A DNA stretch of 64,000 nt, taken from contig OZ257142.1 in assembly GCA_965279035.1 (NCBI GenBank), positions 2,624,001 to 2,688,000 on the forward strand, read 5' to 3'. The DNA comes from Bacteroidia bacterium (GTDB lineage: Bacteria; Bacteroidota; Bacteroidia; M30B66). Below the pieces are notes generated by a model, which saw nothing but the letters and a program-made list of their open reading frames with translations, had not been told where the DNA came from and did not search any database. The position numbers were made by a program, and so were the translations under genes. Shown piece by piece: positions 1 through 64,000 of this stretch. Every line of letters starts with the position of its first letter. Position 1 is the stretch's first letter.

Positions 1-1
1 A

Positions 2-652
2 ATTGAGACCGGTAGCAAATGTAACTTGAACTTGTTGCGTACTATCACCAATACAATTGATAGGTTGTGCCGAAAGGATAGGTTGATCGAGAGCGCCAGT
101 GAGTTCGAATGCGGATGCATATACTGAATCGCAGGCGACATATTTACTCAAATTGATGATTGCCGTACTACTTGAACATGCTGGAATTGGAATAACAGCA
201 TCTATTTGAGGTGGAACGGGAGGAACAACTTCAGTCGTCCAATGAGCTTCCCAACCAGTACATGCAACACTGGCATCTGTTACAAAATGTAAAGTGATGC
301 ATCCACTTGTAATAGTATGACTAGGTGGTAAAATTGTGCCTCCGTAGGGTGGACCAATTTGAGGATCGAGATAGGATGAACCAGCGTGAAAGGTAAGTGT
401 GTCGGAACTTTGCTCAACACAAAATTCATCAAAACTTAAGGTCAATGTTCCGGGTGCATCTAAACAAATTGTAAATGATTCATTGGCATTGTGATGATAA
501 TTTAATCCATCACCCCCATCATCGTATAAAATCCCTTTGCATTCGGTGACAGTAGTATCCGACATATTGAATTCCAGTTGTGCTAATAGATTTTCTGCTC
601 CGCAAATCAGCAGAAAAAACAAGGCTAGCACATGACTGAAATTGATTTTCAT
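2..652 (-). CDS. Secreted CUB-domain protein, 3' end beyond window start (not in ORF track)
   Basis: Hand translation from ATG at 652 (ATGA overlap with the stop of 649-1095): MKINFSHVLALFFLLICGAENLLAQLEFNMSDTTVTECKGILYDDGGDGLNYHHNANESFTICLDAPGTLTLSFDEFCVEQSSDTLTFHAG...SGCITLHFVTDASVACTGWEAHW. Signal peptide plus bacterial CUB-like pattern; frame is open to the window edge. Confidence 0.8.
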   Translation of the reverse strand, partial: MKINFSHVLALFFLLICGAENLLAQLEFNMSDTTVTECKGILYDDGGDGLNYHHNANESFTICLDAPGTLTLSFDEFCVEQSSDTLTFHAGSSYLDPQIGPPYGGTILPPSHTITSGCITLHFVTDASVACTGWEAHWTTEVVPPVPPQIDAVIPIPACSSSTAIINLSKYVACDSVYASAFELTGALDQPILSAQPINCIGDSTQQVQVTFATGLN

Positions 653-1095
653 TGGCGCTTTATAACAATCGCGTCGGTTGTAACTGAAGTGCTCCAATCG
701 CCTTTTTGATCGCGTAGGCGGATGGTGAAATTGACCGATTCATAATCTCCGTTTCCTAGGAGAAATAAAGAATTGAGCTTTACTTTTATTTGTCCACGAA
801 TGAAGAGTTCTTTTCCATCGGGGCTTAATGGTTGAATGTGAAATAGATCGGCTGTACTTAAACGTGAGTCTTTGATTTCAAGATCGTTCACATCAGGATC
901 GATACTTCCGATATCGCCGTTAATATCTTCATATTGTATTGTAACAAAAGCAGAATCTTGAAATTGAATCAATGAATCGGGAGTGATAGATAAAACGCCA
1001 ATTACAGGTGCTGCTGGATTATTCACCTTTTCTTTTTCGCTGCAGGCAAAGAGTAGAAAGCAACTTAGAAATCCGAAAATAAGTGGCTTCATCAT
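649..1095 (-). CDS. Lipoprotein with DxNGD motif (cassette copy 1, gene E)
   Basis: Start reassigned to MMKPLIFGFLSCFLLFAC at 1095 (ATGA overlap with upstream stop); lipobox FAC-SEKEK; YEDINGDIG motif; paralogue of 56638-57081. Confidence 0.8.
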   Translation of the reverse strand: MMKPLIFGFLSCFLLFACSEKEKVNNPAAPVIGVLSITPDSLIQFQDSAFVTIQYEDINGDIGSIDPDVNDLEIKDSRLSTADLFHIQPLSPDGKELFIRGQIKVKLNSLFLLGNGDYESVNFTIRLRDQKGDWSTSVTTDAIVIKRQ

Positions 1096-2036
1096 TCTCC
1101 GATTTGAAATGAATAAAAATGTTTGATGTATTCGGCACTTCCGTTCGAAGGCATTTCGGTAGGTGATGAAGCTGCATCTTGCACATAAGCGCGAATAAAC
1201 CAAGGTTGTGTTCCTGAAATACCGGCGAGCGAAAGCGTGAATTTATGTCGAAATGGAACTTGATTTCCTGAATAGCCTAATTCTGAAACAGCATTTACTA
1301 AACTTAGATTTTGCTCAGCTACCGATGAAAAATCATTCATGTAAGAACCACATTTCACTTTTAAATACGTGAGTTGATCAATGGCGGTTTGATCATCTGT
1401 TATGGATAGCCAAACATCGACAGCACTTGTTCCAACAGGAATAACAATAGAACCTGAAGTTGAATTCCTTGGAAAAGGATTGGTACTTCCTACGGATGAA
1501 ATAAAGATTCCTTGAAGTTGTGGTGGTAAATCGAAATCAGCAGGAGCATTTCCGAAAATATCTTTGGCTCCGTTTTGAATCCAGTTTTGAATGTTTTCGA
1601 TGTATTGCGCTTTTTTGGAATTCCAATCGGAAGATGGTTCTAAAACCAAAGGCATTATGCCAGATTGTCCATCAATATCAATCATCAATCGTTGATATAA
1701 AATGGAATTTTGATAATCGCCCGGAACAACACGGTAGGTATAGTTTCCAGCAGGAGAATTCTTAATTATCGGACGTAATACAAGCGTATTGTAAGTGCTT
1801 TCGGGTGTTCTAAAATCAGGTTCAAAGGTTCCGTCGTGGCAGCCTGAATTGGCACAGGTAGGAGCAAAAATAGCTTGATGCAATCCTGCTAAAGAATTAG
1901 GATCGGGCACTGAATGATGATTCGATGTATCTGTTGGTTGGTTGACAATAAGGTCGTACGGATTTTCTTTTTCTGCCTTTTTACAAGCAAAAAGAAGAAG
2001 TAAACTAAAGAAAATTGCAAAGCGCATTGGAATCAT
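1092..2036 (-). CDS. Cytochrome c lipoprotein, PSCyt1-like, CX4CH haem motif (cassette copy 1, gene D)
   Basis: Lipobox LFAC-KKAEKE; IFAPTCANSGCHDG...RVVPGDYQNSILYQRL...IMP...WIQNGA matches the planctomycete cytochrome c domain pattern; paralogue of 55689-56633. Confidence 0.75.
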   Translation of the reverse strand: MIPMRFAIFFSLLLLFACKKAEKENPYDLIVNQPTDTSNHHSVPDPNSLAGLHQAIFAPTCANSGCHDGTFEPDFRTPESTYNTLVLRPIIKNSPAGNYTYRVVPGDYQNSILYQRLMIDIDGQSGIMPLVLEPSSDWNSKKAQYIENIQNWIQNGAKDIFGNAPADFDLPPQLQGIFISSVGSTNPFPRNSTSGSIVIPVGTSAVDVWLSITDDQTAIDQLTYLKVKCGSYMNDFSSVAEQNLSLVNAVSELGYSGNQVPFRHKFTLSLAGISGTQPWFIRAYVQDAASSPTEMPSNGSAEYIKHFYSFQIGE

Positions 2037-3375
2037 ATTCGTTCGAATAATGAGCGAGCGCCCGATTGAATTAAACCAGCATTCATCACTTCATCTTTTA
2101 CCCCTAAAATATCGGCAATGGTTGGAACATTATCGGAAGTAAAACCAACAGGATTTGATTCAGAACCAATCACCAAATTCGAAGGAACCGAAGGACCAGC
2201 CATCAAAGTAAACACACGAGAAGAATTCAAATCACTGTGATCATAAGCATACCAATCGTTCACGTCTTTAATTGGGTTGTGATTTAGATTCCTGCCACAT
2301 TCGGGAGAAGCAATGATGATGGTATCATTTGCCATTCCAGGAATTTGTGTTTGTAGATAATTCCAAAGATGACCAACAGCATGATCGGCACGATGAAGAG
2401 CACGTAAGTAACCTGTAAAGTCGCTATGGCAACCATCAACGCCACTTAAGTTGACAACTGTAATAGCCGGTTGAAAAACGCGCATCACTTCACAAGCAAA
2501 ACCAATCGAAATGGCATCGCTATCATCGGTAACTGAAGGAAATGGAATCGCACCTTGAGTTACACGATCGTAGGTATCGCGCATGAACTGTTTGATTTGT
2601 TGTTTTTCCTCTTCTGTATTTCCAAGTGAATCGCTCCCCTGCCCTACGCTATTAAAGCTTTGATCAAGAAAGTATTTCATTTGGTACATTGATTGAGTTC
2701 ATTTTCGGGATGATACACTTTCGCATTGGAAAGATGTTCAAAGCCAAGATTTCCAAATGTGACCGTTGGTGCAAAGAAATTCGCCCCGTATTGAGAACCG
2801 TAATTAGGATGATTGCTATAATTGAGCAATGGGATTGAGTTTCCGATTCCATTTCCGATAAACCAAGCATCTGTAGCTGAATAGCCACCGTGACGTCGGA
2901 GATATTCGAAAATTGTAGGATTAACGGGCTTTTGCTTTAAACCTTGAGTTGTTACAGTACTTCCTTGCAGCAGGTTATTCAATCCACCATAATGTCCGTT
3001 GGATTGGCTACCCACTTCTTTAAACAAAATACCTTGAGATTGTAGTGTTTGATTGAGAATGCGAGGTATTGGTGTTCCGCCAGAAGCTCCGCCACCTTGA
3101 TCGGTTCCGTAGACAATTTTATTGGTTGGAGCATCCCCATCGAGCATGTTGTACATTACATTACCTTCCCATGGCAAACCTTGAGAATCGCTGAGGTAGC
3201 GTTGAAGCACGGATTCTTGTTGACGAACACCGCCAGCAAAAAGTACATACACCACATGACTAGCAATTTGTCGCCCTGTAGAGGCAAATAATCTACCGGA
3301 TGGAAGTATGTAAGGAGCTGCAAAAGCCCCAGCAGAAGCGATTCCGGCAGCCCGGATAAAACGGCGACGATTCAT
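2033..3375 (-). pseudogene. Tat-exported DUF1501-like / alkaline phosphatase superfamily protein split by a frameshift near 2690 (cassette copy 1, gene C)
   Basis: ORFs 2677-3375 and 2033-2689 match the N- and C-terminal halves of the intact 437-aa paralogue at 54379-55692. Twin-arginine signal MNRRRFIRAAG; motifs LFAGGVR, DGCH and PECGR...YDH. Could be an assembly error rather than a true pseudogene. Confidence 0.7.
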
Positions 3376-3381
3376 AGGCGG

Positions 3382-3879
3382 CTAGTAATACAGGTATTCG
3401 TTTGATAATGCAAAGGAGAAATACACCATTTCGGCACTGAGTTGAGGATGTGCTTCAATGAAATTGCGAAACCAGGTAATTTCAGCTTCTGAGGGAATGC
3501 GTACAAAAAAGCGCTCGTAGGTATCACGAATGAATTTATCCGGATTGGAGCGCATGGTTGAATCGGTTGGAAGTGAAACCGAAGGATTATTCATGAAATT
3601 GGAAATCAGCACTTCGCGTCCGAGTTCTTTATCTCCAATGGATTCAAGACAATCGATAATTTCTACGAGTTTATTCCCCGATAAGGCTTGCTGAAAAAGG
3701 TTAGTATATAGAATCGAAACATATTGTTCCTGCGATTTGACTTTATTTTTCGCACCAATAGATGGATAGAGTTTGATTTGATTTAATTCAAATTGATCAG
3801 GCTCAGCTTCTTTTTTGCAACTGCTCGCCCCAACAAGAACAAACCATAAAATCACTATGAAAAATGATTGCTTTTTCAT
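3382..3879 (-). CDS. Helical lipoprotein with DUF1553-like C-terminus (cassette copy 1, gene B)
   Basis: Lipobox ASSC-KKEAE; TYERFFVRIPSEAE...FALSNEYLYY; paralogue of 53893-54375. Confidence 0.75.
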   Translation of the reverse strand: MKKQSFFIVILWFVLVGASSCKKEAEPDQFELNQIKLYPSIGAKNKVKSQEQYVSILYTNLFQQALSGNKLVEIIDCLESIGDKELGREVLISNFMNNPSVSLPTDSTMRSNPDKFIRDTYERFFVRIPSEAEITWFRNFIEAHPQLSAEMVYFSFALSNEYLYY

Positions 3880-3882
3880 TGT

Positions 3883-4812
3883 CTAGAAATTAGCGTATTC
3901 GTTTGTAATGATGAGTCTTTTTTGCAATGCTTTCAGATCGTTGTCTTGTCCGAATAGCAACATTTCATCGTAAATTTCTGCTGAACTTGGATTTCGTCCA
4001 AGGTAGGTTTGGAATGCCCAAATGATAGTTCCTTCGCGGCATTCACGGCTTTGAGTTATGAGAGAAACATACTCTGTTTTATTTTCACCACTGGAATTAA
4101 AGAGCACACCGGCAATATTACTTTCAACCATATTGTAGGCAATATCAAATTCGGCAGCACTCGGAAAACGATAAAACAAATCGTTGAAACTCGCATTGAC
4201 GAAATTGAAAGAATTCATATTGATGATGTCGTAAATCGCATTATTGATCATGGCTGCATATTGCTGTTGTAGGGTAATTTCGCCAGCCATATAACGGGTT
4301 GCTGAGAGTAATACATTTTCCATTAAGTGATAGCGTCCCATATCTTCTTCATAACCAGAAGTATTTCCACTTAATGAATCGCTAATGGCATTGCTTCGAT
4401 AAATTCCTGCTTGCTGAATTAATTGAGCTTCTGAAACACCATCAAGAAAGCGGATTTTACCTAAATCGTAGAGTCGTTTGTGATAGGCGAGTGTGTAGGA
4501 AGTATCGCCATCACGGAAGGTTGTATCCGTCATCAGTTTGTCAACCAAAGCAGCTCGAGCTTCAGCATTGGCATTTCCCGATTGTACAGCGGCAGTTTGA
4601 AGATCCATTTCAGCATCGGTTGGTTCACGCCCAATAAGATCGATGTATGTTCGATTGACGAAATTTCGAACCTTCACCGAGGATACTGAATTATAAGCTG
4701 GAGGAGTATTATTGGTATATAAATCTGAGCTTTCCTTTTTACAAGAGAAAACCAGCATGCTAGTCATTAGAAGAAATACAAAGAGAAGTCCTTGAGCTAT
4801 TTTCAACCGCAT
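3883..4812 (-). CDS. Helical lipoprotein with DUF1549/DUF1553-like repeats (cassette copy 1, gene A)
   Basis: Lipobox VFSC-KKESS; three R-x-P-[ST]-x-x-E units (RTYIDLIGREPTDAE, FNDLFYRFPSAAE, AFQTYLGRNPSSAE); paralogue of 53013-53888. Confidence 0.75.
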   Translation of the reverse strand: MRLKIAQGLLFVFLLMTSMLVFSCKKESSDLYTNNTPPAYNSVSSVKVRNFVNRTYIDLIGREPTDAEMDLQTAAVQSGNANAEARAALVDKLMTDTTFRDGDTSYTLAYHKRLYDLGKIRFLDGVSEAQLIQQAGIYRSNAISDSLSGNTSGYEEDMGRYHLMENVLLSATRYMAGEITLQQQYAAMINNAIYDIINMNSFNFVNASFNDLFYRFPSAAEFDIAYNMVESNIAGVLFNSSGENKTEYVSLITQSRECREGTIIWAFQTYLGRNPSSAEIYDEMLLFGQDNDLKALQKRLIITNEYANF

Positions 4813-4995
4813 AATTCGAACGAAGAATGGTACAAGTTAAACCTGAAACAACCTCAATCCAAATTATTATTTTCTGTAACTCACAGAATTCGTGTAAGAA
4901 ATAGAATATCTGTAAACAACAGCATAAAATTAACAAACACGCAAATGCCTAATATTCAAAAGTTAAGATGCTAAGCTCGTTTATAGAACAAGAAT

Positions 4996-5029
4996 AAAAA
5001 AAGCCTCAAACAGGAATATGTAAGAGGCA
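4996..5029 (-). terminator. Probable intrinsic terminator after the methyltransferase
   Basis: GCCTC...GAGGC stem followed by a T-run on the minus strand; stem is short and the loop long. Confidence 0.45.
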
Positions 5030-5069
5030 TTTTGTTTTGAAAATGAATGCGTGTAGGGAAACTTACAGG

Positions 5070-5831
5070 TTATTCGTGTTCGATTTTGAAATAGAAACCA
5101 GAAGCTAAAAATGCAGGAAGCGCTCCAGCAAGTTTATTATCAATACGAGCGATGCTTTTTAAGGGAATAAAAGGAAGGTATGTTTCGATGATTGGGGCGA
5201 AAACATAAGCCTTTTTCACTTCGGTAATTTTCAAACCATATTGCTTTAATTCTCTTCGCATACGCGAAACGGTAAAGAAATTTACGTGAGGAGTTTCGTA
5301 ATTCTGGGAATAAGGTTCTTTCTTTCCGAGTACACGTTTCACTTTGAGGATGAAATTATTCAAACCCATTTTACGCATTAAATACAAAGGCTGCATAGCA
5401 ATTTCGAATGGACCACGACCATTAGGAACTGTGATAAGCAGCTTCATGTTTTTATCCGAATTCTTCCCTAAATAATCTAAGATTTCATGATATGGACCAA
5501 TATGTTCCAACACTTCGGTTAGAATGATGTATTCCATTCCAGCAAGAGGTGAATCTTGGAGGTATTCGAATTTAAAATGGACGTTAGGAAGTGTATTGGC
5601 AGCGATGGCAATATCTAGAGTAGGTTGATGAATATCAATGCCTAAAATTTCTGAATTATCGATTGTTCCAAGTGGAATAGTAACGTTTCCTGTTCCTGCA
5701 CCCACATCGAGCACTTTCACTTTAGAACCTGGAGTTCTTCCTTTATCTATTGTATCGTAAATCCATTCTAATCGACTTAAATGGCAAGGATATTCGGTGT
5801 ATTGGGTATACTTGATTGCTTCTTGTTTCAT
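5070..5831 (-). CDS. Class I SAM-dependent methyltransferase
   Basis: VLDVGAGTG motif I; ILTEVLEHI; LITVPN. Confidence 0.9.
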   Translation of the reverse strand: MKQEAIKYTQYTEYPCHLSRLEWIYDTIDKGRTPGSKVKVLDVGAGTGNVTIPLGTIDNSEILGIDIHQPTLDIAIAANTLPNVHFKFEYLQDSPLAGMEYIILTEVLEHIGPYHEILDYLGKNSDKNMKLLITVPNGRGPFEIAMQPLYLMRKMGLNNFILKVKRVLGKKEPYSQNYETPHVNFFTVSRMRRELKQYGLKITEVKKAYVFAPIIETYLPFIPLKSIARIDNKLAGALPAFLASGFYFKIEHE

Positions 5832-6622
5832 CAGATATTGATTCCTACTTTTTTAAGGTTGCGTTTGATGGTATTTTTCAAAGTTTCTTTTACGTCGGTT
5901 TTTACCTTTTTAATCAATCCTTCTTCGGGACGTGCTTTGAATACGGTATCATGAAAACGGGCAGCATCTTCACGAAGATCAGTGTAGAAATAACTGTAGA
6001 AAGATTTCCGTGTTTCACCTTCGGGAACATTGATTTTACTGTAACCGTGGTAAGAGATTTCATTGGTTTCGAAAATCACACAGCGATTTAATATTGGTAG
6101 GACTTTCTGTTCGAGTTTGCTTACATCTTTATTCCATAATTCAACGTGTCCACCATAGCTTTCTTGCCAATGTTTATTTAAAAAGATGAGCAGATTTACA
6201 CGACGATGGATATTTCGTGCAGTATGAATATTAAAATCAATATGCACATCGAGGTAAGAATCTTTTCCACCTTGATGAACACCCATCCCTAGAGCATCTT
6301 CAACAGAATATAAATTTTCAATCCCTGTAATGGTGCTGAGTGTTTTATAAAATTCTGGTTTATTGAGTTCTGCACGAAGTTGAGTAAATGCAGGATGAAA
6401 ATTCTCAAATCCAGATCCTTCAGATTTATGTTCATTTAATCCATGGTAATTCCGCGACATTAAATCAAATCCAGGGAAATTTTCATACAAGGTTTCAGCG
6501 AATGTAGGCTCCAAAAAATTGTCGATTACCAAATGACGAAACGGAAGACCAGCATCAAACTGTTTATGTAATGCCTGAAGATTTGCAGGTTCAAAAAATG
6601 CTGCAGGAATAATGGTTGACAT
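5831..6622 (-). CDS. 2OG-Fe(II) oxygenase
   Basis: PFRHLVIDNFL; HxD (HID); distal His (SYHG); RKS co-substrate motif; stop overlaps the next start. Confidence 0.9.
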   Translation of the reverse strand: MSTIIPAAFFEPANLQALHKQFDAGLPFRHLVIDNFLEPTFAETLYENFPGFDLMSRNYHGLNEHKSEGSGFENFHPAFTQLRAELNKPEFYKTLSTITGIENLYSVEDALGMGVHQGGKDSYLDVHIDFNIHTARNIHRRVNLLIFLNKHWQESYGGHVELWNKDVSKLEQKVLPILNRCVIFETNEISYHGYSKINVPEGETRKSFYSYFYTDLREDAARFHDTVFKARPEEGLIKKVKTDVKETLKNTIKRNLKKVGINI

Positions 6623-6641
6623 GATAGTGGCGTTAGATCGA

Positions 6642-6649
6642 CAAATATA
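6642..6649 (-). promoter_or_regulatory. Bacteroidota -7 promoter box TATATTTG
   Basis: Matches TAnnTTTG about 20 nt upstream of the oxygenase start. Confidence 0.55.
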
Positions 6650-6696
6650 CTGTTTGAAATGAGAACAATTACCCAGATTCGTTTTGAGTTTTAGTC

Positions 6697-6735
6697 AAAA
6701 AAAAATCCCGCTAATCTGAGGACTAGCGGGATTTT
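6697..6735 (-). terminator. Intrinsic terminator after outer-membrane protein gene
   Basis: AAAATCCCGCTA / TAGCGGGATTTT stem with a long T-tract on the minus strand. Confidence 0.85.
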
Positions 6736-6751
6736 CGAGAATGATATTTAT

Positions 6752-7651
6752 TTAGAAATGGAAGTTGATACGTAAGGCACCAGAAGTAGTACCTGTTAAA
6801 TTGCGATCAGTATCTAAAGAAAAACGACCACCTTTTGAACCATCAATAGTTTGAGTTCCAATGGTTGGTGTTTGTGCTTGGAAATTAACTGATTCAGTAG
6901 TAGTAGAACCAGCACCTGAACTAGCAATTGTAAGTCCCCAACCAAATTCACCAGCAAGGGAAATTTTAGGGAAGATGAAATATTCTACACCACCAAATCC
7001 ACGAAGTGTGAATGCGAAAGAACTTCCAAATTTTTGCTCAGTCACACGAGCAGTATTGCCATAAGTATCATTAACAATATTGATTGAAGTCTCATTTTCT
7101 TGTCCCCAATCAGTTGAAATTGCGTTAACAGCTGTAGAATCATTTAATGCATTTCCATATTCAAATGTTCTACTTGAATTACTGAATGTAATCATAACAT
7201 CAGCACCGTAATATCCTTGAAGACGAGTAGTTCCACGACGCCATTCAAGTCCACCACCTAATCCAACGTTCATTCCTGATTGTTTGTATTTGTCTTCCAC
7301 CATGGCAGGTACAGCAGGATAAACTGGAGCAGTTATACCAGCTTGCATAATGTTAGCAGACCAATGTTGAGAGTTACTTCCAATACGCAATATTCCACGA
7401 TAGGCCATTTTGTCGGTTCTGAAATACTTACCAACGATGGTTTGCGTGGCATTTAAGAAATTTTGTGTTGGTGCTGAATTCCCATTTGAACTCAACATGT
7501 TTCCAACATAATTTAAAAATGGAGTTGCATCAACACCTACAGACCAATCGCCTGCTTCAGGAAGATAATTTTCTCCTTTTTTAGATGTTAATTGTGCTTG
7601 AGCAGAACCGAATCCAAAGAGGAGAGCTGCTAAGAATAAACCTTTTTTCAT
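6752..7651 (-). CDS. Outer-membrane beta-barrel protein
   Basis: Start reassigned to MKKGLFLAALLFGFGSAQA (signal peptide); amphipathic strands (GFGGVEYFIFPKISLAGEFGWG); C-terminal Phe (LRINFHF). Confidence 0.8.
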   Translation of the reverse strand: MKKGLFLAALLFGFGSAQAQLTSKKGENYLPEAGDWSVGVDATPFLNYVGNMLSSNGNSAPTQNFLNATQTIVGKYFRTDKMAYRGILRIGSNSQHWSANIMQAGITAPVYPAVPAMVEDKYKQSGMNVGLGGGLEWRRGTTRLQGYYGADVMITFSNSSRTFEYGNALNDSTAVNAISTDWGQENETSINIVNDTYGNTARVTEQKFGSSFAFTLRGFGGVEYFIFPKISLAGEFGWGLTIASSGAGSTTTESVNFQAQTPTIGTQTIDGSKGGRFSLDTDRNLTGTTSGALRINFHF

Positions 7652-7759
7652 GTGTAAGAATTTTGGTACACACAAATTTTAGGTGAATTAATTAATTCTA
7701 ATCACAAGGTTTTAATAGTTTCTTAACAAGCAATTGTGAGAAACAATGGCTCTGAAATT

Positions 7760-8224
7760 TTAAATAATATTTATCTGACGCGAAAATCCTTGCTCTAATG
7801 TGATAAATGTTTCGGTTCTTTGAATTCCAGGAATTGGTTGGATTTTCTCATTTAAAACCTCGCGTAAATGACTCGTATCACGACAAAGTACCTTGGCAAA
7901 AATGCTGTAAACACCCGTTGTATAATGCAACTCAACGATTTCAGAAATGTCCATCATTTTTTGACGAGCATCATTATAAGCAGAACCCTTGTCTAAAAAT
8001 ATTCCGATAAAGGCACAAATATCATAACCAATAACCGTAGGATTAATAATCAGTTGTGAGCCAATAACAACTCCTATTTCGATCAATTTTTTCATTCGAA
8101 CATGAATCGTTCCGGCAGAAACATCAAGCTGTTTAGCAATTTCTGTATAAGGAACAACAGCATCATTCATTAAGATGGTTAAAATTTTCCTATCGAGCGA
8201 GTCAATATCAGCACCTTTACTCAT
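7760..8224 (-). CDS. asnC: Lrp/AsnC family transcriptional regulator (AsnC-like)
   Basis: IDSLDRKIL...PYTEIAK...GTIHVRMKK HTH; YTTGVYSIF; RTETFI. Confidence 0.85.
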   Translation of the reverse strand: MSKGADIDSLDRKILTILMNDAVVPYTEIAKQLDVSAGTIHVRMKKLIEIGVVIGSQLIINPTVIGYDICAFIGIFLDKGSAYNDARQKMMDISEIVELHYTTGVYSIFAKVLCRDTSHLREVLNEKIQPIPGIQRTETFITLEQGFSRQINII

Positions 8225-8323
8225 ATATTAAATGTTAGATTGAATTTGAATTCAATAATCTTACAGAAATCGACGGCAAATATAGAATAATATTGAAGTA
8301 TAGTCAACAAAGTGAACCGTTCC

Positions 8324-9127
8324 TTAACTTTTTGATAATTCAGTTGCTCTTTTCTGAGCAGCCAAAATTGCTTTTTGCAATGATTCACCTAAATGGAATT
8401 CTTCAAAAACCCGAAATGCCGCTTCGGTTGTACCACCTTTAGATGCAACTGCTTGAATTAATTCATCTAAGCTCTTATCTGCTTGATTAACTAAATGAAA
8501 AGCACCTAACATGGTTTGTTTTACAAGCATGGAAGAAACTCCTTCATCCAATCCCATGACTTTACCTGCTTCAATCATGTGCTTGATGAGATAAAAGAAA
8601 TAGGCAGGACCACTTCCACTTAAAGCAGTAACAGCATCTAATTGAGATTCTTCATCTAAATATACTGTTCTGCCTGTTGTAGATAATAATTGTTCAGCTT
8701 TTCGAACATGCTCAGTACTCGTTTCGGGAGAAGAAATTAAAGCTGTTATTCCCATACCTAAACTTGCAGGAGAATTAGGCATCGCCCTAACCAAGCTTTT
8801 ATGTTGAAGACGTTCTTCTAAAACAGATAGTCGAACGCCAGCCATAATGGATATAACAACACAATTGGGATTTAAATGATGTTTCAGAATGCTGGCAAGC
8901 TCTAAAAAATCTTGAGGTTTAACAGCAAGAAGCAGAATATCGCTCGATTCAATTAATGGATCATTGGGTGTGACTACTTTTCCAAGGGCCATTTTTTGAA
9001 GTTCTACTACCCGTGCTTCATTTTTCTCAACAAGTAATAATTCATCGGACTTAACTAAAGCGTATTTTAAAAATGCACGGGCATAAATTAATCCCATGTT
9101 ACCACAACCAATCAGCGTTATTTTCAT
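8324..9127 (-). CDS. proC: Pyrroline-5-carboxylate reductase
   Basis: IGCGNMG, LAVKPQ, RAMPN, TALSGSGPAY, SKGGTT. Confidence 0.97.
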   Translation of the reverse strand: MKITLIGCGNMGLIYARAFLKYALVKSDELLLVEKNEARVVELQKMALGKVVTPNDPLIESSDILLLAVKPQDFLELASILKHHLNPNCVVISIMAGVRLSVLEERLQHKSLVRAMPNSPASLGMGITALISSPETSTEHVRKAEQLLSTTGRTVYLDEESQLDAVTALSGSGPAYFFYLIKHMIEAGKVMGLDEGVSSMLVKQTMLGAFHLVNQADKSLDELIQAVASKGGTTEAAFRVFEEFHLGESLQKAILAAQKRATELSKS

Positions 9128-9174
9128 AAAGAATATAGAATTGAAACACTACCTAAATAATCCTTGATATTGCT

Positions 9175-11370
9175 TTAATTCTTAAGTATTTTGTTAGAAT
9201 AAATGAGCCTTCCAGAATGCACAATTTGAATTACATATAAACCAGAATCCAAAGAACTGAGGTCGAAACACTGTGTTTTCCCTTGTGATATTTTATTCAC
9301 GAAAATTACTTTTCCGATAATGTCCAAACAACGAATGTTTGCATTTTCAGGAATTCCATCTATGTAAAGAATATTAGTACTTGGTTGAGGATAGATTTTA
9401 ATTGATTCGGAATTTTCAATTTCAATTCCTAATGAATTAAATGAAAATGGATTTGATGTTTTTTCACAACCCGATGAATTGGTTACTTTGACAGTATAAT
9501 CACCATTTTCAGTAGGTGTATAATTATATTGATTCGCACCTGATATCGGATTTCCATTCAAATACCATTGGTAACTAGAAAAACCAGTTCCAGCATTTAA
9601 GTGATTTCCAACTAAGGTAATGTTTGGGTTTGGTAAAGGTTGAGATGCGACATTTGCTGTTAAAGTAATTTCGCAACCTTCGGTAGTTTGAGCTGTAACA
9701 CTTTGAGTTCCTGAACTAGTAACTACAAGCTGTGCATTGTTAATTGAATTATTCCACACTGGATTTTGAAAATCTCCACTTAATGATAATGTAGTTGATT
9801 CTCCTGCACAGAATGTTAAGTTACCTGTAATTAAAAACGTAATGGTTGAATACGTAACAGTTAGCGATGCAGTTCCACGACACCCTTCAGCACTTGATGC
9901 AGATACATTGTAAATTCCGGGTGTTGATACATCAATCGAATTGCTTGTACCTAAAGCACTTGTTCCTTTAGACCAACTAAAATTATCTCCACTACTTGCT
10001 GAAAGAGTATGGGTAGTTTGAGGACAAAATGGAATAGGCGATTCGGAAATAATGCTAACAGGTAAATTACAATAAGCTAATTCATATGCACCCAAATCGC
10101 ATCTCGGTCCGAAAATGCGTGTTGCATTATCTAAATCGTGATCGGCTGGAGCAACAATTTCAGCATTCACACCTAAATCTATTACAGGAGAAGTTGCTAA
10201 AACATGATAATCTAAACCATCTAATGTAAATGGAGCTAAAACAGTTAACCCAGGATTTACAAAAGTTGGATTCGATGAAATGTTTGCGGTACCAGAAGTA
10301 AATCCTCCTTGAATAAGGCAATCATGTGCATTTGCATTGGGATACATGGATGCAACTCCTCCATTATCCCAAAAAATTGAATTGGCAATTTCAGTTAAAG
10401 AATTAACTACAATTGGATATTCGATTCCTGTATTTTGAGTTTGTCTATTATGAGCAAAAGTGCAGTTGATAATGCTATGGGCTTGTCCGTTTGACGAAGG
10501 CGGTATATACATAATTGAAATACGTGGAGCATAATTTCCAATAAACAAGGAGTTACTCAGGATCATGGAATTATCATACAAATGATAAATAGCACCACTA
10601 TTCGTTTGTGCGGTATTTCCATCAAAAATGCAACGATCAATATAAGATACTCCACCCGATAAGTACATTGCACCGCCAGTTGATCCTGCGAGATTGGAAG
10701 TGAATTTACAGTCAGTAATGCGTGCTGTTCCACTTCGAATTTGAAGTGCTCCTCCAATACCATCAGTGAAGTTTGATAGAAAAGTACAATTGGTTAAGGT
10801 TAAAGTTCCTCCATTGTGAGTTAGTGCTCCAGCAGCATCTAAAGCGAAATTGTTGATGAAAGTACAATTAGAAATAGTTGGTGAACTAGAACTTAAATAA
10901 ACTCCTCCAGCCAATGAACTGGAATGACCATCGCTGATTCTAAAACCATCGAGTCGGGTTTGGCTACCAACATTATCTCCACCAACAACATGAATTGAAT
11001 TATCGGTTGTTGATCCTCCATTGCCAATATTCCCACTTAGAATACTAATGTTAGTAAGAAAATTTCGCTCTGAGAGTAAACTTTCAGAACCATTAAAACC
11101 ACCATAAAGTGATACCCCATTTACTAGTAAAAAGGAAATTGATGTAGAGGTCGTAGTTGTTGGTTTATACGTTCCAGCCGCTACCCAAATCTCATCTCCA
11201 AAAGTTGAATTCCCTAGAGCTGTTTGTAAATCAACAAACGCATCTGTCCATGAAATGCCTGAATTTGCTCCACTTACTGATGCGTTCACATACCAACGAG
11301 TAGCGCTACATTGGAGAGATAAAAGGAATAGAATAGAGGTAAAAAATCGTTTCATTGGCTTGATTTTCAA
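9175..11370 (-). CDS. T9SS type A-secreted protein with parallel beta-helix (polymorphic-membrane-protein-like) repeats
   Basis: WTDAFVDLQTAL...GDEIWVAAGTYKP N-terminus; GGA/FxxN repeats; DLGAYE; C-terminal IYPQP...SGLYVIQI. True start may be MKRFF at 11355. Confidence 0.85.
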   Translation of the reverse strand: MKIKPMKRFFTSILFLLSLQCSATRWYVNASVSGANSGISWTDAFVDLQTALGNSTFGDEIWVAAGTYKPTTTTSTSISFLLVNGVSLYGGFNGSESLLSERNFLTNISILSGNIGNGGSTTDNSIHVVGGDNVGSQTRLDGFRISDGHSSSLAGGVYLSSSSPTISNCTFINNFALDAAGALTHNGGTLTLTNCTFLSNFTDGIGGALQIRSGTARITDCKFTSNLAGSTGGAMYLSGGVSYIDRCIFDGNTAQTNSGAIYHLYDNSMILSNSLFIGNYAPRISIMYIPPSSNGQAHSIINCTFAHNRQTQNTGIEYPIVVNSLTEIANSIFWDNGGVASMYPNANAHDCLIQGGFTSGTANISSNPTFVNPGLTVLAPFTLDGLDYHVLATSPVIDLGVNAEIVAPADHDLDNATRIFGPRCDLGAYELAYCNLPVSIISESPIPFCPQTTHTLSASSGDNFSWSKGTSALGTSNSIDVSTPGIYNVSASSAEGCRGTASLTVTYSTITFLITGNLTFCAGESTTLSLSGDFQNPVWNNSINNAQLVVTSSGTQSVTAQTTEGCEITLTANVASQPLPNPNITLVGNHLNAGTGFSSYQWYLNGNPISGANQYNYTPTENGDYTVKVTNSSGCEKTSNPFSFNSLGIEIENSESIKIYPQPSTNILYIDGIPENANIRCLDIIGKVIFVNKISQGKTQCFDLSSLDSGLYVIQIVHSGRLIYSNKILKN

Positions 11371-11398
11371 CTGCGAAAATACCTAATCCTCTGATGTT

Positions 11399-11692
11399 TC
11401 AGTCTTCTAATTTCAATTTAGTATCGAGCCAGAATGTTCCTAAAGGAATAAATGATACAATAAAAGCAAGCAATGCCTTTGAGAATTTCCAGTTTCGATC
11501 GGCCCATACTTGAATTAAAGTGAATCCGTAAAGCACGAACAATAGACCATGTATCCAACCACCAATTTTGACTGGCAAGGGCATGTGCGCCATATATTTG
11601 AGTGGCATTGCAATAAACAAGAGAAATAAAAATGACCAACCTTCGGCCAATGCCACCAAACGGAAACGGTTTAAAGAAGAATTTAGCTTCAT
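11399..11692 (-). CDS. DUF3817 family membrane protein
   Basis: FRLVALAEGWSFLFLLFIAMPLKY...GWIHGLLFVLY...SFIPLGTF. Confidence 0.85.
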   Translation of the reverse strand: MKLNSSLNRFRLVALAEGWSFLFLLFIAMPLKYMAHMPLPVKIGGWIHGLLFVLYGFTLIQVWADRNWKFSKALLAFIVSFIPLGTFWLDTKLKLED

Positions 11693-11756
11693 GGTGCAAA
11701 CCTGATGAAATCAAAAATTTAGAATGTCATTCGATTGTAAAATTTTCTATTAAAAT

Positions 11757-11782
11757 AAAAAACCCCGAAGAAAACTTCGGGG
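11757..11782 (-). terminator. Intrinsic terminator downstream of the RND operon
   Basis: CCCCGAAG-AAAA-CTTCGGGG 8-bp stem followed by a T-tract on the minus strand. Confidence 0.8.
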
Positions 11783-11918
11783 CGCCTTGTCATTCAGGAA
11801 AACCAAAACCCTTGCTCAATCATAACGTTTAAGGAGGAAACGTCATTTAAACAGAGCTGAAAAACAAAGCTTAAGCAAACAAAAAGTACATTTCAAAATG
11901 CTTTATTTAAATTAAAAA

Positions 11919-14900
11919 TCAATCGTGCTTCCTTTTCACTGCTCGATAATAAATGATTGGAAAAATGAGTAGTGTAAACAATGTTGCAGTTACTAAACCT
12001 CCAATGATAACAATAGCTAAAGGTTTTTGGGATTCTGATCCAATACCACTTGATATTGCTGCTGGAAATAATCCAATAGCTGCCATCAAAGCCGTCATAA
12101 CAACTGGTCGTGTTCGCACTTTTACAGCATGAAATATGGATGAAACCAATCCTTCTTTTGCTGCAATGTTTTGTTGAAATTGGGAGATTAGAATAACTCC
12201 ATTTTGAATACAAATTCCGAATAGTGCTATAAATCCAACACCTGCCGAAATCCCGAAATTCATTCCGGTAAAATGTAAAGCAGCTATACCACCAATCAAT
12301 GCAAAAGGAACATTTGCCAAGACCAATGTAGCATCCTTGACATTGCCAAATAAAATAAAAAGCAAAACAAAAATTAATATTAAACTAATAGGTACTACTT
12401 GTGCTAATCTACTTGTAGCACGTACCTGATTTTCGAATTCACCCGTCCATCCAATCTTATATCCAGTAGGTAATTTAATGTTCTTTGTTACACGTGCTTG
12501 TGCATCTGCAATGGTGCTTCCTAAATCACGTTCACGGATTGAAAATTTCACTCCTATAAATCGTTTCGTATTATCACGATAGATAAACGCTGGTCCTGTG
12601 ACTTTTCGAATTGTAGCAATTTCTTGTAGTGGAATTTTATCGCCTCGTAATGTTGGAACCATCAAATGCATGATGTCTTCTTCGTTTTTCCGATAGTCTT
12701 TTTGATACCGAATTCGGATGTCGAATTTCTTTTCACCCTCGTATTTTTCCGTTGCAGTTTTTCCACCTATCGCCATCTCAATCATACTCTGAGCATCCGC
12801 TTTCTGCACTCCATAAATGGCCATTTTCTCTTCATCCAATAGCACTGAAATTTCGGGCTGTCCAACGTTTCGCAAAATTCCTACATCCTTAATTCCTGGT
12901 ACATCTTGAATGGAGCTAATTACTTTATTAGCAATTTCATCGAGTTTATCTAAATCATCCCCATAAATTTTAACCGCATTTGAAGCATTGATTCCAGCTA
13001 CCGATTCAGCTACATTATCAATAATTGGTTGGGAATAATTATACACGATACCTTGATAATTTTTCAGCCGGTGATCCATTTCTTCCACCAGATCATCCAT
13101 ACTAATCTTACGATCCCACTCTTTTTTAGGCTTCAAATTCACTTGCATCTGAACGTAGTAAAATCCACTTGGATCAGTACCATCGTTGCTTCTTCCTGTT
13201 TGTGAAAGCACTCCATTTACTTCAGGAAATGCCATTAATTCTTTTCTTAAAACAGTAACTGTTTTTATAGTTTCACTTAAGGATGAACTCATGGGTAATT
13301 TAGCTTCAACCCACAATGCTCCTTCATTTAATGGAGGCAAAAATTCCGTTCCTAACCAGCGCACTGAGAATAGAGATACAGCTAGTATCGCAATGGAAAC
13401 AATCAAAGAACTTCGTTTATGTTTGAAAGTAAATCGAAAGGCTTTCTCAACTCCTTTATTGATAAATTCAACTAATACATTATGCTTTTCACGCACATTC
13501 TTTTTAAGAAGAATTGAAACTAAAAGAGGCACTAAAGTCAAGGTAAATATGAGTGCACCCAATAAGGCAAAACCGAGCGTAAATGCTAAAGGAGAAAACA
13601 TTTTTCCCTCTACTTTTTGAAAGGCAAAAATGGGCAGCAAGGCGGATATAATAATTAATTTAGAAAAGAATACAGCCTTACCTAAACCAGCTCCCGTTTG
13701 TTTAATTAATCCCAATTTCGATAAACGATTGAAACGCTCCACTCCTACTCGATTTTGCAAATGGTCGAGCGCAACAAATAATCCTTCCACCATGACGACA
13801 GCACCGTCGATGATAATTCCAAAATCAACAGCTCCAAGTGATAGTAAATTTGCACTCATTCCCTTGAGTTTGAGACAGAGAAATGCAAATAAAAGTGCGA
13901 GTGGAATGATGATGGAAACAATGAGCGTTGTTCGCCAATCGGCCATGAAAAGAAATACAATGACTGTAACCAGAATAATTCCCTCTAATAAATTATGCAT
14001 CACTGTTTCGGTGCAATAACTCATTAAATTATCCCGATCATAAAATGTTTCCATCTTCACATCGGGAGGAAGAACACCATGGTTTAATTCTTCAATTTTT
14101 TCTTTTAATCTACCTAAAACTTCGCTCGGATTTTCTCCTTTGCGCATTACCACAATGCCTTCAACAACATCATCACTTTTATTTAATCCAACTTGTCCTA
14201 CACGCGGAGCGCTACTTTCGAGCACATGAGCAATGTTTTTTACAAGGATTGGATTATCATTTAATTCAGCAACTATGGTATTTTCAATATCAGCTATCGA
14301 CGTTAATAATCCCAAACCACGCACAACGTATGCTTGTCCGTTTTTTTCGATTACATCTCCACCAACATTTAAATTGGCTTTAGAAACGGCTTCAAATACC
14401 TGCTGTGGAGTTAAATCGTATTTATTGAGTTTAACTGGATCGACAGATATTTCGTAAATTTTTTCTTGTCCACCAAAAGCAACAACATCTGCAATACCTG
14501 GAACAGCGCGTAATTGACGATCGATCACCCAATTTTGTATGGTGAGTAAATCGCGTGTATCTCGTGTATCCGATTTTAAAACATACCGAAATATTTCACC
14601 CGTTGGACCATAAGGTGGCTGAACATCGGGCTCAACGGCATCAGGCAGCTGAACATTCCGCAATTGATTATTTACCTGTTGACGTGCAAAAAAATCATCT
14701 ACATCATCTTCAAAAATGATTTTAATTACCGACAAACCAAACATACTAATGCTTCGCACATTGGTTTTACGTTGCACCGAATTCATCGAAATTTCGATCG
14801 GTGTAGTTACAAAACGCTCAATTTCTTCAGCCGAACGACCATTCCATTCGGTTACAATAATGATTTGCGTATTGGTAACATCGGGAAATGCTTCAATAGG

Positions 14901-15011
14901 TAATTGTTGAAAGCTGATAAATCCAGCAATGACAAGTAATCCAACCCAGAAAAAGGTAAACACCTTATTTTTCAATGAAAAACTAATGATGTTCCTGATA
15001 AAACGATTCAT
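11919..15011 (-). CDS. CusA/CzcA family heavy-metal efflux RND transporter
   Basis: 1030 aa; IEAFPDVTN; SLGAVDFGIIIDGAVVMVE; RPVVMTALMAAIG; QKPLAIVIIGGL. Confidence 0.95.
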   Translation of the reverse strand: MNRFIRNIISFSLKNKVFTFFWVGLLVIAGFISFQQLPIEAFPDVTNTQIIIVTEWNGRSAEEIERFVTTPIEISMNSVQRKTNVRSISMFGLSVIKIIFEDDVDDFFARQQVNNQLRNVQLPDAVEPDVQPPYGPTGEIFRYVLKSDTRDTRDLLTIQNWVIDRQLRAVPGIADVVAFGGQEKIYEISVDPVKLNKYDLTPQQVFEAVSKANLNVGGDVIEKNGQAYVVRGLGLLTSIADIENTIVAELNDNPILVKNIAHVLESSAPRVGQVGLNKSDDVVEGIVVMRKGENPSEVLGRLKEKIEELNHGVLPPDVKMETFYDRDNLMSYCTETVMHNLLEGIILVTVIVFLFMADWRTTLIVSIIIPLALLFAFLCLKLKGMSANLLSLGAVDFGIIIDGAVVMVEGLFVALDHLQNRVGVERFNRLSKLGLIKQTGAGLGKAVFFSKLIIISALLPIFAFQKVEGKMFSPLAFTLGFALLGALIFTLTLVPLLVSILLKKNVREKHNVLVEFINKGVEKAFRFTFKHKRSSLIVSIAILAVSLFSVRWLGTEFLPPLNEGALWVEAKLPMSSSLSETIKTVTVLRKELMAFPEVNGVLSQTGRSNDGTDPSGFYYVQMQVNLKPKKEWDRKISMDDLVEEMDHRLKNYQGIVYNYSQPIIDNVAESVAGINASNAVKIYGDDLDKLDEIANKVISSIQDVPGIKDVGILRNVGQPEISVLLDEEKMAIYGVQKADAQSMIEMAIGGKTATEKYEGEKKFDIRIRYQKDYRKNEEDIMHLMVPTLRGDKIPLQEIATIRKVTGPAFIYRDNTKRFIGVKFSIRERDLGSTIADAQARVTKNIKLPTGYKIGWTGEFENQVRATSRLAQVVPISLILIFVLLFILFGNVKDATLVLANVPFALIGGIAALHFTGMNFGISAGVGFIALFGICIQNGVILISQFQQNIAAKEGLVSSIFHAVKVRTRPVVMTALMAAIGLFPAAISSGIGSESQKPLAIVIIGGLVTATLFTLLIFPIIYYRAVKRKHD

Positions 15012-15014
15012 AAA

Positions 15015-16106
15015 TCAGTCGTTTAATGCATCGTAAATCATGAGCCCGTTTTTCGAGATCACCTTTTCGCCTTCTTTAATTCCAGTAGTCACCCAAGTGA
15101 TATCACCCAATTGACGATAAACTTCGACCTGTCGCGTTTCCACATTATTTCGGTCTTTAAAAACCATTATCCAATTGCGGCTTTTGTCAAAAATGACCGA
15201 AGATGAAGGAACCGCCAACAACTTTTTATTTTCAGAATAAGATACATTCACCGTAGCGCTCATATCCGGTTTTAACAAATAGGTTGGATTGGCAATTTTC
15301 ACCATCACTTTCATGGCTTTGGTAGATGGATCAATCGCATTAAAAATCCGATCTACTTTTCCATGAAATACAGTATCAGGATAGCTTATTGTACTAATAT
15401 CCGCTTCATAGCCAGGTTGAATCAGCGAGATATCCGATTCGTTCACGTTCGCTAATGCCCATACTTCATCAATACGTGCAATAGAAAATATCACATCCGA
15501 TTTATCACTTCGAAATTGTTCGTTGGGTGTGATGTTTTTGGAAACTACAAATCCACTGATAGGTGCGGTAATATTGTAAACAGAACCTTGCTTGATATTA
15601 TAAATAGCAAAGACTTCATTGATACGATTCAATTCTGCTTGGGCTTTTTCTAATTCTTTTTGTGCCGATTTAACATCGCGTTCTGAATTCAATTTTCCTT
15701 CGAATAATTCGCGTGCTACCTGAAGATTTTTTTCAGCTAAAGCAGCATCAGCTCGCGCATCCAATCGTTGACGCTCAAAATCGGCAATTTCAGAACTACG
15801 CACTACAGCTAAAACTTGTCCTTGCTCAACATAATCGCCCAATTCCGTATTAATCTTGATCACATTTCCTCCTACAATCGGATACACTTCGGCTAATTTG
15901 TTATTGTCGGCCGATATCTTCCCGAATAGTCGCAATACGTTTTTTACTTCTTTATAATGAGCCTCGGTAAATTCGCAACGTTGCATCATGGTATCGCTCA
16001 TAGTAAAAGCAACACGCTGCTCATCGGGCGATTTCTTGGTACACGAAATCCATGTAATTGAAATAAGGAATGCTGTTAATATCCTGATGATTGATTTCAT
16101 GATCAA
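15015..16106 (-). CDS. RND efflux membrane fusion protein (lipoprotein)
   Basis: Lipobox WISC; GDYVEQGQVLA; ITAPISG; LKPDM; lies between tolC and the RND gene. Confidence 0.93.
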   Translation of the reverse strand: MIMKSIIRILTAFLISITWISCTKKSPDEQRVAFTMSDTMMQRCEFTEAHYKEVKNVLRLFGKISADNNKLAEVYPIVGGNVIKINTELGDYVEQGQVLAVVRSSEIADFERQRLDARADAALAEKNLQVARELFEGKLNSERDVKSAQKELEKAQAELNRINEVFAIYNIKQGSVYNITAPISGFVVSKNITPNEQFRSDKSDVIFSIARIDEVWALANVNESDISLIQPGYEADISTISYPDTVFHGKVDRIFNAIDPSTKAMKVMVKIANPTYLLKPDMSATVNVSYSENKKLLAVPSSSVIFDKSRNWIMVFKDRNNVETRQVEVYRQLGDITWVTTGIKEGEKVISKNGLMIYDALND

Positions 16107-17350
16107 TAAATAGTACTTGCTGTCGTGTAATTAATTGTTGCTGCCGAGATGGCCAACTGTGTCCGTATGCGCTCAATCTCCGCTTGAGATTCATTGTAAG
16201 CCTCAAAGAAATCGACAAACTCCAAAATGGTAATATTCTTCTTTTGAAAATTATCATTCACTCCTTGAATCACTTCTTCAAAATCTTTCGAATAAATCTT
16301 ATTCACTTTATTAAATTCCAAAATGCTGAGTTGCATCATTTTCCAAGCACTGAGCACTTCCGTTTTTACAGCCAATTTCTTCTGATCTGTTTGAAGTTTT
16401 ATACTTTCTAAACCGGCAGCTGCGGCTCGAATATTTCCTTTGTTACGATCCCAAATAGGTAAAGGAATTCCAAATCCTACATTGACTTGATTGGTAAATG
16501 CTCCTCCGCGTTGATCATAGCTTCCAATCAAATGCAAATCAGGAATCGCATTTTGTTTTTGTAATCGTAAGTTGATCGCTCCTTGATCATTTGCACACAA
16601 CGAATAAAGTAAATCAGGACGAGTACTTTCGGCCTTTTGTAGAAGCTCTTCGATGGCTAAAGTTTGATTGATTTTAGAATAATAATTTTCTTGAATTTGA
16701 GGTAGAATGACCGCCGTTGTTTGCAACAAAATTTGAAGTTGCGCCTGCTCTTGAGCCGATTGCATAGCTACCTCAGAACGGTTATTATTGAGTTTGAGAT
16801 AAACCGTTTTCAATCGTACCACATCTTTCATAGGTACATTTCCTTTCTCTGCTTGTCGGTTATAGGTCGAAATGAGCGTATCTAAAATGACCAATTGACG
16901 CTCATATTTTTTTAGCAAACTGTTTTGTTGATTCAGTCTGAAAAAGCTTCCCTGCATCTGAAAGCGAAGATTTCTCAATAAATCGGTAAATGAGAATTTC
17001 GCTAATTGAACATTGCCTTTAGCTAATTCAATTTCTGATTTACGCTTTCCTCCAATTAAAATCAATTGATCCAAAGCCATCGACTTTTGTCCAGTTGCTC
17101 CCGTATGGAAATAGCGTTTATTCTGATTGTCGATCGCATTCAGATCGAGCGTAAATTGTGGATTGGGATAGGATTTCGCTTGAATTATCAATGCTTCTTC
17201 AGCCGTAATCGAATACTGTGAAGCAAGAAGTAACAGGTTATTTTTTAGAAATAAGCTATCCGCTTGAACGATATCAAGTGAAAGTGTGTCCTGAGAAAAT
17301 GTGTGAATGGAAAACGTTGAAAGCAATAAAAAAAATGCACTCCTTAACAT
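16103..17350 (-). CDS. TolC family outer-membrane efflux protein (CzcC-like)
   Basis: PNPQF, LIGGKR, GIPLPIWDRNKGNI; start taken at MLRSAFF (17350). Confidence 0.9.
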   Translation of the reverse strand: MLRSAFFLLLSTFSIHTFSQDTLSLDIVQADSLFLKNNLLLLASQYSITAEEALIIQAKSYPNPQFTLDLNAIDNQNKRYFHTGATGQKSMALDQLILIGGKRKSEIELAKGNVQLAKFSFTDLLRNLRFQMQGSFFRLNQQNSLLKKYERQLVILDTLISTYNRQAEKGNVPMKDVVRLKTVYLKLNNNRSEVAMQSAQEQAQLQILLQTTAVILPQIQENYYSKINQTLAIEELLQKAESTRPDLLYSLCANDQGAINLRLQKQNAIPDLHLIGSYDQRGGAFTNQVNVGFGIPLPIWDRNKGNIRAAAAGLESIKLQTDQKKLAVKTEVLSAWKMMQLSILEFNKVNKIYSKDFEEVIQGVNDNFQKKNITILEFVDFFEAYNESQAEIERIRTQLAISAATINYTTASTIY

Positions 17351-17373
17351 GGCGCAAATCTCCAATTGGAATG

Positions 17374-17411
17374 CTTAAGAAATCCTTAAGTAATATAAAT
17401 ATGTCCTTAAG
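17374..17411 (-). promoter_or_regulatory. Helically phased CTTAAG repeats, candidate OmpR-family binding site
   Basis: CTTAAG at 17374, 17385 and 17406 (spacings 11 and 21) between the sensor kinase and tolC. Confidence 0.5.
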
Positions 17412-17428
17412 TTTTATTCTGAACGTGA

Positions 17429-18799
17429 TTATCTGTTTAACACGATTATAAACTGATTCAAGCCACTTTTCGAAACAGAATACTGAATTGTTCCTTTATG
17501 TAATTCTATAATTCGGGCAGTCATCACTAAGCCTAATCCAATTCCTGCTTTTTTACGACTATTACTTCCTCTAAAGAAATGGCCAAATAACTTGGTTTGA
17601 TCATCCTGTGTTAAAACTTCTCCATTATTCTGAATACGCAATTCAACCGATTTAGTATTCATTTCCAAATAAACCATTACGTGTTTATCTTCAGAATAAT
17701 TAACGGCATTTTTCAAGATATTACTTAATGCAATTTTTAGCATGCGTTCGCTTCCGGGAATTGTTAACTCACCCGAGTCGTGAACATTTTCATCCAATTC
17801 AAAATCAATCCTCACTTCAGGATCAAGCAATTGAATTTCATCAGTGCATTCAAAAATCACATCCATTAGCCGAACTTCCCCTTCAAAGACACGTTCTGGA
17901 ATGGATTCATATTTTGAAATTTCAAGTAAGGTGTTAATCACTCCTGCCATCTGCATCAATCCATTCCGTTGAAATTCCATGCTCTCGCGAAGCAGTTCAA
18001 CCGTTTTCTGATTTAATCCGCGCTCAACATTCGACATCAAAACAGCTATGGGCGTTTTTAATTCATGCGATATATGATGAATCAGATTTTTTTGAAACTG
18101 AAACGATTCATCAACACGGTCAAGCATCTCATTAAAACCAATGGCTAATGAAGTTATTTCATCGTGTGTTGGCGGCACTTCAACTTTTCTGAAATTGTTG
18201 GCAGTAATTTGTTCAACATCGCCCGTTAATTTCAAAATAGGGCGAGTTAATTGTTTGGTGATATAAAAAATCAATCCCGAAACTAAAATAATTGAAGCAA
18301 AAAAGATGAAGACTAATATCCAAAAAAGAAATTCCAATTTGTCTTTTCCGTAACGATCATACGCTTTCCCAATAGCAAAATATTCTTTTCCCTTTTCATG
18401 AATTACATGTGCATACACATCAAATTCCCCCTCTGTATACGTGATTTCATCTTCTCCTTGTTGTAAGCGTTCAACAACTTCTTCGGGAAACAACACTTTG
18501 GTGTCATCAACGCTACTATATATTAAAGTTCCCGTTGAATCAAAAAGCAGAATCTTTTCTTCATATAAACTATTGATAATATTACTATCAAAAACCCTCA
18601 ATAAATCCTGATCAATTTCTTCAACCTCAAACAGCAACTTAAATGTAGTTGATGTTTTATCTTTCAATCTCTCTAAAAATTCTTGCTGCCGGTATTGCGC
18701 CGATAAAGAATAAACACCAAATAATGCAAGCCCAAGGACAATCAAAAAAGTTGTCGAAAACAAGAGTATAATGCGTTGCCTAAGCTTCATCTTCAGCAC
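17429..18799 (-). CDS. HAMP-domain sensor histidine kinase
   Basis: Two TM segments, HAMP, ISHELKTP H-box, NILKNAVNYS, GIGLGL. Confidence 0.95.
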   Translation of the reverse strand: MLKMKLRQRIILLFSTTFLIVLGLALFGVYSLSAQYRQQEFLERLKDKTSTTFKLLFEVEEIDQDLLRVFDSNIINSLYEEKILLFDSTGTLIYSSVDDTKVLFPEEVVERLQQGEDEITYTEGEFDVYAHVIHEKGKEYFAIGKAYDRYGKDKLEFLFWILVFIFFASIILVSGLIFYITKQLTRPILKLTGDVEQITANNFRKVEVPPTHDEITSLAIGFNEMLDRVDESFQFQKNLIHHISHELKTPIAVLMSNVERGLNQKTVELLRESMEFQRNGLMQMAGVINTLLEISKYESIPERVFEGEVRLMDVIFECTDEIQLLDPEVRIDFELDENVHDSGELTIPGSERMLKIALSNILKNAVNYSEDKHVMVYLEMNTKSVELRIQNNGEVLTQDDQTKLFGHFFRGSNSRKKAGIGLGLVMTARIIELHKGTIQYSVSKSGLNQFIIVLNR

Positions 18800-19469
18800 T
18801 TAAACTATAGCCGAAACCAGTTCGTGTATGCAACAATTTCACTGGATAATCGCGATCAATTTTGTTTCTCAACGAATTGATAAATACCTCAACCGTATTC
18901 GTATTAACGTCGACCGATGTTCCCCAAACCGATTTCATCAAATCCTTTTTCGAAACAGGATTACCATCAGCCATTGCTAATGCATACAATAAGGCATATT
19001 CGCGTGCTGTTAATTTGATAGTCGTATTATTTCGACTAACGATTTTCTTGCGAGGAAAAATCAATAAAGTATCAATCGCAATTTGCTCTGGTTCAGATTC
19101 TGAAATGAATTGACGCTTGATTAATACCCGAATTCGCACCAACAATTCCTTCATATAAAAGGGCTTGCTCAAATAATCATCAGCACCGCTATCAAACCCT
19201 GTTACTTTATCTTCTACTTCCCCAAAAGCCGTCAACATTAAAATAGGTGTTTGAATATTACGAGATCGAATCCGTTTACATAACTCATATCCATTCAAAC
19301 CAGGCATATTCACATCGAGCAAAATCAAATCATACGTTTCACGAATAATCATTTTTTCAGCTATCGAACCATCATACACTTGCTCTGTATAATAGCCTTC
19401 ATCATGAAGCTGGGCTTTCAGGTCGGACGATAAATTCGCATCATCTTCAACAATCAGAATACGATACAT
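18780..19469 (-). CDS. OmpR/PhoB family response regulator
   Basis: ILIVEDD, LLDVNMPG, GADDYLSKPF, C-terminal wHTH (TNTVEVFINSLRNKID). Confidence 0.95.
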   Translation of the reverse strand: MYRILIVEDDANLSSDLKAQLHDEGYYTEQVYDGSIAEKMIIRETYDLILLDVNMPGLNGYELCKRIRSRNIQTPILMLTAFGEVEDKVTGFDSGADDYLSKPFYMKELLVRIRVLIKRQFISESEPEQIAIDTLLIFPRKKIVSRNNTTIKLTAREYALLYALAMADGNPVSKKDLMKSVWGTSVDVNTNTVEVFINSLRNKIDRDYPVKLLHTRTGFGYSLSAEDEA

Positions 19470-19499
19470 TGTATTTTAATAAATTCTTGAAAGCAAATA

Positions 19500-20684
19500 T
19501 CAACTAAAAGGCAGTTCAATAGAAAGCTCCTTGGCAATTTGCTGAATTAAATCAATCCGATATTGGTAAGGCAATTCGCTCAACTTCATCGTTCCACTCA
19601 CCAATTCAGTCATTGTTTTTTCATTCAAAAAATAAGAAGCTGCAAATTCACCATAACGTTCTATCAAAACATTTAAAATCAAACGGTAACTCGAATCAAC
19701 CACTCCAGCAATGCGCTCACGTTCTTTCGCCTGTTGCTCGCGCTGTTCAGGAGATAAATGATTTCCCGGATTGCGTTTCAACAAACCTTTTTCTGTTGCT
19801 ACTGTTTGCGCTTTGTCAATTATCTCTTGCAACTGTCGTTTAAAATCGAGCGTTTTCACCCGAGGATTTAAGCCTTTTTGATTCATCCAATTGGACAATA
19901 TCTCCGGCTTAAATACCACATCCATCGCTATCTCCTTTGGAATAACTTGATAACCTGGCTTATTCATCTCCTGCGCATACTGATCGCGCAAACCCAAAAC
20001 AGCATTGTACACATGCAACTGAAATGGTGGCAACTTCTTCGAATCTTCTTTATTCGCAAAATGACCAGCTGGCTTCTCATCTACTCGATACGCATCCCAA
20101 GCAGCGTTTTCTTCTTTCAACCAAGCACTTAGCCCTTTTTGCATGGCTTGCATCTGCAATTCATCCTTCAATTCAATCAAATGCGCCACATCACTTGCCG
20201 CATATTTTAATTGTGCATCACTCAACGGACTTCGTGTCCAATTCGACTTCTGCTGCGATTTATCCAACTGAACTCCAAGGATGTCTTTCAATAAATTCGA
20301 TAAAGAAAATGCTCCATAATTCAAGATGCGCGCACTGCGTTCTGTATCAAATAGGTTCTTGGGAAAACAGTCCATTTTATGCAACAACTGCAAATCTTCT
20401 CCGGGCGAATGCAACACTTTCAATATCGTTTCATCTTCCAATAAATCGAAAATCGGCCCGAAATCAAGTCCAACAAATGGATCAAACAAATAACAAATGC
20501 CCTTACCATAAATCTGAATTAAGCAAAGTGTAAATCCATACGCATACCGGTCGCGATCAAATTCCAAATCAATCGCAATCTCTTTACAGCTTCCTAGAAC
20601 AACGGCAGCTTGCAACATCGTTGACTGATTTTGAATATACTGGTAACTTGAAAATTGCTCCACGCTTTGGCTTTGAACGCGCAA
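19500..20684 (-). CDS. rnd: Ribonuclease D-like 3'-5' exonuclease with HRDC domain
   Basis: IAIDLEF, LCLIQI, FDTE, QKSNWTRSPLS..QLKYAASDV; start codon uncertain. Confidence 0.85.
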   Translation of the reverse strand: MRVQSQSVEQFSSYQYIQNQSTMLQAAVVLGSCKEIAIDLEFDRDRYAYGFTLCLIQIYGKGICYLFDPFVGLDFGPIFDLLEDETILKVLHSPGEDLQLLHKMDCFPKNLFDTERSARILNYGAFSLSNLLKDILGVQLDKSQQKSNWTRSPLSDAQLKYAASDVAHLIELKDELQMQAMQKGLSAWLKEENAAWDAYRVDEKPAGHFANKEDSKKLPPFQLHVYNAVLGLRDQYAQEMNKPGYQVIPKEIAMDVVFKPEILSNWMNQKGLNPRVKTLDFKRQLQEIIDKAQTVATEKGLLKRNPGNHLSPEQREQQAKERERIAGVVDSSYRLILNVLIERYGEFAASYFLNEKTMTELVSGTMKLSELPYQYRIDLIQQIAKELSIELPFS

Positions 20685-20941
20685 TATACCCGTATTTCAA
20701 ATTCAGCGATGTTTCTCCAATTTTCTTTCTCTTTTTGGGTGGTGCCCAGGCTATCGCTGCCAGGCAGGACAAGGCATTCATCTACCTCAATCCATTTTTC
20801 AACAGCATCGTTTATAAATATTTCTTACCTGCCTGTACACTCTATCCTTACCACTTCCTGCTCATTTTCTAATTGTATGCTAGCAACAATCTATTTAGGA
20901 ACTATTCAAAATTGATATGCTCATACAAGATTCTTCCTGCT

Positions 20942-20949
20942 TACCTTTG
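20942..20949 (+). promoter_or_regulatory. Bacteroidota -7 promoter box TACCTTTG for mutL operon
   Basis: TAnnTTTG 11 nt upstream of the mutL ATG. Confidence 0.6.
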
Positions 20950-20960
20950 CCGCCCTTGTT

Positions 20961-22784
20961 ATGGCCGATATTATCCAGCTTCTTCCCGAACACGTTGCTA
21001 ACCAGATTGCTGCTGGAGAAGTAATTCAACGCCCAGCCAGTGCCGTTAAGGAACTCATGGAAAACGCCGTTGATTCGGGAGCTAAAAACATCCAACTCAT
21101 TGTCAAAGATGGCGGTCGTACACTCATTCAAGTAATCGACAACGGCTGCGGCATGTCCGAAATCGATGCCCGAATGGCTTTCGCACGACATGCTACTTCT
21201 AAAATTCGACAAGCTGACGATCTTTGGGCTATTCGCACTATGGGTTTTCGTGGTGAAGCAATGGCTTCAATTGCTGCTGTTGCTCAAGTGGAAATGCGCA
21301 CCCGACTTACTGGTGAAGAATTAGGAACACTCCTCGAAATTGAAGGTTCTGAAGTTAAACGCCAAGAAGCCATTGCCTGTCCCGAAGGAACTTCCATTTC
21401 CATCAAGAATCTCTTTTTCAACGTTCCTGCTCGACGTAATTTCCTCAAAAGCAATCCGGTCGAAACCAAACACATCTTGGATGAATTCCAACGTGTGGCA
21501 CTCGCATTTCCCGATATCGCTTTTTCACTCATCAATAACAAACAAGAAGTGTATCGACTCATGCCCGGTACATTCAAACAACGGATTGTAGGATTATTTG
21601 GACAAACTTGGAATGAACGTCTCATTGCAGTGAAAGAAGAAACAACAGTTGTCACCATAACTGGTTTTGTTGGAAAGCCCGATGCTGCTCGCAAAACTAG
21701 AGGAGAGCAATTCTTCTTCATCAACAATCGCTTCATCAAAAATTCCTACCTCAACCACGCGGTTCAAGGTGCTTTTCAAGGCCTCATTCCTGGAGATAGT
21801 TTTCCGGTGTATTTCCTTCGCTTCGAAGTCGATCCCAAAACCATCGACATCAACATTCACCCAACCAAAACCGAAATCAAATTCGAGGACGATCGATCTG
21901 TTTATGCCATTTTACGTTCGGCTGTTCGTAAATCGATTGGAGCATTTTCACTTTCTCCCACACTCGATTTCGAAACGGAGCAAGCTTTTGAAATTCCGCT
22001 TCCACACAACCGCGAAATCAAAGCACCTGAAATTCAAGTCAATCCCGATTATAATCCATTCAGCAATCCACGTCCAGCTCCGGTAGAAAAACACGATCAA
22101 CTTCGTAAACTAAGCCAAGCTCGTTGGGAAGAGCTGGCTGGACCACCAACCGAACTCATCTTTCCACAAAACCAAAAGCCAAGTAAGCCAAGTAAACCAA
22201 CCGAAACACCCGAAAAAACTCAGCCTTGGCAACTACATGGAAAATATGTGTGCACCCAAGTGCGCAGTGGCCTCATGTTAATCGATCAAGCAGGTGCTTT
22301 CGAACGCATTCACTTTGAACGTCTGCTCAAACAAAAAGCAGAAAGTGGACATCATGGTGTATCTCAGCAATTGTTATTTCCTGTAGTAAAGGAATTTTCC
22401 GCTCCCGATTTTGAACTTATCCGCGCTTTAGAACCCGAACTTCAAGCACTCGGTTTCGACTTCGAAAATTTTGGTAAAACAGCAATCGCGGTCAATGGAG
22501 TTCCTCCCGAAGTTCAAGACCTCGATATTAAAAACCTATTCGATTCTTTGTTGGAACAATTCAAACGGAGCCAACAAGATTTAAAACTCAACCGTGCCGA
22601 ACAATTAGCTAAAACATTGGCATCCAATGCTGCACGTTCAGCTTCGGGCAACATCAGTCCCGAAAAAATGTCGGTCTTAATTGATCAACTTTTTGCCTGC
22701 GAAACACCAGCATTTACTCCGAATGGTAAATCAATCATTACCATTATTCCACTCGATGAACTAGATGCACGTTTCACACGTTGA
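20961..22784 (+). CDS. mutL: DNA mismatch repair protein MutL
   Basis: NQIAAGEVIQRPASAVKELMENAVD, HATSKI, GFRGEA, DINIHPTKTE, DQ...ERI. Confidence 0.98.
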   Translation: MADIIQLLPEHVANQIAAGEVIQRPASAVKELMENAVDSGAKNIQLIVKDGGRTLIQVIDNGCGMSEIDARMAFARHATSKIRQADDLWAIRTMGFRGEAMASIAAVAQVEMRTRLTGEELGTLLEIEGSEVKRQEAIACPEGTSISIKNLFFNVPARRNFLKSNPVETKHILDEFQRVALAFPDIAFSLINNKQEVYRLMPGTFKQRIVGLFGQTWNERLIAVKEETTVVTITGFVGKPDAARKTRGEQFFFINNRFIKNSYLNHAVQGAFQGLIPGDSFPVYFLRFEVDPKTIDINIHPTKTEIKFEDDRSVYAILRSAVRKSIGAFSLSPTLDFETEQAFEIPLPHNREIKAPEIQVNPDYNPFSNPRPAPVEKHDQLRKLSQARWEELAGPPTELIFPQNQKPSKPSKPTETPEKTQPWQLHGKYVCTQVRSGLMLIDQAGAFERIHFERLLKQKAESGHHGVSQQLLFPVVKEFSAPDFELIRALEPELQALGFDFENFGKTAIAVNGVPPEVQDLDIKNLFDSLLEQFKRSQQDLKLNRAEQLAKTLASNAARSASGNISPEKMSVLIDQLFACETPAFTPNGKSIITIIPLDELDARFTR

Positions 22785-22832
22785 ACACGTTCTATTTCCT
22801 CGATTGATCATGCATTTTTTTAATTTAGCCCC

Positions 22833-23669
22833 ATGAATTCTGGTTCTTCTTTTTCTGTTACCCCTATTGTTCGTGCAATTATAATTCTGTGTGTAGCGCT
22901 CTGGCTATTAACTATTGGAGGTTCAGAGATGGGTATTAACCTAACCAATTACCTCGGTCTCTTCAATTTCAATTCTTCTAATTTTCGTCCTTGGCAGTTG
23001 CTTACTCATCTGTTCATGCACGATACCAAAGAACCCTTCCACTTATTCTTTAACATGTTTGGTTTGTGGATGTTTGGTTCAAGTCTCGAGCGTTTTTGGG
23101 GATCTAAAAAGTTTCTCATCTATTTTCTCATCACTGGAATTGGAGCCGGTGTAGTTCAAACTACAGTCACTAGTTTTCAATTAGAACCGATGCAAAATGC
23201 AGCAAGTGCTTATGCAACGTATCCTAATTACGATTCTTTTCAAAAATTCACTTCCAACTATTTACCGGGTTCATACGACAATGAAGAACTCAACGAATTC
23301 TTAAAAGCTTGGTATTACGACCCGAACAATCCGGGCTATATTTCAGAATCGAAACAGCTTGTAAGTGAAGTGTGCCAAATGCGTCAAAACACCGTGAATG
23401 TTGGTGCATCAGGTTCATTGTATGGTTTATTACTTGCCTTTGGGATGATTTTCCCTAATGTGATGATCATGATGTTGATTCCACCCATTCCAATGAAAGC
23501 CAAGTATTTTGTAATGGTGTTTGGTGCCATCGAACTATTCTCTGGACTACGAAATAATGTGGACGATAACGTAGCTCACTTTGCCCATTTAGGTGGAATG
23601 CTCTTCGGAATCATACTTATTTTACTCTGGAAAAAACAAGATCGAAACCGTAACGTTTTCGAACAATGA
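22833..23669 (+). CDS. Rhomboid family intramembrane serine protease
   Basis: WQLLTHLFMH, HLFFNM, GASG catalytic Ser, AHFAHLGG. Confidence 0.95.
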   Translation: MNSGSSFSVTPIVRAIIILCVALWLLTIGGSEMGINLTNYLGLFNFNSSNFRPWQLLTHLFMHDTKEPFHLFFNMFGLWMFGSSLERFWGSKKFLIYFLITGIGAGVVQTTVTSFQLEPMQNAASAYATYPNYDSFQKFTSNYLPGSYDNEELNEFLKAWYYDPNNPGYISESKQLVSEVCQMRQNTVNVGASGSLYGLLLAFGMIFPNVMIMMLIPPIPMKAKYFVMVFGAIELFSGLRNNVDDNVAHFAHLGGMLFGIILILLWKKQDRNRNVFEQ

Positions 23670-24541
23670 GTCAAGCGCGTGTTTTATGGGCAACCTCAGG
23701 TGCAGGTGTCCGATTGATTATCATCAATGTTTTGGTTTTTGTGCTGGTGTTTGTGCCCATCTCGGTGCTTCACCTACTCAAAATGGATGCAGTTGGCGGG
23801 CTCATCATGGAACAGCTCGAGCTTCCGGGTAATTTAATGCGTTTGCTTTTCAAACCTTGGACAATCATAACTCATCTCTTTGTTCATCGTGGATTGATGC
23901 ATATTTTATTCAATATGCTCACCCTGTTTTTTACCTATCAGCTATTCTCAAGGTATTTTGAAGATCGACGTTTTATCAATGTCTATTTCGTAAGTGGATT
24001 TGCTGGTGCGCTTACGTTTTTATTATCAGTCAATCTATTTCCACTTTTCACTGGAATCGAGCATTACTATTCTGCTGTTGGTGCTTCAGCTGCTGTGATG
24101 GGCACTCTGATTGCCATTTGTACCTATCGCCCCGACGATGAAGTATTTCTCTTTGGCGCATTTAAAATGAAATTGCGTTGGCTTGCCTTAATCTTTGTCC
24201 TTCTCGATTTAATTTCCATTAGCAGCGGCAACGAAGGTGGACATCTGGCTCATTTAGGTGGTGCCCTTTTCGGATTTATTTGGGCGATGAATTTGAAAAA
24301 TGGAAACGATATCGCAGCATTCTTCAATCATGTTCAAGATTTCTTTCAATTCAATAAACCCAAGAAATCGAAATTAAAAGTGACTCACAAACGTCCAATG
24401 AAAGACGAAGATTGGAATATCAATAACAAAGCAAAACAAAAACGTATCGACGATATATTAGATAAGATTTCCCGTTCGGGCTACGACAGTCTGAGCAAAG
24501 AAGAAAAAGCCCTACTTTTCGAACTTAGCAAGGACAAGTAA
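23666..24541 (+). CDS. Rhomboid family intramembrane serine protease with C-terminal soluble extension
   Basis: HILFNM, GASAA, GHLAHLGG; C-terminus IDDILDKISRSGYDSLSKEEK. Confidence 0.95.
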   Translation: MSQARVLWATSGAGVRLIIINVLVFVLVFVPISVLHLLKMDAVGGLIMEQLELPGNLMRLLFKPWTIITHLFVHRGLMHILFNMLTLFFTYQLFSRYFEDRRFINVYFVSGFAGALTFLLSVNLFPLFTGIEHYYSAVGASAAVMGTLIAICTYRPDDEVFLFGAFKMKLRWLALIFVLLDLISISSGNEGGHLAHLGGALFGFIWAMNLKNGNDIAAFFNHVQDFFQFNKPKKSKLKVTHKRPMKDEDWNINNKAKQKRIDDILDKISRSGYDSLSKEEKALLFELSKDK

Positions 24542-24542
24542 T

Positions 24543-26063
24543 TTGAGTATCTACATCAAAAAATACCGTTGGAAACTTTGGCTTGCTGTAATGGCAGTCT
24601 TGATCATTGCAGCCTCGCTTTGGTACACCAATGAATTAGTAAAAAAGGTATCCAAAGAAGAACGTAAGAAAGTGGAATTGTGGGCAGATGCTGTTCGCAA
24701 TCGAGCCGAGTTAGTAAAGTACACCGAAAGTTTATTCGATCGCCTAAAAACCGAAGAGCGCAAACGTGCCGAAATCTGGGCTCAAGCAACTCAGAATTTA
24801 AGTACAACCGAAGATGACGATGCCCGTTCTTTCTACCTTAAAGTAGTTTCTGAGAACAATACAATTCCAGCAATTATTGTTGATCAGCAAAATCGTGTCA
24901 ACTACATTACCAATGCCGATACTGCCGGTTTCGGAAAATCTGAATTTTTCACTGGGAAAGTAAAAGCTGCTTTTTCAGATCATCGTCCCATCGTAATTGA
25001 TGATGGTTTCTCCAATACCTTTTTCATCTACTACCAAGACTCGCGCGTTTTTAGTGAACTACGCGAAGTTCTAGACAATATCATCAAATCCTTCATTTCC
25101 GAAGTTGTTGTTAATTCGGCGAGCGTTCCTGTAATCGTTGTTGATAAAAGGAAACGTCATGTGATTGCATCAGGAAACCTCGATCAGAAAATCGTTTCCG
25201 ACACTAGTGCGATGCTTAATTTAACGACAAGCATGGCTTCCGAAAACACACCTTTGGAGATTGAATTGCCTGATTATGGAAAATGTAGCATATACTACCA
25301 AGGCTCGTTTTTGCTTACACAGTTAAAGTATTATCCGGTTATTCAGTTTACCGTGATCGCCTTGTTTATGGTCTTGGCTTATTTCCTTTTTAATTTCTCA
25401 CGCCGAGCAGAACAAAATCAAGTTTGGGTTGGTATGTCTAAGGAAACGGCGCATCAATTAGGCACACCACTTTCGAGTCTTATTGCATGGATTGAGATAT
25501 TGCGCATGAAAGGCATCGATGAAGAAACCTTGGGCGAAATGGGCAAGGACATCAAACGCCTTGAAATCATTACCGAACGCTTTTCTAAAATTGGCTCTAA
25601 ACCAGAACTCAAACCGCAAGATTTAGAACAAGTTCTTGAGGAAAGTATTGGTTATATGCGACCTAGAACTTCACGTAAGATTAGTATTGATCTGTTTAAT
25701 CTTTTACCTAATGATGATCGGATCATTGTGAAGCTCAATGTTCCTTTATTCGATTGGGTGATTGAAAATCTATTTCGCAATGCGATTGATGCCATGGAAA
25801 CTTCGGGGTCTTTGGAAGTGCATTTTGGTTTGAAGGGCAAATTCGCATATATCGATGTAGCCGATACGGGAAAAGGAATTGTTAAATCGAAATTGAAAAC
25901 CGTTTTTCAACCAGGTTATACAAGTAAGAAACGTGGTTGGGGATTAGGATTATCATTAGCAAAACGCATCATCGAAGAATATCATAAAGGGAAGATTTTT
26001 GTTCGTAGATCAGAAATTGGAAAAGGAACTACATTCAGGATATTGCTACCTATTTCCGAATAG
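24543..26063 (+). CDS. Sensor histidine kinase (Bacteroidota ETAHQLGTP type)
   Basis: WVGMSKETAHQLGTPLSSL, NAIDAM, GYTSKKRGWGLGLSL; TTG start. Confidence 0.93.
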   Translation: MSIYIKKYRWKLWLAVMAVLIIAASLWYTNELVKKVSKEERKKVELWADAVRNRAELVKYTESLFDRLKTEERKRAEIWAQATQNLSTTEDDDARSFYLKVVSENNTIPAIIVDQQNRVNYITNADTAGFGKSEFFTGKVKAAFSDHRPIVIDDGFSNTFFIYYQDSRVFSELREVLDNIIKSFISEVVVNSASVPVIVVDKRKRHVIASGNLDQKIVSDTSAMLNLTTSMASENTPLEIELPDYGKCSIYYQGSFLLTQLKYYPVIQFTVIALFMVLAYFLFNFSRRAEQNQVWVGMSKETAHQLGTPLSSLIAWIEILRMKGIDEETLGEMGKDIKRLEIITERFSKIGSKPELKPQDLEQVLEESIGYMRPRTSRKISIDLFNLLPNDDRIIVKLNVPLFDWVIENLFRNAIDAMETSGSLEVHFGLKGKFAYIDVADTGKGIVKSKLKTVFQPGYTSKKRGWGLGLSLAKRIIEEYHKGKIFVRRSEIGKGTTFRILLPISE

Positions 26064-26092
26064 TTCCTTTCAATTTTCATTCATCACCCATC

Positions 26093-27205
26093 GTGCTTTA
26101 TCTCCATATTCCATTTTGCAAACAGGCTTGTACGTATTGTGATTTTCACTTTACAACCTCGGTGCGTTATAAATCGGAATTGGTAGATGCCTTGATTCGG
26201 GAAATGGAAATTCGTTCCGAAGAAATTCAACCAGAGCTATCTTCTGTTTATTTCGGTGGAGGAACTCCTTCTCAACTTTCTGCATTCGAATTGGAAAAAC
26301 TCCTGTCGTTTATTCAAAAACGGTTTGGAATTTCGAATACAGCCGAAATCACCTTAGAAGCCAATCCCGACGATTTATCCAAAGACAAACTACTCGAGTT
26401 AAAATCATTAGGAATAAACCGCTTAAGTATTGGCGTGCAGTCCTTTTTCGACGAAGATCTTCATTTCATGAATCGAGCACATCGGGCAGATGAAGCGATG
26501 CAATGCATTGATCTTGCTGCACAATCAGGCTTCGATCAAATCAGCATCGATTTAATTTATGGAACTCCCGGTTTAAGCGATTCACGTTGGATTGAAAATC
26601 TCCGAAAAGCAGCATCTTTCCCTATCAATCATCTTTCGTGTTATGCGCTCACCGTTGAACCCAATACGCCTTTAGCCAAAGGAATTCGATTAGGAAATTA
26701 TCTAAATCCAGAAGAAGAACAAGCTGCTCATCAGTTTGAAATACTGCAGAAAATGGCTCCAGAACTTGGATTTGTGCATTATGAAATCAGCAATTTATCA
26801 CGTGGAAATCAGATAGCCGTTCATAATTCATCCTATTGGAAAGGAAACTCCTATGTTGGAATTGGTCCTTCTGCTCATTCATTTGATGGAAAAACCCGTC
26901 GTGTAAATGAAGCAAATAATACCCGCTACATTCGTGGATTAATTCATGGTGATTGTCCTAACGTACTGGAAGTAATAGATAAGAAGACACGATACAACGA
27001 ATTGGTTTTGACTGGATTGAGAACGATCAATGGCATCAATAAAATAGCGCTCATACAATTAGGCAAAGAGAGTATTCAGTATTTTACTAAGGCTCGAAAA
27101 AACCTTCCTGATCCAAGCATCATTACTGAAACCGAAACTGCTTTTACTTTAGCCCCAAGTTCTTGGTTATTTGCCGATGGAATTGCTAGTCGATTATTTC
27201 AATAA
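26093..27205 (+). CDS. hemW: Radical SAM haem chaperone HemW
   Basis: LYLHIPFCKQACTYCDF, YFGGGTPS, HYEISN, HNSSYW. Confidence 0.92.
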   Translation: MLYLHIPFCKQACTYCDFHFTTSVRYKSELVDALIREMEIRSEEIQPELSSVYFGGGTPSQLSAFELEKLLSFIQKRFGISNTAEITLEANPDDLSKDKLLELKSLGINRLSIGVQSFFDEDLHFMNRAHRADEAMQCIDLAAQSGFDQISIDLIYGTPGLSDSRWIENLRKAASFPINHLSCYALTVEPNTPLAKGIRLGNYLNPEEEQAAHQFEILQKMAPELGFVHYEISNLSRGNQIAVHNSSYWKGNSYVGIGPSAHSFDGKTRRVNEANNTRYIRGLIHGDCPNVLEVIDKKTRYNELVLTGLRTINGINKIALIQLGKESIQYFTKARKNLPDPSIITETETAFTLAPSSWLFADGIASRLFQ

Positions 27206-27257
27206 GTGTTTTTAAAGAAATTTCTTGAATTGAACTGGCATTTATTATTTTTAACGC

Positions 27258-27740
27258 ATGAGTACATCAGCCGATAAATTAGATGCGATAGATTATAAAA
27301 TCCTAAAACTTCTTCAAGAAGATGGAAGGATGACGAACTTGGAATTAAGCAATCAAATAGGCCTCTCGCCTGCTCCAACGCTCGAACGCGTAAAGAAATT
27401 AGAAAAGCAAAAGTTCATCGATGGCTATCATGCGCGCTTGAATAAAACCAAACTCAAATTGGGAGTTAGTGTTTTCATTGAAGTGAGTTTAGCTCGTCAG
27501 GTAGAAAATGTGATTAACAAATTCAAAGACCGCATTATGGGCATTCCCGAAATCATGGAATGTTACCAAATAACCGGAAATGCCGATTATCTCTTGAAAG
27601 TTCTTGTTCAAGATATTCCTGCATTCGAAAAATTAATTGCCGATCAGTTTTCAAAAATGGAAGAAGTTCGCCACGTTGAAACCATGTTAATCATCTCCGA
27701 AATAAAACAATCCCGAACATTACCACTGAAATATGATTAA
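27258..27740 (+). CDS. Lrp/AsnC family transcriptional regulator
   Basis: LDAIDYKILKLLQEDGRMTNLELS..IGLSPAPTLERVKKLE; ECYQITGNADYLLKV. Confidence 0.95.
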   Translation: MSTSADKLDAIDYKILKLLQEDGRMTNLELSNQIGLSPAPTLERVKKLEKQKFIDGYHARLNKTKLKLGVSVFIEVSLARQVENVINKFKDRIMGIPEIMECYQITGNADYLLKVLVQDIPAFEKLIADQFSKMEEVRHVETMLIISEIKQSRTLPLKYD

Positions 27741-27747
27741 ACAGCTG

Positions 27748-27812
27748 CCTTCGACAAGCTCAGGCAGCGACTTTCTCAAGCAGCGTTTTCCGCTCCCTGA
27801 GCTTGTCGAAGG
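27748..27812. repeat. REP-like inverted repeat CCTTCGACAAGCTCAGG ... CCTGAGCTTGTCGAAGG
   Basis: Perfect 17-bp arms (27748-27764, 27796-27812) directly after the Lrp stop; degenerate relative at 57588-57637. Confidence 0.85.
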
Positions 27813-27850
27813 GAGCACTCTCATACATAATTATAAGAATCATCTGGCTA

Positions 27851-27986
27851 GCTCCCCGGAATGAATTCCAGGGATGCGAGATTAAGTAAATCAACATATG
27901 AGAAAAACAATCATCAGCCTTCATTCATCATCATACCTGCTCCCCGGAATGAATTCTGGGGATGCGAGATTAAGTAAATCAGCATA
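27851..27986. repeat. Two 48-bp direct repeats, each with an internal imperfect palindrome
   Basis: GCTCCCCGGAATGAATTC[CA/TG]GGGATGCGAGATTAAGTAAATCA[A/G]CATA at 27851-27898 and 27939-27986. Confidence 0.85.
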
Positions 27987-27994
27987 GTAAAACA

Positions 27995-28178
27995 CAAGCA
28001 CATTTCCCGATAGCTATCGGGACCATCAGCACACCAGCATATTAATCATCAGCACATCAATAATCAGCAAACCAGCACATCAATAATCAGCACATTTGCA
28101 CATCATTCACCAACACATCTCCCGATAGCTATCGGGATCATCAGCACACTAGCACATTATTAATCAGCACACCAACAT
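27995..28178. repeat. Two perfect 18-bp palindromes TCCCGATAGCTATCGGGA within degenerate CAGCACA(T/C) tandem repeats
   Basis: Palindromes at 28005-28022 and 28120-28137; many cagcacat/cagcacac/cagcaaac units around them. Confidence 0.85.
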
Positions 28179-28179
28179 C

Positions 28180-28524
28180 ATGAACATCGAAGAAATCCGT
28201 GAATTCAGCTTGAGTTTGCCTCATGTAACAGAAGATTTCCCCTTTGATGAATACACGCTAGCACTTCGTATTGGTGGGAAAATATTTTCGCTCATTCCTT
28301 TGGAAAAAGGTGGTCAAATGAATTTAAAATGTGATCCCGAGCGAGCAATCAGTCTTCGAGAAGAATATACTGCCATTGAACCAGGATATCATATGAGCAA
28401 AACCAATTGGAACACGGTTCACTTTGACGCGTTGCCTTCAGAATTAATCAAAGACCTCATTCAACATTCCTATAATTTAGTATTTGCAAGCCTTACTCGA
28501 AAAGTCAAAGAGAGTTTAATATGA
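28180..28524 (+). CDS. MmcQ/YjbR family protein
   Basis: TEDFPFD, GKIF, NLKCDPE..LRE.Y..I.PGYHMSK..WNTV. Confidence 0.92.
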   Translation: MNIEEIREFSLSLPHVTEDFPFDEYTLALRIGGKIFSLIPLEKGGQMNLKCDPERAISLREEYTAIEPGYHMSKTNWNTVHFDALPSELIKDLIQHSYNLVFASLTRKVKESLI

Positions 28525-28847
28525 ATTGGCTCCTTCTCTTAATCGCCGGTCTTTTCGAAGTTGGTTTTGCAACATGCCTAGGGAAAGCAAAAGAATCAAC
28601 AGGGAATTCTGCTTTATTTTGGATGATTGGATTTTTCATCTGTCTTTCAATCAGCATGAGTTTATTGTATAAAGCAAGTCAAACAATCCCCATTGGAACT
28701 GCTTATGCTGTTTGGACTGGAGTTGGCGCCGTTGGAACAGTCATTATTGGACTATTATTATTTAAAGAACCAGCAGATGTTTGGAGAATATTTTTCCTCT
28801 GTACACTCATTGCTTCGATCATAGGATTGAAGGTTGTAAGCCACTAA
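28521..28847 (+). CDS. SMR family small multidrug efflux transporter (SugE/Gdx-like)
   Basis: WLLLLIAGLFEVG, IPIGTAYAVWTGVGAVG; four TM segments. Confidence 0.92.
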   Translation: MNWLLLLIAGLFEVGFATCLGKAKESTGNSALFWMIGFFICLSISMSLLYKASQTIPIGTAYAVWTGVGAVGTVIIGLLLFKEPADVWRIFFLCTLIASIIGLKVVSH

Positions 28848-28891
28848 AACTTTCGCCGATTGGCTTACATTTGCAGCATATTATTTTGTAA

Positions 28892-29470
28892 ATGAATCCT
28901 GTCAGTAATTTTTTCCGCCGATTATTTCGTCGTTTTACCAGTTATTTCCTAAAAGGTCTTGTGTTAATTGTTCCCTTAGGAATTACTGTTTATGTTGTAT
29001 ATAAAGTATTTATGTTTCTCGATGGACTTATACCGTATGAAGTTCCAGGAGTAAGTATTTTGATTATCATATTTGGCACTGCATTTCTTGGTCTCATTGG
29101 TACTGCACTCATCCAAACTCCACTTAAATCACTCTTCAACAAAACAATAGATCGTGTTCCTCTCATCAAAGTAATTTATACTTCTGTTCGAGATATGCTC
29201 GCTGCTTTTGTTGGGAATGAAAAACGATTCAATAAACCAGTCATGGTCAAAGTAGGACGAGATTCTGATTTGTATAAATTGGGTTTTGTTACTCAAAAAG
29301 ACCTCAGCTATTTAGGTATTAAAGAAGGAAAATCGGCGGTGTATTTACCTCATAGCTATAATTTTTCGGGTAATTTATTTATTGTAGACAACGATTTGAT
29401 TACTCCGATTGATGCACCATCTGATGAAATAATGAAGTTTATTGTTTCTGGTGGAATTACTCGAATATAA
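28892..29470 (+). CDS. DUF502 family membrane protein
   Basis: YFLKGL..VPLGIT, PLIKVIYTSVRD, LGFVT, VYLPHSYNFSG, FIVSGG; TACATTTG box at 28866-28873. Confidence 0.9.
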   Translation: MNPVSNFFRRLFRRFTSYFLKGLVLIVPLGITVYVVYKVFMFLDGLIPYEVPGVSILIIIFGTAFLGLIGTALIQTPLKSLFNKTIDRVPLIKVIYTSVRDMLAAFVGNEKRFNKPVMVKVGRDSDLYKLGFVTQKDLSYLGIKEGKSAVYLPHSYNFSGNLFIVDNDLITPIDAPSDEIMKFIVSGGITRI

Positions 29471-29556
29471 ATTGAATTGAATTGATCGAAATAATTTCTT
29501 TAGAGCTATTTCCTTTTTCTAATTTCCCCGATTAACTTTACCACTTAGCCTTTTCT

Positions 29557-31011
29557 ATGCAAATTCTTCATATAAGTGCCGAATGTTATCCTGCCGCAAA
29601 AGCTGGTGGATTGGGCGATGTAGTTGGAGCACTTCCTAAATATCTTAGTCAAGCAGGGCATCCATCAGCCGTTATCATTCCTAAATACATGCAGAAATGG
29701 ATTCAAAATCAACCATTCGAGCGTATTTATAGCACCTTGATTCGTTTAGGCGATATGCTCGTTCCGGCGCACGTCGAACGTCATACCGGAAATCCTCTTG
29801 GTTTTGGATTGTATGTAGTTGACATTCCTGGATTTTTTGATCGTGAAGGAATTTATACCGACATCCACACGGGGTATGGCTACAGCGATGAACCAGAACG
29901 TTATGTCCTTTTTCAGCAAGCAGCTTTGAGATTCATTCTTGAAATGGACGAAAAACCTTCTGTTATTCATTGTCACGATCATCATACTGGATTAATTCCA
30001 TTTATGATGAAACATTGTCCCGAATACCGCGAATTAGCCGATATTCCTAGCGTTTTCACTATACACAATGGACAATATCATGGTGCATTTGGTTGGAATA
30101 GAAGCTGGATTTTGCCTTGGTATGATGCCAGTGCTAATGGTTTACTTGAATGGGATCATACCATCAATCCACTAGCTTGTGCAATAAAATGTTGCTGGAA
30201 ATTCAGTACGGTTTCGGGTGGATATTTAAATGAATTACGCTATGCTGCTAATGGTTTGGAAAGCCTTATCAATATGGAGTTCCATAAAGCATCAGGTATT
30301 GTAAATGGAATAGATAATCAAGTGTGGGATCCTGCAAATGATGATCGTATTGCACAACCATTTTCAAATGATGTTGCTCAATATAAAGCAGTCAATAAGC
30401 AAGTAATTGCGGAACGTTTTGCTATTCAATCGGACTTACCATTAATCACTTTTATTGGGAGATTGGTTTCCGAAAAAGGAGCTGATATTATTCCCGGAGC
30501 AATCTTTCGCTTCTTAGAACAAGGTGGTCAAGCAGCGTTTGTTGTTTTGGGAACAGGCGATCCTGCTTTACGCGATATTTTCCTCCAAATGCGTGATAAA
30601 CTCTGGAGTTATTTCGATACTTCTATCGAATACAACGAAACACTTTCACACCAATTGTATGCTGGCAGCGATTATTTAATGATGCCTTCGCGTGTTGAAC
30701 CTTGCGGATTGAATCAACTCTATTCGTTTCGTTACGGAACCATACCAATCGTTCGCAGCATTGGCGGACTAGCCGAAACGGTAATCGATATTTCACAACC
30801 CAATGGAAATGGAATTCGGTTTGACGATTTTAGCGAAGATGCTCTTTGTCGTTCTTTTCATCGTGCTGCTGAATTATATAAACACACTGAATTCCTCAAC
30901 ACATTGAGATTGCAAATCATGCAACTCGATTTCAGTTGGGAAAAAGCAGCAAATCAATACATTTCAATTTACCAATCTCTACAAATTCATCAGTATGAAA
31001 GGAGCAATTAA
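29557..31011 (+). CDS. glgA: Glycogen synthase
   Basis: ECYPAAKAGGLGDVVGALP, HCHDHHTG, FTIHN, MPSRVEPCGLNQ. Confidence 0.96.
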   Translation: MQILHISAECYPAAKAGGLGDVVGALPKYLSQAGHPSAVIIPKYMQKWIQNQPFERIYSTLIRLGDMLVPAHVERHTGNPLGFGLYVVDIPGFFDREGIYTDIHTGYGYSDEPERYVLFQQAALRFILEMDEKPSVIHCHDHHTGLIPFMMKHCPEYRELADIPSVFTIHNGQYHGAFGWNRSWILPWYDASANGLLEWDHTINPLACAIKCCWKFSTVSGGYLNELRYAANGLESLINMEFHKASGIVNGIDNQVWDPANDDRIAQPFSNDVAQYKAVNKQVIAERFAIQSDLPLITFIGRLVSEKGADIIPGAIFRFLEQGGQAAFVVLGTGDPALRDIFLQMRDKLWSYFDTSIEYNETLSHQLYAGSDYLMMPSRVEPCGLNQLYSFRYGTIPIVRSIGGLAETVIDISQPNGNGIRFDDFSEDALCRSFHRAAELYKHTEFLNTLRLQIMQLDFSWEKAANQYISIYQSLQIHQYERSN

Positions 31012-32281
31012 AATGATCTGCCTCATTTTAGGAGGCGGACAAGGAAGTCGTTTGTATCCTTTAACCAGCAGTCGTTCTAAGCCAGCTGTTCCAATTGGTG
31101 GTAAATACCGTTTGATCGATATTCCCATTTCAAATTGTATCAATTCGGGCGTTCGACGGATGTTTGTGTTGACTCAGTTTAATTCTGCTTCACTCAATAG
31201 ACACATCAAAAACACCTATCACTTCGATAATTTTAGTGCAGGATTTGTCGACATTTTAGCAGCCGAACAAACACCCAATAGCGATAAGTGGTTTCAAGGA
31301 ACTGCCGATGCGGTAAGGCAAAGTATGCATCACTTGACAGGACATGATTTTGATTATGTGTTGATTTTAAGTGGAGATCAATTGTATCAAATGGACTTTA
31401 AGCTGATGGCTGAATTTCATATTGATCATAAAGCTGATTTGACTATTGCTACAATTCCGGTGGATAAAAATGATGCTCCCGAGTTTGGCATTATGAAAGT
31501 GAACAAAAGCAATGTAATTGAAACGTTCATTGAAAAACCTAAGCCTGAAGTTCTATCAGAATGGACTTCTCATGTTCCAAACTCACTTAAAAAGAAAGGT
31601 CGTGAATATCTAGCTTCAATGGGAATTTATATTTTTAGAAAAGATGCTTTAAAACGTCTCTTTGATGAAAACCCAGATGCCACCGACTTTGGAAAAGGAA
31701 TTATTCCTGCAGCTATTAAATCGGGTTATAATGTTGCTTCCTTCCAGTTTGATAATTATTGGACCGACATAGGAAACATTCGTTCGTTCTATGAAGCTAA
31801 TTTGGAATTATGCGACAATCTTCCAAAATTCAATTTGTTCGATAACCACAAACGGATTTATAGTCGTGCACGTGCCCTTGCTCCTTCTAAGTTTTTTGGA
31901 ACACGATTAAATAAATCGATCGTTGCCGAAGGATGTATCATTCATGCTAAACTGATCGATTATTCTGTGATTGGTGTTCGCTCACGCATAGGATCGAAAA
32001 CAGTGGTAAAAAATTCCATCATTATGGGGAACGACTTTTATCAATCCTTGGAAGAAATTGTCCTTAAGAAAGATGAAATCCCCATGGGAATTGGTAAAGG
32101 ATGTCACATCGAACAAGCCATCATCGATAAAGATTGCCGCATTGGAAATAACGTAATTATAAAAGGCGACAATTCACTTCCGAACATTGAAACCGATCAA
32201 TACTGCATCGTTGATGGCATAGTAGTCTTAAAGAAAAAGGCTTTAATTCCTGATGGAACACACATTGGATTTAATGGATAA
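30995..32281 (+). CDS. glgC: Glucose-1-phosphate adenylyltransferase
   Basis: LGGGQGSRLYPLT..RSKPAVPIGGKYRLIDIPISNC, WFQGTADAVRQ, ASMGIYIF, YWTDIG. Confidence 0.97.
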   Translation: MKGAIKMICLILGGGQGSRLYPLTSSRSKPAVPIGGKYRLIDIPISNCINSGVRRMFVLTQFNSASLNRHIKNTYHFDNFSAGFVDILAAEQTPNSDKWFQGTADAVRQSMHHLTGHDFDYVLILSGDQLYQMDFKLMAEFHIDHKADLTIATIPVDKNDAPEFGIMKVNKSNVIETFIEKPKPEVLSEWTSHVPNSLKKKGREYLASMGIYIFRKDALKRLFDENPDATDFGKGIIPAAIKSGYNVASFQFDNYWTDIGNIRSFYEANLELCDNLPKFNLFDNHKRIYSRARALAPSKFFGTRLNKSIVAEGCIIHAKLIDYSVIGVRSRIGSKTVVKNSIIMGNDFYQSLEEIVLKKDEIPMGIGKGCHIEQAIIDKDCRIGNNVIIKGDNSLPNIETDQYCIVDGIVVLKKKALIPDGTHIGFNG

Positions 32282-32332
32282 GTCTATTTACAAATGCCAT
32301 TAATTGATTAAATAATTCTGTTAAGCAACAAG

Positions 32333-32368
32333 CATTCATTAACAATTCAATTTGTTAATGAATGTTTT
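32333..32368 (+). terminator. AT-rich hairpin after glgC, probable terminator
   Basis: CATTCATTAACAA / TTGTTAATGAATG 13-bp arms followed by TTTT. Confidence 0.5.
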
Positions 32369-32499
32369 GATCAATGAAATTTCATACTTGAGATTCATTG
32401 AATGAAGAAGCATTTTATAGTCTACACTTGTTAAAAACTCAGGTGATACTTAAATTTTGTTTTTATTTCCTATCCCATTCTACAACCTAGATTTGTAAT

Positions 32500-33084
32500 A
32501 TGAAGATTCAACGTATGAAAAAACATGTAATGCTAGCTTTCCTAGTTATGGGGCTTCAGGGAAGTGTCACGTTTGCACAAGCTCCCGCAGCTCCTAAAAT
32601 GCCTGTTGATGAAGTAAGTAAGCTCGTTACTTACACCGATGTGGTTGAAGAACCGGGAATGAATAAAGACACACTGTATAACCGTGGTCTTCGCTGGTTT
32701 AAGTCGTATTTCAAAAACCCAAACAAGGCAATTAAATTAGCTGATGCCGAAGGACGAACAATTGATGGTGGATATACCTTTACCATACAACGCCCAGATC
32801 CAGCTTCTAAAAAAACACCCGCTCCGCTTGTTGATGCTGGTTATGTAAATTATAAAATGAAGCTCTTTTGTAAAGACGGAAAATTCAAATACGAAATCAC
32901 CAATTTTTCATGGCAACAAGCTTCGTATTATCCAATTGAACGTTGGTTGGATAAAGATGCCAAAAACTATGATCCTAATTATGCTTCGTATCTTCAACAA
33001 ACCGACAAATACGTAAAAGAATTAATCAAATCACTCGAAACTTTTATCGAAACGGATCCTTTGAAAAAGAAAGATGATTGGTGA
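32500..33084 (+). CDS. Secreted DUF4468-like protein
   Basis: Signal peptide; YTDVVE.PGMNKDTLYNRGLRWF; CKDGKFKYEITNF; C-terminal DDW. Confidence 0.75.
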   Translation: MKIQRMKKHVMLAFLVMGLQGSVTFAQAPAAPKMPVDEVSKLVTYTDVVEEPGMNKDTLYNRGLRWFKSYFKNPNKAIKLADAEGRTIDGGYTFTIQRPDPASKKTPAPLVDAGYVNYKMKLFCKDGKFKYEITNFSWQQASYYPIERWLDKDAKNYDPNYASYLQQTDKYVKELIKSLETFIETDPLKKKDDW

Positions 33085-33099
33085 GATAATAAATAATTT

Positions 33100-33134
33100 A
33101 AAAGCCGGAAATGTTCACATTTCCGGCTTTTTTT
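33100..33134 (+). terminator. Intrinsic (probably bidirectional) terminator
   Basis: AAAGCCGGAAATGT-TC-ACATTTCCGGCTTTTTTT between convergent genes. Confidence 0.9.
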
Positions 33135-33197
33135 ATGCCTTCATTCAGAAAAAACAAGATTCAATTTCTAAAATAGTTCAATTAGCAATTGAAATAA

Positions 33198-35573
33198 TTA
33201 ATGTGTAAAAACAACTCGCTTTGTCGCTAGAATATAATCATTCGATAAAATCTGAATGAAATAAATTCCAGATGGAAGTGTATTTCCCAGCTGAATTGTC
33301 CCTTCATTTCCCGAAAGATTTTCTCGTTGAATTATCCGACCACTTATATCTGTTACATTCAATTTCAAGGAATTCAACTGTTGTTTCGTTTGATAATACA
33401 CATTCACCAATCCATCCGAAGGAATTGGGTATGCCTTCAAAATCAAATCATCCTGATTAAGACTCGCTATGTTCGTTGTAACTGAATCAACTACATAAAA
33501 ATGATCCAATCCAGCTTCAACTATATGTCCATTTGGAAAATCAACCGCTTCCATTACAAAACGAACTTGTCCCGGATTCGGAATAAAATCCTTCACTTTA
33601 ATCGATTCACTTACCCATTGAGAAGAGTTTGTTCCTTGGATAATTTTTTTAATAGTTAAAGGTGCTCCACCATTATTAATTAATCGGATAAATAATGTGT
33701 CATTGATAGCATCATTTCCTCCTCCATTAAAAAACCATCTGTCATACCAAATTGTTGGTTCTATATAAGTAGATAAATCCATGATGGGAGAAGTTAATCG
33801 CGTGTAACCATCATCTACATCATCGTTTCCTGCAGAAGTTCCTGCATTATTTCCAGTTACATACGCATATCCATTACAATCACCACTATAATCTGTTCCT
33901 GGATTGGATGCAACTCCATTTAAATTGGTTGCAACAGGAATGGCTCTTTCAAATATTCCAGTTGAAGTAGTTGAGGTAACTATCCATCCATAATTAAACT
34001 GAAAATCATCATAATAATTAGCATTCAAAGTAGATTGAATGGTTGAAATGGAATTATCAATTGAAATTTGAGGATTGCATAAAGTCTCAAACCCCCATTT
34101 CCCAATAGCAAGCTGGTAAGTATCTGGAACCAAATCGCATTTGCTATAATTCCCTTGATTGTCGGTACTTAATTGAATCCCTGAATTTGAATTCGACAAA
34201 GAAACCAATGCCGATTCAATGGCCGAACCACTTGAATTTTCAACATTTCCATTTAAAGCAAAACCGCTTGGACTAAATAAATTGATCTCAAATTCAGTTA
34301 AAACTCCATTAGCAAGAACTACATTGGTTAACGTGAATGTGTTATATCCTGGCTTTGAAAATATGATTGTATACGTTCCAGGAATGGCGGTTCCGGTTCG
34401 GTAAGTTCCGTCTATACCTGTTTGTTCCGAAATGCCTGCTTCAACAATACTAACTGTTACATTATCGAGCAATGCTCCACAAGAACTATCTTTCACAATT
34501 CCTTCGAAGTAACAACCACGCACATACGTTGGTGTTAATACATACAAACCACCTTCAATATCAGAGGCTACTAAATTTCCGCTTGGTAAAAATGGATATA
34601 CACCCCAACATCCATTGAATGTATTTCCTTCATAGCTCGAAAAATCATTTTTTGCGACTTCAATCAAATTCGCCGGACGAGCTCCATCAACAATCACAAC
34701 ACCTTCGGTATACCACGAAGTAACTGCATAATCGTTTAAAATATGCGTATTATGTACAATGCAATTGGAGCCTGGAGCAGTTTGATAACGATCGAGTTCA
34801 GAAATATTTCCAAGTACATCAATGTTATAAGAAGTTAAATAAGAATCAGGGACTTCATCCGTTGTAAAAAGGGTATTGTGATCATCGCTTAACCAGGTGT
34901 TATGCGTGAAATTTCCTGGAGTTGTCTGAGTGATTAATGTTACAGGATTGGATTTATCGCTGACATCGATTGCAGAATAAAATCCATCATAAATATGTGA
35001 TCCCCAAATTGTATCACCCGAAACAATTCCATCATGAATATAACGCTCATCATATCTACCTTGATAAACAGGATTCCAGGGATCTGTTAAATTTAAAAAT
35101 AAAGCTCCTCCTTCTCCGATATTAGAACCATACACATAACAAAATCCATTATCAATATGTAATGTATGTGCTTTGCTCAATTGATTTAATATAGCTCCAT
35201 CTCCACGATATACATGAGAATAAATGGTATCAGGAAGTTCACGCATATCGATGATCGTTAATCCTCCATTAGTTCCTTCGGTAGTAACGTATGCAAATCC
35301 ATTCCATGTTTTCACTTCACGCCAAATACTCTCCACGCCATTTACTTCAAAACTTAATACTGGAATATCAGGATTACTCACATCCACAATGGATAAACCT
35401 GTCGTAGTTCCAACTAATGCATATTCATTCCCGAGACTATCCACATATCCACCAATATTTGCTAATTCTCTACCAGGAAATGCCAAATGTCCCCGCACGG
35501 TTAAATTGTAATTCTCTTGAGCATTCAGACTAAAAAAGGCAAAAAAAGCAATCAAGAAAGAAATTCTTTTCAT
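33198..35573 (-). CDS. Choice-of-anchor B family T9SS type A-secreted protein
   Basis: EYALVG..GLSIVD, SIWREVK, LVIVD-type repeats with HN/HD motifs, WGVYPFLPSG..VASDI; C-terminal AYPIP...SGIYFIQI. Confidence 0.88.
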   Translation of the reverse strand: MKRISFLIAFFAFFSLNAQENYNLTVRGHLAFPGRELANIGGYVDSLGNEYALVGTTTGLSIVDVSNPDIPVLSFEVNGVESIWREVKTWNGFAYVTTEGTNGGLTIIDMRELPDTIYSHVYRGDGAILNQLSKAHTLHIDNGFCYVYGSNIGEGGALFLNLTDPWNPVYQGRYDERYIHDGIVSGDTIWGSHIYDGFYSAIDVSDKSNPVTLITQTTPGNFTHNTWLSDDHNTLFTTDEVPDSYLTSYNIDVLGNISELDRYQTAPGSNCIVHNTHILNDYAVTSWYTEGVVIVDGARPANLIEVAKNDFSSYEGNTFNGCWGVYPFLPSGNLVASDIEGGLYVLTPTYVRGCYFEGIVKDSSCGALLDNVTVSIVEAGISEQTGIDGTYRTGTAIPGTYTIIFSKPGYNTFTLTNVVLANGVLTEFEINLFSPSGFALNGNVENSSGSAIESALVSLSNSNSGIQLSTDNQGNYSKCDLVPDTYQLAIGKWGFETLCNPQISIDNSISTIQSTLNANYYDDFQFNYGWIVTSTTSTGIFERAIPVATNLNGVASNPGTDYSGDCNGYAYVTGNNAGTSAGNDDVDDGYTRLTSPIMDLSTYIEPTIWYDRWFFNGGGNDAINDTLFIRLINNGGAPLTIKKIIQGTNSSQWVSESIKVKDFIPNPGQVRFVMEAVDFPNGHIVEAGLDHFYVVDSVTTNIASLNQDDLILKAYPIPSDGLVNVYYQTKQQLNSLKLNVTDISGRIIQRENLSGNEGTIQLGNTLPSGIYFIQILSNDYILATKRVVFTH

Positions 35574-35861
35574 AGTGAAATGGTTGATTGCGCAAGTTAA
35601 TTGAAATAACCGATTTGCTTAATTCATAATTTAATACTAAAACCTATTTATATCCGTTTAAAAAATATTTGAAATGATATGATAAGGTATTTACTTCCAC
35701 TCATTGCTTTTCTTTTGCTTTTGATTGCTTTTTCATAATGAATAATGCAAAGAATCTCTGAATTCTGTATGCATGGAATTCAAATAAACTTAATCACAAG
35801 TTTACTATTTGAATTTGCTTAATTCATTCAGTAGTTAAATAAATATTATATAAAACGAGTA

Positions 35862-36710
35862 TCAGATTCTAATCAATTTCTTCAACACGATTCCCAATCC
35901 GAAAAGAATTCCAATTACCATAGATATTGCTCCTGCAATGGAAGCATTCCACCAAACAGCTAAATAGTAACCTCCAACACAGGAAGCTATTCCAATCATT
36001 CCAGCTAATACAAGTAAAAATGGTAATCGCTTAGCAAACAATGCGGCGGTTGCTGGTGGACCAACCAAAAGTGCAATCACCAAAACAGCTCCTACCGATT
36101 CGAAAGAAACAACGGTTGCCATCGACACCATACCCATAAGTAAATAATGCCAAAACACAACAGAAATCCCAAGTGCAGTTGCATATCCAGGATCAAACGT
36201 TGTTAAATAAAGTGCACGATATCCAATTATTAACATACCGATTAAAATCACCAATAAACCTCCAGCAATCCATACCTGACGAGGTCCTAGTGAAACTCCA
36301 TTTTCGGTTATAATTAAATCAAAAGGGACGTAAGCAATTTCACCATATAATACACAATCTTGATCTAAGTCTGTTTGTGCTGTATATCCAGAAACGAGAA
36401 TAACTCCAATGGCAAATAAGAATGTGTATATGAGCCCAATGGCTGCATCATTTTGAATATGCATTCTTTTTTGAACCCATTCGATTAGAAACGTAACCAA
36501 TAATCCACAAGCTGCAGCCCCAGGTAACATCACAATACTTTCTCTTGAACCACTTAGCATATAAGCCACAACCAAACCCGGAAGAACAGCATGTGAAATA
36601 GCATCTCCAAACATAGCCATGCGTCTTAAGACCAAGAATGTACCTGGAATTACACAACATAAAGCGATGAGACTTGATGTGAATAGAATCCAAAAATCAT
36701 TCATCATCAT
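35862..36710 (-). CDS. Mn/Zn ABC transporter permease (TroD/MntD-like)
   Basis: GTFLVLRRMAMFGDAISHAVLPG, DLDQDCVLYGEI, SFESVGAVLV. Confidence 0.93.
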   Translation of the reverse strand: MMMNDFWILFTSSLIALCCVIPGTFLVLRRMAMFGDAISHAVLPGLVVAYMLSGSRESIVMLPGAAACGLLVTFLIEWVQKRMHIQNDAAIGLIYTFLFAIGVILVSGYTAQTDLDQDCVLYGEIAYVPFDLIITENGVSLGPRQVWIAGGLLVILIGMLIIGYRALYLTTFDPGYATALGISVVFWHYLLMGMVSMATVVSFESVGAVLVIALLVGPPATAALFAKRLPFLLVLAGMIGIASCVGGYYLAVWWNASIAGAISMVIGILFGLGIVLKKLIRI

Positions 36711-38005
36711 TGCTTGGAAGGTATTACAGTATTGTGTGGATCTATTTTAGGATGCCCAAGAATTTCATCCAATTGTGCCTCTATTTCAGGTGTAATAACA
36801 TGTTCCATAGCTTCAGCATCATCATGCACATGATCGGGATCAAGATTTAAATATTGCTGTAAATAAAGTTCCCACAAACGATGTAAACGAACAATTCGAC
36901 GTGCTTCTACTTCTCCACCTAAACTCAAACTCCAAGCATGCAAGCTCATTGAAACAAGTCCCTTTTTCTCTAACAACTTTAATCCTTTATGAAGTTGACG
37001 ATTTGAAAATGCTCGGTAATTAATTAAATCTTCTTCCAAAACAGGTTTCAATGCATTGCCCGTTTTTTCTCCTATCTGATAAAATAGCTTCAATATATTT
37101 TCTTCTAAAGTTTTATTTCTGTTTTTTTCTTTCTCAAACCATTGTGCTAATAAACCTCTTTGGGGAGCAAATAACATCGACAATCCTGCAACAACAGTCG
37201 CTACTACAACGATCCATGGTCCTGTGGGCATAGCTGGAGCAGTATAAGAAACAAAGGCTCCCATATATCCCGAAAACATTCCAATAACCATAGCTAGAAA
37301 AAGAAGTTTCTGCATAGAATTGGTCCACAACCGAGCAGTTAAAGCGGGAGTAATTAACAAGGCCGACATAAGCACAACTCCAACGGCTTGAATGCCAACA
37401 GAAACAGCCCACACCGTAATAAACGACAATCCAAACCGAAGCATTTTTACAGGAAATCCTACCGAAATGGCAAATTCCTCATCAAAAGATATGGCTGTAA
37501 ATCCACGCAAAAAAAGAAAGAGTATTCCTAAAATGAGGATTGATGAAATAGAAAACAATTGAATGTCTTCCAAGGTAATTGAAGCGGCTTTTCCAAATAG
37601 AAATTTATCTAACCCAGCTTGTGATGCATTTCCACTGTGTTGAATAGATGTAAGTAAGACAATTCCAACCCCAAAAAAAACAGAAAGCATTAATGCAATG
37701 GCTGTGTCTGGACGAACTTGCTTGGAACGAGTAAGCGCCTCCATGATCATTAAGCTCAACATGCCACTTAAGATTGCTCCAATTAAAAAGTACAAGGGAT
37801 TTTTTTCTCCTGTTAAAATAAATGCCAAACAAACGCCAGGTAAAACACTATGCGAAATGGCATCTCCAACTAAAGCTCTCTTTCTCAAAAAAGTAAAACA
37901 GCCAACTATGGCAGCCATTCCACAAAGTATGATGGAACCAGCTACAACCAATCTCACATTGGGCTCACGTAAAAAAAAGAAATCGCTGAATACCTGCTCG
38001 TTCAT
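36707..38005 (-). CDS. Mn/Zn ABC transporter permease fused to a C-terminal DtxR-like domain (TroC/YtgCR-like)
   Basis: GDAISHSVLPG permease; C-terminus EENILK...ARRIVRLHRLWELYL...HDDAEAMEH...DPH. Confidence 0.92.
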   Translation of the reverse strand: MNEQVFSDFFFLREPNVRLVVAGSIILCGMAAIVGCFTFLRKRALVGDAISHSVLPGVCLAFILTGEKNPLYFLIGAILSGMLSLMIMEALTRSKQVRPDTAIALMLSVFFGVGIVLLTSIQHSGNASQAGLDKFLFGKAASITLEDIQLFSISSILILGILFLFLRGFTAISFDEEFAISVGFPVKMLRFGLSFITVWAVSVGIQAVGVVLMSALLITPALTARLWTNSMQKLLFLAMVIGMFSGYMGAFVSYTAPAMPTGPWIVVVATVVAGLSMLFAPQRGLLAQWFEKEKNRNKTLEENILKLFYQIGEKTGNALKPVLEEDLINYRAFSNRQLHKGLKLLEKKGLVSMSLHAWSLSLGGEVEARRIVRLHRLWELYLQQYLNLDPDHVHDDAEAMEHVITPEIEAQLDEILGHPKIDPHNTVIPSKQ

Positions 38006-38787
38006 GTTTCGCGTACAGGAAAATTACGCTCTCTCAACTGATCCCCTACTTGAGATAAAACAGTCAACTTTCCACTATACGTAATTTTTAGATTTTCATC
38101 CGTAAATACATCTTTCAAAGGTCCATTGGCAATGAGTGATGCATTTAATAAAACTAACCAATCGAAATATTCAGGTGCTGTATGTAAATCATGATGTACA
38201 ACAATGATTGTTTTACCAGCAGCTTTCATTTTGCGCAACATTTCTACTATCGATTGTTCTGTTGCTGCATCAACTCCTACAAAAGGCTCATCAAGCAAGT
38301 ACAAATCTGCCTGCTGAGCCAAAGCTCTCGCTAAAAAAACACGTTGCTGCTGTCCTCCCGATAATTGTGAAATCTGTCGATTCGAATAAGTCAACATATT
38401 GACTTGCTCTAATGCTTCCCCTGCAATCTTTTTATCTTCTGTCGAAATTCGCTGAAACATTCCTCTTTGCTGATATCTTCCCATCAACACAACATCCAAT
38501 ACCGTTGCAGGAAAATCCCAATCGACTGTTTGACGTTGTGGAATATACGAAACGCGTTTGCGAACTTTAGTTAGTTCTTCGCCATATACACGTGCATATC
38601 CAGAATTTAAAGGAACCAATCCTAAAATTGCTTTTACCAAGGTTGATTTTCCGGCACCATTGGGTCCCATAATTCCAATGATTTGCCCTTGTGGCAATAA
38701 AAAATCAATATTCCATAATACCGGTTTACGATGGTAAATAACGGTTAAGTTATGTGCTTCAATCGATGGATTCTGTATTTCTGCCAT
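38002..38787 (-). CDS. Mn/Zn ABC transporter ATP-binding protein
   Basis: GPNGAGKST, VDWDFP, LSGGQQQRVFLARAL, LLDEPF, VVHHDL. Confidence 0.96.
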   Translation of the reverse strand: MAEIQNPSIEAHNLTVIYHRKPVLWNIDFLLPQGQIIGIMGPNGAGKSTLVKAILGLVPLNSGYARVYGEELTKVRKRVSYIPQRQTVDWDFPATVLDVVLMGRYQQRGMFQRISTEDKKIAGEALEQVNMLTYSNRQISQLSGGQQQRVFLARALAQQADLYLLDEPFVGVDAATEQSIVEMLRKMKAAGKTIIVVHHDLHTAPEYFDWLVLLNASLIANGPLKDVFTDENLKITYSGKLTVLSQVGDQLRERNFPVRET

Positions 38788-38789
38788 AC

Positions 38790-39716
38790 TTAACGTAATG
38801 CATTTGCAATTGTGTGAGCATTGTGTCGAAGCATACCTTTATAGGTTCCTTCTGGACTTCCTTTCTTGCCCATAGAATCGGAATAAAGTGTTCCACCAAT
38901 TCTAATTGGATGTCCTTTCGCAGCACAACCTTCTATAACTGCTTGTAATGATTTTTGAGAAACAGAACTTTCTACAAATACGGCTTTGATTTTCCTGTCT
39001 GTAATAAAATTGACCATGTTACTCACATCCTGCAATCCATATTCTGAAACGGTAGAAATTCCCTGCAATCCTTTCACTTCAATTTTATTTGTTAATCCAA
39101 AATAACGAAATGCATCATGCGATGTGATGAGGACTCTTCGATCTAAGGGAATAGTTTGAATAGCAATAAAAACTTCATCACGAACTTTATCTAATGTATC
39201 ACGATAAGCTCTATAATTTGAACCTATTTGACTGGTGTCATTTGGAAAAAGACCTTTTAGCGTATCGGTTGCTCCTCGAACTCCACTAAGCCAAACACTT
39301 GGATCCATCCAAAGATGTGGATCAATAGTTTGTGTTCCATCACCAGCAAGTTGAAGTAAATTTTCATTCACATATTCGCCAATTCCAATAACAGGTTTAT
39401 TACGACTCAATTTATGGAGTACATCAGCCATTTTACCTTCTAAATGATGACCACTATATAAAATAATATCCGCGTTGGAAAGTAAATTCATATCTCCTTG
39501 GGATGCTTTATATAAATGAGGATCAACACCGGGACCCATCAATACCTGTATTTCAACTAAATCTCCTAGAATATTTTGTGCGAAGTCGGCAACCATTCCT
39601 GTAGTTGCTACAACTTTCTTTTTACGGTTTGAAGAAGAATTTTGATTTGATGAACAGCCCGTTAATACTAGTACAAACAAAAAAAGCACTTTAACTAGAC
39701 GATGATTCATTCTCAA
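38790..39716 (-). CDS. Mn/Zn ABC transporter substrate-binding lipoprotein (TroA/MntA-like)
   Basis: Lipobox LTGC; GPGVDPHLY, DPHLW, TSHDAF, LYSD. Confidence 0.95.
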   Translation of the reverse strand: MRMNHRLVKVLFLFVLVLTGCSSNQNSSSNRKKKVVATTGMVADFAQNILGDLVEIQVLMGPGVDPHLYKASQGDMNLLSNADIILYSGHHLEGKMADVLHKLSRNKPVIGIGEYVNENLLQLAGDGTQTIDPHLWMDPSVWLSGVRGATDTLKGLFPNDTSQIGSNYRAYRDTLDKVRDEVFIAIQTIPLDRRVLITSHDAFRYFGLTNKIEVKGLQGISTVSEYGLQDVSNMVNFITDRKIKAVFVESSVSQKSLQAVIEGCAAKGHPIRIGGTLYSDSMGKKGSPEGTYKGMLRHNAHTIANALR

Positions 39717-39726
39717 GAATTTTCGA

Positions 39727-39734
39727 CAAAGATA
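39727..39734 (-). promoter_or_regulatory. -7 promoter box TATCTTTG of the metal ABC operon
   Basis: TAnnTTTG on the minus strand about 10 nt upstream of the annotated start. Confidence 0.6.
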
Positions 39735-39761
39735 GCTTTTTTACAATAGCCGAAATTAATT

Positions 39762-39777
39762 TTTAGACAAATCTAAA
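39762..39777. promoter_or_regulatory. Candidate DtxR/MntR-family operator TTTAGACAAATCTAAA
   Basis: TTTAG-N6-CTAAA palindrome just upstream of the metal ABC promoter. Confidence 0.65.
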
Positions 39778-39779
39778 TT

Positions 39780-40334
39780 TCAGGATTTCGGATAACCATT
39801 CTTTCGTTGAATGGAATCTAATTGACGCAGATGATGTATCAAATGCCAATATAAAAATCCAAGAGTTTGATCTGCAGTAAGAGCTCCTGCTAGGGGATGT
39901 TTAAATATCAAATTGGAATGTTGCTGCCAATGAAGAGTTTCAATAAATTCTCGTAATTGAATGAGTTGTTGCTTCCATTCGGCTTTTATTTCCTTTGAAT
40001 CATGAGCAATGGATTCTTCGATTATTTGTTTGGGTGTTTGAAATCGTTTAGGAAGAATCAAATTGAGTGTTAACAAAGCATACCGCCGTTTGTGTTTAAA
40101 TTGAGGTCGACTAAATTTTCCACTTTCAACTCGTTTCTTCATTGAAATTAAAGTGAGCCTTTCTACTTGAAAAAGGTGATCGTATACTTCCATAATTCCC
40201 CACGTTGAATCACTTGGTTTGAACTGTTGTTGATTCAACCTTAAATTATCCCATTTATTCAATAAAACACGAACAGCATTTTCATATCGAATTAATGATT
40301 TCAATAGCCGTTTATTATTTACCTTCAGATTCAA
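39780..40334 (-). CDS. DinB family protein
   Basis: FKP...WGIMEVYDHL, FKHPLAG.LT..Q.L.FL..H..HHLRQ. Confidence 0.85.
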   Translation of the reverse strand: MNLKVNNKRLLKSLIRYENAVRVLLNKWDNLRLNQQQFKPSDSTWGIMEVYDHLFQVERLTLISMKKRVESGKFSRPQFKHKRRYALLTLNLILPKRFQTPKQIIEESIAHDSKEIKAEWKQQLIQLREFIETLHWQQHSNLIFKHPLAGALTADQTLGFLYWHLIHHLRQLDSIQRKNGYPKS

Positions 40335-40839
40335 AACAACTGATATTTAACATTCTAAGGAAATTGATTTCTTATCAAAATACCCATTTAATTTAATTCA
40401 TTTACGCATGCATTCGACAAAATCTGCACACTTCTTTTTTTAAATCATGATACAATAAGCTTAAAAATTTAAATACCTAAATCAGGAATTTTATAGGTTT
40501 TCTAATTATCCTTTTATTCTTTTCAAAATAAATTAAACTTACATATATACTAGTATTTGAGTTTTACATTTTTATGGATAACTCAAATTAAAAGCATTCC
40601 ATTTTTAAACTAACTTGAAGAGTATAGCTTCTCACATTATTATGAAGATACTTCTAATTTATTTTTTAGATAAGGCCTAGATATAAATTTGAAATGAGCT
40701 ATTAAAATAATTCAATGTAATCTCTTTTATTCACCACGTTCATTCGAAACTTACATCTGTTTGATCTCTTGATGATCTTGCATTTATACGTTTTAAAGCT
40801 TAGGTAGTTTTGATTTCTTAATTGACCTAACTAATTACA

Positions 40840-41550
40840 ATGATGAACAAGTACTTATTTTCAATTGGATTGATTTCTTTGATTTCCGTCCAATATTCTT
40901 CTGCTCAATATTCGCCGAAATTAGCAGCACTCAATCAAAGTGTTGTTGCAATTCAAGGTTCAAAAACAGCTTCTTGTGGAACCTTTAGAACCATGGAATC
41001 TATGAAATATACCGATGGTGGTGATGCACGTGTTGTTCAAGTAAAAGTAGAACAACCTATCTGTGATAAACAACAAGGTGTTTTAGCATTATTAAATCCC
41101 TCTGGTGCTGATTGGAAATATAAAGTCATTCGCAAAGAAGGGACAATAGTTAGTGAGGGATTAGTAGGATATAATAGACGTATCGGAAGTTTAGAAACTG
41201 GTTCGTATCTCATTCAATTTACATTACCCGATGGAACATCAGCAGTTGATGAATTCACAGTCATTAAGCCCAATGCAATGATGTCAAGTATTGAAATGTC
41301 CAACAAAAACCAATACCTCAGTGGAAATGAACTTTCGTTCACTGCGATTAGCGAATCTGGTGCTGAATATATATGGGATTTTGGTGATGGCACGCAACCC
41401 ATATATGGTGAAAAACAAGTAAATCATAAATACTCGAAACCTGGAATCTATTCCATTGTGCTAACTGCCAATAATTTTGATTGCACTAGCATCGTCACAA
41501 AACAAGTAATTGTCACTGGACCAATTGCTCAAGGAGATTCTGAAAAATAA
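40840..41550 (+). CDS. Secreted PKD-domain protein
   Basis: Signal peptide; YIWDFGDG...HKYSKPGIYSIVLTA. Confidence 0.85.
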   Translation: MMNKYLFSIGLISLISVQYSSAQYSPKLAALNQSVVAIQGSKTASCGTFRTMESMKYTDGGDARVVQVKVEQPICDKQQGVLALLNPSGADWKYKVIRKEGTIVSEGLVGYNRRIGSLETGSYLIQFTLPDGTSAVDEFTVIKPNAMMSSIEMSNKNQYLSGNELSFTAISESGAEYIWDFGDGTQPIYGEKQVNHKYSKPGIYSIVLTANNFDCTSIVTKQVIVTGPIAQGDSEK

Positions 41551-41565
41551 TAAAATCTCTTTGTG

Positions 41566-41605
41566 AAGCCGGCTTAACTATCATTGGATTAAGCCGGCTT
41601 TTTTT
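41566..41605 (+). terminator. Intrinsic terminator
   Basis: AAGCCGGCTTAA / TTAAGCCGGCTT arms plus T-tract. Confidence 0.8.
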
Positions 41606-41617
41606 CATCTTTGAAAG

Positions 41618-42529
41618 ATGAAATTATTAAAAGATCTATGTGCCGTTAGAGCTACTTCCGGAGATGAGGGCCCAATGAAGAAATTCCTGCTGGAATTTAT
41701 CCATCAAAATCAACATCATTGGAAAAACAAACCGCTAATCATAGAAAATGATGATTTGCAAGATTGTCTGTTACTCGTTTTTGGAAAGCCTCGAACTGTC
41801 ATCTTTGCTCATATGGATTCAATTGGATTTACCGTCCGATATAAGAATCAATTGGTAAAGATTGGAGGACCAAGAACCGTTAATGGTTATGCTCTGGTTG
41901 GTGAAGATTCTAAAGGTGAAATAGATTGCATCCTTTCGGTGGATGATGACGGTGAACTGAATTCTATATTTCACCGAACAATAGATATTGGAACTCCGCT
42001 TTCTTTTAAACCTGATTTTCGAGAAACATCAAGCCAAGTCCAATGTTGTTACATGGATAACCGACTAGGAATTTATTCCGCTTTAAAAGTAGCAGAAACA
42101 CTCGAAAATGGAATTATTGCTTTTTCATGTTGGGAAGAACATGGTGGAGGTTCGGTAAATTATATAGCCGATTTTATCTTTAAGAAATACAAGGTAAGAC
42201 AAGCTCTCATTTCTGATATTACATGGGTTACAGAAGGTGTTAAAGCTGGTAAAGGTGTTGCAATTTCAATTCGAGATTCTGGAATTCCAAGAAGATCATA
42301 CGTAAATAAAATTCGTGAGCTAGCCATTGAATCTAAAATTCCATTTCAATTGGAAGTGGAAGGAAGTGGAGGAAGCGATGGTACAGAATTGCAAAAAGGT
42401 CATTTACCTTTTGATTGGTGTTTTATTGGTGCTCCAGAAAAAAATGTCCATACCCCGGATGAAACCGTTCATAAAAAAGACATTCAAAGCATGATTGAGA
42501 TGTATCATTTTTTAATGAAACGTTTGTAA
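41618..42529 (+). CDS. M42 family metallo-aminopeptidase
   Basis: AHMDSIG, MDNRLG, EEHG, ISDIT, GGSDG, HTPDE. Confidence 0.88.
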   Translation: MKLLKDLCAVRATSGDEGPMKKFLLEFIHQNQHHWKNKPLIIENDDLQDCLLLVFGKPRTVIFAHMDSIGFTVRYKNQLVKIGGPRTVNGYALVGEDSKGEIDCILSVDDDGELNSIFHRTIDIGTPLSFKPDFRETSSQVQCCYMDNRLGIYSALKVAETLENGIIAFSCWEEHGGGSVNYIADFIFKKYKVRQALISDITWVTEGVKAGKGVAISIRDSGIPRRSYVNKIRELAIESKIPFQLEVEGSGGSDGTELQKGHLPFDWCFIGAPEKNVHTPDETVHKKDIQSMIEMYHFLMKRL

Positions 42530-42532
42530 AAT

Positions 42533-42564
42533 AAGAAAGGCTGGAAGTAGTTCCAGCCTTTCTT
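42533..42564. terminator. Bidirectional terminator between convergent genes
   Basis: AAGAAAGGCTGGAA-GTAG-TTCCAGCCTTTCTT, 14-bp stem. Confidence 0.85.
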
Positions 42565-42583
42565 TATCATAAAATTTTATTGA

Positions 42584-45500
42584 CTATTTTATCAAATTGA
42601 CCAATCCTTCGTAGCGTTGAATAAAACCACGATCATCGGTTACTTCAATCTTGTACAAATATGAACCTGGTGGGGCTGTTGTTGAAGAAGTAAAAGGTTT
42701 ACCGTCCCATCCATTTTCCATATCATAGGAAGCATATACTTGCTGTCCCCATCGATTAAATATGTATATATGAAATGCTTGCATTCCTTCACCATAAGGG
42801 CGGAAAAAATCATTCACTTCATCACCATTTGGAGTAAAACTGTTCGGAATATAAATTCTGTATCCGGTAGTAATTGTAATACTTCGTTCTAAAGAATCTA
42901 AACATCCAAACTCATTACCAACAAATTGATGAATCGAATAAATACCTGCTGTATCAGGAAATACATAATCTTGATTTAAGCCATACAGCGTATCTCCAGT
43001 TGAAATAACATACCAAACCGAATCTGCTTGCGTCGCCGTGCTGTTGAAAGAAATTTCTGGTTCAATCACTGTTGCTTCCAATTGATCTAAGCCGAAACCA
43101 GCTTTAGGAACAGGATTAATTAAAATGTATTGCTTACGATCTTTACTTGAAGAACAACCATGTGAAGTTGTTACATTTAAAGAAACGTCATATAAACCGG
43201 CTTCTTCATAATTAAAAGATGGTGTTTCAGATGCAGAAGGATTTCCTGTTCCAAAATTCCAGCTGTATATCATATTAGCTGGTCCAGTTGATAAATTGAT
43301 AAAATTCACTTTTACAGGCACACATCCAGTAATTACTTCAGCATAAAAGTCAGCTACTGGCTCAGGATAAATGATTACATCTGAAGTGTATAAATTACTG
43401 AAACAACCTGAGTCATCAATTTGAAGTGAGATAGTTTGTGATCCTGTAGTTCCGAAAGAAATATTTGAAGGATTTAAAATACTACTTGATGGGATATTAG
43501 CATTCGCACCAAAATTCCATATGAATGTAGCGGTTGGTGTAAACTCACCTTGTGCTTCAAAACTAAATGAGTTTCCATTGAGACACTGACCAGGAGGAAC
43601 TTCAAAATTCACAAATGGTGGAGCGGTTACAGAATAAAACAAGGTGTCTGTTGCATCACATTGTCCATCATTTGCCGTTAATATAAACTGATATGTTTGG
43701 GTGTTCGTGGTATTATTATACAATTGAATTGAAGCTTCCGATAATGTTGGATCTGAAATTCCAATTAAAGGTGTCCATTGATAAGTATAAGCTGGGTTTC
43801 CTGCAACACCAATCGTAGCAGTAGCTCCAGAACAAACTTCATGATCCGAACCTGCATCCACCAATGGTAATGAAAGCACTTGAATGTTTTGTGTTGAAGG
43901 CAATGATTGGCAACCTAAGGAAACTACAGATAAACCAATTGATTTACCACCTGTTGTGTTCCATTTTACAGTAATAGGACCTGGCCCAACAGTCGTATTC
44001 GCTAAACCATCACCAAAATCCCAATTATAGATTGCATTTGCTGGAGCAGATCCAGAATATTGTATAGTAGATTCTCCGTCCAAACAAACAGGTGTACTAG
44101 CTGTGAATGTTGATGAAGGTATCGGATTTACTACTACTTGAATTTGTGTAGGCAAGGACGGACAACCATTCTCTGTTACTGTTAAGTTTAGAAAATATGA
44201 ACCAGCAGTTCCCCAAGTAACATTGATTGGACCTGATGAAGTTGAAGTTAATGGTGTTGCAGTTGGGAATGACCAATTAAAAGTTGCTGTTGCCCCTGCT
44301 CCACCCGTATATGTTACGATACTTGGACTTCCTTCACATACAGGACTTAATGCTGTAAAAGAAGAAAGAGGTGTATTATATACTGTAACAGTTTGTGAAA
44401 TAGGTAATGAAGAACATCCATTTTCTGTAACAGTTAATGAAACAGTTTTTGTACCCGAAGCATTCCAATTTACATTATAAGGCCCAGAAGTTCCTCCAGT
44501 TGTTGATGCGATTCCTCCATCAAATGACCAAACATAAGTACCTGCACTTGTTCCTGTTCCGGTATAATTTGTTATTGCATTAATACCTGGACAAACGGCT
44601 GGTGTAATTGTAAATGCTGCAGTTGGAGTTGGGTAAACTGTTACCTGTTGTGTTGTTACAGTTGAAGTACATCCATTATCTGTAACAGTCAAACCAACGG
44701 CATGAGATCCAGAATTTGACCAAGAAACTTGTTGAATGCCTGAAGTTGTGCCTCCAGGCGTAATAGTCCCATTACTATATGTCCAAGCAAAAGAAGCATT
44801 AGCACTAGCGATTCCAGAATACGTTAAAGTTGATTGAATTCCAACACAAACACCTGTAGGATTAATCGTAAAAGTTGATGTTGGAATAGGATTTACAACA
44901 ACGGTATTGGTTGTTACAGTAGAAACACACCCGTTTTGAGTAACTGATAAAGTAATATTCTTAGAACCAGCAGTTGCCCAATTTACAGTATATGGCCCAG
45001 CACCAGTTCCGCTTGCAACAACACCACCATCCCAATTCCAAGTATAGGTTGCTCCCGCGGTTGCAGTTCCACTATATGTAATTGTAGCATTTTGATTTGG
45101 GCAAACAGAAGGAGTTGCCGTAAATGTTGATGTTGGAATTGGATATACTGTTACAGGAACAGTAGAAGTATTAGATACACAGCCATTATCGTTACATGAT
45201 AAAGTAATGTTCTTTGTTCCACCTGTTGGCCATGTTACACTTATTGGCCCTGAGCCAGTTGCTGGCGTTCCAGTTCCTCCATCAAAATTCCAAGTAAAAG
45301 TTGAAGTTAAAGCTGCAGTACCTGTATATGTTAATGTAGTTGAAAGTCCAGCACAAAGGGCATTGGGACTAACAGTAAATGTTGAAGTTGGAGGAGGTAG
45401 TATTGTAACTGTATGAGAAGTTACAGATGAAATACATGAGCCAACATGTACTTCTAAGTTAATAGTTTTAACTCCTGGTGTTGCCCAAGTAACTGAAAAA

Positions 45501-46942
45501 GGACCGATACCACTGGCCGGTGATGCCACGCCACCATTAAAATTCCAAACAAATGTAGCCGAAGCAGGTGCATTTCCAGTATAAGATACGGTAACCGGAG
45601 CTGCTCCACAAACTTGACTAGCAGAAGTAGTAAATGTAGATGTTGGTGATGGATATACATCAACTGTAGTAGTAAATGTATCAGCAGCACAAGCACCGCC
45701 ATTAATTCTCAAACTTACATTTTTAGTTCCTGAAGTAGCCCAGTTTACATTTTGTGGCCCCAAACCAGTGCCTGGAACTGCAGTTCCACTATCAAAATTC
45801 CATGTTGGAACGGCTGTCGCTGTTGGAGTTGGTTGCCCTATAAATGTAAAAAGAGAGGTTTCTTGACCAGCACAAATAGGGGAAGTAACAGTAAATGTTG
45901 CATCATATTTCCTAGGACGGATGATCACTGTATCTTTTACTACAACATTACCAATACAAGGAATACTGAATGTTGCTGTACAAATAACCGTTCTATTGGT
46001 TGTTGTGTTTAACATGAATGCAGTATAATTGGGATTATTTAAAGTCCCAACATTTGTCCCATTAACAGTCCACTGCAATGAAACCAAATTAGCTGTGATC
46101 CCATTTAAAGTACCTGTTGCAGGAGCATATTGAAATGCTTGATTTGACATTCCTCCAGTAACATTATTAAAACCTGTTGGAATACTACCACAGCTACACA
46201 TAGGACTAGAATTAGCCCCCATCAATCCCATAACCCAACCTGTATTCCATAGAGTAGCACAAGCTGGTTTATTAATTACATGAATTTGAATAATGTTCGT
46301 AGTTTCAAATAATTGAATTTGAAATGATGAATTCAAACCTGGGCAGTCGGTTCCAAAAAACGGTACATTATTCCAACTGATAATAAAACGACGATTTGGA
46401 GCAACACCCGTTGTTGTATAAGTCACAGAACCTCCTGTTCCTGGATTAAAATCTTGCCAACATGCCATAATAGCACTTTGAGGTGTGCCTGTATTACAAG
46501 AAGGTAAAGCTTCAGGAGTATAGTCGGTAGGAACCGGTTGAACAAAACTCACAAAACCATTGGGACTCACATACAATTGATTATAGGTGTTCCCATAAAA
46601 TTGAAAGGGGAAACCAATTGTAATGGCACCACTTGCTCCGTCATCTGCTAAAGAAATTGCTGTTCCTGTTGTTGGTCCAGCATTCAAAGGAATTGTTGAA
46701 TAATTGTATCCAACAAACATTTGAGAGCTATTTCCACTTACAGTTGTGTTAACTGTAGCATGCAAAGGAAGAGTTTGATTCGTACATAATACCGTATCGT
46801 TCGCAGGTGAGATAGAAAGTGTTTGCGAAAATAAATTACCAGTTATAATTAAGTAGCTGGCTAATACTAAGAGCCTCAGGTGGTTGGGGAGTAGAGTTTT
46901 CAATCTGTAAGCAGACTTTATCTGAATGTGCGTAGTATTCAA
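42584..46942 (-). CDS. Large adhesin-like protein: NIDO-like head, eight ~85-aa PKD-like repeats, T9SS type B (gliding-motility-associated) CTD
   Basis: IGFPFQFYGNTY..LYVSPNGFVSF head; repeats PxPTSTFT..C..WNFDGG..GP..VxW..GxK..L..NGC; IPNSFTPNGDEVND..IFNRWG..GWDG. Start codon uncertain. Confidence 0.88.
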   Translation of the reverse strand: MNTTHIQIKSAYRLKTLLPNHLRLLVLASYLIITGNLFSQTLSISPANDTVLCTNQTLPLHATVNTTVSGNSSQMFVGYNYSTIPLNAGPTTGTAISLADDGASGAITIGFPFQFYGNTYNQLYVSPNGFVSFVQPVPTDYTPEALPSCNTGTPQSAIMACWQDFNPGTGGSVTYTTTGVAPNRRFIISWNNVPFFGTDCPGLNSSFQIQLFETTNIIQIHVINKPACATLWNTGWVMGLMGANSSPMCSCGSIPTGFNNVTGGMSNQAFQYAPATGTLNGITANLVSLQWTVNGTNVGTLNNPNYTAFMLNTTTNRTVICTATFSIPCIGNVVVKDTVIIRPRKYDATFTVTSPICAGQETSLFTFIGQPTPTATAVPTWNFDSGTAVPGTGLGPQNVNWATSGTKNVSLRINGGACAADTFTTTVDVYPSPTSTFTTSASQVCGAAPVTVSYTGNAPASATFVWNFNGGVASPASGIGPFSVTWATPGVKTINLEVHVGSCISSVTSHTVTILPPPTSTFTVSPNALCAGLSTTLTYTGTAALTSTFTWNFDGGTGTPATGSGPISVTWPTGGTKNITLSCNDNGCVSNTSTVPVTVYPIPTSTFTATPSVCPNQNATITYSGTATAGATYTWNWDGGVVASGTGAGPYTVNWATAGSKNITLSVTQNGCVSTVTTNTVVVNPIPTSTFTINPTGVCVGIQSTLTYSGIASANASFAWTYSNGTITPGGTTSGIQQVSWSNSGSHAVGLTVTDNGCTSTVTTQQVTVYPTPTAAFTITPAVCPGINAITNYTGTGTSAGTYVWSFDGGIASTTGGTSGPYNVNWNASGTKTVSLTVTENGCSSLPISQTVTVYNTPLSSFTALSPVCEGSPSIVTYTGGAGATATFNWSFPTATPLTSTSSGPINVTWGTAGSYFLNLTVTENGCPSLPTQIQVVVNPIPSSTFTASTPVCLDGESTIQYSGSAPANAIYNWDFGDGLANTTVGPGPITVKWNTTGGKSIGLSVVSLGCQSLPSTQNIQVLSLPLVDAGSDHEVCSGATATIGVAGNPAYTYQWTPLIGISDPTLSEASIQLYNNTTNTQTYQFILTANDGQCDATDTLFYSVTAPPFVNFEVPPGQCLNGNSFSFEAQGEFTPTATFIWNFGANANIPSSSILNPSNISFGTTGSQTISLQIDDSGCFSNLYTSDVIIYPEPVADFYAEVITGCVPVKVNFINLSTGPANMIYSWNFGTGNPSASETPSFNYEEAGLYDVSLNVTTSHGCSSSKDRKQYILINPVPKAGFGLDQLEATVIEPEISFNSTATQADSVWYVISTGDTLYGLNQDYVFPDTAGIYSIHQFVGNEFGCLDSLERSITITTGYRIYIPNSFTPNGDEVNDFFRPYGEGMQAFHIYIFNRWGQQVYASYDMENGWDGKPFTSSTTAPPGSYLYKIEVTDDRGFIQRYEGLVNLIK

Positions 46943-47075
46943 AACAGTTTGCTAAATATACTAAAAAAATTTCGACTACATAAAATAGTTCCTTGATTAA
47001 ACAGTATATTTTATCAAATCAATAAAATATACCTGTATCCTTACTGTTATAATAGATTTTGAAGGTTATTAACAA

Positions 47076-49265
47076 CTATCGAACAAGTACAACTATTCCA
47101 GTATAAACATGTTCCGTGTTAAAGACGTCTTTAATCCAAAGTTTGTAATTATAAACACCTGTTTCTGATGGCTTTTTCCCTTCATTGGCTCTTCCATCCC
47201 ACTCTTCTGAATATGTGTTAGTCTGAAAAATTTCGACTCCCCATCGATCAAAAATAATCATGCGATAGGTTTTAAATCCTTCTCCTTTCGGGCTAAACGT
47301 TTCATTTATTCCATCACCATCGGGAGTAAATGCATTGGGTATATAACAAGTATAAATAGGATCAATACGAATTCTAATTTTTGAAGTATCATAACATCCT
47401 ACTTCATTCACTGCGATTATTTTGGCTTTATACCATCCAGTGTCAGTATAGGTGTATGTAATATTAGGATCATCTTGAATATCTCCATTTCCAGGATCTA
47501 ACCAACTTCCCGAATTCTCAGATGATAAATCAAAAAAAGTAATATTAGGTGTTAAAATACTCGCCTGGCGTGGATTTGCATCAATGCCAGCTAAAGGTCG
47601 AGGACGAATTTGAATAAATCCTGGATACGTTGTTTGAATTGTATCTGTACAACCAATAATATTTTGGACGGTTAATGATAAATCATAAATACCTGGTTCG
47701 GTATATATATGTGTTGGATTTGCTAATGTAGAAGTAGAACCATCGCCAAAATCCCAATAAAACAACGCACCGGGAGAGTAGTTTGAAAGATTTTGAAAAA
47801 CCAAGTTAGCAGGCTCACATGCATTTTGATTATTAACTGAAAAATCGACCGTTAACATTCCATAAACAGTTACTAAGACTGTATCGTGATCTTCGCAATG
47901 TGGATCGGTAATCGTTAAATAAACAGGCCAAATTCCTGGTTCAGACCAAACTACATTTTGTGGATTTTGTAAAGTAGATGTTGAAATGGATGCGGGACCT
48001 GTAAATTCCCATTGAAACGTTGCATTACTTTCGTACTGCCCAGATGCTTGAAATGAAAATGAGTTTGTTGAGATGCATTGAGGTGCTTGTTCGGGTATAA
48101 TTGCATCAATTTTTCGATAAACAGCAATATTTAAAAATGCTGTATCAGCGCAGGAATAACCTGGATTCGCAATAAGTAAAACAGTAAATTGACCTGAATC
48201 TGGATAAGAGTAAACAGGATTTGTTAATGTACTTACATCAGAAGTAATCCCAGCAACCCCAAAATCCCATAGATAATTGGCTGCATTCGTACTTTGATTT
48301 ACAAAACTAGCTTGCAAACCATTACATAAAGATGTTCCACCATTTATGTCACTTAATGGTGCTTCAAATTCTGCTAATGTAGTATTCCCACATTGAACTA
48401 CATTAAATTGAAAATCCCGTTTATTTACACTTAGCAATACACCATTACGGTATTCACTCACACACACGGCAACAACATATTGTCCAAGCTGAGTTGGATA
48501 AGCTGTTAGCATACCTGTAGCCGGATCAATACTTGCTTGTGGTGTTGAAGGCATTGGATTCGTAGCAGAATACGGACTAGAAAAACTAACAAAATTATAG
48601 GGTGGACCTGCCGGTGGAATTGGCATTGGGACATCTGGTGTAGCACCCTCAAATGGATCACAAAGAGAATACACAAGAACATCCCCATCAGGATCTGTTG
48701 CTGAATGATTAAAATTCAAATGATCATTAATACACAAAACGATAGGAGGAAAACCATTGTAACGCGGACTCGAATTACAGGATGTCCAAGCAGATTCAGG
48801 AATGTGTGCTACATATGTAGCTCCAGTATCACCCGGATTGTTAAGATTTAAAATCGATTGGTTTCTACAACAACGTTGGTAAACTAAAGTATAACCACCA
48901 GGATAAGAAGGCAATGAGACAACTTCAGAATAAATACATTCTTCAACACACACATTAGCAGCATCTTGAAAACATGGATTAATATTGATTGGAGGAATCA
49001 AATGACTCCCGGGATAAATCATTTCAACATTTCGAACAAATCCTCCATTCGAATTGTAAACTGCCACATTAGCTGGACTATCATATGGCGCTTGACCATT
49101 TAAGCAATCACGATATAATTTCAATGTGATTCGAAATTGTCCATTTCCTAGACAATCATAATATATTTCTCCTCCTATAATATGTGTAGCTTTAAGCAAA
49201 CCTGAATTAGGCAGCTGAATAAAAAAGAATAAAATAATCAGTAAAAATCTGATCATTAGTAACAA
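47076..49265 (-). CDS. PKD-domain protein with T9SS type B CTD
   Basis: ATHIIGGEIYY, RCCRN, DPDGDVLVYSLC, RDFQFNV, WDFG repeats, IPNAFTPDGDGIN..FDRWG. Confidence 0.9.
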   Translation of the reverse strand: MLLMIRFLLIILFFFIQLPNSGLLKATHIIGGEIYYDCLGNGQFRITLKLYRDCLNGQAPYDSPANVAVYNSNGGFVRNVEMIYPGSHLIPPININPCFQDAANVCVEECIYSEVVSLPSYPGGYTLVYQRCCRNQSILNLNNPGDTGATYVAHIPESAWTSCNSSPRYNGFPPIVLCINDHLNFNHSATDPDGDVLVYSLCDPFEGATPDVPMPIPPAGPPYNFVSFSSPYSATNPMPSTPQASIDPATGMLTAYPTQLGQYVVAVCVSEYRNGVLLSVNKRDFQFNVVQCGNTTLAEFEAPLSDINGGTSLCNGLQASFVNQSTNAANYLWDFGVAGITSDVSTLTNPVYSYPDSGQFTVLLIANPGYSCADTAFLNIAVYRKIDAIIPEQAPQCISTNSFSFQASGQYESNATFQWEFTGPASISTSTLQNPQNVVWSEPGIWPVYLTITDPHCEDHDTVLVTVYGMLTVDFSVNNQNACEPANLVFQNLSNYSPGALFYWDFGDGSTSTLANPTHIYTEPGIYDLSLTVQNIIGCTDTIQTTYPGFIQIRPRPLAGIDANPRQASILTPNITFFDLSSENSGSWLDPGNGDIQDDPNITYTYTDTGWYKAKIIAVNEVGCYDTSKIRIRIDPIYTCYIPNAFTPDGDGINETFSPKGEGFKTYRMIIFDRWGVEIFQTNTYSEEWDGRANEGKKPSETGVYNYKLWIKDVFNTEHVYTGIVVLVR

Positions 49266-49317
49266 AATAAATTCAAAAAAAGAAACAACTAATGTACTCT
49301 GTTTTAATAAAGAACAA

Positions 49318-51435
49318 TCATCTAATTACTGAAACTCTACCAATAAATTGTTCTTTCTCAAGTGTTGGTTTGGTAAGTATTACTTTGTATGCATATACAT
49401 CAATAGGAATTCGATCAAGCACTCCCCTTACTCCTGTACCCCATTTTTTATCATAATCATCCGTATGGAAAATTTCCTCTCCCCAACGATTGTATATATA
49501 CATTTCAAAGGAAACAAAACCTTCTCCCAATCCCGAAAAACTATCATTTAGTCCATCCCCATCTGGTGTGAATGCATTAGGAATATAAAAACTGAAAGGT
49601 GGATATGATTTTATAGGATTACTAACGGTGTCTTTACATCCATATATATTAGTAGCAATCAATTGAACATTAAATTTTCCAGTATCTGGAAACGTATACA
49701 ATGGGTTTTGATCATTCGATTCACCTATTCCATCTCCAAAATCCCAGTTCCATACATTCACTTCTGGATAGGATAAATCAGTAAATTGGATAGTAGAGTG
49801 TTCAAAGTATTGAAGAGTATATAAAGCATGTATTTCACGAACATTAACAGTCATCGATTTGGAAATTTTTATTCCACAACTATCTGTAACTGACAAATAA
49901 TAACTAGTTGATTCCATAGGCTTTACAAATCTATCTAGATTTTGCAAGCTACTATTATCCAACCAAGAATATACAAAAGGCGCTTTGCCCCCCGTTGAAT
50001 AACCAATTAAATGTGCTTCCTTCCCTTTGCAAATAGTAGTATCATTAGATAAATACAATTTCATTTTAGTATAATTCAAAATATTGGCAAGTATAGAATC
50101 ACTAGCTACTGAACCACATTGATCTGTAGCTGTTACAACATACCATGTTGAAGAATCTGGATATACTGTTATAGGATTGCCAATGGTTTGCCCAATCCAA
50201 TTTATAGAATATGGTGAAACTCCGCCAGTTACTACAGCATTTAAATTCACAGGTGTTAATGGACAAATTAATGTTACATTCTGTCCCGGATCAACATCTA
50301 AAAGTGGTGGAGGATCATATATAAAAAAATCAACTCGCTTAATTTCTATTGTTGTACAACCTGTATCTCGGTAAATGATGGAAACCGTTTCACCTCCCGA
50401 TTCTGTGATATTATCGGGTAAGGCAAAAATATTAAAATCAACCTCGCTTTGACCAGGTTGAAATGTGATTGTAGTTGGAAAGGTTGAATAGTCAGTTCCA
50501 AATTGAGCTGAACCAGCATGTTCTAAATAAATTGTTAGAGCTTCGTTTGTTGAACCAGTTCTTTTTAAAATAATCTTATTATTTCCACAGCTTTCATAAA
50601 TAACATCGGATCCATTTATATAACTCGGCTTTTGTTCAATTGTAACTTCAGGAGATGAGAAACTGGAGGATTCTAAAAAAACAGCTGAATCATAAATTCC
50701 ATCCTTTACGTCAGCAATAACTAAAGTAATGGTATATGTTTGACAGGGAATAACTGTTGCTTGAGCAATAAATGGTTTAGTAAATCCATCAAATTGAACG
50801 GTTGGCCCTCCCCCATTTATTCCATTTCCATTATCAATATAGTAGGATGCAAAACTTCCCGAATTGATGTTATTGATTGCTACAGGTAAATTTGTTCCAG
50901 GGATAAGAGCAATATTTTGAGCACCTGTAATACCGGGACCTTGGATAAAGAAAGCAAATGCATCATTAAATTCAGAACCTACAAATTCTGGATATTCTTC
51001 GGAAGCAAAAACATATTTAAATTGAACTTTATCGCTTTCACAAAAGAAATTGAATCGTAAAACAGCAGCATCTTTAGATTCTACATTCCCACCTAAGAGT
51101 TGTTCTATTTGAGCATTACCACCAACCGACAAATCTTGACCAGAACTGGGAGTGTTGTTGGGTCCTGGTGCATCTTGAATTATGCCAGTACTCATAATAA
51201 CACCTGAAGTTAAACCGATATTTGAATTTGTTCCATCAAAACGGCCCAACATAGAAGATGAGCCATTAAATGTAATATTCGAAACTGTAACACCAGAACC
51301 AACTAATACATTTTGTACTAAAGTGGAAGCATTTTGTTGGTTAACAATTAACTGGGCATTTGTAAAAGCAGGAACCAACAGCAAAATTGCTGAGATTGTT
51401 TGAAGAATTATGTTGCTTTTACCGTTTGAACCCAT
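49318..51435 (-). CDS. Choice-of-anchor L domain protein with PKD and T9SS type B CTD
   Basis: LVQNVLVGSGVTVSN, YVFASEEYPEFVGSEFNDAF, IADVKDGIYDSAVFL; IPNAFTPDGDGLND..YNRWG. Confidence 0.9.
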   Translation of the reverse strand: MGSNGKSNIILQTISAILLLVPAFTNAQLIVNQQNASTLVQNVLVGSGVTVSNITFNGSSSMLGRFDGTNSNIGLTSGVIMSTGIIQDAPGPNNTPSSGQDLSVGGNAQIEQLLGGNVESKDAAVLRFNFFCESDKVQFKYVFASEEYPEFVGSEFNDAFAFFIQGPGITGAQNIALIPGTNLPVAINNINSGSFASYYIDNGNGINGGGPTVQFDGFTKPFIAQATVIPCQTYTITLVIADVKDGIYDSAVFLESSSFSSPEVTIEQKPSYINGSDVIYESCGNNKIILKRTGSTNEALTIYLEHAGSAQFGTDYSTFPTTITFQPGQSEVDFNIFALPDNITESGGETVSIIYRDTGCTTIEIKRVDFFIYDPPPLLDVDPGQNVTLICPLTPVNLNAVVTGGVSPYSINWIGQTIGNPITVYPDSSTWYVVTATDQCGSVASDSILANILNYTKMKLYLSNDTTICKGKEAHLIGYSTGGKAPFVYSWLDNSSLQNLDRFVKPMESTSYYLSVTDSCGIKISKSMTVNVREIHALYTLQYFEHSTIQFTDLSYPEVNVWNWDFGDGIGESNDQNPLYTFPDTGKFNVQLIATNIYGCKDTVSNPIKSYPPFSFYIPNAFTPDGDGLNDSFSGLGEGFVSFEMYIYNRWGEEIFHTDDYDKKWGTGVRGVLDRIPIDVYAYKVILTKPTLEKEQFIGRVSVIR

Positions 51436-51581
51436 TTGCTTTGTGAACGCAGAATCCGATGGATTGTTTTATCTATCGAAGGTTTAAAAACCGGGCGCCT
51501 TTAGCGAATTCTGTGCCAGTTCTTAGTCAAATTTAGTGTAAACTTTCGTCCAATTTTAAATTCTTCAACAAACTTTTCAAT

Positions 51582-52958
51582 ATGAGTGATATGAAAACGC
51601 TGGTAGACCAGAACAAAGACCGATTTTTAGCCGAATTATTTGAACTTTTACGCATTCCATCGGTAAGTGCAGATCCAAAATACAGTGCTGATGTTTTGCG
51701 CACTGCCGATTCTGTTCGAGATCATTTAATCAAAGCAGGTGCTGATAAAGTTGAAGTTTGCTCAACCGCTGGTTTTCCCATTGTATATGGTGAAAAAATC
51801 ATCGATCCTGCTTTACCAACCATATTAGTTTATGGTCATTACGATGTTCAACCAGCAGATCCAATTAATTTGTGGACTTCCCCCCCATTTGAACCTGTTA
51901 TTCGTGATGGAAATATTTTCGCCAGAGGTTCGGCCGATGACAAAGGTCAAATGTTCATGCATGTAAAAGCTTTTGAATTAATGCTTCAACATAATCAACT
52001 TGCTTGCAATGTTAAATTTATGATTGAAGGGGAAGAAGAAGTTGGATCATCTAATCTAGATACCTTCCTTGTTAATAATAAAGAACGTTTAAAAGCCGAC
52101 TGTGTATTGGTTTCTGATACATCGATGTTAGCGAATGATATTCCCTCTATCACAACAGGTTTACGTGGTTTGAGTTATGTAGAAGTTGAGGTAACAGGTC
52201 CAAATAGAGATTTGCATTCAGGTGTATATGGTGGAGGAGTTGCTAATCCAGTCAATGTACTATGTACAATGATTGCTTCGTTACATGATGAAAACCGACA
52301 TATCACCATTCCCGGTTTTTACGATAATGTAATGGAACTCAGTACCGTTGAACGTGCCATGATTGCAGAAGCGCCGTTTAGTCAAGACGAATACAATGCT
52401 GAATTGAAAATCAATGATGTATTAGGTGAAAAAGGATACACAACTGTGGAACGCACTTCAATTCGTCCAACATTAGATGTAAATGGAATTTGGGGTGGAT
52501 ATACTGGAGAAGGAGCTAAAACCGTTCTACCATCAAAAGCATTTGCAAAAATATCAATGCGCTTAGTTCCAAATCAAACACCTGATGAAATCACTGCCTT
52601 GTTTCAAAAACATTTTGAAAGCATAGCCCCTGCAAGCGTGAAAGTAAAAGTAAGTCCACATCATGGTGGATTTCCTGCAGTAACACCTGTTGATTCGGTT
52701 GAATATCGTGCTGCTGCAAAGGCAATGGAAACAACGTTTGGTAAACAACCCATTCCTGCTCGTGGTGGAGGAAGTATTCCAATTGTAGCTTCATTTGAAA
52801 AAATACTGGGTTTAAAAACTGTATTAATGGGATTTGGATTAGACACCGATGATATTCATTCACCCGATGAACATTATGGAGTGTTTAATTATTTGAAAGG
52901 AATAGAAACGATTCCCTACTTTTACAAATACTACGCTGAAATGAAATCAGCTAAATAA
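51582..52958 (+). CDS. M20 family dipeptidase (Dug1/CNDP2-like)
   Basis: YGHYDVQP, RGSADDKGQ, EGEEEVGS, DLHSG, GGSIP, HSPDE. Confidence 0.95.
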   Translation: MSDMKTLVDQNKDRFLAELFELLRIPSVSADPKYSADVLRTADSVRDHLIKAGADKVEVCSTAGFPIVYGEKIIDPALPTILVYGHYDVQPADPINLWTSPPFEPVIRDGNIFARGSADDKGQMFMHVKAFELMLQHNQLACNVKFMIEGEEEVGSSNLDTFLVNNKERLKADCVLVSDTSMLANDIPSITTGLRGLSYVEVEVTGPNRDLHSGVYGGGVANPVNVLCTMIASLHDENRHITIPGFYDNVMELSTVERAMIAEAPFSQDEYNAELKINDVLGEKGYTTVERTSIRPTLDVNGIWGGYTGEGAKTVLPSKAFAKISMRLVPNQTPDEITALFQKHFESIAPASVKVKVSPHHGGFPAVTPVDSVEYRAAAKAMETTFGKQPIPARGGGSIPIVASFEKILGLKTVLMGFGLDTDDIHSPDEHYGVFNYLKGIETIPYFYKYYAEMKSAK

Positions 52959-52965
52959 AATAAAC

Positions 52966-52998
52966 TCCAGGCAGGAAAGCACCAATTTTCTGCCTGGA
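52966..52998 (+). terminator. Hairpin between dipeptidase and cassette copy 2 (weak U-tract)
   Basis: TCCAGGCAGGAAA / TTTTCTGCCTGGA arms. Confidence 0.55.
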
Positions 52999-53012
52999 TA
53001 ATTTATCTTCTT

Positions 53013-53888
53013 ATGATCAGAAAATCGATTGCTTTTATATTTTCTGGAATTCTCCTGATAAGTGCTTGTAATAAAAAGGAGGAGAAATTAATCACTGGAA
53101 ATAAACCTCCACCAGATAATACCATTCCATCAAGTTTGCAGGTTGGCTTTATTAATAAAGCATATATCAGTATTCTAGGACGTGAACCAGATACTGATGA
53201 ATTCAATTCTGCAAAGTCTATTTTAGATCAAACTCAATTTTCTGAAAATTCCCGTAAAAACGTTATTAGTCAAATACTTACTAATGATGAATTTTATGAT
53301 CGTGAATTTGAAATTTATCGGAACGACTTATTAAATAGTACCGATACGATTCAAATAACAGATATGATTAATACGTTTGAGTTTCTACTTACTAGTCCCG
53401 CTTATGAGGCTCAATGGCCATTTATTCAAATTGAACTTACTCGTTTACAAGCATTACGAGCAGTTCCAATGGGCTTGAGAAATGGAACAGTTACATTGAA
53501 AGAAATGCATAAACGCTGTGTAGATAATTACTTCTTTGATCAAATTAATATGGGATCGCTCAATTTTGTCATTGCTACTTTCCAGCATTTGCTATTAAGA
53601 AATCCAACAGAATTTGAAAAAAGTGAAGGAGTGAAAATTATTGATGGGTTTAATGGAATATTATTTCTTCAAATTGCTCAATCGAAAAATGAATATGAAA
53701 GCATTTTTTTCAATTCTGATGCATATTATGAAGGACAGATAAAATTGAGTTTTTATCGATTCTTATTGCGCTTACCTACTTCTGAAGAAACTGCTTATTA
53801 CACAAATAAGTTGAAAGCGAATTCGGATTACAAATCAATTCTGGCTGAAATTCTTAGTAGTGATGAATTTGCCGGTTTAACAAACTAA
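53013..53888 (+). CDS. Helical lipoprotein with DUF1549/DUF1553-like repeats (cassette copy 2, gene A)
   Basis: Lipobox ISAC-NKKEE; KAYISILGREPDTDE, FQHLLLRNPTEFE, FYRFLLRLPTSEE, ILSSDEF; paralogue of 3883-4812. Confidence 0.75.
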   Translation: MIRKSIAFIFSGILLISACNKKEEKLITGNKPPPDNTIPSSLQVGFINKAYISILGREPDTDEFNSAKSILDQTQFSENSRKNVISQILTNDEFYDREFEIYRNDLLNSTDTIQITDMINTFEFLLTSPAYEAQWPFIQIELTRLQALRAVPMGLRNGTVTLKEMHKRCVDNYFFDQINMGSLNFVIATFQHLLLRNPTEFEKSEGVKIIDGFNGILFLQIAQSKNEYESIFFNSDAYYEGQIKLSFYRFLLRLPTSEETAYYTNKLKANSDYKSILAEILSSDEFAGLTN

Positions 53889-53892
53889 ATCC

Positions 53893-54375
53893 ATGAAGAA
53901 GATCCTTGTTTTCTGTTTAGTTGTTCTGATATTCCAATCCTGTAAAAAAGAAACGGAGTACATCTATGAGGTTGATTCAACTCAAGTTGAGAAAGATCAA
54001 ACCAATAAAGACATTTCAAAAAGCACCATTGAGTTTTTGTCTATAGCATATTCAGACATTTTTGGTTCAACCATTACTCAAAACCAATTGAATCGTTTAT
54101 CACTGCTTTATTTAGCATTTGGAGATAAGAAACTATTAGAGGATTTACTCATCAAGAATATGATTAATCGTCCGGAATCTCAATTGCCAAGTAATGCCAC
54201 TATGCGTGCTGATGTTGCTGCCTATGTGAAAAGCACTTATATCAAACTGTTTAACCGTGAACCAAACGAATTGGAAGCTTATACTTTGAAGAAAAATATT
54301 GATGAAAATGCCGATTTGACTTCCGTTATGGTTTACTATTCCATGATGACTTCTGACGAATACCGATACTACTAA
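53893..54375 (+). CDS. Helical lipoprotein with DUF1553-like C-terminus (cassette copy 2, gene B)
   Basis: Lipobox FQSC-KKETE; TYIKLFNREPNELE...MMTSDEYRYY; paralogue of 3382-3879. Confidence 0.75.
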   Translation: MKKILVFCLVVLIFQSCKKETEYIYEVDSTQVEKDQTNKDISKSTIEFLSIAYSDIFGSTITQNQLNRLSLLYLAFGDKKLLEDLLIKNMINRPESQLPSNATMRADVAAYVKSTYIKLFNREPNELEAYTLKKNIDENADLTSVMVYYSMMTSDEYRYY

Positions 54376-54378
54376 ACT

Positions 54379-55692
54379 ATGTCGAATTACATCCCAAGAA
54401 GAAGCTTCCTGAAAAGGACCGCCCTGGCTACTGCAGCAACAATTGCTGCTCCTTACATATTACCGAGCGGGCGTTTGTTTGCATCGTCGGGAAGCCGAGT
54501 AGCAAATCATGTTGTATTTTGTTTATTTGCAGGTGGAATTAGAAACATTGAGTCTGTTGATATGCAACGTGGCAATTTAATGCCTCGCAGTTTAACAGGC
54601 GCGGGTTCAGTTGCTCCTAGTATTGCAGCTGGTGTTGATCCATTACCCAATTTCAATGGTACATCGCTTCAAGCTCAAGCAACATTATTTCGTGAATTCC
54701 GCTATGCACAAGGACCAACAGGACATTTCAACGGACATTCTACTGCACTTACCGGCAATTACACTTTACAAGATTTGAGTATAAAAGAGGCACCTAAAAT
54801 GCCTACCATTTTTGAATATTATCGTAAACACAACAGTCCATCACAAACAGCATTAAATGCTTGGTGGATTTCGAATTCACTTGGTCCCTACCCTTCATTA
54901 AATTATAGTTCCTATCCAGGATATGGAGCTCTTTACGGAGCCAATTATGTTCAACCATTAACATTGATAAGTGGTGATGGCTTAGATGCATTGTCCAATC
55001 CACAAATCTTCAGTCAAGCTGAAAAAACCAAAATAAATTCACTTCGTAATTTTTTCAATGACAGTTTTTCAAAAAGCGGTCAATATGGAAATGCAGGAGT
55101 TGACAATGGATTAATTGATAGAGATCCAGTTCAGGAATTTCTAAGACAGGAATTAATAACAGCAGGAAATGGCGGTTATACAGATCCTTGGGGAGTTGGT
55201 ACAAGTATGAATGGTGATATGTATAATGTTTATTTCACCGAACGCATTATTCAAACATTCAAGCCTGAGTTAACTGTTGTGAATATGCAAGGAGTAGATG
55301 TATGCCACTCCAATTTTACTGAATATTGTAATAATCTTCGAAAAGCCGACTATGCCGTTGGGCATTTATGGGAAACCATTCAAAACACGCCGGGGATGGC
55401 AAATGATACGATATTAATTGTTGTACCAGAACATGGACGAAATTTACAACCGAACACCTTGATAGATCAATTTGGAAATGCTGCTATAGATCATACAAGT
55501 GATGATACTTCGCGAGAGATTTTCTGTTTGGTGGTTGGTCCTCCTGGTAAAGTGGTTCAAAACCAAAATATAACACAGGTTACTGGAGAAAGCATCGATG
55601 TAGTTCCTACTATTGCTCATATTCTTGGCTTCCATGATGAAATTCCTGGAGGTTTGCTTAATGGGCGAATCTTAAATGAATCGTTTGTATGA
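54379..55692 (+). CDS. Tat-exported DUF1501-like / alkaline phosphatase superfamily protein (cassette copy 2, gene C)
   Basis: PRRSFLK Tat motif; VVFCLFAGGIR; DVCH; DTILIVVPEHGR...IDH; DVVPTIAHILG. Confidence 0.75.
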   Translation: MSNYIPRRSFLKRTALATAATIAAPYILPSGRLFASSGSRVANHVVFCLFAGGIRNIESVDMQRGNLMPRSLTGAGSVAPSIAAGVDPLPNFNGTSLQAQATLFREFRYAQGPTGHFNGHSTALTGNYTLQDLSIKEAPKMPTIFEYYRKHNSPSQTALNAWWISNSLGPYPSLNYSSYPGYGALYGANYVQPLTLISGDGLDALSNPQIFSQAEKTKINSLRNFFNDSFSKSGQYGNAGVDNGLIDRDPVQEFLRQELITAGNGGYTDPWGVGTSMNGDMYNVYFTERIIQTFKPELTVVNMQGVDVCHSNFTEYCNNLRKADYAVGHLWETIQNTPGMANDTILIVVPEHGRNLQPNTLIDQFGNAAIDHTSDDTSREIFCLVVGPPGKVVQNQNITQVTGESIDVVPTIAHILGFHDEIPGGLLNGRILNESFV

Positions 55693-56633
55693 AAAAGCAA
55701 ATTCTCGTTTTCCTTTCAATTGGTATAGCTGGAATCCTCTTGATTAATTCTTGTAAAAAAGATGAACCTGTTCCAGTAAATCCATACGATTCGATTAATT
55801 ATGGTGACGATACTCCAGAACCCGATACCGTTGACCCTGCTTCCTTAGTTGGTTTGCATCGTAATTTGTTTTTGACAAGATGTGCATTACCTGGATGTCA
55901 CGATGGTGTTTTTGAACCCGATTTCCGTACTATTCAAAGCACCTATTCAACCATGGTTTATGCGCCTGTTAAAAAGAATAATGCAGCCAATTCATTTACT
56001 TATCGTGTAGTTCCAGGTGATACTGCTATGTCGGTTTTGTATGAACGTATTACGAATTGCTGTTTTGTAAATGAAGACGATCGTATGCCTCAGGATAATA
56101 TAGGTACAGCATTGCCAGCATCCGATATTCAACATGTTGGTCAATGGATTATGAATGGAGCAAAAAACGTAGATGGAGAAGTTTCTACTCGTCCCGATTT
56201 AGAACCAGTTGTTCAATATTATTTCGCTGCAAATTCCACGTTTGATATTGAACTTTCGGCTGAAACGAATCGGTTAGACAGCTTAATCTACAATCCTTTT
56301 TACATTCCAAGTGGAACAAGTAGTTTTTATATAGCCGTTCCTGTTACTGATGATATTACACCTACAGGTGAATTATTAGTCAATAAACTTTACTTGAGTA
56401 CAAGTCAAGATAATTTTGCTGGAGCTATCATGTTAACTGCCACCTTTTTTAATATTCCTGGACAAGATCCTATTTGGCTCGTAACTGTTCCAACTTCAGG
56501 ATTAACAGCAGGTGCTCAATATTTCATGAGGTATTATGTAAATGATGGACATCATGCTCAAAACACTGAATTTCCAGAAACGACAAGTAATCCATTTTAC
56601 AAATCCTATTGGAGTTTTATTCTTCAACCTTAA
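55689..56633 (+). CDS. Cytochrome c lipoprotein, PSCyt1-like, CX4CH haem motif (cassette copy 2, gene D)
   Basis: Lipobox INSC-KKDEP; FLTRCALPGCHDG...RVVPGDTAMSVLYERI...RMP...WIMNGA; ATGA overlap with gene C. Confidence 0.75.
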   Translation: MKKQILVFLSIGIAGILLINSCKKDEPVPVNPYDSINYGDDTPEPDTVDPASLVGLHRNLFLTRCALPGCHDGVFEPDFRTIQSTYSTMVYAPVKKNNAANSFTYRVVPGDTAMSVLYERITNCCFVNEDDRMPQDNIGTALPASDIQHVGQWIMNGAKNVDGEVSTRPDLEPVVQYYFAANSTFDIELSAETNRLDSLIYNPFYIPSGTSSFYIAVPVTDDITPTGELLVNKLYLSTSQDNFAGAIMLTATFFNIPGQDPIWLVTVPTSGLTAGAQYFMRYYVNDGHHAQNTEFPETTSNPFYKSYWSFILQP

Positions 56634-56637
56634 TTGT

Positions 56638-57081
56638 ATGAAAAAGCTATTAAGCCTACTCCTACTTTCGCTTGTTTTAGTTTCGTGTAAAAAGGATGAT
56701 GAAGTTGAAATAACATCCACACCCAACATCACATTTAAAAGTATCAGTCCGGGAACCATTAAAGAATTTAAAGATTCGGTAGTTATTGGCATTGAGTATA
56801 CTGATGGAGATGGTGATTTAGGTGAAAATGGAACCGGAATTGAAAATGCCTTTGTTACTGACACTCGAACTAATCTTCTCTATACGTTTAGAATACGTCA
56901 ATTGGCTCCTGATAATGCGAATATCATAATTCGCGGTAATTTGAATATTGTAGTACCATCCATAGGATTATTAAATTCAAGTTCGACAAGTGAAAGTGCC
57001 ACATTCCAAGTTTATATTAAAGATCGGGCTGGCCATTCGAGCAATACAGTAACGACAAGCAGCGTTACAGTTGTGCCTTGA
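56638..57081 (+). CDS. Lipoprotein with DxDGD motif (cassette copy 2, gene E)
   Basis: Start reassigned to MKKLLSLLLLSLVLVSC-KKDDE at 56638; YTDGDGDLG; paralogue of 649-1095. Confidence 0.8.
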   Translation: MKKLLSLLLLSLVLVSCKKDDEVEITSTPNITFKSISPGTIKEFKDSVVIGIEYTDGDGDLGENGTGIENAFVTDTRTNLLYTFRIRQLAPDNANIIIRGNLNIVVPSIGLLNSSSTSESATFQVYIKDRAGHSSNTVTTSSVTVVP

Positions 57082-57109
57082 TTTTTTCTAAACAATCGGG
57101 TTAAATCGG

Positions 57110-57580
57110 ATGAATAAACTCCTTCAGTTAATTACGTTAAGTTGCGTTTTACTCGTTTGTTCTTGTTCGAGTTATGATCAAGTAACTGCTCCAACTGTAA
57201 GTGGTATCTCGGGATTTAAGATTGGGAAGCTGTCAGAAGGAAAACTTCCTTTAAGTTTCAATACAACCTTAAAAAATCCTGACAAACTTAAGTTTCATGT
57301 GAAACGAGTAAATCTGGAATTGATATTCGCAGGTGTGCGTGTGGCTGAGTTGAAGTCGGAACGCAAAATGAAAATTCGTCGACAAATTGAACCTGAACTT
57401 CATTGGGAAGTGACTGCCGAACTAGCACCATTACTCAAAAAACCGGGTGCATTATTAGGGACGTTATTTCGTGGTAAAATTGATTTCGAAGTGAGTGGTA
57501 CCATGACCATTGGCAAATTTCTTTGGTCAAAAACAGTTCCTGTGAAATTGAAATTACCGGTGGAGATTCCTGTGTTTTGA
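57110..57580 (+). CDS. LEA_2/WHy-like lipoprotein
   Basis: Lipobox CSC; NP motif (LKNPDK) and beta-rich pattern typical of LEA type 2. Confidence 0.6.
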   Translation: MNKLLQLITLSCVLLVCSCSSYDQVTAPTVSGISGFKIGKLSEGKLPLSFNTTLKNPDKLKFHVKRVNLELIFAGVRVAELKSERKMKIRRQIEPELHWEVTAELAPLLKKPGALLGTLFRGKIDFEVSGTMTIGKFLWSKTVPVKLKLPVEIPVF

Positions 57581-57587
57581 TGTGCTC

Positions 57588-57637
57588 CTTCTACTGGCTC
57601 AGGGAGCGACTAAGCCTGCACACTGAGCCTGTCGAAG
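57588..57637. repeat. Degenerate REP-like inverted repeat (CTTCTACTGGCTCAG ... CTGAGCCTGTCGAAG)
   Basis: Same family as 27748-27812; lies just after a stop codon. Confidence 0.7.
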
Positions 57638-57732
57638 TGTGATGGTGCGCTGGTTAGTTGATGTGATTTGAAGATTTATTTTTTGAGTTAATCGATTCCA
57701 ACATTTATATCGAAAAATTAGTTTCTATTGGT

Positions 57733-57767
57733 TTCGTAATTCGTATATCGAAATACGTATATCGTTT
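57733..57767. repeat. Degenerate 7-bp tandem repeat
   Basis: ttcgtaa ttcgtat atcgaaa tacgtat atcgttt. Confidence 0.55.
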
Positions 57768-57860
57768 ATCCCAATCATCCAATTTAAAAGGCTACATTTG
57801 CTGAATCTAAACTGAACTTTGTCTTGTGGCAGGTTCCTAAACTACAAGGCAAAGCAAAGC

Positions 57861-58313
57861 ATGGCAAAATCATCTGAAACCTTTAATAAAAAAGAGAACG
57901 AGAAAAAACGCTTGAAGAAGAAGAAGGATAAAGAGCAGAAAAAAGAAGATCGAAAAGCGAATGAGGGAAAAGCGAAGAGCTTTGATGATATGATTGCTTA
58001 TGTAGATGAAAATGGAAATTTAACTTCTACTCCTCCCGATCCATCTAAAAAACGAGTGGTCAATATTGAAGAAATTCAAATTGGTGTTGCTAAAAAAGAA
58101 GAACAAGAAGCAGAGGATTTATTGAGAAAAGGAACTGTTTCATTTTTCAATACATCGAAAGGATATGGTTTTATTAAAGACCACGTGAGTCAGGAAAGCA
58201 TTTTTGTACATATCAACGGTTTGGTTGATTCCATTAAAGAAAACGATAAAGTAACGTTTACTACAGAGCAAACTCCCAAAGGAAAAAGTGCGGTGGATGT
58301 GAAGTTAGCTTAA
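57861..58313 (+). CDS. Cold-shock domain protein with Lys-rich N-terminal extension (Bacteroidota type)
   Basis: Start at MAKSSETF; AYVDENGNLTSTPPDP; GTVSFFNTSKGYGFI..IFVH; TACATTTG box at 57793-57800. Confidence 0.92.
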   Translation: MAKSSETFNKKENEKKRLKKKKDKEQKKEDRKANEGKAKSFDDMIAYVDENGNLTSTPPDPSKKRVVNIEEIQIGVAKKEEQEAEDLLRKGTVSFFNTSKGYGFIKDHVSQESIFVHINGLVDSIKENDKVTFTTEQTPKGKSAVDVKLA

Positions 58314-58334
58314 TAGAATTCAGTTAAAATGGAT

Positions 58335-58372
58335 TGCCTGATTGTTATTCTACAATCAGGCATTTCTTTTTT
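58335..58372 (+). terminator. Intrinsic terminator after cold-shock gene
   Basis: TGCCTGATTGT / ACAATCAGGCA stem plus T-tract. Confidence 0.8.
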
Positions 58373-58395
58373 CTAGCTATATTCCCATACAAATT

Positions 58396-58728
58396 ATGAA
58401 TATGGTCACCTTTGAACGTGTTAGAGAATTGGCTTTATCACTTGATGCGAGCGAGGAAATGCCCCATTTTGATAAGACCTCTTTTCGTGTAAAGAAGAAG
58501 ATATTCTTGACGATGAATGAAAAAGAAAATCGGATTTGTGTGAAGCTTTCTTTAATTGATCAATCGGCTTTTGGAGCATTTGATCCGGACTGCATTTTTC
58601 CCGTTCCCAATAAATTTGGAAATCAAGGTTGGACATTAGTTAATTTAAGCCGTGTTCGCGAAGAACAATTGGAAGATATCATAAGGACTGCTTATCATGA
58701 AGTAGTTTCTACACTAAAGAAAAAATAG
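58396..58728 (+). CDS. MmcQ/YjbR family protein
   Basis: EEMPHFDKTSFRVKKKIF, VPNKFGNQGWT; start moved downstream of the terminator (58396 or 58402). Confidence 0.88.
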   Translation: MNMVTFERVRELALSLDASEEMPHFDKTSFRVKKKIFLTMNEKENRICVKLSLIDQSAFGAFDPDCIFPVPNKFGNQGWTLVNLSRVREEQLEDIIRTAYHEVVSTLKKK

Positions 58729-58740
58729 GATTTTCGATTT

Positions 58741-60393
58741 GTGAAAACCAAGCATCAAAACTTTATTAAAATCAACTGGAATGTGGCATACAACCGTTGT
58801 TGCATTCTCATGCTGTGTTTATTCTGGGGAATGGTTTGTTGGGCTGGAAATGCTGATACAGAATTAAAAAAAGGATGGGCGGCTTTAGTCAAAGATGATG
58901 ATATTGAGGCCATGCGGCATTTTGGAGCGGCACTGGAAATTGCTAGAGAAGAAAACGATCAAGAAGCTGTTGGAACTGCCTTGTTACATTTAGGAATTTG
59001 TTCATACAGTGTGAGTTACAGCAAAGGTTTGGAGTATGCGAATTCTTCAATGAAAGCATTTGAATCCTTGGAGAAATTTAATCCTGAAAAAGCGCTAATC
59101 GGACGAAGTCGATGTTTGCAATTGATTAGCACAATCTATATGCGTCAAGGGAAATTCCGTGAGGCGATCGGATTAAGTAAACAAGCTGAGTTAGGATTTA
59201 AACCGGGGAAAGATAGTACAGGGACTTTGGGACTGATTTATTCGAGTTTAGGTTCAGCTTATCAAGCACTAGGGAAACCGGATTCAACTAAATACTTCTA
59301 TCGCAAAGCCTTGGAAGAACAGCTTTTAGAAAAAAATGAGACCTATTTACCAACGGCTTATTTGAAAGTTGCTGAATTAGAAATGGCTCAGGGAAATTCT
59401 GTTGAAAGCCAACAATTACAGACTAAGGCACGTGAAATTGCCTTTAGAACAAGTAACCGACAGGCACAAGTGATGGTACTTTTAGCTGAATATAGATGGC
59501 TTTTGAAATTCGATCAATCGGAAAAAGAAGCAATGGCAAAGCTCAATTTAGCTGGAGAAATAGCCTTGGGTTTAAGTGATAAATCATTTTTACTACGCTG
59601 TTTAAAAATCAAAGCCGATTGGAGCAAAGAAAAAGGCGATTTTGAAAAAGCATTGGAATATGAAGAAATAATTCAGGATATACGTGATACGCTTTATACA
59701 CGCGACAAAGAAGAAACAGTAAAACGATTAGAAGTTGAATTTGAAGTATCGGAAAAAGATCGAGCATTACGCATTGTTCGACAAGAAAAGGATATTGCTC
59801 AATTAACAAATTCCTTGTTATGGGTTATAGTAATATCGATGATGGTTTTAGTAGTAGGAGTAGTTGGATTTCAGCGAAAAATTAATCGTAGAAACAAGCA
59901 ATTATTAGAAACGCGAGAATCTTTATTTAAGGCGGAAGAGGAGAAGAAAATACTCAAAGAGAAACAAATGCAGAATGAATTAGAATTCAAAGAAAGTCAG
60001 ATTAGTGCCATGGCTTTGCAGATGTTGCAGAAGAATGAATTGATGAGTGCATTAAAAGATCAATTGGAAAAGCAGGGCGGACAAACAAGCGAAAATGATT
60101 TAAGTCGCTTGTTGAATAGAAGTGATTATCAAGATAAAGAATGGTCTGATTTCAATATTCAATTTGAAAGCTTGAATAAGAATTTTTATACTCGATTGAA
60201 AGAAGCATATCCTGAGATAAGTCCAAATGATTTAAAACTATGTGCCTTGATTAAGTTGAATATGTCGATTAAGGAAATGGCGGGGATTTTAAACATCTCG
60301 CCCGACAGTGTTAAAACGGCTCGATATCGTTTACGAAAAAAGTTAAAAATGAATTCAGAGGATAATTTGACGGAGTTTATTTTAGCGTTATAG
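58741..60393 (+). CDS. Membrane-anchored TPR sensor with C-terminal LuxR-type HTH regulator domain
   Basis: N-terminal TPR helices, one TM segment, coiled coil, DLKLCALIKLNMSIKEMAGILNISPDSVKTARYRLRKKL. Confidence 0.9.
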   Translation: MKTKHQNFIKINWNVAYNRCCILMLCLFWGMVCWAGNADTELKKGWAALVKDDDIEAMRHFGAALEIAREENDQEAVGTALLHLGICSYSVSYSKGLEYANSSMKAFESLEKFNPEKALIGRSRCLQLISTIYMRQGKFREAIGLSKQAELGFKPGKDSTGTLGLIYSSLGSAYQALGKPDSTKYFYRKALEEQLLEKNETYLPTAYLKVAELEMAQGNSVESQQLQTKAREIAFRTSNRQAQVMVLLAEYRWLLKFDQSEKEAMAKLNLAGEIALGLSDKSFLLRCLKIKADWSKEKGDFEKALEYEEIIQDIRDTLYTRDKEETVKRLEVEFEVSEKDRALRIVRQEKDIAQLTNSLLWVIVISMMVLVVGVVGFQRKINRRNKQLLETRESLFKAEEEKKILKEKQMQNELEFKESQISAMALQMLQKNELMSALKDQLEKQGGQTSENDLSRLLNRSDYQDKEWSDFNIQFESLNKNFYTRLKEAYPEISPNDLKLCALIKLNMSIKEMAGILNISPDSVKTARYRLRKKLKMNSEDNLTEFILAL

Positions 60394-60399
60394 AGTTCG

Positions 60400-60451
60400 T
60401 GTTTACTCGTTGAAGACCATTACATATAAAATGTTCACCTATTGTCTACCT
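60400..60451 (+). promoter_or_regulatory. Phased TGnnnAC direct repeats, candidate operator of the upstream TPR-LuxR regulator
   Basis: TGTTTACTC (60400), TGAAGACCA (60411), TGTTCACCT (60432), TGTCTACCT (60443). Confidence 0.45.
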
Positions 60452-60554
60452 CAATAATTAGCTGAAGGTATTGAATTGATGGAGATTTGTTAAACCGATT
60501 GAGCATAAGAGAACAATCGGTTATACTCAATCAATTCATTTAAATTTGTCGCAC

Positions 60555-61472
60555 ATGAAAAAGTTCCTGACCCTTATTGCTTGTTCTATTTTCCTTGTTG
60601 GAACGATTCAAGCACAAGTACCTAATTTCAGTTTTGAAGAAGCTAATTTCGATGGTTCACTTCGTAACTGGGGCAATGTTTACTTACAAGAAGCATGGCT
60701 TGATACGACAGGAGAAATGCATGGAGATTCAACTTATTTGGACTTTGCATATTATTTTCAATCGGATGATGCTTGGAATGGCTCATGGGCAGCTGAGATG
60801 CGTAATTCCTATAATTACACTCAAAACATAGGACGTGCAGGTGCAATTATAGCTGATTTAGATAGTGTATTTTCGGCTTGGGGTTCGTTTGAAACGATTC
60901 CTTTAAATGCAACACCTTCATCGCTTGGCTTTTTTTACAAGCATGTTGGTGTGGATGGCGACACTGCTTCGGCAGAAATTACGGTATTTGATAGCTTAGG
61001 AAATGAGATTGGATTTGGACGTACAATCATTCCCAATTCTACATTGGCCTATACGCATGCAGTAACTCCGATTGAGTATACTTCGAGTGAAATGCCTGCT
61101 TCGGCGATGATTAAGTTTAGTAATTTTTATACTCAAGCTCCGGGTGTTCGTCAACCAGCGCTGGGTTCTCGCTTTGTGGTGGATGATGTACAATTGTACA
61201 ATTTAATTACTGGATTTGATTTGATTAGTCGTCAGCAATTGGATGTGATCGCATATCCAAATCCGAGTTCTGAGAGTTTTGTGATTAAGCGAAATACGGC
61301 TGTTCCGGCTCAGGTTAAGTTGTTTTCGATGTCAGGTGAATTGGTGAAACAACAACAGATAAGTGGAGAAACATCCGCTTTCGGATTGAGTGATATAAGC
61401 AATGGAAGTTATGTATTGGAAGTTGAATCGGCAGGCAAAAGTTGGAAACAAGTGATGCTTATTGAGCACTAA
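60555..61472 (+). CDS. T9SS type A-secreted protein with a carbohydrate-binding-like beta-sandwich
   Basis: MKKFLTLIAC..IQA signal; PNFSFE..W, DAWNGSWA, VDDV; C-terminal AYPNPSS...NGSYVLEV. Confidence 0.8.
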   Translation: MKKFLTLIACSIFLVGTIQAQVPNFSFEEANFDGSLRNWGNVYLQEAWLDTTGEMHGDSTYLDFAYYFQSDDAWNGSWAAEMRNSYNYTQNIGRAGAIIADLDSVFSAWGSFETIPLNATPSSLGFFYKHVGVDGDTASAEITVFDSLGNEIGFGRTIIPNSTLAYTHAVTPIEYTSSEMPASAMIKFSNFYTQAPGVRQPALGSRFVVDDVQLYNLITGFDLISRQQLDVIAYPNPSSESFVIKRNTAVPAQVKLFSMSGELVKQQQISGETSAFGLSDISNGSYVLEVESAGKSWKQVMLIEH

Positions 61473-61486
61473 AATTTCGAGAGGAA

Positions 61487-61595
61487 TTGCGTGAAGGATG
61501 GAAAGGGTTTGTGCGCCTTTTTAGGCGTACCGCAGCGAAGCGAAGCCCTGCACAGCCTGACTTGAGCCTTTTTCAGGCGAAGGGCACGCCCAAAT
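61487..61595 (+). ncRNA. Flavo-1-like structured RNA/repeat element
   Basis: Closing GCGTG/CACGC stem; TTGCGTGAAGGATGGA at the 5' end and AGCCTGAC...GGGCACGCCCAAAT at the 3' end resemble the Bacteroidota Flavo-1 motif as I recall it; internal hairpins such as GCGCC-TTTTTA-GGCGT. Confidence 0.55.
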
Positions 61596-61658
61596 AATAC
61601 TCCTGATATTTTGAACAGAATGCTCTAATTTGTGTTCGTATAAAAAAACCCAACCAAC

Positions 61659-62072
61659 ATGAAAAGAAAAGCACAAGCTGTTTGGCAAGGCTCTGGAAAA
61701 GAAGGCCATGGACATTTAAGCACGCAAAGTTCTGTATTGAAAGAAACGCAATATTCGTTCGGAAGTCGCTTTGCTGAAGGCATTGGAACAAATCCTGAAG
61801 AATTAATTGCAGCAGCACATTCGGGCTGTTTTACGATGAAATTGTCGTTTAATACGGACGCAGCAGGATTTAAAGCAGAAAAGCTCGAAACATCGTGTAC
61901 CATTACGTTTGAAGATGGTTCGATAAAAGAATCGTATTTGGAATTGGTGGCAAATATTCCGGGAATTTCGAAGGAGAAATTTGATGAACTAGTTGCAGAT
62001 GCTGAAAAAAATTGTCCGATTTCGAAGTTGCTTAATACCACTATAACGGTAAATGCGCAATTAATTTCTTGA
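61659..62072 (+). CDS. osmC: OsmC family peroxiredoxin
   Basis: AVWQG..KEG.G, YSF.SRF..G.GTNPEELIAAAHSGCF, NCPISK. Confidence 0.95.
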   Translation: MKRKAQAVWQGSGKEGHGHLSTQSSVLKETQYSFGSRFAEGIGTNPEELIAAAHSGCFTMKLSFNTDAAGFKAEKLETSCTITFEDGSIKESYLELVANIPGISKEKFDELVADAEKNCPISKLLNTTITVNAQLIS

Positions 62073-62087
62073 ATTTAACATCTTATT

Positions 62088-62124
62088 AAAGCACCGAGGT
62101 TCTTCGTGAATTTCGGTGCTTTTT
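62088..62124 (+). terminator. Intrinsic terminator after osmC
   Basis: AAAGCACCGA / TCGGTGCTTTTT stem plus T-tract. Confidence 0.8.
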
Positions 62125-62154
62125 GTATTGTAGGTTTGCAGAAATAATATTGGA

Positions 62155-64000
62155 ATGACACAGCCCCAACCCAAATTCACGAATGCATTAATTGATTCGA
62201 GCAGTCCGTATTTGCTGCAACACGCGCACAATCCTGTGAATTGGTATCCTTGGGGTGAAGAAGCACTCGAAAAAGCCAAACGAGAAAATAAACCTTTATT
62301 GGTAAGCATTGGCTATTCGGCTTGTCATTGGTGCCATGTGATGGAGCACGAATCGTTTGAGGATGAAGAAACTGCAGCTTTGATGAATGCGCATTTTGTA
62401 TGTATCAAAGTTGATCGAGAAGAGCGCCCCGATATTGACCAAATTTATATGGCAGCTGTTCAATTAATGACACAACGTGGTGGTTGGCCATTAAACTGTT
62501 TTGCATTACCTGATGGAAGACCGATTTACGGAGGCACTTATTTTCCTAAGGAAAACTGGCAGCATGTGTTGAAGCAGATTGATTCATTGTACATAAATGA
62601 TTGGGAAAAAGTGCAGGAATATGCTGGCAATTTGACCAAAGGAATTGAGCAGATGGAATTGTTTAAGGTGAAGGAAGGTGCTGAATCGATCAACAAAAAC
62701 GATTTGCAGCAAAGCGTTGGAAAATGGCTGGGAATGATTGATCAAGAAGAAGGAGGACCGAATCGTGCACCTAAATTTCCTTTGCCTTCGAATTATTTGT
62801 TTTTACTACGTTATTCGGTGTTGACCAATCAAAAGCATGAGTTAGAACATGTGCATTTGACCTTGAAAAAGATGGCGTTTGGTGGAATTTACGATCAGAT
62901 TGGTGGCGGCTTTTCGAGGTATTCGACGGATGTTTGGTGGAAGGTTCCACATTTTGAGAAGATGTTGTATGATAATGGGCAATTGCTGAGTTTGTATTCA
63001 GAAGCATATCAGCAGAATGCGGATGAAGATTATCGGACAATTTGTTTGCAAACGGCTGAGTTTGTGAAGCGAGAATTGACAGCAAAAGAGGGTTATTTTT
63101 ATTCAGCTTTGGATGCAGATAGTGAAGGCGTTGAAGGGAAATTTTATACCTGGAAATTGGATGAGTTGAAAGCAATTTTGACTGAGGAAGAATTTCGTAT
63201 TGCAAGTGTTTATTATAATGTGAATGATTTCGGATTTTGGGAACATGAGCAATACATTTTGTTGAGACGCGACGAAAACCGCATTGTTGCGGAAGTGCTC
63301 GAATTGGATGAGTTGCAGCTGGAGAAGCACATTCGGAAAATTAATTCGAAATTGATGGAAGCGCGCGAACTGCGGATTCGTCCGGGTTTGGATGATAAAT
63401 TATTGTGTAGTTGGAATGCGATGATGATTCGTGGCTTGGCCGATGCATCACGTTTTTTAGATGAAGAACAATTACTGTTAGATGCTGAAAAAGCTGCGCG
63501 TTTTATTCTACAAGAGTTGAAAGATGAAAACGGAAGACTCTGGCATACTTGGAAAAATGGAAAGCGTAGTGTTCTTGGTTTTTTAGAAGATTATGCATTT
63601 CTAATTGATGCCTTGATTGGCTTGTATGAAGCTAGTTATGAAGATCATTGGTTGTTGGAAGCGCGCGATTTGATGTACACTGTTTTAGGAGATTTTGAAC
63701 GAAGTACAAGTGGTTTATTTTATTTCACTTCCTCGCAACAGGGAGTTTGGGTAGCAAAACAATTAGAATCTTCGGATAATGTTCAGCCTGCGTCGAATTC
63801 GATGATGGCAAGAAATCTATACACATTAGGAATTTATTTTGGCAAAGCCGAGTGGATGCAACAAACCGATTCGATGTTACGAACTGTGCGTGATGAATTG
63901 CTGAATTACGGACCGGGTTATTCGAACTGGGGATTGTTGGTATTGGAACGGGAATTTGATTTTAAGGAAATGGTAATTAGCGGTCCAAATGCTATTTCAA
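62155..64000 (+). CDS. Thioredoxin-domain protein YyaL/SPATA20 family, truncated by window end (not in ORF track)
   Basis: Hand translation from ATG at 62155: [34 protein letters not shown]...[19 protein letters not shown]; later [10 protein letters not shown] and [16 protein letters not shown] box at 62131-62138. Confidence 0.93.

Follow-up and report, generated by a model that had tools for sequence, protein, structure and literature searches.

Two diverged copies of one gene cassette stand on opposite strands of the stretch of Bacteroidia DNA analysed here (64,000 nucleotides, hereafter the window), which raises the question of whether both are working forms of the same system, how old their separation is and what the encoded proteins may do. 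The reading we favour, with a probability of about 0.6, is that they are two ancient paralogous forms of a conserved cell-envelope operon of Bacteroidota, A-B-C-D-E, which by its anatomy and kinship belongs near the DUF1501 modules.

Layout of the two cassettes

Open reading frames and their translations placed two five-gene cassettes where the initial annotation had put them, in identical order, with 48 kb between them and on opposite strands (Table 1). Adjacent genes either overlap or are separated by 3-4 bases; the E1 start and the D1 stop, read from their coordinates, overlap by 4 bases. No third copy was found within the window among ORFs of at least 70 aa. The description as a five-gene cassette holds for A to E, but copy 1 goes on into a sixth gene, F1. 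Its start, read as the first Met before the signal peptide, overlaps the E1 stop; the open-ended ORF spans 2-697, and the window contains only the N-terminal 217 residues. The length of E1 is counted from the second Met-Met start, a longer form with a TTG start spanning 649-1203.

Table 1 Positions of the cassette genes and of one putative hairpin in the window
Feature	Position	Strand	Description
F1	2-652	minus	N-terminal part of sixth type-1 gene, predicted large type IX secretion surface protein; runs off window start
E1	649-1095	minus	type-1 predicted small lipoprotein with acidic loop, 148 aa
D1	1092-2036	minus	type-1 predicted lipoprotein, PSCyt1-like cytochrome c domain and beta-sandwich, 314 aa
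C1	2033-3375	minus	type-1 predicted alkaline-phosphatase superfamily enzyme with Tat signal; in the record 2677-3375 and 2033-2689
B1	3382-3879	minus	type-1 predicted small helical lipoprotein, 165 aa
A1	3883-4812	minus	type-1 predicted helical lipoprotein, 309 aa
Putative terminator-like hairpin	52966-52998	plus	13 pairs, between upstream M20 peptidase gene and A2; consensus scan
A2	53013-53888	plus	type-2 predicted helical lipoprotein, 291 aa
B2	53893-54375	plus	type-2 predicted small helical lipoprotein, 160 aa
C2	54379-55692	plus	type-2 predicted alkaline-phosphatase superfamily enzyme with Tat signal, 437 aa
D2	55689-56633	plus	type-2 predicted lipoprotein, PSCyt1-like cytochrome c domain (about residues 45-165) and C-terminal beta-sandwich, 314 aa
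E2	56638-57081	plus	type-2 predicted small lipoprotein with DGDGD-like loop, 147 aa

All five gene pairs aligned significantly in BLASTP (23-40% identity, E 3e-18 to 5e-44): A1 with A2 at 23% (E 1e-27), B1 with B2 at 32% (E 9e-29), the two halves of C1 with C2 at 40% and 39% (E 5e-42 and 4e-39), D1 with D2 at 34% (E 5e-44) and E1 with E2 at 29% (E 3e-18). The shared motifs quoted in the initial annotation are all present in the translations of both copies.

Two subfamilies among relatives

To place the copies among their relatives, we built one FastTree tree per gene (43-45 rows each, unrooted). The type label changed once on each of the five trees, with support of 99-100, and both types were widespread: in a sample of 300 genomes from the relatives' class-level group, counted by hand, type 1 occurred in 44, type 2 in 60 and both in 21. 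No mixed cassette was seen in 42 loci fetched from other genomes, where all genes of a locus were of one type, and in all 294 gene comparisons across 80 type-2 loci the type-2 query scored above its type-1 counterpart. The A-B-C-D-E order was kept in 70 of 80 loci, in 22 of 24 type-1 loci and in 18 of 18 type-2 loci, departures being mostly cut contigs. The flanks, too, are syntenic in relatives, type 1 being preceded by a methyltransferase gene and followed by F, and type 2 preceded by an M20 peptidase gene.

In the 10-11 genomes with both types, between-type identity within one genome was similar throughout (A 22-31%, C 37-43%), which points to an old split. The trees, the gene order and the absence of mixed loci bear out the earlier suggestion that the five genes stayed together as a unit through an old duplication or independent acquisition; duplication and acquisition are not separable on unrooted trees. 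By sequence comparison, then, the copies represent two old subfamilies and no recent duplicate. Specialization of the paralogues, also raised earlier, finds its support solely in the sixth type-1 gene and in a single conserved position of C where the types differ as His/Cys.

Within each type, distance matrices were mostly correlated among the five genes: at most 1 of 300 shuffles reached the observed correlation for 10 of 10 gene pairs in type 2 and for 7 of 10 in type 1. Between types, in genomes with both copies, a clear correlation was confined to A and B and did not extend to C, D or E. At phylum level, C and D co-occurred in the same 6 of 301 genomes and were adjacent wherever coordinates were listed. 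Compared with the nearest orthologue, dN/dS was 0.09 for A2, 0.03 for B2 and 0.03 for C2, a sign of purifying selection. Between most orthologues, synonymous sites are already saturated. These comparisons indicate an operon conserved in a group of Bacteroidota.

C1 had been described as a protein of about 447 residues. The record instead holds two frames, split by one missing base near 2690, and a single 447-residue frame results once that base is restored. Copy 1 might on this ground be a decaying remnant, with C1 a frameshifted pseudogene and only copy 2 working: the frames part at 2677-2689, and a base is missing relative to the two relatives compared, which have one extra C at the site. 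Against this, contigs of all four runs inspected (depth 115-620) carry one added G behind 2690 and are otherwise identical to the record over 2300-3100 (801 bases); they are contigs, not raw reads, all derive from a single sample in one study, and the record itself may have been built from them. Type-1 C orthologues lacked an internal stop in 44 of 44 cases (hand count) and in 9 of 9 in a second set, being intact at 449 aa, and the remaining four genes of copy 1 are intact. Decay is accordingly very improbable, and the split appears to be a one-base error of the record. No more credible is a recent origin of the second copy, by duplication in this genome or by transfer from a distant donor. 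Nothing was found in its favour beyond the compatibility of unrooted trees with a very old acquisition of one type, and "recent" is already contradicted by paralogues that are only 23-40% identical, by like within-genome identity in 10-11 other genomes and the 21 of 300 that hold both, by the placement of each type on one side of a well-supported branch and by the syntenic flanks of both.

Predicted products of the operon

Profile comparison shows the N-terminal domain of D to be homologous to the 'planctomycete cytochrome c' (PSCyt1) domains; a predicted beta-sandwich comes after it. Residues 40-175 aligned with seven PSCyt1 domains in hhalign at 98.2% (E 3e-14, 95 columns), and the controls A, B, C, E and DUF1800 all remained below 1%. 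The comparison covers a Cys-x4-Cys-His motif, then Met-Pro and a C-terminal W-I..G-A helix; the same Cys-x4-Cys-His spacing was seen in 3 of 7 genuine PSCyt1 matches. C65, C70, H71, M133, P134 and W153 are invariant among 40 sequences, and we retain a putative haem-binding role for D because Cys-x4-Cys-His and Met-Pro are present in all of them. None of the 40 matched Pfam PSCyt1 (PF07635, cut-off 22 bits) at E <= 1. Among dihaem proteins, the cytochrome FoxE (E 0.006) and the SO2930 family gave weak matches. The AlphaFold2 model of D2 (pLDDT 88.8) has its lowest confidence exactly around the haem motif, and the beta-sandwich was the only part that Foldseek recognized.

C adopts, by structure prediction, an alkaline-phosphatase-superfamily fold behind a twin-arginine N-terminus and appears distantly DUF1501-like. 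With the C2 model (AlphaFold2, pLDDT 83.9, pTM 0.83), Foldseek matched 455 PDB chains at E <= 0.001, and among the matches listed the superfamily was that of alkaline phosphatase; sulfatases, LtaS and NPP were matched with E down to 4e-11, and sulfatases, LtaP, NPP and an alkaline phosphatase with probability 1.00. C shares with the solved members (sulfatases, LtaS/LtaP, NPP, phosphonate monoester hydrolases) the overall fold and conserved Asp/His pairs within the core's C-terminal half (D307/H310 and D371/H372, both invariant), yet TM-scores were only 0.37-0.48 and identity 9-16%. It differs from them in having Ala-Gly-Gly where the first metal-binding Asp is expected, and its alignment contains neither the formylglycine (Cys/Ser-x-Pro-x-Arg) sulfatase motif nor a residue assignable as nucleophile. 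None of the candidate-site residues varies across the 43 sequences compared, which cover both types. C2 has 1608 homologues, the named ones being hypothetical, alkaline phosphatase family or similar. Weak Pfam matches were to Phosphodiest (12 of 43) and Sulfatase (4 of 43), and a PehA hydrolase model was matched at E 4.5e-5. The twin-arginine motif is visible in the sequence, with TAT_signal models scoring under their cut-offs.

Against 25 Bacteroidia DUF1501 proteins, C aligned at 91% (E 1e-6, 91 columns), near the level of about 90% at which hhalign local probabilities are unreliable, a plainly spurious A-D match having scored 92%. The motifs in common are D..H, E-F-G-R..N and D-H-G; an extended form of 390 columns also brought the twin arginines into register, together with a Gly-Gly that follows the first strand. 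Among 43 C sequences, none attained the Pfam DUF1501 cut-off (PF07394, 27 bits) and three matched weakly (best E 0.0032); C2, both halves of C1 and the protein P0121 had no DUF1501 match in Pfam. Genuine DUF1501 proteins in the same genomes scored 98-114 bits.

A and B are predicted helical lipoproteins with DUF4214/phycobilisome-linker-like units. A2 passes Pfam DUF4214 (PF13946; 33.6 bits, E 4.1e-8, against a gathering cut-off of 23.2 bits), which A1 (14.2 bits) and B1 (16.8 bits) do not reach; A1, whose orthologues in the relatives L087 and L088 are 55-57% identical to it, weakly matched PSCyt2 (E 0.002) and DUF4214 (E 0.047). Searched against the PDB, a profile of the A family matched the linker repeats of phycobilisomes (E 1.3e-7). 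In hhalign, A showed nothing beyond one short motif in common with PSCyt1-PSCyt2-PSD1 proteins (1.7%); the A-B and B-D scores of this method are raised artificially by signal peptides. E, a small putative lipoprotein, has an acidic Gly/Asp loop that is conserved, and E2 matched no Pfam family. All lipoprotein calls denote a signal peptide ending in a conserved Cys, read from family alignments, in which the lipobox Cys is invariant or nearly so (A C19, D C22, E C16, and B C17, which is invariant).

Type 1 has, in addition, a coupled gene for a predicted CUB/PKD surface protein of about 1,170 residues with a CHU_C type IX secretion signal. Full-length relatives of F (1167 and 1192 aa, in L087 and L088) have CUB, SprB, PKD and CHU_C domains, the CHU_C matches scoring 42.4 and 34.8 bits, over the cut-off of 27 bits.

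Related modules and a possible role

The closest known systems are the PSCyt1/PSCyt2/PSD1 and DUF1501 modules of Planctomycetes, Verrucomicrobia and Lentisphaerae. In Kamneva et al. 2012 (PMC3542564) and the preprint of He et al. 2017 (10.1101/150078), PVC genomes are reported to contain many such clusters, one of which has four genes and includes a beta-sandwich-like accessory protein, and their function is stated to be unknown. Like the cassette, these modules place a Tat-signal alkaline-phosphatase-superfamily enzyme beside a PSCyt1-domain protein, contain extra helical parts and, in the four-gene form, a secreted beta-sandwich-like accessory protein, and occur as several paralogous clusters per genome. 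D seems homologous to PSCyt1 and C has DUF1501 motifs, yet both fall under the Pfam cut-offs. The differences are that A and B of the cassette are DUF4214/linker-like rather than PSCyt2/PSD1, that the cytochrome domain, fused to helical domains in the modules, has its own lipoprotein in the cassette, and that four of the five cassette products are predicted lipoproteins, in a Bacteroidota host, type 1 with type IX cargo.

A second comparison is with DUF1800 + DUF1501 gene pairs, which are widespread and have been noted adjoining bacterial chitin synthases (PMC5122149). They also occur in relatives of the window's organism, DUF1800 being present in 36 of 100 sampled genomes. As in the cassette, a phycobilisome-linker-like helical protein has a Tat-signal DUF1501-type enzyme encoded directly downstream; another study (PMC12981691) likens DUF1800 proteins to the ApcE linker. 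The pairs differ in comprising two genes, without cytochrome or small lipoprotein, and the hhalign match to DUF1800 was weak for A (76% over 75 columns) and absent for B (0.2%). Genome G005 holds both a canonical pair and the cassette, so the two are not mutual replacements.

Could the set be an ordinary one for nutrient scavenging, in which C is secreted to hydrolyse phosphoesters, phosphonates or sulfate esters, the lipoproteins help to bind substrate and the cytochrome-like domain of D has no redox role? The weak family matches of C and its structural matches to sulfatases, NPP and alkaline phosphatases agree with this, as does Tat export, which is usual for PhoD- and PhoX-type phosphatases. 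We regard it as unlikely, given that C lacks the first Asp of the superfamily and the sulfatase motif, that its conserved neighbourhood includes neither a transporter nor a SusC/SusD-like gene and that the Cys-x4-Cys-His and Met-Pro of D do not vary among the 40 sequences. Less probable again is that the cassette serves the cell surface and type IX pathway by modifying, maturing or anchoring F-like proteins, with other cargo for type 2. This would fit the position of F directly downstream of E in 21 of 24 type-1 loci, with its start overlapping the E stop, and the three CHU_C/PKD proteins encoded just upstream of copy 2, homologues of which accompany 22 of 98 type-2 loci. In A2, D2 and E2 the lipid-modified Cys is also followed by a K-(D/E)2-like motif, described in one report (PMC5080379) as a surface-export signal of lipoproteins; it would place these three outside the cell, whereas C would go to the periplasm, a point against the reading favoured here. 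Type 2, however, has no coupled cargo gene. Its CHU_C neighbours in the window lie on the other strand behind the M20 peptidase gene and the hairpin, and such neighbours are found only in closer relatives; CHU_C proteins are common in these genomes, so a chance neighbourhood is likely, and the cassette contains no known type IX component.

For the specific chemistry of the operon, we offer a tentative scheme, held with clearly less confidence than its kinship to DUF1501 modules. The A-E products would form one complex tethered to an envelope membrane. C, as catalytic subunit, would fold and perhaps take up metal in the cytoplasm, leave through Tat and act at an ester-like or anionic group in a substrate that is external or part of the envelope, using the candidate residues H44, R55, N66, H116, D307, H310, E351, R354, N355, D371 and H372. 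A and B may hold or present C or its substrate, and D may carry a single c-type haem, either to transfer electrons into or out of the reaction or to sense redox state. Types 1 and 2 would perform the same chemistry on different targets, type 1 being tied to its own secreted surface protein, and the operon as a whole would work like the DUF1501 modules, with the parts spread over separate lipoproteins.

Two cassettes and their gene layout

The window carries two diverged A-B-C-D-E cassettes 48.2 kb apart, copy 1 on the minus strand and copy 2 on the plus strand (gene suffixes 1 and 2 mark the copy). The initial annotation had described a second, collinear version of the same five genes, and all five pairs aligned significantly in the same order: by BLASTP, A1 and A2 shared 23% identity (E = 1e-27), B1 and B2 32% (E = 9e-29), the two C1 halves 40% and 39% with C2 (E = 5e-42 and 4e-39), D1 and D2 34% (E = 5e-44) and E1 and E2 29% (E = 3e-18). 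Every motif it had quoted as common to both copies was found in the translations. Given these alignments and motifs, the cassette pair is real, far beyond chance.

Adjacent cassette genes abut or overlap. C2 and D2 have 4 bases in common, and in copy 1 the start of E1 overlaps the D1 stop and the start of the next gene overlaps the E1 stop; this spacing is the layout of a putative translationally coupled operon. A promoter scan, run with a consensus set lacking Bacteroidota promoters, returned 17 sites where 18 were expected. The cassette is shown to be an operon for four lipoproteins (A, B, D and E) and one Tat-signal enzyme (C).

The record splits C1 into two frames, 2677-3375 and 2033-2689. 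Two relatives have one extra C at the break, and their gene reads through as one frame of 449 residues; contigs of four public runs of the same organism carry one G (plus strand) inserted behind 2690, being otherwise identical over 801 bases. These runs come from one sample of one study, and their contigs (depth 115-620) are possibly the source of the record itself; run X1, with a 0.06 share of words, was left out of the base comparison. Internal stops occurred in 0 of 44 type-1 C genes of the class-level sample (hand count) and 0 of 9 of the order-level sample. From the extra base in the run contigs and the unbroken frames of the relatives, C1 is almost certainly intact at 447 residues. A one-base error at 2690 thus appears to split a gene that an annotation pipeline would call a pseudogene.

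Several neighbours recur among closer relatives. Homologues of the three CHU_C genes near copy 2 lie on the same side in loci such as L003-L009, and some match was present in 22 of 98 type-2 loci. The LEA_2 gene follows E only in closer relatives (L003-L010 and L018, weakly in L043 and L062). A methyltransferase gene upstream of the type-1 cassette was also seen in the type-1 locus L087 and, farther off, in L088, with none in the other fetched type-1 loci.

Features of the window and of loci fetched from relatives (L numbers)
Feature	Position	Strand	Remark
F1, first 217 residues	2-652	minus	rest beyond window start
E1	649-1095	minus	ORF listing
D1	1092-2036	minus	ORF listing
C1	2033-3375	minus	ORF listing; two frames in record
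B1	3382-3879	minus	ORF listing
A1	3883-4812	minus	ORF listing
Methyltransferase and 2OG-Fe(II) oxygenase genes	5070-6622	minus	upstream of copy 1
Two Por_Secre_tail sorting-domain proteins	9175-11370 and 33198-35573		
RND efflux operon (AcrB-type pump, HlyD-type adaptor, outer-membrane factor)	11919-18799	minus	adjoins histidine kinase gene
mutL gene	20961-22784		
Three tandem PKD + CHU_C type IX secretion genes	42584-51435	minus	1452, 729 and 705 aa; just upstream of M20 peptidase gene and copy 2
13-pair hairpin	52966-52998		between M20 peptidase gene (upstream) and copy 2
A2	53013-53888	plus	ORF listing
B2	53893-54375	plus	ORF listing
C2	54379-55692	plus	ORF listing
D2	55689-56633	plus	ORF listing
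E2	56638-57081	plus	ORF listing
LEA_2-domain lipoprotein gene	57110-57580		starts 28 bases past E2
Short D, type-1 loci	L148 8749-9279; L154 8986-9522		176-178 residues
Short D, type-1 loci	L151 8850-9662; L153 6354-7166		270 residues
DUF1800 -> DUF1501 pair	L186 (G005:C3:197000-211000) 6638-9226; L187 6892-9549		in G005 about 42 kb from type-1 cassette

Distribution and descent of the two types

A protein search with C2 gave 1608 homologues among 8000 candidates scored; those with names were called hypothetical, alkaline phosphatase family or similar, and came from Bacteroidia and Flavobacteriales metagenome-assembled genomes. We scanned loci in one genome per species, seeding with ten full-length C sequences, and kept 80 of 254 relative-encoding places. 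All 80 belonged to the subfamily of copy 2 (type 2), the type-2 query outscoring that of copy 1 (type 1) in 294 of 294 gene comparisons. The order A-B-C-D-E was present in 70 of the 80; nine more were contigs cut short in which the order was still kept. The remaining locus, L056 (21 kb), was the only one with a type-2 C lacking A, B, D and E, despite 10 kb of contig on each side.

Type-1 loci came from whole-genome searches, since the locus scan had yielded type 2 only. Both types occur in the relatives G004 and G005. An intact type-1 C was found in 9 of 19 genomes of the order-level group, eight of which also held type 2; ten of these 19 genomes are also inside the class-level sample. There, 88 of 300 genomes gave a match, with bimodal scores, a 29% that holds for the relatives' own group and not as a prevalence across Bacteroidia. 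By hand count of the 300, type-1 C was present in 44 genomes, type-2-like C in 60, both in 21 and fragments only in 5; identity to a type-1 C reference (P0121) was 52-100% for type-1 C and 37-44% for type-2-like C. In the phylum-level sample, D was found in 6 of 301 genomes, with C in the same six, next to D wherever coordinates were given; the cassette is therefore confined to a restricted part of Bacteroidota. Set against 88/300 at class level, this 6/301 means that the class-level group of G005 is either small or was drawn close to the relatives. The D profile matched 271 cluster representatives at E <= 1e-30 out of 1.84 billion. The phylum-level sample also held a C gene 36% identical to type 1 (G431:C6:70089-71921), adjoined by a D match covering part of the profile, which perhaps represents a third type, farther removed.

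We fetched 40 further loci. All five type-1 genes were present in 22 of 24 fetched type-1 loci (L178 ends at a contig end; L146 has no A match) and all five type-2 genes in 18 of 18 type-2 loci, with no mixed-type cassette among these 24 and 18. Each of the five genes gave a FastTree tree (43-45 rows) with a single change of type label, and the separating branch had support of 99-100, as would follow from the two widespread subfamilies that the initial annotation had suggested looking for. The congruence it had likewise raised was evident for type 2, where at most 1 of 300 shuffles reached the observed distance-matrix correlation in 10 of 10 gene pairs, and for 7 of 10 type-1 pairs, while type-1 A-C, A-E and C-E were weaker. 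This agreement shows that the genes descended together as a block; it does not show co-evolution over and above that.

Type 1 and type 2 are about equally far apart in all of the 10-11 genomes holding both, with 22-31% identity in A, 30-37% in B, 37-43% in C, 28-35% in D and 27-36% in E. Correlation between the type-1 and type-2 matrices was r = 0.55 for A (reached in 0 of 1000 shuffles) and 0.36 for B (10 of 1000), weak for C and D and absent for E. The split is, by these comparisons, older than the genomes holding both and, the trees being unrooted, fits duplication and acquisition alike. The proposal of an old duplication or acquisition with all five genes kept together is thus borne out as two ancient versions inherited as a block. 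Against the nearest orthologue (L007), dN/dS was 0.09 for A2, 0.03 for B2 and 0.03 for C2; synonymous sites were saturated in most other pairs, even orthologues of 55-85% identity. The cassette is shown to be retained as a block under purifying selection. Trees, gene order and the lack of mixed loci agree with the overall interpretation of old, paired subfamilies; that the genes also function jointly, we infer.

Protein families of the cassette

At its N terminus C has twin arginines together with the stretch P-Y-I-L-P-S-G-R-L-F-A, which is unusually conserved and identical in both copies. Its AlphaFold2 model (pLDDT 83.9) has an alkaline-phosphatase-superfamily fold, with sulfatases, LtaP, NPP and an uncharacterised Vibrio protein as best Foldseek matches (TM 0.37-0.48, 9-16% identity). 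Pfam gave weak traces only (Phosphodiest in 12, Sulfatase in 4 and DUF1501 in 3 of 43 sequences). Profile comparison with 25 genuine Bacteroidia DUF1501 proteins paired V-D-x-C-H with F-D-T-H, P-E-(H/C)-G-R-N with S-E-F-G-R-R and D-H with D-H-G, and the extended alignment also matched the twin arginines and a Gly-Gly that stands where other superfamily members carry the first metal-binding Asp. C is thus shown to have an alkaline-phosphatase fold with DUF1501-like motifs. H44, R55, N66, H116, D307, H310, G353, R354, D371 and H372 were invariant in 43 of 43 sequences, and E351 and N355 each deviated in one type-1 sequence of the 43. At position 352, all 19 type-2 sequences have His; of the 24 type-1 sequences, 19 have Cys and 5 have His.

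None of 40 D members matched a Pfam family. C65, C70, H71, M133, P134 and W153 were invariant in the D alignment, forming a Cys-x4-Cys-His haem-attachment motif with a Met-Pro farther on. The D profile weakly matched the dihaem cytochrome FoxE in each of its two domains (E = 0.006), D1 and D2 weakly matched the SO2930 dihaem cytochrome model, and a language-model atlas, taken as a lead only, placed D with PSCyt1-carrying clusters (0.87-0.90). With hhalign, residues 40-175 aligned to seven PSCyt1 matches from five large Bacteroidia genomes at 98.2% (E = 3e-14, 95 columns), bringing Cys-His, P-G..S.L, M-P and W-I..G-A into register; controls against the same set (A, B, C, E and DUF1800) all stayed below 1%. 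Three of the seven share the Cys-x4-Cys-His spacing. These alignments show a PSCyt1-type cytochrome domain in D with all haem-binding positions kept. The remainder of D is a confident beta-sandwich in the predicted model; a fold search returned generic Ig-like/beta-sandwich matches (best E = 9e-4, TM 0.25) and nothing for the cytochrome-like half. Pfam-positive PSCyt1 domains with Cys-x4-Cys-His in place of the usual Cys-x2-Cys-His lie in short proteins (open frames of 130-274 aa) of L220, L223 and L224 (Bacteroidia genomes G224 and G069).

A and B are lipoproteins with a conserved Cys in their alignments and have their N-terminal part in common (hhalign 94%, signal peptides included in the match); an hhalign level near 90% is unreliable here, a spurious A-D match having reached 92%, and was trusted only with aligned motifs and low controls. 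A2 scored 33.6 bits, over the Pfam cut-off for DUF4214, and in the PDB the A profile picked out Gloeobacter phycobilisome proteins and ApcH, matching their repeated linker domains (E = 1.3e-7 to 1.1e-5). We rejected A as a PSCyt2/PSD1 member: weak Pfam values (E = 0.002 and 0.087) and an atlas lead of 0.89 favoured it, but hhalign gave 1.7%, and the likeness is confined to a short motif of the 'R..y.D.lGR.Pt..E' type. A complex prediction of A and B with C as partner scored 0.80-0.82, falling to 0.00 when the partner was replaced; with A replaced it was still 0.80, a pattern that weighs neither way on binding. E, a lipoprotein some 147 residues long, has a conserved Y-x-D-G-D-G-D-L-G loop and matches no Pfam family.

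Proposed function and relation to DUF1501 modules

Conserved clusters of Tat-signal DUF1501 and PSCyt1/PSCyt2/PSD1 proteins are described for PVC bacteria in the accessible text of Kamneva et al. (PMC3542564); one of them, four genes long, includes a PPC-like accessory protein and another PSCyt1 protein. Electron transport and targeting to the membrane were proposed there, the function being unknown. The accessible part of a freshwater Verrucomicrobia study (10.1101/150078) likewise states that nothing is known of the function of DUF1501/PSCyt genes. A second arrangement already known is the DUF1800-DUF1501 pair, also of unknown function in the part available (PMC5122149). DUF1800 occurred in 36 of 100 class-level genomes, with DUF1501 directly downstream in most of 30 fetched loci. 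DUF1800 proteins have been likened to the ApcE linker (accessible text of PMC12981691), and A of the cassette is linker-like too.

In the kinds of parts it contains, the cassette matches the DUF1501/PSCyt modules. It differs in that C and D fall outside Pfam DUF1501 and PSCyt1, that its helical partners are of the DUF4214 rather than the PSCyt2/PSD1 type, that its parts are split over separate lipoproteins with E added (and F in type 1), and that it occurs in two copies per genome as against dozens for DUF1501 modules. We found no prior description of the Bacteroidota cassette in the main text of the literature searched, and DUF1501 loci of Bacteroidetes may be among those in Figure S14 of PMC3542564 and Fig. 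S7 of the Verrucomicrobia paper; within that literature, it is an unreported arrangement of a known, functionally unexplained kind of module.

The boldest reading, at a probability of about 0.2, is a five-subunit, lipoprotein-tethered enzyme complex that couples a c-type haem domain to a catalytic subunit of alkaline-phosphatase fold, an unfused Bacteroidota form of the DUF1501/PSCyt machinery, with type 1 acting on or with its own type IX-secreted surface protein. On our main reading, the cassette products would make up one envelope complex, with chemistry by C at a conserved His/Asp/Glu/Arg site; A and B may dock C or hold its substrate, and the haem of D may move electrons or sense redox. 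The two types would differ in target, type 1 being tied to the secreted surface protein F. The residues right after the lipid-modified Cys (K-E-E in A2, K-D-E in D2, K-D-D in E2) fit K-(D/E)2, the signal for surface export that the accessible part of PMC5080379 gives for lipoproteins of Bacteroidetes. Tat would send C to the periplasm, at odds with the surface signal on A2, D2 and E2.

As to the reaction, a haem-assisted one at an ester or anionic group is proposed tentatively; we know of no haem-coupled chemistry described for the alkaline-phosphatase superfamily. That C is a plain scavenging hydrolase we consider unlikely. F, confined to type 1, has 1167-1192 residues in two scanned relatives, with CUB, SprB-repeat, PKD and CHU_C type IX secretion domains, and lies directly 3' of E in 21 of 24 type-1 loci; a role of the cassette in maturing type IX secretion cargo is, in our estimate, less likely still than scavenging.

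Few gene modules of Planctomycetes and Verrucomicrobia are as highly multiplied as DUF1501 genes with PSCyt or DUF1800 partners, and in Bacteroidota the cassette is made of these parts too, in an arrangement missed by current Pfam models. It also offers names for five families now annotated as hypothetical. Separate genes, a copy number of two and the coupling of one copy to a specific secreted protein make it feasible to delete genes one at a time and to test binding pair by pair. For specialists in DUF1501/PSCyt proteins or the Bacteroidota envelope this is a tractable two-copy model rather than the demonstration of a new principle, with a biochemical role that we infer. Should the boldest reading be right, these bacteria, an isolate of which has apparently been sequenced, would provide a simple two-operon system for the function of the whole DUF1501 world.

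Follow-up and report, generated by a model that had tools for sequence, protein, structure and literature searches.

A conserved five-gene cassette

The window, a 64,000-nucleotide stretch of a Bacteroidia bacterium genome, contains five co-directional genes, here called A to E, which encode four predicted lipoproteins and one protein with a Tat signal (Table 1). Only 4 nt separate A from B, 3 nt B from C and 4 nt D from E, and C and D share a 4-nt ATGA overlap. This tight packing, as well as all of the motifs quoted in the original prediction, was confirmed in the layout of the open reading frames and their translations. Between the stop codon of an upstream M20 dipeptidase gene (position 52958) and the start of A lies a stem-loop that looks like a terminator marking the upstream edge of the cassette. 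Because only 14 nt lie between it and the ATG of A, the cassette promoter was not located.

Table 1. Features of the cassette, in coordinates of the window
Feature	Position	Strand	Description
Terminator-like site	52966..52998	+	13-bp stem-loop followed by T-rich tail
A	53013..53888	+	291-aa lipoprotein (Cys19), three DUF4214-type helical units
B	53893..54375	+	160-aa lipoprotein (Cys17), one DUF4214-type unit, C-terminal SDEYRYY
C	54379..55692	+	437-aa Tat-signal protein, DUF1501-like, predicted alkaline-phosphatase-superfamily fold
D	55689..56633	+	314-aa lipoprotein (Cys22), predicted N-terminal PSCyt1-like domain and C-terminal beta-sandwich
Cytochrome-c-like domain of D	55821..56183	+	about aa 45-165, from hhalign to PSCyt1
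Putative heme-attachment motif of D	55881..55901	+	CALPGCH (C65-x4-C70-H71), from translation
C-terminal beta-sandwich of D	56193..56630	+	aa 169-314, Ig/FN3/CBM-like
E	56638..57081	+	147-aa lipoprotein (Cys17), start at an internal ATG of the ORF opening at 56542

The proposal that these genes form a conserved exported cassette was borne out by a survey of 80 related Bacteroidota loci, which were retrieved with C alone and searched for the other genes by tblastn. C was detected in 80 loci, B in 78, A in 76, D in 75, and E in 70, and the order A-B-C-D-E was colinear on one strand in 68 of the 80. The remaining 12 end at a contig end, including one (L034) in which 584 nt to the right of C hold no match to D. 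Median intergenic gaps across loci were 6, 12, 6, and 1 nt, and the conserved arrangement is far beyond chance. When the flanks of the loci were compared, no other gene was constant there, nor was any TonB-dependent receptor or transporter gene, and peptidase genes (M20, S46, M16) recurred beside some of the loci. A second, more divergent subfamily, in which C is 33-43% identical, retains the order B-C-D in all six loci; B-C-D is the core of the cassette in this subfamily. In three of the six, a gene for a type IX-secreted CHU_C surface protein directly follows the cassette.

Each of the four lipoprotein families has a lipobox cysteine that never varies (A C19, B C17, D C22, E C17), with lysine and acidic residues directly after it (consensus SCKKE or SCKKD). 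Such K-(D/E)-rich residues after the lipoprotein cysteine can mean surface exposure in Bacteroidota. Among five host genomes, all five encode CcsA-type cytochrome c biogenesis genes and four encode TatC.

The alkaline-phosphatase-like protein C and the cytochrome-like lipoprotein D

C carries a twin-arginine motif (PRRSFLKR, aa 6-13) and LFAGG, DVCH, and PEHGR...DH motifs, and is the best conserved member of the cassette, with a mean column identity of 64%. Its structure model (pLDDT 86.4, pTM 0.85) has the alkaline-phosphatase-superfamily fold, as originally predicted. Foldseek matched the model to sulfatases and NPPs with a probability of 1.0, and in VIA comparisons the best structural match was the phosphatase PafA (Z 27.5, rmsd 3.5, 303 aligned), followed by the phosphatase SPAP (Z 26.2) and by sulfatases and NPPs (Z about 24-25).

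The suggestion that C resembles DUF1501 holds at the level of profiles, where DUF1501 was its best and sole near-full-length match by hhalign (probability 94.9%, E 4.3e-8, 366 columns of about 437 positions), but not at the level of family membership, as C of the window fails the Pfam DUF1501 threshold and has no match to that family at E<=1. Control alignments gave 3.2% for Phosphodiest and 90.6% for Sulfatase, the latter over only 91 C-terminal columns, although these controls were shallower (7 and 9 rows vs 26), such that the ranking against DUF1501 is not strictly fair. Among 74 relatives of C, Pfam matches to Phosphodiest (30) were more common than those to DUF1501 (15, best E 2.6e-4), and BLASTP found no similarity between C and a true DUF1501 protein of a cassette-carrying genome. 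In a library-wide search with the C profile, matches over most of its length were unassigned or weakly DUF1501; six of the 68 scanned matched DUF1501, two of them above the cut-off.

The invariant residues of C are G52, G53, R55, H116, H120, D307, H310, E351, G353, R354, D371, and H372, and they follow a motif skeleton common to C and DUF1501 (GG / xHF / DxxH or DxH / E-x-GR / DH). This skeleton is retained in the divergent subfamily, one member of which has PEFGRN, as in DUF1501. C has an invariant GG where an Asp usually ends strand 1, and the predicted site is rich in histidine and carboxylate (H116, H120, D307, H310, E351, D371, H372). In a manual motif register of C against the Phosphodiest consensus, His116 would occupy the position of the NPP threonine nucleophile; the xHF segments of C and DUF1501 were left unaligned by hhalign. 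T114, two residues upstream of H116 and at least 90% conserved, could also act as a nucleophile. To our knowledge, all characterized members of the alkaline phosphatase superfamily are phosphoryl or sulfuryl transferases, with no redox enzymes among them.

For D, whose structure model has a pLDDT of 90.2, the predicted likeness to PSCyt1 was recovered in the profile of the N-terminal domain (hhalign probability 97.4%, E 1.4e-11, 123 columns, against the N-terminal domain of 12 PSCyt1-PSCyt2-PSD1 proteins), but its attachment motif is CX4CH instead of CXXCH. CX4CH is a rare attachment motif. Across 69 D sequences, C65, P68, C70, H71, M133, and P134 do not vary, and the six D proteins from the divergent subfamily all have CX4CH; VVPGD, LYER, MP, and WIMNGA motifs are also found in D. 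Profile comparison with the PDB weakly matched the MP...WI..GA segment to FoxE and cytochrome c6 (E 0.18-1), and D matches TIGR03806 at 1.4e-3. None of the 69 relatives of D matched PSCyt1 in Pfam, and only one matched Cytochrome_CBB3, at 0.028. Taken at the level of sequence, these features point to a PSCyt1-like N-terminal domain that may bind heme. The C-terminal beta-sandwich returned only generic matches in Foldseek, and in a wide VIA search a large number of accessory domains from glycoside hydrolases and CBMs scored about equally (best Z 9.5, rmsd 3.4, 105 aligned). It is missing from the 174-aa D of one divergent locus (L148).

The small lipoproteins A, B, and E

A contains three [FY]xxLLxRxPxxxE-like units (about aa 51-63, 190-202, and 248-259) and passes the Pfam cut-off for DUF4214 (4.1e-8, 33.6 bits, cut-off 23.2), with further matches to PBS_linker_poly (3.8e-5) and PSD1 (0.087). 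Among 65 relatives of A, DUF4214 was matched by 63, PBS_linker by 27, and PSD1 by 19. B of the window has no Pfam match, and 55 of 76 relatives match DUF4214 (best E 2.9e-6). C17, R122, E128, E156, and Y157 are invariant in B, which aligns with A in hhalign at 78.6% and appears to be a paralogue-like partner of it.

The original prediction had cast A and B as DUF1549/DUF1553 proteins, and this assignment was rejected: against PSCyt2/PSD1 proteins, hhalign gave a probability of 5.3% for A and of 7.7% for B, the latter confined to the signal peptide. A narrower likeness to DUF1553 and DUF1800 survives in a single unit only, which resembles the C-terminal end of PSD1 (the 19 relatives noted above, best E 4.8e-5) and a DUF1800 segment, the latter aligning with the last DUF4214 unit of A (hhalign probability 62%, E 7.5e-5, 77 columns); B had no match to DUF1800. 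By their profiles, A and B are best described as DUF4214-type helical lipoproteins, and not as homologs of PSCyt2/PSD1 as wholes. DUF4214 has no known function and usually occurs in large secreted multi-domain proteins.

E, which the original prediction took for a putative Ca-binding subunit, is probably a beta-sandwich. Its invariant residues are C17, D56, G59, D60, and G62, the last four within a D-x-x-G-D-x-G loop (YTDGDGDLG). Pfam assigned no family to 65 members, giving weak Ig/C2-like matches only, and the nearest named Atlas cluster, DUF4625 at 0.88, is a lead only.

The earlier proposal that the proteins form a complex received weak computed support. Chains C, B, and A were modeled together and A was scored as the partner, which gave a median of 0.36 (runs 0.36, 0.02, and 0.50); unlike the calibration, this prediction used custom alignments and three chains. 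The runs agreed in at least 63% of contacts, partner pLDDT was at least 83, and the best of three controls, one of which swapped C for an unrelated protein, scored 0.00. In calibration, 116 of 157 solved complexes reached the mark, as did 2 of 215 mismatched pairs; only 18 of the 157 complexes, and both of these mismatches, passed with a score of 0.60 or under. The model thus gives weak support to a contact between A and C.

Relation to known systems and possible function

Modules in which DUF1501 (PF07394) is encoded beside PSCyt1/PSCyt2/PSD1 (PF07635/PF07583/PF07587) have been described from Planctomycetota, Verrucomicrobiota, Lentisphaerota, and some Bacteroidota, as unexplained systems for which electron transport has been suggested (Kamneva et al., 2012, PMC3542564; He et al., 2017, PMC5615132). 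The cassette likewise encodes a Tat-signal, alkaline-phosphatase-fold protein beside a PSCyt1-type cytochrome c protein, and to this extent the notion of a modular version of the planctomycete system stands. It fails for A and B: the cassette lacks the large PSCyt2 and PSD1 domains and has two DUF4214-type proteins instead. The cassette also differs in that its parts are separate small lipoproteins, its heme motif is CX4CH, C falls below the DUF1501 threshold, and there is an extra small lipoprotein, E. DUF1501 was found in 63 of 151 sampled Bacteroidota genomes, and 12 full PSCyt proteins lie upstream of DUF1501 genes in this phylum. As canonical modules also occur in Bacteroidota, the cassette is a lineage of its own and does not represent the canonical module in this phylum.

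Other systems share parts of this design. DUF1800 (PF08811) and DUF1501 pairs also combine a helical partner with an alkaline-phosphatase-fold Tat enzyme, but A and B are much smaller, lipid-anchored, and without the DUF1800 core motifs, and one cassette-carrying genome (L082) has a true DUF1800 and DUF1501 pair elsewhere. A and most relatives of A and B match DUF4214 (PF13946)/phycobilisome-linker-like domains, which in the cassette, unlike their usual setting, are short lipoproteins tied to an enzyme operon. C shares the core fold and the DxxH and (D/E)HG metal-ligand motifs of NPPs, PafA-type phosphatases, and sulfatases, but lacks the strand-1 Asp, appears by motif register to have His in place of their Thr/Ser/formylglycine nucleophile, and shows sequence-profile similarity that is local or absent.

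The best explanation, which we hold with about even confidence, is that the five genes make up a single operon encoding an enzyme system of the cell envelope, distantly related to the DUF1501 and PSCyt1/PSCyt2/PSD1 modules but taken apart into separate proteins. C would be the Tat-exported catalytic subunit, and D a lipid-anchored c-type heme protein with His71/Met133 ligation and its unusual CX4CH attachment. Electrons would pass via D to or from the metal center of C, or perhaps to or from its substrate. A and B would hold C or cover it, in the role of the helical PSD1/DUF1800 partner, and E and the beta-sandwich of D may serve as binding modules. The most likely chemistry would be phospho- or sulfo-ester transfer or hydrolysis, with a metal center under redox control.

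It is conceivable, if rather unlikely, that C is instead an ordinary phosphatase, phosphodiesterase, or sulfatase-type esterase for nutrient scavenging, with A, B, D, and E as accessory or substrate-binding proteins and the cytochrome-like domain of D structural or sensory, without electron transfer to C. The phosphatases that head the structural matches, the prevalence of Phosphodiest among relatives of C, and the resemblance of its GH...TG segment, DxxH, and EHG motifs to the Phosphodiest consensus all fit such a role, as do the accessory/CBM-like sandwiches of D and E and the peptidase genes in some flanks. The replacement of the strand-1 Asp by GG, the invariant His at the apparent nucleophile position, and the very low Phosphodiest profile match to C itself argue against it, and it is difficult to see why every locus of both subfamilies should retain a heme-type partner whose Cys, His, and Met never vary if that partner has no redox role. 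Simple esterases with this fold, moreover, do not usually take the Tat route.

An improbable reading is that the four lipoproteins are surface-exposed and capture metal, heme, or polymer, with D binding heme or metal non-covalently via Cys and His and C acting separately in the periplasm. The consensus after the lipid-modified cysteine resembles the Bacteroidota surface-export signal, the CHU_C neighbor in half of the divergent loci points the same way, and surface exposure would separate the lipoproteins from periplasmic C, which counts against the operon explanation that we prefer. Yet the cassette has no constant neighbor that encodes a TonB-dependent receptor or transporter, the match of D to a cytochrome c domain extends to the axial Met-Pro, A lies against C in the weakly supported complex prediction, and the standing of C as the best conserved member fits a central role for it. 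We consider it highly improbable that the genes are neighbors by descent only, without joint function: the conserved order owes something to common descent, as all loci lie within a single phylum, but order and tight spacing hold down to the lowest C identities while flanking genes change completely, and start and stop codons overlap.

Building on the gene order and its conservation, folds, remote homologies, and conserved residues observed here, we read the cassette as an envelope metalloenzyme that would be served by a heme lipoprotein, and that is retained as a set in many uncultured Bacteroidota.

The cassette and its conservation

The cassette, which encodes a presumed enzyme (C), a PSCyt1-like lipoprotein (D) and three further lipoproteins (A, B and E), is strongly conserved among Bacteroidota, and this observation is real. 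When species-level genomes were scanned with C, at least 180 stretches proved to encode a relative, and the best 80 of 180 stretches, all of them from Bacteroidota metagenome-assembled genomes (MAGs), were analysed as loci. In tblastn searches with the window proteins, C was found in 80 of these loci, B in 78, A in 76, D in 75 and E in 70. The genes invariably follow the order A-B-C-D-E on a single strand, and the median gaps are 6, 12, 6 and 1 nt. The original prediction described five tightly packed genes with particular motifs and named the co-occurrence of their homologues in other genomes as a test. All of the quoted motifs were found in the open reading frames (ORFs) and translations of the window, and the five genes stand together in 68 of the 80 loci. 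The remaining 12 loci are cut off where the contig ends; in L034, 584 nt are left past C, with no match to D. More broadly, of 8000 candidates scored against C, 1608 are relatives at E ≤ 0.001, and those bearing a name come from Bacteroidia or Flavobacteriales MAGs.

Three MAGs carry one in-frame stop each within an otherwise conserved gene (C of L021, A of L025 and A of L079), which could reflect assembly errors or decaying copies. Some rows are absent from the family alignments: that of A omits L017, L036, L063 and L079 for odd length or a stop, and L025 for a stop; that of C omits L021 (a stop), L030 and L045; that of D omits L021 and L031; and that of E omits L055 and L059 (long N-terminal extensions), with L027 and L049, duplicates of L026 and L048, left out of all four.

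Within the window the genes are separated by 4 nt (A-B), 3 nt (B-C) and 4 nt (D-E), and C and D share a 4-nt ATGA overlap. The ORF of E could be extended by 32 codons in the 5′ direction (56542–56637), overlapping the end of D, and because orthologues begin at the lipoprotein signal the shorter form is likely the gene. A strong terminator-like hairpin ends 14 nt from the start codon of A, which leaves no obvious space for a cassette promoter. The hairpin may act in regulation, or the cassette may be transcribed by read-through from the upstream M20 gene. A sigma-70 promoter scan, using a model that is not of Bacteroidota promoters, returned 17 sites against 20.6 in shuffled sequence, and hence no excess.

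Features of the cassette and its edges
Feature	Coordinates	Strand	Description
Terminator-like hairpin	52966–52998		13-bp stem, T-rich tail; between the upstream M20 dipeptidase gene and A
A	53013–53888	+	291 aa, ORF list
B	53893–54375	+	160 aa, ORF list
C	54379–55692	+	437 aa, ORF list
D	55689–56633	+	314 aa, ORF list
E	56638–57081	+	147 aa, internal ATG of ORF 56542–57081
F	57110–57580		156-aa LEA_2-domain lipoprotein, 28 nt past E

No constant neighbour was found beside the cassette in a flank survey of the 80 loci. An M20 dipeptidase gene lies upstream in 26 loci by tblastn (25 by ORF clustering), and the other recurring neighbours were an S46 peptidase (7 loci), an M16 peptidase (7), a LEA_2 lipoprotein (8) and a CHU_C cargo protein (6), the flanks otherwise holding housekeeping genes. 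All of these neighbours, housekeeping genes included, were rejected as cassette parts. The flanks vary by lineage, and we therefore regard the five genes, and nothing else, as the unit. The gene F adjoins the cassette in close relatives only (6 of 80 loci by tblastn, 8 by ORF clustering) and is probably outside the system. Elsewhere in the window, three large genes of 1452, 729 and 705 aa lie in a row on the minus strand (42584–51435), transcribed away from the side that carries the M20 gene and A to E; in the two that were scanned, a CHU_C signal for type IX secretion accompanies PKD or Calx-beta domains.

A divergent form of the cassette was also detected. Of 301 Bacteroidota genomes sampled evenly, six carry members of the C family (profile, E ≤ 1e-20), and five of these six matches, together with a second copy in a genome that holds a standard cassette, form a branch with 33–43% identity in C. 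Its six loci read (A)-B-C-D-(E), with A in four of six and E in five of six. Because B, C and D are kept in all six, they constitute the core. In one of these loci (L148), D is only 174 aa long and consists of the cytochrome domain alone. A CHU_C/CUB/PKD type IX-secreted protein of 1150–1460 aa directly follows E in three of the six (L145–L147). In the genome with two cassettes, L027 is the standard five-gene form, and L144, which sits directly after a gyrase-B-like gene, is a divergent copy that reads B-C-D-E and lacks A.

Family, fold and proposed active site of C

C had been proposed to be akin to DUF1501 proteins and to share an alkaline-phosphatase (AP)-like fold, and the evidence agrees with this at the level of remote homology. 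By Pfam, the window's C is unmatched to DUF1501 (PF07394; gathering cut-off 27 bits) at E ≤ 1 and reaches Phosphodiest below threshold (1.6e-4), and among 74 family members Phosphodiest was matched in 30, DUF1501 in 15 at E < 0.1 (best 2.6e-4) and Sulfatase in 10. BLASTP of C against one true DUF1501 protein did not find similarity. Profile-profile comparison with hhalign, however, aligned the C family with DUF1501 (26 Bacteroidota rows) over 366 columns (probability 94.9%, E 4.3e-8), as against 79 columns with Phosphodiest (3.2%, E 0.014) and 91 columns, C-terminal only, with Sulfatase (90.6%, E 1.3e-6). All of the compared alignments were built from Bacteroidota genomes, and the comparison is weakened in that the Phosphodiest and Sulfatase controls (7 and 9 rows) are shallower than the DUF1501 alignment.

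An exhaustive search of 1.84 billion representatives with the C profile gave 855 matches at E ≤ 0.001. Of 68 full-length matches scanned with Pfam, 26 had no family and six had DUF1501, two of these above the cut-off. The DUF1501 matches were among the proteins that align over most of the profile, some with Tat signals, and many Metalloenzyme, Phosphodiest and Sulfatase proteins match only its C-terminal third. C thus represents an unnamed branch beside DUF1501 and falls outside it by Pfam's rule.

A profile search of PDB sequences with C returned nothing significant, the best match (aIF2-beta, E 0.28) being taken as chance. The AlphaFold model of C (pLDDT 86.4, pTM 0.85) was matched by Foldseek to sulfatases and NPPs with probability 1.0 (462 matches at E ≤ 0.001). 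VIA-align placed it closest to PafA (Z 27.5, rmsd 3.5, 303 aligned) and SPAP (Z 26.2), followed by a plateau at Z of about 24–25 for sulfatases and NPPs, with Z ≥ 8 in 507 of 998 chains. As modelled, the fold of C is the core alpha/beta fold of the alkaline-phosphatase superfamily.

The residues that are invariant in the C family (G52, G53, R55, H116, H120, D307, H310, E351, G353, R354, D371 and H372) form a motif skeleton of GG-x-R, GHF, D-x-x-H, PEHGR and DH that holds without exception in the family. The DUF1501 set has comparable invariants in G77 (of GG), H165 (of xHF), D349/H351, F393/R395 (of EFGR) and D411/H412. The two families differ in the spacing of DxxH versus D-x-H and in one residue of EHGR versus EFGR, and their xHF segments were left unaligned by hhalign. 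The divergent subfamily keeps GG-x-R, GHF, D-x-x-H, PE-x-GRN and DH; there the residue after the Glu is H, C or F, and one member reads as DUF1501.

A tentative register for the presumed catalytic segment, which hhalign left unaligned, was obtained by counting back from a conserved TG that closes the first active-site helix (model helix 116–125), using the Phosphodiest consensus T-x-P-G-H-x-S-x-x-T-G. This register sets H116 of C at the Thr nucleophile of Phosphodiest and A51/G52 at its strand-1 Asp, from which we infer that H116 would occupy the nucleophile position. T114, which is at least 90% conserved, is another possible nucleophile.

Export of C is suggested by a twin-arginine motif, PRRSFLKR, which was read directly and in which R7 and F10 are invariant; the Tat HMMs are sub-threshold (TIGR01409 0.023, PF10518 0.44). 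Just past the Tat hydrophobic region, residues 24–37 (window 54448–54489) read PYILPSGRLFA(A/S)(S/T)G and are near-invariant in the family, with low model confidence (pLDDT under 50). Perhaps this is a docking segment, or it may be a sign of an uncleaved signal.

The lipoprotein partners

A signal peptide and lipobox Cys are present in A, B, D and E, and the Cys is invariant after the hydrophobic stretch in all four families. The N-terminus of D had been likened to PSCyt1, and this likeness, too, is seen as remote homology. D falls in no Pfam family, and PSCyt1 (PF07635) in particular is absent from the window's D and from all 69 relatives (E < 0.1). With NCBIfam, a dihaem cytochrome family was weakly matched (1.4e-3), and a PDB profile search gave weak matches to FoxE/cytochrome c6 (E 0.18–1, none significant) at Met-Pro…Trp-Ile..Gly-Ala. 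As a reference, 14 canonical DUF1501 genes were taken and their upstream neighbours collected, yielding 12 full PSCyt1-PSCyt2-PSD1 proteins, and hhalign aligned the D family with their N-terminal PSCyt1 domain over 123 columns (97.4%, E 1.4e-11), with a two-residue insertion within the haem motif. The CXXCH haem-attachment motif is absent from D in all 69 sequences, which instead have an invariant putative haem motif, C65-A-L-P-G-C70-H71 (CX4CH), also kept in all six D proteins of the divergent subfamily. The invariant residues of D are C65, P68, C70, H71, M133 and P134, and the distal Met-Pro at M133-P134 has its counterpart in M119-P120, invariant in the PSCyt proteins. Among the host genomes, five of five have CcsA-type proteins for cytochrome c biogenesis and four of five have TatC.

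The model of D (pLDDT 90.2) shows a helical N-terminal domain and a C-terminal beta-sandwich, the latter with generic Ig/FN3/CBM-like matches only (best Z 9.5), which filled the match lists of structure searches with the whole model. A search for longer fused proteins bearing the D cytochrome domain considered 58 candidates, none at E ≤ 0.001, and is weak evidence.

The reading of A and B as split DUF1549 (PSCyt2, PF07583) and DUF1553 (PSD1, PF07587) domains did not hold. Against full PSCyt2/PSD1 proteins, hhalign gave 5.3% for A and 7.7% for B, the latter over the signal peptide only. Direct matches of A to PSD1 are confined to its end: the window's A covers only the last 26 profile positions (E 0.087, 12.7 bits, cut-off 28.5), and the PSD1 matches of its relatives likewise lie at the final profile positions (best E 4.8e-5). 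The family to which A does match is DUF4214 (PF13946), in two stretches at 33.6 bits (E 4.1e-8), above the 23.2-bit cut-off; across 65 relatives of A, DUF4214 was found in 63, the phycobilisome linker family in 27, PSD1 in 19 and PSCyt2 in one. The window's B has no DUF4214 match at E ≤ 1, and 55 of 76 relatives of B match it at E < 0.1 (best 2.9e-6). Profile comparison shows a relationship between A and B (hhalign 78.6%). An Atlas search with A placed DUF4214 clusters at 0.97 (the family being on 20–21% of members) and, as a lead only, a PSCyt2 cluster at rank 30 (0.89).

DUF1800-like helices had also been suggested for A and B. The last unit of A aligned with DUF1800 (PF08811; 11 rows, some N-terminally cut) at 62% (E 7.5e-5), over 77 columns only, and B did not match the 11 DUF1800 proteins (0.9%). 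DUF1800 proteins are reported to resemble the phycobilisome protein ApcE (PMC12981691), with which the phycobilisome-linker matches of A may agree. A short DUF4214-like unit thus appears to be common to the helical partners of DUF1501-type enzymes.

For E, put forward as a putative Ca-binding subunit, no family was found with Pfam or NCBIfam for the window's protein or with Pfam for its relatives, and hhalign of E against D aligned the lipoprotein signal and nothing else. Its Asp/Gly loop is invariant in the family. All that an Atlas search with E returned were unnamed clusters from Bacteroidota; DUF4625, at 0.88, is no more than a lead.

That the parts form an envelope complex was addressed by a three-chain prediction of C (24–437), B (18–160) and A (20–291, the scored partner), run with custom, unpaired alignments. 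The result lends weak support to A touching C: three runs scored 0.36, 0.02 and 0.50 (median 0.36), the second speaking against the contact, and the best of three controls, including one with C replaced, scored 0.00. Contact agreement was at least 63% and partner pLDDT at least 83. In the calibration, whose setup was unlike this three-chain job with custom alignments, the mark was passed by 116 of the 157 solved complexes and by 2 of the 215 mismatched pairs, and passing scores of 0.60 or under comprise only 18 of the 157 solved complexes and both of the passing mismatches.

Relation to known modules and possible role

For DUF1501 genes adjoining PSCyt1/PSCyt2/PSD1, roles in membrane targeting and in electron transport have been suggested, with a function called unknown (Kamneva et al., 2012; PMC3542564). 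The canonical module is abundant in Verrucomicrobia of the oxic layer and is described there as without known function (He et al., 2017; PMC5615132), and certain Planctomycetes and Verrucomicrobia have dozens of DUF1501/PSCyt genes in a genome (PMC3542564; PMC5615132). Full-text searches found no description of the split Bacteroidota cassette in the titles, abstracts and passages covered on DUF1501/DUF1553, DUF4214 and DUF1800/DUF1549/PSCyt1/PSCyt2. The cassette is a variant within a known, still unexplained type of module. One host genome (L082) has, in addition to the cassette, a classical DUF1800 and DUF1501 pair elsewhere, so that the cassette coexists with better-known relatives; the DUF1501 protein of that pair is 521 aa long, seemingly with extra C-terminal length.

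The best-supported reading is of an envelope enzyme of alkaline-phosphatase fold, attended by a haem lipoprotein and DUF4214-type holders. C would be the enzyme, with a non-canonical centre; D would serve it as the haem lipoprotein; and A and B would hold it. It is tempting to speculate further, on what we consider an unlikely reading, that the cassette is the smallest natural redox-coupled enzyme of this fold, in which a c-type haem on CX4CH would set the oxidation state of an Fe- or Mn-containing centre and His would replace the Ser, Thr or formylglycine nucleophile. If this were true, the hundreds of unexplained DUF1501/PSCyt pairs in Planctomycetes and Verrucomicrobia would encode either esterases gated by redox state or oxidative enzymes, of a type so far undescribed in the superfamily, and the four- or five-part cassette would be the easiest version to reconstitute.

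With enzyme, haem domain and helical partner encoded as separate small proteins, and with B-C-D as its minimal core, the compact cassette offers a simpler way into the biochemistry of DUF1501/PSCyt systems. Among the unannotated envelope operons of uncultured Bacteroidota from fresh water and soil, it is also one of the better conserved.
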